From assembly GCA_043819795.1 (NCBI GenBank), contig JBDREN010000153.1, forward strand, positions 1 to 26,439: 26,439 nucleotides of DNA. Reading direction: 5' to 3'. Origin of the DNA: Elusimicrobiota bacterium (GTDB taxonomy: Bacteria; Elusimicrobiota; Elusimicrobia; UBA1565). The translations under genes were made by a program, and so were the position numbers. Every line of letters begins with the position of its first letter. Within the stretch, counting starts at the first letter, position 1. Under the pieces are notes generated by a model. It ran no database searches, was not told where the DNA came from, and was given only the letters and a program-made list of their open reading frames with translations. Shown piece by piece: positions 1 to 26,439 of this stretch.

Positions 1-205
1 CCGCCTGCCCCGCCAGGATCCCGATCTCGCGGTCCACGCCCGACAGGATCTGGCGCTTCGCCGCCATGTAGTTGGAGACGGCCAGCACCACGACCATCCC
101 CAGCGCCACGGGGATGATGCTGTAGACGATCTTCCTCGCCAGCGAGATGGTGCCGGCGGGCTTCAGCGCGGCCCTCTTCGAGTCTCTCCCGCCCGTCCTT
201 TTCAT
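1..205 (-). CDS. N-terminus of a membrane-anchored sensor-like protein (histidine kinase, MCP or cyclase type); runs off the window
   Basis: Not in the ORF track. ATG at 205 overlaps the upstream TGA (ATGA). It translates as MKRTGGRDSKRAALKPAGTISLARKIVYSIIPVALGMVVVLAVSNYMAAKRQILSGVDREIGILAGQA, i.e. an SLARKI motif, TM1 and an amphipathic helix, typical of periplasmic-sensor proteins. The output domain is not visible. Confidence 0.6.
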   Translation of the reverse strand, partial: MKRTGGRDSKRAALKPAGTISLARKIVYSIIPVALGMVVVLAVSNYMAAKRQILSGVDREIGILAGQA

Positions 206-651
206 TCAGCCACCGTCGTTCTCAGGAGGATCAACACGAACACAACGAGATACGATCCCGACAAGAAGGTGAAAAGCGCCGTCAGGCCGTAGTGGCTCAG
301 CCGGGCCAGCCAGCCTTCAGGCCATATGCGGGCGTACAGCAATACCTGGATGGCACACCGGTAGGCCCAGAAAAGGCCGAGGAAACACACCAGAGAAAGG
401 CCCAGCCTGCCGCCCTGGACGATCTCGTCCGAGGCCACCACGACGACCACGCCCAGGCCCAGGACCGTCAACACGATGGCCCCGCCTATCACCTGGAATA
501 TCCTGCGGTTGATGAGCCTCAACTTCGAAAAGTCCTTTTCCCAATCCAACATCCGGGGGGCGAAAAAGAGAGCGGGGACCTGGCAGAAGTGAAGCAGTCC
601 GGTGAACATGACCAGGTTCCTGAGGGTCAGCAGGTCCTGAATCGTGGTCAT
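202..651 (-). CDS. Hypothetical integral membrane protein (~4 TM, 149 aa)
   Basis: Four hydrophobic segments; ATGA overlaps at both ends; GAGGGG SD upstream. Confidence 0.85.
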   Translation of the reverse strand: MTTIQDLLTLRNLVMFTGLLHFCQVPALFFAPRMLDWEKDFSKLRLINRRIFQVIGGAIVLTVLGLGVVVVVASDEIVQGGRLGLSLVCFLGLFWAYRCAIQVLLYARIWPEGWLARLSHYGLTALFTFLSGSYLVVFVLILLRTTVAE

Positions 652-2186
652 TTCCCCTCCCCGGGTCCGCCCCCCGCCCGGCTCCGCGGGGCCGCCCCCT
701 CTTGCCGGAAAGCGGCCTCCATGAAATAGGGCATGCCGGTAACATAGGGGGTATACTCCAGGTTTTTCCGCAAGCCGTAGGTCCGAATCCGCTGATAGGT
801 GAACAGGCTCAATACGTTCTCGTGGACATACCGGTCCAGTTCCCTCGCCTTGCGCGCATGCTCATCGGGGTCCAGCGTCGTCATCATGGCCTCGAAGCGC
901 TTGTCGTAGTCGGGGTCCTTCATCAGCGAGTACGGAGAGCCTGAGTACAAAAGAATGCTTTGAATAAAAAACGAATGGGCCATCGGATCGGGAATTCCCC
1001 CGATCGCAAGGTCCCATTCCCCGGTCCGCAATTCTGGCAGTATCTCTCTGTCCGATCCGGCTCGAATCTTCAGGACGACCCCGATGTCCTGAAGCTGCTT
1101 CGCGATGATGCGGGCGGTCCTCTCGGCTTGGAGCAGGACCAAAGCCTTCAGTTTGAGCGGGACGACGACGCCGGCATCATTCAAGAGCCTCCGGGCTTCC
1201 CCAGGGGCGTAAGGGTATTGGACCAGACGCGGGTCATGGCCGGTCTCTCCAGGCACAGACATGCTGGCGAGAGGGAGACCGTTGCCGAGAAGATCGTATC
1301 GGATCAGATCCTTCTTGTTCATGCCAAGGTTCAGAGCCAAGCGTACTCGTCGATCGGAAAGCGGCGGCCGGCTCGTGTTGAAAGTGGCGCCGACGGTATA
1401 ATACGTCTTCTGCTTCAAGACCCGGGTCCCGGGATCCTTGGCTACACGTAACGTCGCCGTGCCTGGTAATTCGGTCACCAAGCCCACCACGCCGTCCAAC
1501 AACGCCTGAATCTGGCGTTCGCGAGGAACGAAGCGGAAGCGAACCTCCGAGACAAGCGGGTAACCCTCCCGCCAATAGTCCGGATTCCGCCGGAGGACGA
1601 TCTCCTTGTCATTGTCCCACGATTCGAACCGGAAGGCCCCCGTACCGACCGGAGCCCGGCGAAGGCTTTCGATCCCCTCTTTCTCGCAATGGCGCGGCGG
1701 GATCATAACGATGAACCCGCCCAGGCGGTTGAGGAGCAGCCCGTCCGGCATCCTGGTCTTGAGGTCTACCGTCAGGTCGTCGACCACGACGGCCCGCTCG
1801 ATCGTACTGACATACCCCAGGGCAGGAAAGCCGCTCTTCGGATCCAAATAGCGGTCGATGGTGTAGCGCACGCTCTCCGCGTTGAACGTCTCTCCGTTGT
1901 GGAAACGTACGCCAGCCCGAAGCTTGAAGCGCACCGTCAAAGGGTCGATGCGCTTCCATTCGGTGGCCAGCGCCGGGATGATCCGCCCCTCCGGATCGAA
2001 CCGCACCAACCCGTCGAAGATCTGCTGGACGAGAGTGTGGTTTTTCTCGGAAAATTCTTCCAAGGGGCTGAGGGTCAACGGCTCCTTGACGTCATCGCAC
2101 ACCACCAGCGCGTCCCGCGTGTTGGGCCAGGCCGGACCGATCAGGAGGAAGAACGCGACAACGCTCGCTGACGTTCTCCTTATCAA
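648..2186 (-). CDS. ABC-type solute-binding protein, family 5 (DppA/OppA/NikA-like)
   Basis: Motifs IFDGLVRFD..IIPALATEW, LRAGVRFHNGETFNAESV, PVGTGAFRF, NPDYW, DRRVRLALN. The start is re-called to TTG 2186 (TTGA overlap with the upstream stop, GGGAGG SD), followed by a signal-peptide-like segment. Confidence 0.9.
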   Translation of the reverse strand: MIRRTSASVVAFFLLIGPAWPNTRDALVVCDDVKEPLTLSPLEEFSEKNHTLVQQIFDGLVRFDPEGRIIPALATEWKRIDPLTVRFKLRAGVRFHNGETFNAESVRYTIDRYLDPKSGFPALGYVSTIERAVVVDDLTVDLKTRMPDGLLLNRLGGFIVMIPPRHCEKEGIESLRRAPVGTGAFRFESWDNDKEIVLRRNPDYWREGYPLVSEVRFRFVPRERQIQALLDGVVGLVTELPGTATLRVAKDPGTRVLKQKTYYTVGATFNTSRPPLSDRRVRLALNLGMNKKDLIRYDLLGNGLPLASMSVPGETGHDPRLVQYPYAPGEARRLLNDAGVVVPLKLKALVLLQAERTARIIAKQLQDIGVVLKIRAGSDREILPELRTGEWDLAIGGIPDPMAHSFFIQSILLYSGSPYSLMKDPDYDKRFEAMMTTLDPDEHARKARELDRYVHENVLSLFTYQRIRTYGLRKNLEYTPYVTGMPYFMEAAFRQEGAAPRSRAGGGPGEGK

Positions 2187-3241
2187 CGTTTCCTCCCGAC
2201 CAACAGCATCGTCGCGTTCGGCGCTTCCGGACAGATATCCCATTTCCGGATGCCTCCCAGTCCCGCCTGACGCATCCAGTCCTTGTATTCTTTCTCCTTG
2301 TAGACCCGGCCGGCGCGCGTGGATACGAGCATATGCAGAGAGAACAGGGCTGCAAAGCGGGGACGAATCCCGTCACGCTTTAGCATGAAGTCATGTATCG
2401 CGACACAGCCTCCCGGCCGCAGAGCCGCACAAGCCTTCGCCAGCAATCTCCGATTCTCCCTCTCCCCCTCGTCATGGGTAACATGCGAAAGCAAGACAAG
2501 ATCATAGCGGCCCCTGCCGAATGAATCCTTGTGATAGCTCCCGGACCTCAGAGTCACCCGCTTGGCGGCGATCTCCGCGGCGAGAAAACGCCGCGTCAGC
2601 CGCAGGGTTTTGGGCAGGTCCAGGACCGTGGCCCGCATCCCGGGGTGGCGGGCGAGCAGAGCCCGCGTGAACGTCCCCGGGCCCGCGCCCACATCCAGCA
2701 GCCGCTGGGCGCGGCGCAGTGGGATGCGTTCGGCGACGGCTTGCGCGGGCTTCTGCGCGATGTTACTCATGCCACGGATGTAGTCCCGCACGAACGACCC
2801 CCCTGCCCGGGACAACAGCTTGTCGAGAGGCGTCTCGACGCGGCCGCTGCGCAGCACATGCCCCAACCGCCCCCAATTGCCCCACAGCAGGTCCTGGTAC
2901 CTCATATTGTCGCCCAGGTAGTCCGGCTTCCCCTGCACGAGATAGCGCTCGCTGATCGACGAGTTGTGGTAGCCTCTCCCATCCTTGCGCAAGAATCCCG
3001 TCGCCGCGAGGGCATCCAGTAGGACCTCTGTCGGCCGTTTCTTCGTGCCCATCGAACGGCTAATGGCATCCAGCCCATGGCAGCCTGAGGCGACCACATC
3101 GAAACAATTCAGGCTCGCGGCGGCAAAAAGCGCCTTCGCTGCGCGGTACGCCACCACCAATTCGCCGATTGGGCTTCCAGGCGCCTTGCGAAGGATCAGC
3201 CGCGGCTCTTGATCTGGGGGGGGGCTGTTCCGGTCTGTCAC
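2183..3241 (-). CDS. SAM-dependent methyltransferase, O-methyltransferase family 2 (dimerisation + Methyltransf_2)
   Basis: N-terminal wHTH dimerisation region (LLDALAATGFL..YHNS), SAM motif LLDVGAGPG, VLDLP, LLSHVTHD; GTGA overlap with the upstream gene. Confidence 0.9.
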   Translation of the reverse strand: MTDRNSPPPDQEPRLILRKAPGSPIGELVVAYRAAKALFAAASLNCFDVVASGCHGLDAISRSMGTKKRPTEVLLDALAATGFLRKDGRGYHNSSISERYLVQGKPDYLGDNMRYQDLLWGNWGRLGHVLRSGRVETPLDKLLSRAGGSFVRDYIRGMSNIAQKPAQAVAERIPLRRAQRLLDVGAGPGTFTRALLARHPGMRATVLDLPKTLRLTRRFLAAEIAAKRVTLRSGSYHKDSFGRGRYDLVLLSHVTHDEGERENRRLLAKACAALRPGGCVAIHDFMLKRDGIRPRFAALFSLHMLVSTRAGRVYKEKEYKDWMRQAGLGGIRKWDICPEAPNATMLLVGRKR

Positions 3242-4290
3242 GACTTGCGGCCGATCATCATAGAGTAGGGGCCGCCAAGCGATACATGGCGGATGTGCTC
3301 GAACCCGACGTCTCCCATCCAGGTCCGAAGCTCCGCCGCCGAGAAATTCCGTCCTTCGGGAGTCTCGATCATCATGTCAAGGGACATCAGAAGGCCAAAG
3401 GCGCTCGTCCGTCGCTCGTCGTCGATGAGCGCCTCGATGACCAGCAGATGCCCCCCCGACGGCAAGGCGCCAAACGCGCGAGACAAAGCCCGCACCCGGT
3501 TGTCCGGACTTATCCCGTGCAGAAGATGGCCCATCGCATAGACGTCAGCGGGCGGTAAAGCGTCCTTGAGGCAGTCGCCTGCGTGAAACCGCACCTTTTG
3601 CGCCAAACCTTGGCGCGCGATGTATTCCCGGAACACGGGCTCGACCGGCGGGAGGTCCAGATTGACGCACTCGACATGCGGGTGCGCCCGCTGCACGGTG
3701 GCGCAGAGGGTGCCGGGGCCGCCTCCCAGATCACAGAACCGTTTGACGGCCCGGAAGTCGAAAGAACGAGCCACAGCCATCGAGGAGCCCGCAGATAGCC
3801 CGATCATCGCTTTGAGGAAGACATCCCGCTTCGTCGGCTGCGCATAGATGACGTCCAGAATCCACCCGCCCCCTTCCCGCGTTTCGTTCTGGGGAAGGCC
3901 GGTCCGGAGAGCCTCCTCGAAACGCCCCCAGAACTCCCAAAGGCGGTCGTTGGCGTTGAGGAGCATGTCCCCCAGATAGGCCGGGGAGTTGCCGTCCAGG
4001 AAGAAGGCGGACTCCCGGGTGTTAGCGTAGGCGCCGTCTTTCCGCTCGAGAATATTGAGGGCGACCAGCGTGTCCAGGAAGTCGCGAGTACCGCGAGGGT
4101 GCAGGCCGAGCCGGTCCTGTATCTTCTCGGCCTTCATCGACACCGGACCCAAGACGCTGAAGAGATCCAGCTTCACCGCGGCCAGTAAGACCTTGCTCGC
4201 CCAGAATCCCATCCCAATCTGGAGTAGATGCTCCGGACTTAAAGACGGCTCGGCTTTCGGCTTCTCCAGGGTCTCCATGTCAGTGTCCAT
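3238..4290 (-). CDS. SAM-dependent methyltransferase, O-methyltransferase family 2
   Basis: GFWASKVLLAAVKLDLF, RDFLDTLVAL, DLGGGPG, NLDLP, FGLLMSLDMMIET. The start is ATG 4290 or 4278, not the track's 4368, which lies deep in the upstream gene. Confidence 0.92.
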   Translation of the reverse strand: MDTDMETLEKPKAEPSLSPEHLLQIGMGFWASKVLLAAVKLDLFSVLGPVSMKAEKIQDRLGLHPRGTRDFLDTLVALNILERKDGAYANTRESAFFLDGNSPAYLGDMLLNANDRLWEFWGRFEEALRTGLPQNETREGGGWILDVIYAQPTKRDVFLKAMIGLSAGSSMAVARSFDFRAVKRFCDLGGGPGTLCATVQRAHPHVECVNLDLPPVEPVFREYIARQGLAQKVRFHAGDCLKDALPPADVYAMGHLLHGISPDNRVRALSRAFGALPSGGHLLVIEALIDDERRTSAFGLLMSLDMMIETPEGRNFSAAELRTWMGDVGFEHIRHVSLGGPYSMMIGRKS

Positions 4291-6034
4291 CCGATTTGAA
4301 GAATCGCTCCAATGTCTCAAGCCGCATGCCCATGGGCGGCATGGCCTCGCAGTCGATCCGTGCGTCAACGACCGTCGGCCGCCCCGAGTCGATCCCGCGG
4401 CGCACGGCTCTCTCGACTTCGCCGGGTCTGTCGGCGCGGATTGCTAAAGCGCCCATGGCCTCGGCCAGCTTCACCACATCGAGTCGGTGGCGAAAGAGCG
4501 AACTATTGAACTTCCCCTTGAACTGCAGCGTTTCGCCCAGACGGACCATCCCGTGGCCGCCGTTGTTCTGCACCACCCAGACCACGGGGACATCGTTCTC
4601 CACCGCCGTATGGACCTCCATCCCGTTCATCGCGAAAGCGGCGTCGCCCACGAGAGCGGCGACCGGACGGCCGGGAGCCGCCAGCTTGCCCCCGACAGCG
4701 GCTGCCGTTCCATGTCCCATCGACGCGAAGCCCATATTAAGGACAAACGTGCCCGGTCCGCGCGTCAGGTAGTAATGAATCGCCCAGGACATCACGTTGC
4801 CGATGTCCACGAAGAGGATCGCGTCGTCGGGCAGCGCGCGCCGCATCTCCGCCACGACGCGCTGGGGCTTGAGGGGGATCGAGGAGTCCTCCATGGCCCC
4901 GGGATCGATGAACCGCGGATGGCCCCGCTTCAACGCGCGAATGGCCGCGATGCGTTCCGCGCAGTCCGGGACGTCGTCCATCCAGCGCGCATCGCGCTCC
5001 ATCTGGAAGTTGAGCTCAAGGAGGACCTGCCGGGCATCCCCCACCAGGCCGACCTCCACGGGGAAGTTCTTCCCGATCTCGGCGGGATCCACATCGATCT
5101 GCAGCATGCGTTTCCCAGCGATCAGGCGCGCATCCCAAGCGTGGGTGGAGGTTTCGCCGAAGCTCGTGCCGATCACCAGCAGCATGTCGGTTTCGCTGGA
5201 CAGCAGGACGGCGTCCGCCTGCGGAGAGCCCGCGATACCCAGGACGCCGAGCGAAAGGACATGGTCCTCCGGAAACACGCCCTTCGCCCTCGGCGTCGTC
5301 GCCACGGGGATGCCGAGACGCTCGGCCAGGGCGCGCAGCTCGGCGTAGGCGCGCGATAAGTGGACTCCGTAGCCAGCCAAGATGGCCGGCCGGCGCGCCC
5401 GGAGGAGCCCCTTGGCGGCCTCCTTCACGGCGTGCCTGTCGAAATGCTTGCTTTGCGGCCGGAACTGCGCCGGAGCGCTGAGATCGGCCGATACGGATTG
5501 CTTCATCATGTTTGCCGGCAGGCTCAGGTGGACCGGGCCCGGCCGGCCGCTAAGCGCGGTCCGCAGCAAGTGGCGGACCATGTCGGACATCTTCTCCGGA
5601 GACACCAGCATGAGGCTGGCCTTGGTGACGGCCTTGTAGAGGTCCACAATGTCGATGCCCAGGGGGGAGCTCTCCTGAGCCGCGCCTTTTCCGAAAGCGG
5701 AGGTGGCGACCTGGGCGGTCAAGATCAGGATGGGGACCGAGTCGCGCTGGGCGCACGCGATCCCGGTCAGGGCATTCGTGGCCCCTGGGCCCGTCGTGGT
5801 GCAGCAGACGCCCAGGCGCCCGCTGACGCGCGCGTAGCCGTCGGCCATGAACGCGGCGCCTCCCTCGTGCTTGGTCAGTATGGGACGGATCGCACGCCGC
5901 TCGAACATCGCCTCATAGAGCGGCATGAGCGGGCCGCCGGGGATGCCGAAGATGTATTGCGTCCCCTCCGCTTCGATGTATTTGAGTAAAAGCTCGACAG
6001 CAGTCAGCGTCCTCGCCCCAGGCACAGACGGCAT
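4280..6034 (-). CDS. ThDP-dependent enzyme, acetolactate synthase large subunit-like (possible acyloin synthase)
   Basis: IFGIPGG, HEGGAAFMADGYAR (catalytic Glu), TTGPGATN, RPGPVHL, QIDVDPAEIGKN, and ThDP motif GDAAFAM...VVQNN. ATG 6034 has a GAGGAGG SD. Confidence 0.92.
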   Translation of the reverse strand: MPSVPGARTLTAVELLLKYIEAEGTQYIFGIPGGPLMPLYEAMFERRAIRPILTKHEGGAAFMADGYARVSGRLGVCCTTTGPGATNALTGIACAQRDSVPILILTAQVATSAFGKGAAQESSPLGIDIVDLYKAVTKASLMLVSPEKMSDMVRHLLRTALSGRPGPVHLSLPANMMKQSVSADLSAPAQFRPQSKHFDRHAVKEAAKGLLRARRPAILAGYGVHLSRAYAELRALAERLGIPVATTPRAKGVFPEDHVLSLGVLGIAGSPQADAVLLSSETDMLLVIGTSFGETSTHAWDARLIAGKRMLQIDVDPAEIGKNFPVEVGLVGDARQVLLELNFQMERDARWMDDVPDCAERIAAIRALKRGHPRFIDPGAMEDSSIPLKPQRVVAEMRRALPDDAILFVDIGNVMSWAIHYYLTRGPGTFVLNMGFASMGHGTAAAVGGKLAAPGRPVAALVGDAAFAMNGMEVHTAVENDVPVVWVVQNNGGHGMVRLGETLQFKGKFNSSLFRHRLDVVKLAEAMGALAIRADRPGEVERAVRRGIDSGRPTVVDARIDCEAMPPMGMRLETLERFFKSDGH

Positions 6035-6054
6035 GGAGTGACCCTCCTCAGTCG

Positions 6055-6642
6055 CTACTTTACTAGTTCGGCAGAGACTCCCAGCAAGGACAGCACGCGA
6101 CGCGTGAACAGCCTGATGTCGAAAGGCTTGACGTAGAACGCCTCGGTGTGGCGCCGCATGAACTGCAGCTTCGCCGGAGGCAGACGCTTGCCCGTGATCC
6201 CGACCACCTTGATCCCGCGCGTCGCGGGATCCGCCCGCAGCGAAGCCAGCACGCGAGCGCCGTCGACGACCGGCATCACCACGTCCAGGATGATGAGGTC
6301 CGGGGGATCCTTGGCCAGAGCCAGCAGGGCGCCGACCCCGTCCTGCGTCCACTCGACGGCGAACTCGCTCGAGGCCCGCTGCAGGGCCTTCTTGATCATC
6401 CTGCCTACGGCAGGCTCGTCCTCCACGATCAGTATCCGGTTGCTCGGCTCGCGCAGCTCGTCGGAGATCGGGAGCTTGAACTTCTTGAGGAACTCCAAGA
6501 GGTCGCTCTTGCGGATCCGGCGGTGGCCGCCGGGGGTGGCGTAGGCCTCGATCTTGTTCTGCTTGACCCAGCTGATCACCGTGCTGGGATAGACGTCGCA
6601 GAACCGGGCGACTTGAAACGTCGTGTATGTTTTCTCGTTCAT
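6055..6642 (-). CDS. Response regulator with N-terminal excisionase/MerR-like HTH (HTH_17) and C-terminal receiver domain
   Basis: YTTFQVARFCDVYPSTVISW..AYATPGGHRRI is the HTH; RILIVEDE, LIILDVVMP, ITG and KPF are the receiver, with phosphoacceptor Asp, Thr and Lys intact. ATG 6642. Confidence 0.92.
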   Translation of the reverse strand: MNEKTYTTFQVARFCDVYPSTVISWVKQNKIEAYATPGGHRRIRKSDLLEFLKKFKLPISDELREPSNRILIVEDEPAVGRMIKKALQRASSEFAVEWTQDGVGALLALAKDPPDLIILDVVMPVVDGARVLASLRADPATRGIKVVGITGKRLPPAKLQFMRRHTEAFYVKPFDIRLFTRRVLSLLGVSAELVK

Positions 6643-6737
6643 GTCGGCATCCTCAGACAAGCGGCCTCCCAATCCGCCAGTCAAGCGCGAAAAACGGCGA
6701 CGGCGAACCAGGTAAGCGGATATTGATAGCTACTAGA

Positions 6738-6767
6738 AGTCTAACCCACTAAGCTTGACTTGTCAAG
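6738..6767 (-). promoter_or_regulatory. Sigma70 promoter TTGACA-N17-TAGACT with palindrome CTTGAC-TT-GTCAAG over the -35
   Basis: -35 at 6766-6761, -10 at 6743-6738, 17-nt spacer; palindrome at 6754-6767; AT-rich island. Confidence 0.8.
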
Positions 6768-6782
6768 GCCCATTCAGGGGGT

Positions 6783-7688
6783 TTAGAAGCGATGAATGAA
6801 CTGGAGCGTCGTCCTCGAGTAGCGGAATCGGTTGCGCGCATCCAAGTCCGCCGGATGCGAAAGGATGACAAAAACGCCTTTCCCCATATAGGCGAGCGCC
6901 GGCCCCAAGGCGAACGCGCGCTCCCGGGAATTCGTCGCCTTCACCCCGGAGACCCGATCCTCGGTGGCCTGCTGCAGCAGATACCCGCTGACGCCCAGGC
7001 GCAGCTTGGGGTGAACGGCACGAGAGAGCGTATAGTTGAAATGGAATACCTGGCCGGGCTTGATGTTCGTCCGGTCGTTCTCTCCATGGAGTCCGTAGTG
7101 GATACGCCAGCTCGTTTCCCACGGCTCCGCGAACATCCATGTGAAAGCGTAGAACGCCTCCATTGTCAGGATATTGAATCCCGGATTGACCGAATACGCA
7201 GGGTCGAACTTGCCCGTGGGCAACGTCGTGCCGAACTCGAAGCGGTGGAAGAGAGGACGCCCCAACAACGTCGAATCGTTCCACTGGATGAAAGGCCCGA
7301 ACGCGAAGTCTCCGAGACCTCCGGTATTGCCGGTAACCGGGATCGCCCCCAGATTGCCCCGCCCCGCGCCCGCGACAATGGGGAAAGACAGGTCCAGGCC
7401 GAGGTGCCCTCCCAGGATCTTCACAGGCGAAACACATACGAGCTGGTGTATGTTCAATAAGACCGATACGCGGGGCGCTCCGGGGATCGTGTGACCATCC
7501 TTGTCCACGGCCCGGTTCGAGGTGGCGAACTGGACGTAGTCGAGCAGGTAGACACCCTTCGGTATAGGACCGCCGTCGAGGAGGGAGGTCAGGCTGAGGT
7601 TAAGCCCCGGCTGGTTGAAAGCGAATACCAATGAGCCGCTCGTGACGACGAGGACTGAAAGGCAGACGGTTAAGAACACTCGGCGCAT
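6783..7688 (-). CDS. Outer-membrane beta-barrel, SphA/COG4313 ('MetA-pathway of phenol degradation') family
   Basis: Signal peptide, GLGDFAFGP, TLPTGKFD..VNPG.N, GVSGYLLQQ.T.D, FALGP, C-terminal Phe; GGAGG SD. Confidence 0.85.
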   Translation of the reverse strand: MRRVFLTVCLSVLVVTSGSLVFAFNQPGLNLSLTSLLDGGPIPKGVYLLDYVQFATSNRAVDKDGHTIPGAPRVSVLLNIHQLVCVSPVKILGGHLGLDLSFPIVAGAGRGNLGAIPVTGNTGGLGDFAFGPFIQWNDSTLLGRPLFHRFEFGTTLPTGKFDPAYSVNPGFNILTMEAFYAFTWMFAEPWETSWRIHYGLHGENDRTNIKPGQVFHFNYTLSRAVHPKLRLGVSGYLLQQATEDRVSGVKATNSRERAFALGPALAYMGKGVFVILSHPADLDARNRFRYSRTTLQFIHRF

Positions 7689-7715
7689 GGCAATCCTCCG
7701 ATAACGACTGCTGAT

Positions 7716-7729
7716 GCCCCTTCGGGGGC
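7716..7729. other. Intergenic GC hairpin GCCCC-TTCG-GGGGC
   Basis: Perfect 5-bp stem with 4-nt loop between the SDR and channel genes; no U tract. Confidence 0.4.
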
Positions 7730-7748
7730 CAGGGACGCGGATGGAGAC

Positions 7749-8678
7749 CTACGCCCCCGTGACGGGCGACCCGACCGGGGCCTCCGGCCCGGCCGGGCCG
7801 GAGGACATCCCCATGGACCGCATGAACTCGCTTTGACTCTTCTCAGCGGCCTTGTTCAGGTCAGCCACGCCCTTGACGGCGATGGTTCCCACCACGGTCC
7901 TCAGAGGTCTACGACCGGCCGGCGTCTCGATCAACTCCTTGACGGCGTCGGCCACCTCCCGCGGATCGGGCGCACCGGGCCCGGACAGCCTTGCCTCCAG
8001 CTCCGCAAACACTTGCCGGGGGGCCTCGGCCATCGGACCGTATCCCGCCAGCCTCTCCTTTCCGGCCGGCGCCTCGGCCTTTCGCTCGAAACCCGTCAGA
8101 TACGCGCCGGGCTCGACGATGGCCGATTCGATACCGAAGGAGGCGAGCTCGTAGCGCAGCGTCTCGGCGATGGATTCCGATGCGGCTTTCGCCGCGTTGT
8201 AGGAGCCTATAAAGGGGGAGCAAACGCGCGCCGCGGTGCTCGAGATATAGATGAGCAGGCCGGACCTGCGCTCCCTCATGTACGGGAGCACCGCGCGATT
8301 GACTCGAAGGGCTCCGAATACGTTGGCGTCGAACAACCGCCGCACCTGCTCGATCGAGAAAGCCTCCAAAAGGCCTATGGCGAGCACTCCCGCGTTGTTC
8401 ACCACCACGTCGATGCCTCCGGCGGAAGCGACGATCGCCTTGACCGCCGCTTCGACGGAAGCCTCGTCTCGCACATCCAGCTCCAATACCTCGATAGCAA
8501 CGCCCTCGCGCCGGCCCCATTCGCGCGATTCGCGAGCGGCCTTCGCATTCTTGCCGTCCACGCCCCTCATGGTCGCGAAGACTCTGTGCCCGGCCTTGGC
8601 GAGCGTCTGGGCGATCATCTTCCCGAAACCGCTGCTGGCGCCCGTAATTAGCACGTTTAGCCTTGTTGTGTTAGCCAT
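7749..8678 (-). CDS. Short-chain dehydrogenase/reductase (classical SDR)
   Basis: TGASSGFG, LDV, VVNNAG, ISS, YNAAK, VEPG. Confidence 0.93.
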   Translation of the reverse strand: MANTTRLNVLITGASSGFGKMIAQTLAKAGHRVFATMRGVDGKNAKAARESREWGRREGVAIEVLELDVRDEASVEAAVKAIVASAGGIDVVVNNAGVLAIGLLEAFSIEQVRRLFDANVFGALRVNRAVLPYMRERRSGLLIYISSTAARVCSPFIGSYNAAKAASESIAETLRYELASFGIESAIVEPGAYLTGFERKAEAPAGKERLAGYGPMAEAPRQVFAELEARLSGPGAPDPREVADAVKELIETPAGRRPLRTVVGTIAVKGVADLNKAAEKSQSEFMRSMGMSSGPAGPEAPVGSPVTGA

Positions 8679-8701
8679 TTTTGTTTCCCAGAAGGACGTA
8701 G

Positions 8702-8730
8702 ATGCTAACTTTTTTCAGGCCAAAAGTCAC
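8702..8730 (-). promoter_or_regulatory. Possible sigma70 promoter GTGACT-N17-TAGCAT for the SDR-channel pair
   Basis: -35 at 8730-8725, -10 at 8707-8702, A-rich 17-nt spacer. Confidence 0.45.
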
Positions 8731-9578
8731 GGGGCGCGCAAAAGCCGGCCCCGCAGCGCGGAGATGAGCTTCCTCCGGAAGGCGTCCTCCAGACGGCCCT
8801 TGAGAACCTCTCGGATGGGACGCGTGCGCTCCAGCCAGGCGGGATAGTCCTCCACCTCCATCTCGAAGCCCTCGATGTAGGCGTGGGAGCCTTCTTCCTC
8901 CACCCGCCAGCCCCGGTCCTCGTCCGGCACGATCCGCACGTGGCAGAACAGGCGCACGCTCTCGATAGCTACCGTCCGGTTGTAAGGCCAAACGAACCTT
9001 CCCAGCAGCCTCCCCCCCATGCGGAAGCCGCGCAGGGACAGGACGAACGAGCGCCCTCCGTCGCCCGATACGACGAAGTCGATCTCCGGGTCGTCCCAGG
9101 AGACATGTTCGATGAAGAGCTTCCCCTTCAGGAAGAATCCCAGCCGCGCCCGCTCGAGCACGAGCGGCACCCCGATGAGCGGCCCCGCGGTGGCCGGGTC
9201 CGCGTAGAGGGCTGCCAGCTCGCTCAGGGGAAAGGCCGGAGGCGTGCCCTTGGTGAAGCCCTTGACCGCCAAAAGCCTCGCGCCGAAGCTCGCCTCGTAG
9301 CGAAGGTCCTTTCGCCGGAAGGACAACCGGTAGTCGCGGGGGAGATCCGGCAGGTCCGAGAGGCGGCGGACCTCGCGTCCCGTCACCGCCAGCAGCCTGT
9401 CCCCGGCGGAGACCCCCGCGTCGGCGGCCGGCGAGCGGGGCTCCACGCGCGTCACGGCCAGCCCCCCGTCCCGCTCGGCCAGCTCCAGCCCGGGTCCCCA
9501 CTGCGCCTCGGTCCGGACGGCCGCGAGCGCGAGAGCCCCGGCCAGCAGGCAGGCGATGAATCTGGAATCTCCCGTCAT
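8727..9578 (-). CDS. Secreted PDZ-domain protein with uncharacterised C-terminal domain
   Basis: Signal peptide FIACLLAGALALAAVRTEA, then GLELAERDGGLAVTRVEPRSPAADAGVSAGDRLLAV (PDZ signature). Start taken at ATG 9578. Confidence 0.75.
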   Translation of the reverse strand: MTGDSRFIACLLAGALALAAVRTEAQWGPGLELAERDGGLAVTRVEPRSPAADAGVSAGDRLLAVTGREVRRLSDLPDLPRDYRLSFRRKDLRYEASFGARLLAVKGFTKGTPPAFPLSELAALYADPATAGPLIGVPLVLERARLGFFLKGKLFIEHVSWDDPEIDFVVSGDGGRSFVLSLRGFRMGGRLLGRFVWPYNRTVAIESVRLFCHVRIVPDEDRGWRVEEEGSHAYIEGFEMEVEDYPAWLERTRPIREVLKGRLEDAFRRKLISALRGRLLRAP

Positions 9579-10091
9579 CAAGATGGAAATCGGTCGGTGG
9601 ATCGCCGCATGCTGCTGATCGCCGCGTCGGCGACATGCCGCATCCGACAATCATAGTAATATTCGGCTCCGGGCACGCAGGCACGGGCGGGCATACGCGC
9701 CGCCCGCGCGGACTATTCCCCGGCACCCGGCCAACAGTCCGGCCGGACGCGCGCACGATTCCCCGAGGCCCGGCCAAGACGAGCCGGCTAGGCCGCTTCT
9801 TTGGCCCCTCCCCCGCGCGGGGGGTGGTGCCGGACTTTAGACTCCCGCGTGGAGAGTGAAAAATACAGTATTCTAAACGGGAATTTTTTTAAAAACTCCG
9901 GGGCCAGTGAAGCAGATGCTCGGGTGACGCCGGAACGCGACAAAACCGAGCCCGCGAGCCCAAGCCCCACAAGAATGCCTCCGGGATCGCGCCCGAGATC
10001 CGGCAAGCGCCAAATGCGGCGGCAGGGCCCGCCCTAGGCATCGCCCCGAGCGAAGTCGACGGGCCCCGTCGAGCGGGAACGCGCGGGGGTC

Positions 10092-10138
10092 TTGACAGGA
10101 GCGTATCAGTGTGCTATCCTATTATCACATTATCACAC
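10092..10138 (+). promoter_or_regulatory. his operon promoter TTGACA-N17-TATCCT with overlapping operator-like repeats
   Basis: -35 at 10092-10097, -10 at 10115-10120; TTATCACA tandem at 10122-10129 and 10130-10137; inverted near-copy TGTGCTA at 10110-10116. Confidence 0.8.
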
Positions 10139-10142
10139 TCCC

Positions 10143-10427
10143 ATGGAACCGCCCCAAGAGAAGAAGCTTTACGAGGCCCTCCTGAGCCTCCGCGACGCCT
10201 CCGCGTGCGAGCGCTTCCTCGCCGACCTGTGCACCCCCGGCGAGATCCACGCGATGGCGGAGCGGTGGCTCGTGGCCAAGCTCGTGGACAAGGGCATCCC
10301 TTATCGGAAGATCCACGAGAAGACGGGAGTCAGCACGGCGACGATCACCCGGGTGGCGCGGGCCCTCGTCCACGGCCGCGCGGGCTACCGGCTGGTGCTC
10401 GACCGGATGAAGGAGAAGCGGATATGA
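10143..10427 (+). CDS. yerC: YerC/YecD family TrpR-related repressor (putative HisR)
   Basis: LYEALLSL..CERFLADLCTPGEIHAMAERW.VAKL..GIPYRKIHEKTGVSTATITRVAR. The true start is ATG 10143; the track's TTG 10092 is the -35 box. Confidence 0.92.
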   Translation: MEPPQEKKLYEALLSLRDASACERFLADLCTPGEIHAMAERWLVAKLVDKGIPYRKIHEKTGVSTATITRVARALVHGRAGYRLVLDRMKEKRI

Positions 10428-11320
10428 CCCGGAGAAAACGGATCCGGATGGCGATGCAGAAGAACGGGCGGCTCAGCGAGAAGTCCACCTCCCTGCTCGG
10501 ACGCTGCGGCCTGGAGTTCGGCTGGAGCAAGGACCGCCTGTTCAGCAAGTGCGAGAACTTTCCCCTCGACCTGACTTTGGTGCGCGACGACGACATCCCG
10601 GAGTACGTCTGCGACGGGGTCTGCGAGCTCGGAGTGGTGGGGCTCAACGTCCTCAAGGAGAAGCTGCTCGCCAGGGGCGCGGACAAGCCCGGACGCGCGC
10701 GCGTCCTCAGGAGGCTCGGCTTCGGCCACTGCCGGCTCTCGTTGGCCGTGCCGGCCGACCGTCCCTACAGGGGCGTGAGAAGCCTCAAGGGGACGCGGAT
10801 CGCGACCTCCTATCCGGCGACCCTCCGCGAGTTCCTGAGAAAGAGCAAGGTCGAGGCGGACATCGTCGAGATCAGCGGGTCGGTCGAGATCGCCACGACC
10901 CTGGACATCGCCGACTGCGTCTGCGACCTGGTCTCGACGGGCACGACGCTGCGCTCCAACGGCCTCAAGGAGGTGGAGACCGTATTCGAGAGCGAGTGCG
11001 TCCTGGCCCGGACCGGACTGCCGCTGAGCGCCGGGCAGGAGCGGACCGCGGCCCGCCTGCTGCAGCGCATCGACGGCGTGATGCGGGCCGCCGATGCCAA
11101 ATACATCATGCTCAACGCGCCCGCCGACGCCCTCTCCTCCCTTAAGAAGGTCCTCCCGGGGATGGAGGAGCCCACGATCATCCCGCTAGGCGGCGACGGC
11201 AAGAGGGTCGCGGTCCACGCGGTGGCCTATGAGCCCGTGTTCTGGGAGACGATGGAGAGGCTGAAGGCCGCGGGCGCGAGCTCGATCCTCGTGGTGCCGA
11301 TCGAGAAGATCATCGCATAG
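10424..11320 (+). CDS. hisG: ATP phosphoribosyltransferase, long form
   Basis: AMQKNGRL, VRDDDIP, IATSYP, GSVEIA, DLVSTGTTL; C-terminal regulatory domain ending GASSILVVPIEK. Confidence 0.98.
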   Translation: MTRRKRIRMAMQKNGRLSEKSTSLLGRCGLEFGWSKDRLFSKCENFPLDLTLVRDDDIPEYVCDGVCELGVVGLNVLKEKLLARGADKPGRARVLRRLGFGHCRLSLAVPADRPYRGVRSLKGTRIATSYPATLREFLRKSKVEADIVEISGSVEIATTLDIADCVCDLVSTGTTLRSNGLKEVETVFESECVLARTGLPLSAGQERTAARLLQRIDGVMRAADAKYIMLNAPADALSSLKKVLPGMEEPTIIPLGGDGKRVAVHAVAYEPVFWETMERLKAAGASSILVVPIEKIIA

Positions 11321-11322
11321 CC

Positions 11323-12636
11323 ATGTTCGCCTCGAGACCCGTCCGTTGGAGCGAGCTCACAGACGAGCGGAAGCGGGCCCTGCTGCGCCGCCCTTCGCTG
11401 CGCAGCCGCCCCGGCCTGGCGGCCCGGGTGGGGCGGATCATGGGCCAGGTCCGGGAAGGCGGCGACCGCGCGCTCAAGCGCCTGACCAAGCGCTACGATC
11501 GCGTCTCGCTGGAGTCGTTCGCCGTGGAGCCCGGCGAGATCGAGCGGGCCCCCTCCCGGCTCCCGGCCGAGGATCGGACCGCCCTGGAAAGGGCCGCCCG
11601 GCAGATCGAAGCTTTCCATCTTCGGCAGGTTCCCGTCCCCATCGACCTGGAGGTCTGCCCCGGGGTCCGCTGCATGAGGCAGCCGCGGGCCGTCGCCCGG
11701 GTCGGGCTCTACGCCCCGGGCGGGACCGCGCCGCTTCCCTCCACCGTCCTGATGCTCGGAGTGCCGTCGAAGATCGCGGGCTGTCCGCTCAGGATACTCT
11801 GCACCCCCCCCGGCAAGAACGGGACGGCGGACCCGTCCATCCTGGCGGCCGCCCGGCTCTGCGGCATCGAGCGCGTGTTCACGGTCGGCGGGGCCCAAGC
11901 GGTCGCGGCCATGGCATACGGCACGGAGTCGGTCCCGAAGGTGGACAAAATATTCGGTCCCGGCAACGCCTGGGTCACGCAGGCCAAGATCCTGGCCGCC
12001 CAGGACCCCGAGGGAGCGGCCTGCGACATGCCGGCCGGGCCCTCGGAGGTGCTGGTGCTGGCCGACGCCGCGGCGGACGCCTCGTTCGTCGCCTCCGATC
12101 TGCTCTCCCAGGCCGAGCACGGGGGCGATTCCCAGGTAGTCCTGGTCGCCACGGACCCCGGCCTTCTGAAGAGAGTCGTGAAGGAGACCGAGCGGCAGCT
12201 CAAGTCCCTGCCGAGGAAGGCCGCCGCCGGCGAGGCCCTGCGCCGAAGCCTCCTCATTCTGGCCGAGGACGCCGATGAGGCGCTGGATATCTCCAACATG
12301 TACGCCCCCGAGCACCTCATCGTGCAGATGAAGGACCCCGGAGCGCTCGTGCCCGGCATCCGGAACGCCGGCTCCGTGTTCCTCGGCCCGTGGTCGCCCG
12401 AGTCCGCGGGGGACTACGCGAGCGGCACGAACCACGTGCTGCCCACCTACGGCTACGCGCGCGCCTACGGGGGCGTCGCGGTGGAATCCTTCATGAAACA
12501 GATCACCTTCCAGGAGCTCTCCGCCGAGGGGCTGATGGACATCGGGCCGACCGTGGAGAGGCTCGCGGCCCTGGAGGGCCTTGGCGCCCACAAGAAGGCG
12601 GTATCCATCCGCCTCAAGGCGCTCCGGAGGAGATGA
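11323..12636 (+). CDS. hisD: Histidinol dehydrogenase
   Basis: GLYAPGG.APLPSTVLM, GGAQAVAA, KIFGPGN, DMPAGPSE, SQAEH, PEHL, GDYASGTNHVLPT. Confidence 0.98.
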   Translation: MFASRPVRWSELTDERKRALLRRPSLRSRPGLAARVGRIMGQVREGGDRALKRLTKRYDRVSLESFAVEPGEIERAPSRLPAEDRTALERAARQIEAFHLRQVPVPIDLEVCPGVRCMRQPRAVARVGLYAPGGTAPLPSTVLMLGVPSKIAGCPLRILCTPPGKNGTADPSILAAARLCGIERVFTVGGAQAVAAMAYGTESVPKVDKIFGPGNAWVTQAKILAAQDPEGAACDMPAGPSEVLVLADAAADASFVASDLLSQAEHGGDSQVVLVATDPGLLKRVVKETERQLKSLPRKAAAGEALRRSLLILAEDADEALDISNMYAPEHLIVQMKDPGALVPGIRNAGSVFLGPWSPESAGDYASGTNHVLPTYGYARAYGGVAVESFMKQITFQELSAEGLMDIGPTVERLAALEGLGAHKKAVSIRLKALRRR

Positions 12637-13709
12637 TGAAGGCTCCGCTCTCCCTCGCCCGCAAGGACGTCCTCGAGCTCACGCCGTACTCCTCGGCGCG
12701 CAGCCTGAACCTGGAGGCGGACATCCTCCTGGACGCCAACGAATGCCCTTGGCCGCCCTGTCCGGGAGACGACCGGGCCTTGGGCCTGAACCGGTATCCC
12801 GACCCGCAGCCGAGGGCCCTGCTTTCCGCCCTGAGCGCGCTCTACGGGGTGCCGGAGGAAAGCCTGTTCCTCGGGCGCGGCACCGACGACGCCATCGACG
12901 CCTTGGTCCGCACGTTCTGCCAGGCGGGAGAGAACGACATCCTCGTCTGCCCGCCGACCTACGGGGTCTACGGCGTCGCGGCCCGGATCCAGGGCGCCGG
13001 CGTGCGCGCGGTCCCTCTGACGAAAGAGCCGGCCTTCCAGCCGGACGTCCCGGCCATACTCCGGGCCTGGGACCCCAGGCTGAGGCTGGTATTCTTCTGC
13101 TCCCCGAACAACCCGACGGGCAACGCGATGGACGCGGATTCCGTCGTCGAGGTCTGCGAGGCCTTCCGCGAGAAAGCGGTGGTCGTCCTGGACGAGGCCT
13201 ACGCGGAGTTCTCATCCAAGCCGAGCCTCATCACGCGCCTCGAGGGGCTGCCCAACCTGGTGATCCTGCGCACGCTGTCGAAAGCATGGGCCCTGGCCGG
13301 AGCGCGCTGCGGCGCGGCGCTCGGCGACCCGCGGATCATGGGGCTGCTCCACAAGGTACGCGCGCCCTACCCGCTGAGCCTGCCGTCCGTGCGGGCCGCG
13401 CTTCGCGCCCTGTCGCCGCAGGGCAAGCGCCTGTGCAGCGGCCGGGTCAAAAGGCTGAGGTCCGAAAGGGAGCGCCTGGCCGGGGCCCTGTCGGCCCTGC
13501 CGGGCGTCGAGAAGGTGTATCCTTCGGACGCCAACTTCCTCCTGGCTAGGGTGAAGGACGCCGGAGAGGTTTTCGAGCGCTGCAAGTCACATGGGATCCT
13601 CGTGCGGGACCGCGGCTCCGAGCCCGGCCTGTCGCGCTGCGTGCGGATCACCGTGGGACGGCCGGAGGAGAACGACCGTCTGCTGGACGCCTTGGAGCGG
13701 GAGGACTGA
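12633..13709 (+). CDS. hisC: Histidinol-phosphate aminotransferase
   Basis: YSSAR, LDANE, NRYPDPQ, CSPNNPTG, DEAY, LRTLSKAWALAGAR.G (PLP Lys). Confidence 0.97.
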   Translation: MMKAPLSLARKDVLELTPYSSARSLNLEADILLDANECPWPPCPGDDRALGLNRYPDPQPRALLSALSALYGVPEESLFLGRGTDDAIDALVRTFCQAGENDILVCPPTYGVYGVAARIQGAGVRAVPLTKEPAFQPDVPAILRAWDPRLRLVFFCSPNNPTGNAMDADSVVEVCEAFREKAVVVLDEAYAEFSSKPSLITRLEGLPNLVILRTLSKAWALAGARCGAALGDPRIMGLLHKVRAPYPLSLPSVRAALRALSPQGKRLCSGRVKRLRSERERLAGALSALPGVEKVYPSDANFLLARVKDAGEVFERCKSHGILVRDRGSEPGLSRCVRITVGRPEENDRLLDALERED

Positions 13710-13713
13710 TCCG

Positions 13714-14787
13714 ATGGGACTTCAGAAGATACTCTTCCTTGACCGCGACGGCACCTTGATCCGCGAGCCCGCCGACGAGCAGGTGGACAGCCTGGAGAAG
13801 CTGGAGCTCGTGGACGGCGTCATCGGCGCGCTCCTCAAGCTGCGCGACCACGGCTACCGCTTCGTCATGGTCAGCAACCAGGACGGCCTGGGCACCTCGC
13901 ACTACCCGCGGGAGGACTACGAGAAGGTGCAGGCGGCCGTGCTGCGGTTGTTCGGATCGCAGGGGATCCGCTTCGACGCGGTCCACATCTGCCCGCACCG
14001 GCCGCAAGACGGCTGTCCCTGCCGCAAGCCGAACCTGGGCATGGTACGCGACTATATCGGCCGCGGGGACCTGGACATCGGACGCTCCTGCGTCATCGGC
14101 GACCGCGACACGGACCTCGAGATGGCGAAGAACATGGGCCTGCGCGGGTTCCGCCTCGGCGCGGGCGAGGATTCCGGATGGGAAGCCGTCGCCGCGCGGC
14201 TGATCGCCGAGCCGCGCACGGGCCACGCCGAGCGGAGCACCAAGGAGACGAGGATCTCGGTCGCCGTGGACCTGGACGGGCCGGGCGGCTGCGACATCTC
14301 AACCGGCATCGGCTTCTTCGACCACATGCTCGAGCAGCTCTCCAAGCACGGAGGTTTCGCTCTCGCCCTCCGGGCCGAGGGAGACCTCCGAGTGGACGAG
14401 CACCATACCGTCGAGGACGCCGCCCTCTGCATCGGGGAGGCGCTCAAGCAAGCCCTCGGCGACAAGACGGGCATCGGGCGCTACGGCTTCCTGCTTCCCA
14501 TGGACGAGGCGGAGGCCCAGGTCTCGATCGATCTCTCGGGACGGGGCTCGCTCTCGTTCAAGGGGTCATTCCCCCGGGAGCGCGTCGGGGAGCTCCCCAC
14601 CGAGCTCGTCCCCCATTTCTTCGGCTCCCTGGCGCACGCGATGGGAGCCACCATGCACATCAAGGTGGAGGGAGAAAACGCCCACCACATGGTGGAGGCT
14701 TGCTTCAAAGGCGTGGCTCGCGCCCTGCGGACGGCGCTCGCCCGCTCCGAGGGCGCGGATATCCCGTCCACGAAAGGGACCCTGTGA
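13714..14787 (+). CDS. hisB: Bifunctional histidinol-phosphatase / imidazoleglycerol-phosphate dehydratase (HisNB)
   Basis: HAD domain FLDRDGTL, SNQDGLG, CPH..C.CRKP, IGDR.TD, fused to IGPD TGIGFFDHML, DEHHTVED, PMDE, NAHH, PSTKG. Confidence 0.98.
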   Translation: MGLQKILFLDRDGTLIREPADEQVDSLEKLELVDGVIGALLKLRDHGYRFVMVSNQDGLGTSHYPREDYEKVQAAVLRLFGSQGIRFDAVHICPHRPQDGCPCRKPNLGMVRDYIGRGDLDIGRSCVIGDRDTDLEMAKNMGLRGFRLGAGEDSGWEAVAARLIAEPRTGHAERSTKETRISVAVDLDGPGGCDISTGIGFFDHMLEQLSKHGGFALALRAEGDLRVDEHHTVEDAALCIGEALKQALGDKTGIGRYGFLLPMDEAEAQVSIDLSGRGSLSFKGSFPRERVGELPTELVPHFFGSLAHAMGATMHIKVEGENAHHMVEACFKGVARALRTALARSEGADIPSTKGTL

Positions 14788-15371
14788 TCGCGATCATCGA
14801 CGCGGGAGGCGCCAACTTCGCCTCCATCACCAACGCCCTCGAGCGCCTGGGCACGCCGGGGCGGCTGACGAAGGACCCCGAGGTCATCGGCCGAGCGGAC
14901 CACGTGATCCTTCCCGGGGTGGGCGCCGCCGCGGACTCGATGCGGCGGCTGCGCGAGACGGGCCTCGTGGAGGTCATCCGCCGCCTGCAGCGCCCCTTGC
15001 TCGGGATCTGCCTGGGCATGCAGCTGTTGTTCGCCCGCTCGGAGGAGGGCGAAACGCACTGCCTCGGCGTCCTGCCCGGATGCGTGCGCCGCATGGAGGG
15101 CGGCCCCGGCCTGTCCATCCCGCATATGGGATGGAACCGCGTCCGCCGCACCGGGTCCAGCTTCCTCCTGAGCGGCGTCCCCGACGAGAGCCACTTCTAT
15201 TTCGCGCACTCCTACCAGGCACCCGAAGGCCCCTGGGTGCGCGGCACGGCCCGGCACGGCCGCGCCTTCCCGGCGGTCGTGGAGAGCGGCAACTTCTTCG
15301 GGGTGCAGTTCCATCCCGAACGCTCCGCCGACGCCGGGGCCACGATCCTGCGGACCTTCCTGACCCTATGA
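14784..15371 (+). CDS. hisH: Imidazole glycerol phosphate synthase, glutaminase subunit
   Basis: ILPGVG, GICLGMQ, PHMGWN, YFAHSY, QFHPE; GTGA overlap. Confidence 0.97.
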
Positions 15372-16096
15372 AGATCTACCCGGCCATCGACCTCATCGCA
15401 GGAGGATGCGTGCGCCTCAGCCAGGGGCGCTTCGACCGCAAGACCTCCTACGCCGCCGATCCCGTGGAGGTCGCCAAGGGCTACGCCGCGCAGGGAGCGC
15501 GCTATCTCCACGTGGTGGACCTCGAGGGCAGCCGTTCGGGAGAGGGCCGGCAGACCGACACGATCTTTCGCATCGTCCGAGAGAGCGGGCTCAAAGCGCA
15601 GGTGGGAGGAGGCGTCCGGAGCCCGGAAGCCGCGGAGCGGTACCTGGCGGCCGGCATAGACAGGGTGATCTTCGGAAGCCTCGCCGTCAAAGACGAGGAC
15701 GCCGTGAAGCAAGCCCTGCGGAGCTTCGGCCCGGAGCGCGTCACCCTGGCCGTGGACGTGAGGATCCAGGAGGGCGGGACGCCGCTCGTCGCCGTCTCGG
15801 GCTGGGAGGAGCCGGCCGCGCTTTCCGCCTGGGAGCTCATCGAACGATTCCGCGACGCCGGGCTCAATCACGTCCTATGCACCGACATCGAGCGCGACGG
15901 CACCGGGAGAGGCCCCAACGTCCCCCTCTATCTGGAGATGGCGCGCCGGTATCCGGAGCTGGAGGTCCAGGCCTCCGGCGGCGTGGGCTCCCTGGACGAT
16001 CTGCGCGAACTCAAGCGCTCGGCGATCCCCTCGGTCATCATAGGGAAGGCCCTGCTCGACGGGCGCTTCACGCTGGAGGAGGCCCTCCGATGCTGA
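15368..16096 (+). CDS. hisA: ProFAR isomerase
   Basis: [40 protein letters not shown]. Confidence 0.97.
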
Positions 16097-16857
16097 CCAA
16101 GCGCATCATCCCGTGCCTGGACGTACGCGACGGGGTCGTGGTCAAGGGCGTGCGCTTCAAGGACCACCGGGTCGTGGGCGACATCCTCGAGCTGGCGAGG
16201 CACTACCGCGAGGCCGGCGCCGACGAGCTGGTCTTCTACGACATCACGGCCAGCAGCGAGGGGCGGACCGTCTCCCAGGATTGGGTGAGGGAGACCGCCA
16301 GGCTCCTGGATATCCCCTTCTGCGTGGCGGGAGGCATCCGGACCCGGGAGGACGCCCGCCGGACGCTGAACGTGGGCGCCGACAAGATCTCGATCAACTC
16401 CCCCGCCCTGGAGCGGCCCGAGCTGATCACCGAGATCGCCGAGGACTTCGGGTCCCAGTGCGTGGTGGTGGGAGTGGACTCCAAGCGCGAGGGCGGGGAC
16501 TATTTCGTCCGCCAGTACACGGGCTCCGAGAAGACGATCCGGTCCGCCGGCCGCAGGACGCTCGATTGGGTCGTGGAGGCCGAGGAGCGCGGCGCGGGAG
16601 AAATCGTCCTCAACTGCATGGACATGGACGGGGTGGGCAAGGGCTACGACATCGAGCAGCTCCAGGCCGTCCGGGAAAGGATCGGCATCCCGCTGATCGC
16701 CTCCGGCGGGGCCGGCGAGGCCCGGCATTTCGCGGACGTCTTCAAGCGGACGGGGGTGGACGGCGCCCTCGCGGCCGGGGTCTTCCACCGAGGAGAGCTG
16801 GCTATCGCCGACCTCAAGCGCGTCCTAAAAGAAGCGGAGGTCGAGGTGCGGATATGA
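16090..16857 (+). CDS. hisF: Imidazole glycerol phosphate synthase, cyclase subunit
   Basis: [48 protein letters not shown]. Confidence 0.98.
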
Positions 16858-17468
16858 AGAGCAAAGACCTTGGAGCGCTCGCATGGCGGAAGATGGGCGA
16901 CCTTCTGCCCGCCGTGGTGCAGGACGCGGGGACCCGGCAGGTCCTCATGCTGGGCTACATGAACCCCGAGGCCCTGGCCAAGACGCTGAAGACGGGCCTC
17001 GTCACCTTCTACAGCCGGTCCAAGAAGCGCCTCTGGCAAAAGGGCGAGACGTCCGGGAACACCCTGCGCCTGGTCGACATCGTCCGCGACTGCGACTCGG
17101 ACGCCCTGCTCGTCTCGGCGGAGCCGAAGGGCCCGGCCTGCCACCGTGACACCGCGAGCTGCTTCGCAGAGGAGGCCGCCCCCGGCCTCGGTTTCCTGGG
17201 AAGACTCGACGCCCTCGTTGAGGATCGCCGCCGGGAGATGCCCGAAGGGTCGTACACCTCCAAGCTCTTCAAGGAGGGCGTGGACCGCGCCGCCCAGAAG
17301 GTAGGCGAGGAGGCGGTGGAGGTCGCCATCGCCGCGAAGAACCCGGACCGGGATGCTCTGGCCGCCGAGGCCGCGGACCTGCTCTACCACCTCATGGTGC
17401 TGCTCCGCTGCCGGGACATGTGCTTATCGGACGTGATCGAGGTGCTGCGGCGGCGGCACCGGGCCTGA
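16854..17468 (+). CDS. hisIE: Bifunctional phosphoribosyl-AMP cyclohydrolase / phosphoribosyl-ATP pyrophosphatase
   Basis: [59 protein letters not shown]. Confidence 0.97.
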
Positions 17469-17485
17469 GCCTCGGCGCGACCATC

Positions 17486-18298
17486 ATGCGCGATCTCGCG
17501 GGAAAGACCGCCGTGATCACCGGCGGGGCCGGGGGCCTAGGCCGCGCGGTCGCTCTGCGCCTGGTGAAGACCGGAGCCAAGGTCGCGCTCTGGGACCTCG
17601 ACGAGGAGCGCCTTGGGCGCGCGGTCGCGGAGCTCCGAGAATCCGGAGGCGAGGCGCGCGGGTACGCCCTCGACGCGGCCGACCCGGCCGCAGTGCGCGA
17701 AGCCGCCGAACGGGTCCGCGCCGAGCTCGGCCCGGTGGACCTCCTCCACAACAACGCGGGGATCATCTTCCCCGGCGGCTTCCTCGATTCCTCAGAAGAG
17801 CAGCTCCACAAGACGGTGGACGTCAACCTTAAATCCTATCTCTGGTGCACGAAGGCCTTCCTGCCGGCGATGGTCGAGCGAGGCTCGGGCCATATCGTGA
17901 TGACGGCCTCGGCCGCGGGGCTTTTGGGAGTGCCGGAGATGGCGGCCTACAGCGCGACCAAGCACGCGGTCGTCGGCCTGGCCGAGTCCCTGCGCCTGGA
18001 GCTGCGCAACAAGGGCGTTCGCGGGGTCGGCATCACGATCGTCTGCCCGAGCTTCATCGCGACCGGGATGTTCGAGGGGGCGCGCCCCCCCCTCCTCACG
18101 AGCTGGCTGACGCCCGAAGGCGTCGCGGAGAAGATCGTGGAGGCCGTGCGCAAGGACCGTCTCTATGTGCGCGAGCCCTTCCTGGTGAAGCTCGTCCCGC
18201 TGATCAAGGCCCTCCCCTCGGCGCGCTTGCGAGACTGGCTGGGTGACATCATCGGCATGCACCGATCGATGGAGTCCTTCCGAGAGAAGCAGCGCTGA
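17486..18298 (+). CDS. Short-chain dehydrogenase/reductase (17betaHSD11/RDH10-like)
   Basis: TGGAGGLG, NNAG, KAFLPAM..GHIV, YSATKHA, CPSFIATGMF; ATG 17486. Confidence 0.92.
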   Translation: MRDLAGKTAVITGGAGGLGRAVALRLVKTGAKVALWDLDEERLGRAVAELRESGGEARGYALDAADPAAVREAAERVRAELGPVDLLHNNAGIIFPGGFLDSSEEQLHKTVDVNLKSYLWCTKAFLPAMVERGSGHIVMTASAAGLLGVPEMAAYSATKHAVVGLAESLRLELRNKGVRGVGITIVCPSFIATGMFEGARPPLLTSWLTPEGVAEKIVEAVRKDRLYVREPFLVKLVPLIKALPSARLRDWLGDIIGMHRSMESFREKQR

Positions 18299-18328
18299 GG
18301 CGCGAGGCGACCGCTTGGACCGCCGGTC

Positions 18329-18643
18329 CTAATCCAGCGCCAACGCGAACTTGACCGCCTGCTCCACGGCCCGCATTTTCTTGAAGGGTAGGGCGCAGAT
18401 CCGGCGCAGCAGCACGGACTTGGGGATGGTCAACAGCACGTCGGCGTTGACCACGCAGGTCTTGGGCATCCCCTCCTTCTTGCCCAGCAGGACTTCAGTG
18501 GGGATATGGCGGATGGTGCGGGTGATCTGGGCCGCCGTCACGGCCTGCCGGACTTGGATCGCCGCGTCGCGCGACAAGAGCAGGACGGGCCGCTTGCCGG
18601 CGGGCCGGGGCAGATGGGCCCACCAGACCTCGCCCCGCCGCAA
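18329..18643 (-). CDS. mazF: PemK/MazF family endoribonuclease toxin
   Basis: RRGEVWWA..GKRPVLLLSRD..IT.TIR.IPTEV.L..EGM..CVVN; TTG start abuts the antitoxin stop. Confidence 0.9.
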   Translation of the reverse strand: MRRGEVWWAHLPRPAGKRPVLLLSRDAAIQVRQAVTAAQITRTIRHIPTEVLLGKKEGMPKTCVVNADVLLTIPKSVLLRRICALPFKKMRAVEQAVKFALALD

Positions 18644-18913
18644 CTACCAATCCTCCCGGGGAAAGGCGGCCGCCCCGGCCCTGGCGACCGCCGCGATCTC
18701 ATCGATGTCCTCGGGCTTGTCCCGGTACCCCGCCACGTAGCGAGCCTCCTTCTCGCGCACCTCCAACGCCTTGAAGTAGACTTGCAGCGCCGCGGCGTAG
18801 AGCTCGCTCCGGCTCTGGCCGTTCTCGCGCCGAAGCGCCTCGGCGCGCTCGTATGTCCCCGAGGGGAGGCTGATGGCGGTCTTGACGGCCCTGCCCTCTC
18901 CTACTTTGGTCAT
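18644..18913 (-). CDS. Ribbon-helix-helix antitoxin (MazE-like)
   Basis: VKTAISLP..YERAEALRRENGQSRSELYAAAL (RHH), acidic C-terminus, directly upstream of mazF; ATG 18913. Confidence 0.85.
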   Translation of the reverse strand: MTKVGEGRAVKTAISLPSGTYERAEALRRENGQSRSELYAAALQVYFKALEVREKEARYVAGYRDKPEDIDEIAAVARAGAAAFPREDW

Positions 18914-18919
18914 ACTATT

Positions 18920-18947
18920 ATTATACCGCAATCCCCCCGCCTGTCAA
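18920..18947 (-). promoter_or_regulatory. TA promoter TTGACA-N16-TATAAT, probably leaderless
   Basis: -35 at 18947-18942, -10 at 18925-18920; only 6 nt separate the -10 from the ATG; no SD. Confidence 0.8.
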
Positions 18948-19163
18948 GGCAAGAATCGTCTTGGCAGGCGAGGCCTTCGATCCGGCGGAACGGACCGGAC
19001 TCGGCCCGGGGCCCGGCGCCCTTGCCGGAGCGTTGCGCCCGGAGATCCACGGAAAGAGTGCTGGTGATCTCCCGATCGGGCTGTGTGTCGCGTGTGAGTT
19101 GAGGGAAGGATTACTCAACAAACTCAACGCCCTTCATGGAGCGGCGCGCGTCCCGGCTGGGGG

Positions 19164-19741
19164 TCAGCGCGACCCGTCGAAGAGACGCTCCAGCCTGCCC
19201 CGAGCGTCGTAGATGAATGGTACCTGAGGACGGATGCGCGCGCCGACCTCGCCGAGCCTTTGGAGCAAGGTGGGGTTGCCCCGCGGCGCGTTGCCGGCGG
19301 CCCGAAGCGACTCGGAGACGCGCTCCCCGAGGCCGGGCCGGAGATTCTCGATGCCGGTCACGACCTCCTGGAACTGATCGGGCGGACCAAAGCGTTGGCG
19401 ATGAGGATGGCCGAGGCCTTCTCGGCCTCCAGAGGCTCTTTGCCCAAGGTAGCCGCGCGCGCGGCCATGGGCCGGCGCTCCTTGCCCGCCCCCTCGATCT
19501 CGTCCCGGAGGTAGCCGGCGGCCTCCCGCGGGTGGCTCATCGACGTCGCGCGGGCGAGCTGAGAATCGAGCGAGTTGATCAGAAGGGACGCGAAGAAAGG
19601 CTCGTTCTGGAGCGAGAGAACCATCGAGCCCAGGAAGCCCGGGACGAAAGACGGGGCCGGCCGGGGAGCGGCGACCCGCTGGGCAACCGCCGGAGCCGCC
19701 AGGAGGACCGCCGCCGCGCAGGCAAGAAGCGTCCGCTTCAT
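19164..19741 (-). pseudogene. Secreted hypothetical protein split by a single-base frameshift near 19380 (pseudogene or sequence error)
   Basis: The signal-peptide ORF 19741-19358 ends ..ANALVRP-ISSRRS. Adding one base at CGCCCGAT gives ..ALVRP-DQFQEVVTGIENLRPG.., continuous with ORF 19361-19164. Confidence 0.6.
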
Positions 19742-19825
19742 GCCTAAAGGATAGCCGTCCGCCGTCGAGCCACCAAGTGCATCGGGCCCAGACCGGCCGT
19801 GTCCGATGGGCCTAGTGCGGCGCCC

Positions 19826-22800
19826 CTATTCGCACTTGATCACCAGCCGCTCGGTGTCGCTCGCCACGCGGGTCGTCCCCGGCACATACCCGTCGATGGA
19901 TCCCAAGAGCACGTTGGTCCCGGCTTCCAGCGGCAGCGCCACGAAGTCGATGCCCCGCTGGGTCAAAGACTCCGCGGATACCGCCAAGGGGACGCCGTTC
20001 AATTCCAGCTGAGCCGTCTCAGGGAACACGGTCTCCCCGCCCACCGCCGTGACCAGGATCAACTGCGTGACCCTCCCCGGGGCGCAGCCCAGGATCGTGG
20101 TGACTTTGTCGTCCACGGCGCCGGCATAGACCAGGAAGTCGTCAACGGCCGGCCGCCGGCCGCCCCGGACGAATCTCCCCGGCTCGGGGAAGAATATCCC
20201 GACATCGGAGCTGAGCGGTCCGTGGATCTCGGCCATCAGACAATGCGACTCGGCGTCCACCAGGGCCGGCTGCGGGCAGGCTGCGTTCCCGGGCCCGCAC
20301 GCGAGCCACTCGTCGGCCCCGGTGGCCTGGTTCAACGTGAAGATGAATATGTTCAGATGCTTCTCGTTCGCCGAGGGCGGCAGCTGCGACGGGTCGTAGC
20401 ACATGGACAGGACCGCCGGCGGGACGAACGTCGTCGCCTCGGGGCCGAGGTCGTAGAGATTGCCGACGGCGCTGAACTTCCCCTTGGTCTCGGCCAGCTT
20501 GGCGTTGGCGTCCGCCTCGGGGACCAGCGCCACCGTCAAGTCCTGCTCCTCCTCGCCCGCGAACGTGATCTCGGGCTGTCCGCCGACGTAGATGGTCACG
20601 TCGATGGAGGCCTCGCGGCTCGCGCTGCACAGGCCCCCGGCGTCGCAGAAACCGAACGCGAACGAATCGGTCCCGGCGAACCCGGCCGGGTCGTAGGTCA
20701 CCTTGGCCGTGCACTGGCCGCCCTGGCAGGACATAACCGTGTCGACCAGACTTCCCTTCGGAGGGCTCACGATCTGAAGCGTGAGGACCGCGTCGTCGAC
20801 GTCGCTCCCCGAGAGGAAGAGGTCCATGGGCGCGCCGTATTCCGTGGCGGCGGGCGCGGGGGGCTCGCTCGTCGGCTGGTCGTTGACCGAGTTCACGGTG
20901 ATCGTGACGGAGGCCGGATCGCTCTCGAGCTCGCCGTCCGTGACCTTGTAGCTGAAGCTGTCGACGCCGTTGAGGTTCGGACCGGGCTGGTAGACGAACG
21001 CGCCGTTGGCGTTCAACGCCAGCAGGCCGCGCGAAACGTCCGAGACCAGGATCGCGGTGAGCGGCTCCCCGTCCGGATCGGAGTCGTTGGCCAGGACCAC
21101 CTGGGCCGGGACGGAGACCGAGAGCACGACGTCCTCGTCCGTTGAATAGCCGTCATCCACGGCGGTCGGCCCCCGGTTGACGTTCTCGACGCTCCAGCTG
21201 AACAAGGCCGAGCCGGAGGCGCCCTCCGGATCGGTGGCGGTCGCGGTCACCGTGTGAGCGCCCGCGGAGTGGTAGCTGAGGGTCCCCGAGATCAGGCCCG
21301 TGCCGGGATCGATCGAGAGTCCGTCCGGCAGGCCCGGAGCGCCGTAGGTCAAGGCCGAAGCCTCCGGGTCGCTCGCGACGATCTGCAGCGAGACGCTGTC
21401 CCCCTCGGTGCCGGACTGGGCGCCCGGGTTGGTCACCGCGGGCGTATCGTTCACCGGATTGATCGTGATGGAGACGGTCGCCACCGCCGAGTCGGCAACG
21501 CCGTCATTGGCCTTGTACTGGAAGCTGTCCGACGTGCTCTCGCCCCCGTCATGGCGATAGTTGAAGCTTCCACTGGAGTAGAACCAGAGCCGGCCGTGGC
21601 TGGGATTGGCGACCTTGATAGCGGTAAGCGGGTCGCCGTCCTCGTCCGTATCGTTGGCCAGGACGCTGGCTTCCCCGCTGTCAAGCTGATGGGCCGACCC
21701 GCCCTCGTTGACCGTGATGCTGTCGGGGTTGGCGATCGGACGCTGGTTGGGCCCGTTCCAGATGTACTTGATGGCGGGGCCGGTGTTGTAGGCGATGTGG
21801 ATCTCGTCGCCCGAAGCCGCTATGGCCGCGTAATCGGAGCCCGGGTCTGCCGTGACCCGCCTGACCTGGGGCAATCCGGAGGGAACGGCCTTCGTCACGT
21901 AGACCGGCCGCCAATCGTCCGAAGAGCCGGAGCCGTGCCTGACGATGGCGTGCAGGCTCCCGTTCGAGAAGTCGGCGTCCAACCACTGGATCCCGCCGCC
22001 GAGCCCCGTGGCCAGGAACTCCTGCTTCCACGACCCGTCCTGCCCGCGGGTAGCCATCTTAAGGTAAGAATCGCGGCCAAACACGACGATCGGCGTCGTA
22101 CCATCGAGGACGAGCTGCGTACCCGAGACGAAAAACTCGCCGATATTCTCGATCGTCCACGTCGCGTCGGACGGCCCTTTGCGGGCGTAATAAGGCCCCA
22201 GAGGGACGCCGGCATTCCACGCGTTCTGGAACGCCGCATGGAGGGTATACCCGTCCGGATCCACGCGCAGGTCCAGCGGTGTCCAGTTGATGGGTGAAGC
22301 GCCGTGGATGAGCGTAGCGGCGCTCCAGACACCGGCTGTCCGGCTGCGGTATTGGATGCCGGCGGAATAATACATGAGGTGCAGTTTCCCGCCCGCGTCC
22401 TGGGCCGCGGCGATATAGTAGCCGGACCCCACGCTGATCGAGGGGGGGCAGGCCGCTCCGTCGGCGAGGCCCGCCGGGCATTCGGTGTAGTACACCGTCG
22501 ACCAGTTCGAATAGAAGACATGCGCCGAACCGGACGGCCCCACGATGACTTTCGGGTTATACTTGCCGACCGGGCTGAGCGTGTTGTGGACCCACCCCGA
22601 GGCCGTCTTTTTGAAGAGCTTGCCGTTGGAGTAGATATAGGGATACCCCTCGGCGTCGTAGGCCACGTCCGGGGTCCCCCCGACGCTCGCGTCGACGGTC
22701 TCGGAGACACCGAGCTTGATCGGCGCCGCGGTGGTGGGCACGTAGACCACGGCGTAGTCCGAGCGCCGGGCTCCCCGCGCGTCGGCCACATTGAAGGTGG

Positions 22801-24178
22801 CCACATAGAACCCCTCGGCGCTCGGGGAGAAGCTGGCCGTATACCCGCTCTGCGTGGTCACGGCGCCCGACGGATCCTCGATCGCCCAACCGACGGTCAG
22901 GGGGTCGTTGTCCAGGTCCGAGGCGATTCCGGTCAAAGTGACCGGGGACCCGACGGCAGCCTGCTTATCGGGACCCGCGTCGGCCGCCGGCACGCTGTTC
23001 GTCAAGTCCATCACCCCCTTGATCCGCCAGCGGTTGTAGGTGTACGAGGTGGACGGCTTCCCGGCGCCCACGGTGAGGGCGGGACGGACCGTTTCGCGCG
23101 GGCTGTCCGCATAGCCGGTCCTTTCGGCGATGGCCTGGCGCTCGATCGCGCCGTCCGGTAGGACCTTCTTGATCATCCAGGGGCGGTTGTCATCACCCCC
23201 CCCGGAACCGCCGCTGTAGGTGACGTAAAGGAACCCGTTGAGCGCCTCGGCGTCCAGAAACTGGACGGCGCCCTGCACGCCCGTGACAAGGTATTCCGCG
23301 GACCAGGTCCCGCCCGCGCTCCGGCGCGCCATGTTAATGGCGGAAGCGTGGTTGACATAGTCGGCATAGATCAAGTAGGGCGTCTGGCCGTCCACGGCCA
23401 GGCTGAACGCCAGGTTGGCCAACGGCACATTGGGCATGGCGGTCTCGAACGTCCAGCTTCCGCCCGGGGCTTTTGTCGCGTATTGGATGCCGGCGGGGAA
23501 CGAACCGACTCCGTTCGTCTGGTTCGCCGACAAGTGGAGCGTCCTGCCGTCCGAGCCGAGCCGAAGCGCGACAACGTCGAAGTAGGCGCCCGGGATGGAG
23601 ATCTGCTGCGGCGCACTCCAAACCCCGCCGCTTCTTACTCTGTGGTAGACACCGCCGGCTATGTAGACGATATGGATGTTGCCGTCCACGTCCTCGACCG
23701 CGCCGCTGCGGCAGCCGTTGCCCACGGTCTCGGCCGGCGGGCTGCTGGCCCCTTCGGCAAGGCCGGGAGCGAACTCCGCATGGTACAGGGTCCCATACCC
23801 GCTGTAGCAGCTCGCGTAGAAGGCATGCGTGGTCCCCGCGCTGTCGACCAATACCGTGGGCCAGTACGCGTGCGTGGGGATGGGGTCGACGAGATTCCTC
23901 TTCCAGCCGGTCCCGGTCCCGGAGAACAGCCTGCTGTTGCAGAAGACGGCCGTAAGGCCGGAGGCGTTGGCCCCGATGTCGGACGTATGGAAATTCGCCC
24001 CGCTTTCGGTCGCCACGATCTCCGGAACGAAGTCCGCCGCCGCGCACCGGTCAGGAGCGGCGGACAGCGACAAGGCGAGCAGCGCCAGCGCGCCTGTCAC
24101 GACGGCGCCCCCACGACTTGCTCTTGAGCGATCCGTGCCGATGGCGTCGGGTCGAGGGCTGTTTGAGATGTTCATCAT
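19826..24178 (-). CDS. Large secreted/surface protein (~1450 aa): two homologous beta-propeller-like domains, PKD-like, cadherin-like Big_9 repeats, He_PIG-like Ig, ZU5-like and a C-terminal beta domain
   Basis: ATG 24178 with GAAGAGG SD and hydrophobic signal; PAADAGPD..DLDNDPL (PKD); VLANDTDEDGDPL..DSFQYKANDG and VLANDSDPDG..DSFSYKVTDG (Big_9); GLPDGLSIDPGTGLISGT (He_PIG); YDLGPEATTFVPPAVLSMCYD (ZU5-like). Confidence 0.88.
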   Translation of the reverse strand: MMNISNSPRPDAIGTDRSRASRGGAVVTGALALLALSLSAAPDRCAAADFVPEIVATESGANFHTSDIGANASGLTAVFCNSRLFSGTGTGWKRNLVDPIPTHAYWPTVLVDSAGTTHAFYASCYSGYGTLYHAEFAPGLAEGASSPPAETVGNGCRSGAVEDVDGNIHIVYIAGGVYHRVRSGGVWSAPQQISIPGAYFDVVALRLGSDGRTLHLSANQTNGVGSFPAGIQYATKAPGGSWTFETAMPNVPLANLAFSLAVDGQTPYLIYADYVNHASAINMARRSAGGTWSAEYLVTGVQGAVQFLDAEALNGFLYVTYSGGSGGGDDNRPWMIKKVLPDGAIERQAIAERTGYADSPRETVRPALTVGAGKPSTSYTYNRWRIKGVMDLTNSVPAADAGPDKQAAVGSPVTLTGIASDLDNDPLTVGWAIEDPSGAVTTQSGYTASFSPSAEGFYVATFNVADARGARRSDYAVVYVPTTAAPIKLGVSETVDASVGGTPDVAYDAEGYPYIYSNGKLFKKTASGWVHNTLSPVGKYNPKVIVGPSGSAHVFYSNWSTVYYTECPAGLADGAACPPSISVGSGYYIAAAQDAGGKLHLMYYSAGIQYRSRTAGVWSAATLIHGASPINWTPLDLRVDPDGYTLHAAFQNAWNAGVPLGPYYARKGPSDATWTIENIGEFFVSGTQLVLDGTTPIVVFGRDSYLKMATRGQDGSWKQEFLATGLGGGIQWLDADFSNGSLHAIVRHGSGSSDDWRPVYVTKAVPSGLPQVRRVTADPGSDYAAIAASGDEIHIAYNTGPAIKYIWNGPNQRPIANPDSITVNEGGSAHQLDSGEASVLANDTDEDGDPLTAIKVANPSHGRLWFYSSGSFNYRHDGGESTSDSFQYKANDGVADSAVATVSITINPVNDTPAVTNPGAQSGTEGDSVSLQIVASDPEASALTYGAPGLPDGLSIDPGTGLISGTLSYHSAGAHTVTATATDPEGASGSALFSWSVENVNRGPTAVDDGYSTDEDVVLSVSVPAQVVLANDSDPDGEPLTAILVSDVSRGLLALNANGAFVYQPGPNLNGVDSFSYKVTDGELESDPASVTITVNSVNDQPTSEPPAPAATEYGAPMDLFLSGSDVDDAVLTLQIVSPPKGSLVDTVMSCQGGQCTAKVTYDPAGFAGTDSFAFGFCDAGGLCSASREASIDVTIYVGGQPEITFAGEEEQDLTVALVPEADANAKLAETKGKFSAVGNLYDLGPEATTFVPPAVLSMCYDPSQLPPSANEKHLNIFIFTLNQATGADEWLACGPGNAACPQPALVDAESHCLMAEIHGPLSSDVGIFFPEPGRFVRGGRRPAVDDFLVYAGAVDDKVTTILGCAPGRVTQLILVTAVGGETVFPETAQLELNGVPLAVSAESLTQRGIDFVALPLEAGTNVLLGSIDGYVPGTTRVASDTERLVIKCE

Positions 24179-24224
24179 CGTGACCTCTTCTTGTTCTCTT
24201 AGATTCGGGTTCCGCGGGACAAGG

Positions 24225-24283
24225 CTAAATCCGCGGGATTTAGATCTTCTCCAAAATATAGCCCAAACTCGGTCGGAAGTCAA
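24225..24283 (-). promoter_or_regulatory. Promoter TTGACT-N17-TATATT of the large surface protein, followed by a perfect 8-bp inverted repeat
   Basis: -35 at 24283-24278, -10 at 24260-24255; CTAAATCC-N3-GGATTTAG at 24225-24243. Confidence 0.72.
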
Positions 24284-24480
24284 TGACACGCCGCCAGCCT
24301 CAAAAAGACCGCCGAGCAGCGGTTTCCTCGACCCATCAACCACCCGCCTCGGTCCATCCAGCGATGGATTCGCGCCCCGGCGCCGCCCCCCGTAGCGACC
24401 GCACAGAAAACGGAGACCGGGGCTCTCGCCTGCAGTCGCCATCCGCATCACCCCGGTTTGGGCCCGGGCCTCATCTGCTA

Positions 24481-24489
24481 TGCTACAAT
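24481..24489 (+). promoter_or_regulatory. Extended -10 promoter TGcTACAAT for a probably leaderless small ORF
   Basis: TGn-TACAAT with 7 nt to ATG 24497; no SD. Confidence 0.6.
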
Positions 24490-24496
24490 CAGCGCC

Positions 24497-24634
24497 ATGG
24501 GCCTGTACGACCGCGACTACATGCGCGAGGACCGACCGCACGAGGAGGATATCCCTCCGCGCCGGCGGCCCCTGTGGGTGATCGTCGTGGCGGTGGTGAT
24601 CTCCCTGTCCTTCCTCCTGTCCGTGATCCTTTAA
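24497..24634 (+). CDS. 45-aa single-pass membrane microprotein MGLYDRDYMREDRPHEEDIPPRRRPLWVIVVAVVISLSFLLSVIL
   Basis: Below the ORF-track cutoff; GC3-rich codons, charged N-terminus, RRR followed by a ~20-aa hydrophobic C-terminal helix, and its own promoter. Confidence 0.75.
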   Translation: MGLYDRDYMREDRPHEEDIPPRRRPLWVIVVAVVISLSFLLSVIL

Positions 24635-24644
24635 ACTGGAGCCG

Positions 24645-24695
24645 ATCCGCGACCGAGGTCCAAGACATGCGCTTCGCGGTCCGGATGCCTTTTTT
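24645..24695 (+). terminator. Possible terminator after the microprotein
   Basis: ATCCG-C-GACCG ... CGGTC-CGGAT stem with a long loop, then GCC and T6. Confidence 0.25.
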
Positions 24696-24761
24696 CACGC
24701 GTTCCAGCGTGTTTGTCTTCCCGAGTCCCCCTACAAGCGGCCCTTCACGGGCGGCGAGGGC

Positions 24762-25345
24762 TCAGACGAGGCCGGCGAGCAGCCTGTCCGCGGAGACCAC
24801 GCGGATGCCGTCGACCAGCTTGTCCACGCCCGTCTTTCTGAGCACCTGATAGAGGAATGGGATTCCGAGCCTGTCCTTGAAGTACCTTAGAGACGCCGAG
24901 GGCTGCTCGTCGGTGAGCTTGGCTTCCACGGCGAACCACGGCTTCTCGCCCACCACCATGAGGAAGTCCACCTCCCTCTTGCTCCTGTCCCGCAGGAAGC
25001 GGAGGTCGATCTTGTATCCCTCGCGGTCGTGGAGGCGATGCGCGAGCTTGAGCAGGTGGGACGCGACCATGTTCTCGAAACGGGCGGCCTCGCCGTCGAC
25101 CTCGGACCAGTCCCAGATGTAGAGCTTCGGCTCCTTCCTGACGGCCCGGAACCGGCCCTTGGCGTGCGGATAGATCCTGAACTGATAGTAGAAGGACTCC
25201 AGAATGTCCAGCCATCTGGAGACCGCCCGATGGCTGACGGACAAATCCTCCCTGAGCGAGTTCGTCGAGAGAAGAGAGCCCACCCTGCCGGGCAGCATGT
25301 CGCTCAGGAGCCTCATGCTGTCGAGGTCCCTGATCGCGACACTTT
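24762..25345 (-). pseudogene. 5'-truncated AAA+ ATPase / DUF4143 family gene (C-terminal part only)
   Basis: IRDLDSMRLL..RVGSLLS.NSLREDL.VSHRAV..WLDILE, KEPKLYIWDW, ARFENMVA.HLLK, RD...REVDF...AVEAK. No Walker A region; homology stops next to the tRNA fragment. Confidence 0.8.
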
Positions 25346-25363
25346 TCTTGGTCCGGGTACCAG

Positions 25364-25405
25364 TGGCGCGTACGGGATTTGAACCCGTGATCTCCGCCTT
25401 GAGAG
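25364..25405 (-). tRNA. 3' half of tRNA-Glu(CTC); non-functional fragment, probable att site
   Basis: Minus strand reads CT-CTC-AA (anticodon loop), GGCGG (3' anticodon arm), AGATC (variable), ACGGG-TTCAAAT-CCCGT (T arm), ACGCGCC-A (acceptor 3' strand). There is no matching 5' acceptor strand or D arm upstream. Confidence 0.85.
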
Positions 25406-25443
25406 TGCCTTCTCGGGATGTTCGGGTTTTTCGACGATGGCGG

Positions 25444-25926
25444 ATCGAGTAGGCGAGGCCCTGCGGGAATGACCCCGTAGGGCCTTCGCCTCTCACACCA
25501 CCGTGCGTCCATATCCTCGAAGACATTCTTCGTCCGGGCCAGACGGTAGTAGCCCACCCATCCCCGCGTCGACCGATTGACTCCCTCGATCACCCGCATC
25601 AATGAGCGTCCACGACCTCGCCGGAACATCTGCCGCAAGTCGCCCTTGGCCCGATTCACGGACTTCCGGGACACCTTCAGCTTCGGTTTCCGGTCATGGG
25701 TCATCGAGTACCCCAGGAAGCTTCGCTTCCAGGGCCGGTCTACCACGCTTTTCTGCCGATTTATCCTCGCCCCTTTGTTCGCCATGACCCTCTTGAGCGC
25801 TCACTTCAGGTTCTCTCGTCCGACCACCTGCTCCATCAGTTCCATCGTCTTGGAAGAGGCTTCCTCCTTTCCCTCCGTGAGCGCTTGACGCACCCGTTCC
25901 GTATTCTCGCGGCTTCCGGCCGCTAC
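25444..25926 (-). mobile_element. Internally deleted group II intron (class C/IIC-like) remnant
   Basis: The 3' end reads CGGTGGTGTGAGAGG..CCTACTCGAT, i.e. the DV 3' strand plus a DVI hairpin with a bulged A (25450) 7 nt from the end. RT fragments lie upstream. The 5' boundary is approximate. Confidence 0.85.
25504..25845 (-). pseudogene. ltrA: Group II intron reverse transcriptase/maturase fragments
   Basis: MELMEQVVGRENLK*ALKRVMANKGA (RT0, stop at 25803-25801) is joined in frame to RINRQKSVVDRPWKRSFLGYS..RGRGRSL..RGWVGYYRLA (RT7/thumb). The YADD core is absent. Confidence 0.88.
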
Positions 25927-25986
25927 TTTTCGGAAATTCTGACGCGATAAAAATGTGCTGCTTCTACCACGGCTATTCTTGCATCA

Positions 25987-26032
25987 TTGTCAGGGGTTTG
26001 TCATTGATTTGTCAGCGCAATGGGGTTACCAT
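25987..26032 (+). promoter_or_regulatory. Three TTGTCA direct repeats at 11-bp period (Pho-box/OmpR-like) over promoter TTGATT-N17-TACCAT
   Basis: TTGTCA at 25987, 25998 and 26009; -35 at 26004-26009, -10 at 26027-26032. Confidence 0.65.
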
Positions 26033-26114
26033 AAGGTCAGTGGTTAGGAGCGGGCTGGGCGGAGGGTTTGGTTTCTCGCGAGCGTGGAGGAAAGTCGTAA
26101 AGGAGGGCTGCGCA

Positions 26115-26439
26115 ATGAAGACAAACAACTTTGTGTCGATCGTCATAGTGACGGCGGTGGGCCTAAGTTTAGCTTTTGCGGGGCGCGCCGGGGCTTTGGA
26201 CTCCGATTACGACGGAATACTCGATGATGTTGATAACTGTCCGACTGTGGCGAATCCCACCCAGGCTGACTTGGATGGCGATGAGCCAGCGGTACCATCC
26301 CTGCAAAATGCCACGGAACCCGATTTGGATGACACTGCGGGTCTTTCATTGCCGCCCGGCTTTACTGCTTCGATCAGGATATATGTTCACTCCGTGACTA
26401 ATCCTTATTATTACAACTACAGCAGCACTGTCCTGGGCG
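26115..26439 (+). CDS. Secreted protein with thrombospondin type-3 (Ca-binding) repeat; runs off the window
   Basis: Not in the ORF track. AAGGAGG SD, then MKTNNFVSIVIVTAVGLSLAFAGRAGA (signal) and LDSDYDGILDDVDNCPTVANPTQADLDGD (TSP3); open to the window end. Confidence 0.85.
   Translation, partial: MKTNNFVSIVIVTAVGLSLAFAGRAGALDSDYDGILDDVDNCPTVANPTQADLDGDEPAVPSLQNATEPDLDDTAGLSLPPGFTASIRIYVHSVTNPYYYNYSSTVLG

Follow-up and report, generated by a model that had tools for sequence, protein, structure and literature searches.

The window analysed here, a stretch of 26,439 nucleotides from an Elusimicrobiota bacterium, opens with an operon that combines a ThDP enzyme and methyltransferases (MTs) with a periplasmic binding protein (SBP), a sensor and a regulator, which raises the question of whether these genes serve to make and sense one and the same small molecule. 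All seven genes that the original prediction had described as co-oriented were placed on the minus strand (Table 1), and the four 4-bp stop/start overlaps ascribed to them were found (GTGA at 3241-3238, TTGA at 2186-2183, ATGA at 651-648 and ATGA at 205-202). In the overlap between MT2 and the SBP gene, the SBP start is TTG, preceded by GGGAGG. The junction of the ThDP and MT1 genes, said to overlap or abut, does not overlap; the two abut across a 1-nt gap (TGA-C-ATG). The ThDP gene starts with the ATG at 6034, 20 nt past the regulator stop and with AGGAGG in front. Pfam assigned HTH_17 and Response_reg to the regulator, TPP_enzyme N, M and C to the ThDP enzyme, Methyltransf_2 and Dimerisation to each of the two methyltransferases, and SBP_bac_5 to the SBP. 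The seven-gene content stood, but an outer-membrane channel gene just upstream had been overlooked.

Table 1. Features of the operon and its upstream region, with positions in the window.
Feature	Position	Strand	Basis
Phenol_MetA_deg (COG4313/SphA-type) outer-membrane channel, 301 aa	6783..7688	-	Pfam PF13557, E 2e-47
Sigma-70-type promoter TTGACA-17-TAGACT	6738..6766	-	10/12 consensus match
Site of the orthologues' 9-bp direct-repeat array (predicted operator), unrecognisable in the window	6700..6737	-	
Response regulator, 195 aa, HTH_17 + receiver	6055..6642	-	Pfam; weak HTH_BldC match
ThDP-dependent carboligase, BbmA/CsmA/CybE type, 584 aa, predicted signal synthase	4280..6034	-	
MT1, family-2 SAM methyltransferase, 346 aa, rare accessory	3238..4278	-	RedM, E 2.9e-83
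MT2, family-2 SAM methyltransferase, 352 aa, commoner accessory type	2183..3241	-	Pfam
Family-5 periplasmic binding protein without permease, 512 aa (mature part 2120-702), predicted ligand receptor	648..2186	-	
SBP predicted docking residues R274/Y275, R334, I338 (alignment A1 numbering)			
Four-helix membrane protein, 149 aa, unnamed family, accessory	202..651	-	hydropathy
Hybrid histidine kinase of 1,032 aa, 5' end; continued on C210 (L001:1813-4845), periplasmic domain L001:4090-4776	1..205	-	

The window begins where contig C153 begins, and its first 141 bases are the exact end of contig C210, which carries the sensor ORF onward through dCache_1-HAMP-GAF-PAS-HisKA-HATPase_c-REC. Across this join the gene at 1-205, predicted to encode a signalling protein, proved to be that of a hybrid sensor kinase of 1,032 aa with the architecture TM-dCache-TM-HAMP-GAF-PAS-HisKA-HATPase-REC. 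An 11-bp hairpin and TATTT lie 3' of the kinase stop.

A check of other genomes bore out the proposed conservation of the gene order: the unit regulator–ThDP enzyme–(tailoring genes)–SBP–kinase recurs across Elusimicrobiota, in many uncultured Elusimicrobia. Among ThDP-selected loci with enough flank, an SBP gene was near the ThDP gene in 40 of 41 and a kinase gene in 33 of 35, and in the reverse search the ThDP gene was near the SBP gene in 35/35 evaluable of 38 SBP-carrying genomes; since the genomes are kin, these counts overstate independence. A metagenome scan gave four loci, each consistent with the operon, and a plasmid search returned only two distant Streptomyces matches. Among the sequencing runs listed there was no RNA match, and one DNA run shared 0.22 of the query words. 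The ThDP–SBP–kinase trio also occurs in Rokubacteria, and in myxobacteria a separate clade of the same ThDP enzyme (FastTree; deep forks are left open) adjoins, in 20 of 28 rows, a kinase of another type that has no dCache domain. With a permease-less SBP and a dCache hybrid kinase co-conserved with the ThDP enzyme, a dedicated candidate receptor is linked to the predicted synthase.

Databases name the ThDP enzyme acetolactate synthase. Its best PDB match is BbmA with 623 bits, versus 255 bits for E. coli AHAS I (E-values of 3.7e-186 for BbmA and 1e-85 for CsmA). The score against the biosynthetic AHAS model was 421 bits at a curated cut-off of 538, and the enzyme stayed below the cut-off for all of the best 25 models. 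The Arg of FDDR and the Trp of GMVxxW were present in 0/60 orthologues and the Met of MHG in 3/60; these residues are characteristic of AHAS. G500, equivalent to BbmA G484, is present in all orthologue rows with a residue there. The catalytic residues E57, Q120 and D464 are invariant, and the pocket positions are variable. In genome G000 (90% complete) ilvC, ilvD and ilvN were not found, and of the 21 carriers only three have ilvC. A housekeeping AHAS identity was rejected on the sub-cut-off score, the missing specificity residues and the ilv genes not found, and the predicted non-ilv, acyloin-type role gained support, with BbmA as the closest homologue and an enlarged pocket in common (Gly at BbmA 484). 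BbmA, CsmA and CybE (PDB 8X3X, 8XOD and 8X3Z) are alpha-hydroxy-beta-keto acid synthases that have this Gly and lack the AHAS Arg and Trp; they differ from the Elusimicrobiota enzyme in that the latter is linked to a receptor.

We consider it highly improbable that the operon holds two functionally separate modules, one of ThDP enzyme and tailoring genes and one of SBP, kinase and regulator, co-transcribed by history, or that the ThDP enzyme acts as acetolactate synthase in housekeeping metabolism. The database label would fit such a reading, as would the weak correlation between the distance matrices of ThDP enzyme, SBP, kinase and regulator (mirror-tree test, Spearman 0.12-0.29, n=38) and the split arrangements seen in family f6 and genome G164. 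In five f6 genomes regulator, promoter and repeats are all missing upstream of the ThDP gene, a close regulator orthologue was not found there (best E 1e-28, 33-36%), and in four of the five the kinase is located elsewhere. Against it, split operons keep the ThDP gene with the SBP gene even where the SBP gene does not stay with the kinase (L114, L115, L117, L135 and L137), Rokubacteria have the trio too, and in myxobacteria the enzyme has an independent link to a kinase; the AHAS residues are lacking as well, as are ilvC, ilvD and ilvN in G000. In other split operons the regulator is still directly 5' of the kinase (L093, L118, L129, L138 and L147).

A furanolide cluster of the cyb type was also rejected for Elusimicrobiota, as neither a KAS III-like synthase nor an acyl-CoA synthetase was found beside the ThDP gene among the scanned ORFs. 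The Elusimicrobiota loci showed no furanolide synthase of the KAS III-like CybF type, no CoA ligase and no ammonia lyase, and KAS III had no tag on any Elusimicrobiota row and no match among the scanned ORFs. These results bear on the reading that the operon chiefly supplies an effector metabolite such as a weapon, either an acyloin or a compound like a furanolide, which SBP and kinase, wired as before, would sense, or whose precursor they would sense, only to tune synthesis, with no population signalling or wider regulon. BbmA (spelled 'BpmA' there) and CsmA are homologues of CybE according to PMC12395478, bioactive furanolides are fed by CybE-type enzymes (PMC12395478), and KAS III genes do occur near some non-Elusimicrobiota homologues. 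Nevertheless, this reading seems quite unlikely, given that an exporter or resistance gene was as little seen in the Elusimicrobiota loci as a furanolide synthase or CoA ligase, and that a minimal ThDP-SBP-kinase form without any tailoring gene exists (e.g. L096, and L055 in Rokubacteria).

For the SBP, a permease was searched by Pfam over 50 of 73 unassigned same-strand ORFs, and no ABC permease was found among these 50, nor on C153 or C210; of the other family-5 SBPs in G000, four of five adjoin one. The SBP scored below the NikA, DppA and OppA model cut-offs and adjoins no permease or ATPase genes, and a Dpp/Opp/Nik ABC importer was rejected on these grounds. Its identity to solved SBPs is 18-24%, spread over peptide, opine, nickel and sugar binders, so that structure matches are uninformative as to the ligand class. 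Models of the SBP–kinase complex scored 0.75, 0.71 and 0.75, with 0.00 for the best control; the mark applied is reached by 116/157 solved pairs versus 2/215 mismatched pairs. The model runs have at least 94% of contacts in common, with a partner pLDDT of at least 91, and the modelled interface includes the invariant kinase residues D72, L81 and E84 and R274 of the SBP. Conservation of the SBP side of the interface was not significant (p 0.07), the complex model and the conservation analysis having used the same alignments. In G158 (99% complete, 3 contigs), the one genome that lacks an SBP orthologue, the kinase carries D72E, Y76A, Y79A and L81D. The interface motif is kept in five genomes whose kinase moved away from the SBP and in three distant pairs from outside Elusimicrobiota (two from Rokubacteria). 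The SBP is hence predicted to dock on the kinase at a conserved helical patch of the dCache domain. The missing permease and the passing complex model agree with the LuxP/LuxQ-like logic that had been proposed for the pair.

The two methyltransferases do belong to the Methyltransf_2 and Dimerisation family, as predicted, but not to the core enzymes. A family-2 MT occurs in 21/43 loci, with at least two copies in only two other loci, and a homologue of MT1 with >45% identity in 2/60 loci; the methyltransferases are optional, swappable parts. As the closest solved relative of MT1, RedM, is an N-dimethyltransferase (E 2.9e-83), O-methylation is not established. Other loci carry a cupin, a class I MT, a B12 radical-SAM MT, an SDR or a halogenase as tailoring genes. 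A role of cupin and MT like that of MarH and MarI, an enzyme pair for beta-methyl-arylpyruvate, found no support; the cupin matched only quercetin dioxygenase-like or unnamed cupins, and all matches of the class I MT were to MTs without a name. The 149-aa membrane protein, present in 7/43 loci, had no Pfam or NCBIfam match, and its Atlas clusters are all hypothetical. A homologue of the COG4313 channel lies within 9 kb of the ThDP gene in 12/43 loci. In the window the channel gene is 5' of the operon promoter, a position that it also has in L119, and in other genomes it is within the operon. The upstream channel gene is likely to belong to the operon, and its product is likely to offer a passage for a hydrophobic signal.

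The channel also bears on a reading in which channel, SBP and kinase detect an aromatic or hydrophobic compound of outside origin (prey, neighbours or the environment) and induce the ThDP enzyme and MTs, by which this compound would be cleaved, modified or detoxified. Reversibility is common among ThDP enzymes, as is generally known, the cupin shows a weak likeness to quercetin dioxygenase (E 2e-9), and a COG4313 channel or a TonB receptor lies within the operon, all of which would suit such a role. COG4313 channels are implicated in uptake (PMC4493636), with which an external ligand is also compatible, and CBP and ChiS (PMC8050422) are a pair of family-5 SBP and dCache-like kinase with an external ligand. 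We still regard this reading as unlikely: the scanned ORFs held neither an inner-membrane importer nor a catabolic set of dehydrogenase, CoA-ligase and ring-cleavage enzymes, the accessory genes encode building enzymes (methyltransferases, B12 radical SAM, halogenase), and the closest characterised relatives of the ThDP enzyme are synthases. An exporter was not recognisable either.

The regulator consists of an N-terminal HTH_17 domain (BldC-like winged helix) and a C-terminal receiver, with D75, D120 and K172 conserved. Its match to HTH_BldC (E 1.4e-9, 37.6 bits) is below the cut-off of 77. The "one strong promoter" that had been claimed is present as TTGACA-17-TAGACT, but taken alone it is within chance (2 found versus 1.2 expected); an equivalent promoter is found upstream in 41 of 44 orthologous loci, the window included, with a mean of 1.5 for shuffles. 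Behind the -10 box the orthologues show a 9-bp lag match of 0.49 versus 0.30 over 41 loci (z 14.8); the window's own lag-9 match of 0.22 is under the null, with no recognisable repeat, whereas L104 and L096 are among the loci with clear repeats. According to PMC5859096, BldC binds head-to-tail on direct repeats with a site period of 9 bp. By analogy, given the HTH_17 domain, the weak HTH_BldC match and the 9-bp repeats in orthologous promoters, the regulator may work like BldC, from which it differs in being fused to a receiver, BldC being a stand-alone protein of 68 residues. As G000 has four further HTH_17-like genes, the pairing of kinase and regulator rests on synteny.

Taken together, a carboligase beside a kinase-docking SBP, both predicted and both conserved, makes it likely that Elusimicrobia make and sense their own signal. 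We put the probability at roughly 60% that the conserved operon is a self-signalling, quorum-sensing-like circuit in which a predicted acyloin-type product is sensed by SBP and kinase. Counting against it are the weak mirror-tree correlation, the f6 loci without regulator, promoter or repeats, the lack of 9-bp repeats in the window's own promoter, the absence of a recognisable exporter and the uptake in which COG4313 channels are implicated. Homology and pocket residues suggest that the carboligase would join two 2-oxo acids, of which at least one is probably bulky or aromatic, into an alpha-hydroxy-beta-keto acid able to decarboxylate to an acyloin. The enzymes that vary between strains in gene content would tailor the product into lineage-specific versions. 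The molecule would then exit and re-enter the periplasm, partly via the COG4313 channel, and be bound by the SBP, which in the docking model would signal through the helical patch of dCache. The hybrid kinase, judged by synteny, would phosphorylate the HTH_17-REC regulator, and the regulator may in turn bind the 9-bp direct repeats that orthologues have at the start of transcription, controlling its own operon positively or negatively.

A broader claim, to which we give somewhat less than even odds, is that ThDP carboligases of the BbmA clade form a new class of autoinducer synthases, by which Elusimicrobiota and Rokubacteria, as well as myxobacteria through a different receptor, make acyloin-type signals from 2-oxo acids, with swappable tailoring and a readout by a dedicated family-5 SBP on its dCache kinase and by a BldC-like response regulator. 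In the literature searched, with most subscription journals outside its reach, we found no description of this cluster and no self-made signal for which a ThDP carboligase is the synthase. The chemistries known for signals that bacteria make themselves are few. The candidate circuit is complete and compact, fitting a synthase, a receptor, a kinase, a regulator and an operator into ~10 kb, and it comes from a phylum known mostly via metagenomes; all its parts are expressible in E. coli. For BbmA-type enzymes, studied as biocatalysts, the operon suggests a natural role, and the predicted docking patch names a site by which a family-5 binding protein may have become a pure receptor.

Among known systems, alpha-hydroxyketone quorum sensing by CqsA/CqsS and LqsA/LqsS also has the synthase gene adjoining that of a histidine-kinase receptor, and an acyloin is an alpha-hydroxyketone. 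CqsA and LqsA are PLP enzymes acting on acyl-CoA, with a six-helix receptor and no SBP, whereas the operon has a ThDP enzyme and an SBP receptor. LuxP/LuxQ, the AI-2 system, and CBP/ChiS, all of Vibrio, resemble the pair, as modelled here, in that an SBP binds to a hybrid kinase at its dCache-like domain. LuxP is, however, a Peripla_BP_4 protein and the SBP an SBP_bac_5 protein, and the kinase domain is dCache_1 versus LuxQ-periplasm; LuxQ was not among the kinase fold matches listed. LuxS, the synthase for the ligand of LuxP, is encoded elsewhere. CBP is an SBP_bac_5 protein as well (PMC8050422), but its ligands are chitin oligomers and it works with a transporter too, whereas the SBP here has no permease. 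In operon layout the locus resembles ScrABC of Vibrio parahaemolyticus, the S-signal system, which comprises the PLP aminotransferase-like ScrA, the SBP_bac_3 protein ScrB and the GGDEF-EAL enzyme ScrC. In place of these the operon has a ThDP carboligase, an SBP_bac_5 protein, a hybrid histidine kinase, an HTH_17-REC regulator encoded alongside and a set of tailoring genes that varies, and it is best read as a ScrABC-like layout with what would be a new chemistry.

Seven open reading frames on the minus strand, their families and four 4-bp overlaps are as originally predicted from sequence alone, while the ThDP gene and MT1, for which an overlap or abutment had been claimed, are separated by one base. 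The window runs from the start of contig C153, in a 4.99-Mb, 90%-complete assembly, to base 26,439 and contains only 68 codons of the last operon gene. The end of a second contig, C210, is an exact copy of the first 141 bases of the window, a stretch present on no other contig of this genome, and supplies the remainder; the sensor predicted at 1-205 is indeed a hybrid histidine kinase. With a pLDDT of 91, the predicted structure of the kinase's N-terminal part resembles KinD, DctB and other dCache sensors; a hairpin and T run follow the stop codon of the kinase gene. The channel gene beyond the original coordinates belongs to the same gene set. We assign a probability of about 0.6 to the reading that the operon encodes a circuit for a self-made acyloin-type signal: the molecule would be tailored, would bind to the family-5 periplasmic binding protein (SBP) and would act through the kinase, with feedback via the regulator. 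This reading builds on the observed genes, domains and synteny, on the missing permease and ilv genes where searched, and on repeats in orthologous loci.

Features of the window and related loci
Feature	Position	Strand	Remarks
Hybrid histidine kinase	from 205	minus	1,032 aa; two transmembrane helices flanking dCache, then HAMP, GAF, PAS, HisKA, HATPase, receiver
Membrane protein	651-202	minus	149 aa
SBP	2186-648	minus	
MT2	3241-2183	minus	
MT1	4278-3238	minus	
ThDP enzyme	6034-4280	minus	ATG start at 6034
Regulator	6642-6055	minus	
Channel gene	7688-6783	minus	
SDR and PDZ-domain genes	7749-8678 and 8727-9650	minus	upstream of and co-oriented with the channel gene; not kept beside the operon in relatives
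Histidine biosynthesis operon	10109-17468	plus	hisG, hisD, hisB, HisA/F-family gene, hisIE (Pfam); ordinary
Ig/cadherin/PKD repeat protein	19826-24541		1,571 aa; likely a surface adhesin
Group II intron maturase fragment (GIIM) and DUF4143 ORF	24745-25785		frames overlapping; lower GC, close to the end of the contig; perhaps a mobile element that has decayed
Third family-2 methyltransferase of the genome	L002:5743-6738 (G000:C166)		29-34% identical to MT1/MT2
Locus of a kinase with degenerate docking motif	L113 (G158:C1:2148000-2167500)		directly 3' of ThDP, upstream of riboflavin genes

Gene order, on which the original prediction depended, is conserved in other genomes, with regulator, ThDP enzyme, SBP and kinase recurring across Elusimicrobiota loci. 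Among 48 distinct ThDP-selected Elusimicrobiota loci, 41 have 3.5 kb or more of downstream sequence and 35 have 6.5 kb or more; within 9 kb of the ThDP gene lie the SBP gene in 40 of the former and the kinase gene in 33 of the latter. These counts include kin, are not independent and measure conservation, not probabilities. In the reverse test, read in the same way, an SBP orthologue was present in 38 of 120 genomes of the class: 17 had a known ThDP neighbour (16 by locus, G037 by coordinates), and 20 of the other 21 were retrieved, with ThDP adjoining SBP in 18 and a contig edge in 2, giving 35/35 evaluable genomes. Elusimicrobiota MAGs account for every one of the nearest titled ThDP enzyme homologues, at identities of up to 76%. 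Full or near-full orthologues (48-72%) occur in 19 of 40 relatives and contig-end fragments in 2 more; a phylum-wide draw found orthologues in 11/150 genomes and none in two large families (0/45, 0/44).

The ThDP enzyme scores under the cut-off for all of the best 25 NCBIfam models listed. At the AHAS motifs FDDR, MHG and GMVxxW, alignments show FGET, IAG and GMVRLG. The FDDR Arg, the MHG Met and the GMVxxW Trp are specificity residues of AHAS; the Arg and Trp were found in 0/60 ThDP orthologues. Every orthologue that has a residue at E57, Q120, D464 or G500 keeps it unchanged, and positions 119, 174, 267, 295, 411 and 413 vary, a pattern that fits a single chemistry with differing substrates. 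No ilvC, ilvD or small subunit was found in this genome by searches that detected controls in 13-14 of 14, and only 3 of 21 ThDP carriers have ilvC. Among solved relatives, BbmA (623 bits) ranks before CsmA (291) and E. coli AHAS I (255), and G500 aligns with BbmA G484, the position mutated in PDB 8XOD. The rival reading of a housekeeping AHAS, or of a set of unrelated modules, is very improbable. PMC12395478 presents CsmA, together with its partner, as homologues of CybE that produce alpha-hydroxy-beta-keto acids; CybE itself is described there as condensing ketoisovalerate with 4-hydroxyphenylpyruvate. Under our preferred reading, the ThDP enzyme would make the acyloin-type signal.

Because the accessory slot varies among loci, the operon core is regulator-ThDP-SBP-kinase, and the methyltransferases are swappable. 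Across 43 long-flank loci (ThDP-selected and SBP-selected pooled) this slot holds cupin (26), family-2 methyltransferase (21), COG4313 channel (12), 149-aa membrane protein (7), class I methyltransferase (4), B12 radical SAM (3) and SDR (2) genes; one locus additionally carries a flavin halogenase and a TonB receptor. The two predicted methyltransferases are present here as this strain's version of an exchangeable cassette. The nearest solved relative of MT1 is RedM (E 3e-83), an N-dimethyltransferase acting on an indolocarbazole according to PMC10784701; for MT2 no close solved relative was found. The substrate could plausibly be aromatic or indolic, with O- and N-methylation both possible, and such strain-specific enzymes would tailor the signal molecule. 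GC3 is 0.76-0.78 for MT1, MT2, SBP and channel genes (lower at 648-4278 and 6783-7688) versus 0.89 for the regulator and 0.92 for the kinase, a weak hint of cassette exchange. One lineage (L028, L122, L124) has a gene for a ~830-aa trypsin-like protease after the cupin, within or behind the operon, and in L132 (G199:C6) the SBP is duplicated, one copy on each side of the channel gene.

No permease was found on C153 or C210, nor an ABC permease among 50 scanned of 73 unassigned same-strand ORFs; 4/5 other family-5 SBPs of the genome adjoin permeases. Complex models of the SBP with the kinase periplasmic domain scored 0.75, 0.71 and 0.75, whereas none of three controls scored above 0.00, against a mark that 116/157 solved and 2/215 mismatched pairs reach and that is approximate here, as our own 33-row alignments were used. 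With at least 94% of contacts common to the runs and partner pLDDT of at least 91, the modelling supports a predicted binding of the SBP to the dCache domain. The modelled interface (kinase 72-87; SBP 221, 271-275, 334-341) includes invariant kinase D72, L81 and E84 and SBP R274; its conservation enrichment (kinase p 0.0006; SBP p 0.07, not significant) depends on the model's own alignments. The kinase periplasmic part is most conserved in the helical segment at about residues 56-90; its distal pocket region varies, and one member has lost most of it. Near-complete G158 (3 contigs, 99%) lacks an SBP orthologue and keeps ThDP and a kinase with D72E, Y76A, Y79A and L81D (one case). Where the kinase is distant from the SBP, in five genomes, there is one orthologue each and the docking motif is intact. 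SBPs of two Rokubacteria and one further genome, ~30% identical, keep RY, and their kinases D/Y/L/E; RY is missing from the other family-5 SBPs of our genome. A shorter kinase (~720-800 aa; L015, L022, L028, L031, L042, L046 and others), lacking most of the middle GAF/PAS part, gives a two-piece match to the window kinase. Fold comparison of the SBP gave no readable ligand. That the module senses and converts an external compound is an unlikely reading; we favour an SBP that binds the operon's own product and would present it by the modelled docking.

The kinase would pass phosphate to the regulator, in which the phospho-acceptor set D75, D120 and K172 and the winged-helix core are conserved (51 sequences) and which remains immediately 5' of the kinase in rearranged operons (L093, L118, L129, L138, L147). 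Of 44 loci in which ThDP comes immediately after the regulator, 41 have a TTG-16/18-TAnnnT promoter; shuffled sequences gave 1.5 on average and 5 at most. In orthologous loci, a 9-base periodicity marks the 36-base stretch from the -10 box on (0.49 versus 0.30, z 14.8), with z of at most 1.4 at all other lags from 4 to 14 and 2.2 in the upstream control. As reported in PMC5859096, BldC, whose domain is of the same kind as the regulator's, sits head-to-tail on direct repeats, its structure showing a CAATTCGGA unit. The regulator may likewise feed back by operator binding, in a possibly density-dependent manner. Counting against the feedback arm, the repeat score of the window's own promoter region is 0.22, and the genome has four HTH_17-like genes besides the regulator. 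Five genomes of one family (f6) have no upstream promoter and no repeats, and no close regulator orthologue was found in them. That the product is chiefly an effector, with local feedback, is decidedly unlikely.

The same ThDP clade in Rokubacteria forms ThDP-SBP-dCache kinase units; L049, L054 and L055 (two Rokubacteria and one further genome) carry such a unit and keep the docking motifs, and the regulator is absent from the locus. In a mainly myxobacterial clade, ThDP adjoins a different kinase in 20/28 rows; of two such kinases scanned, one gave a weak match to V4R. Most rows have two citryl-CoA-lyase-like genes. This sister operon combines a ~560-aa kinase with a same-clade ThDP enzyme (L050, L058, L063, L064, L079, L100 and others); its citryl-CoA-lyase-like genes have no Pfam match, and type VI secretion genes often flank it in Nannocystaceae. 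One synthase clade repeatedly paired with two unrelated receptor designs suggests the behaviour of a synthase-receptor pair, the clades being taken from a FastTree whose deep forks are tentative, with no order of events claimed. A KAS III gene lies near the ThDP homologue in L051, L052, L061, L067, L094 and L105, candidate furanolide-type clusters.

In the literature searched, BbmA's own paper being outside its scope, neither this cluster nor any ThDP autoinducer synthase was found described. The operon is a member of none of ScrABC, LuxPQ and CBP-ChiS, which differ in synthase, SBP family and output; however, LuxPQ and CBP-ChiS are alike at the receptor level, and ScrABC likewise unites a synthase, an SBP and a dCache-like receptor in a single operon.
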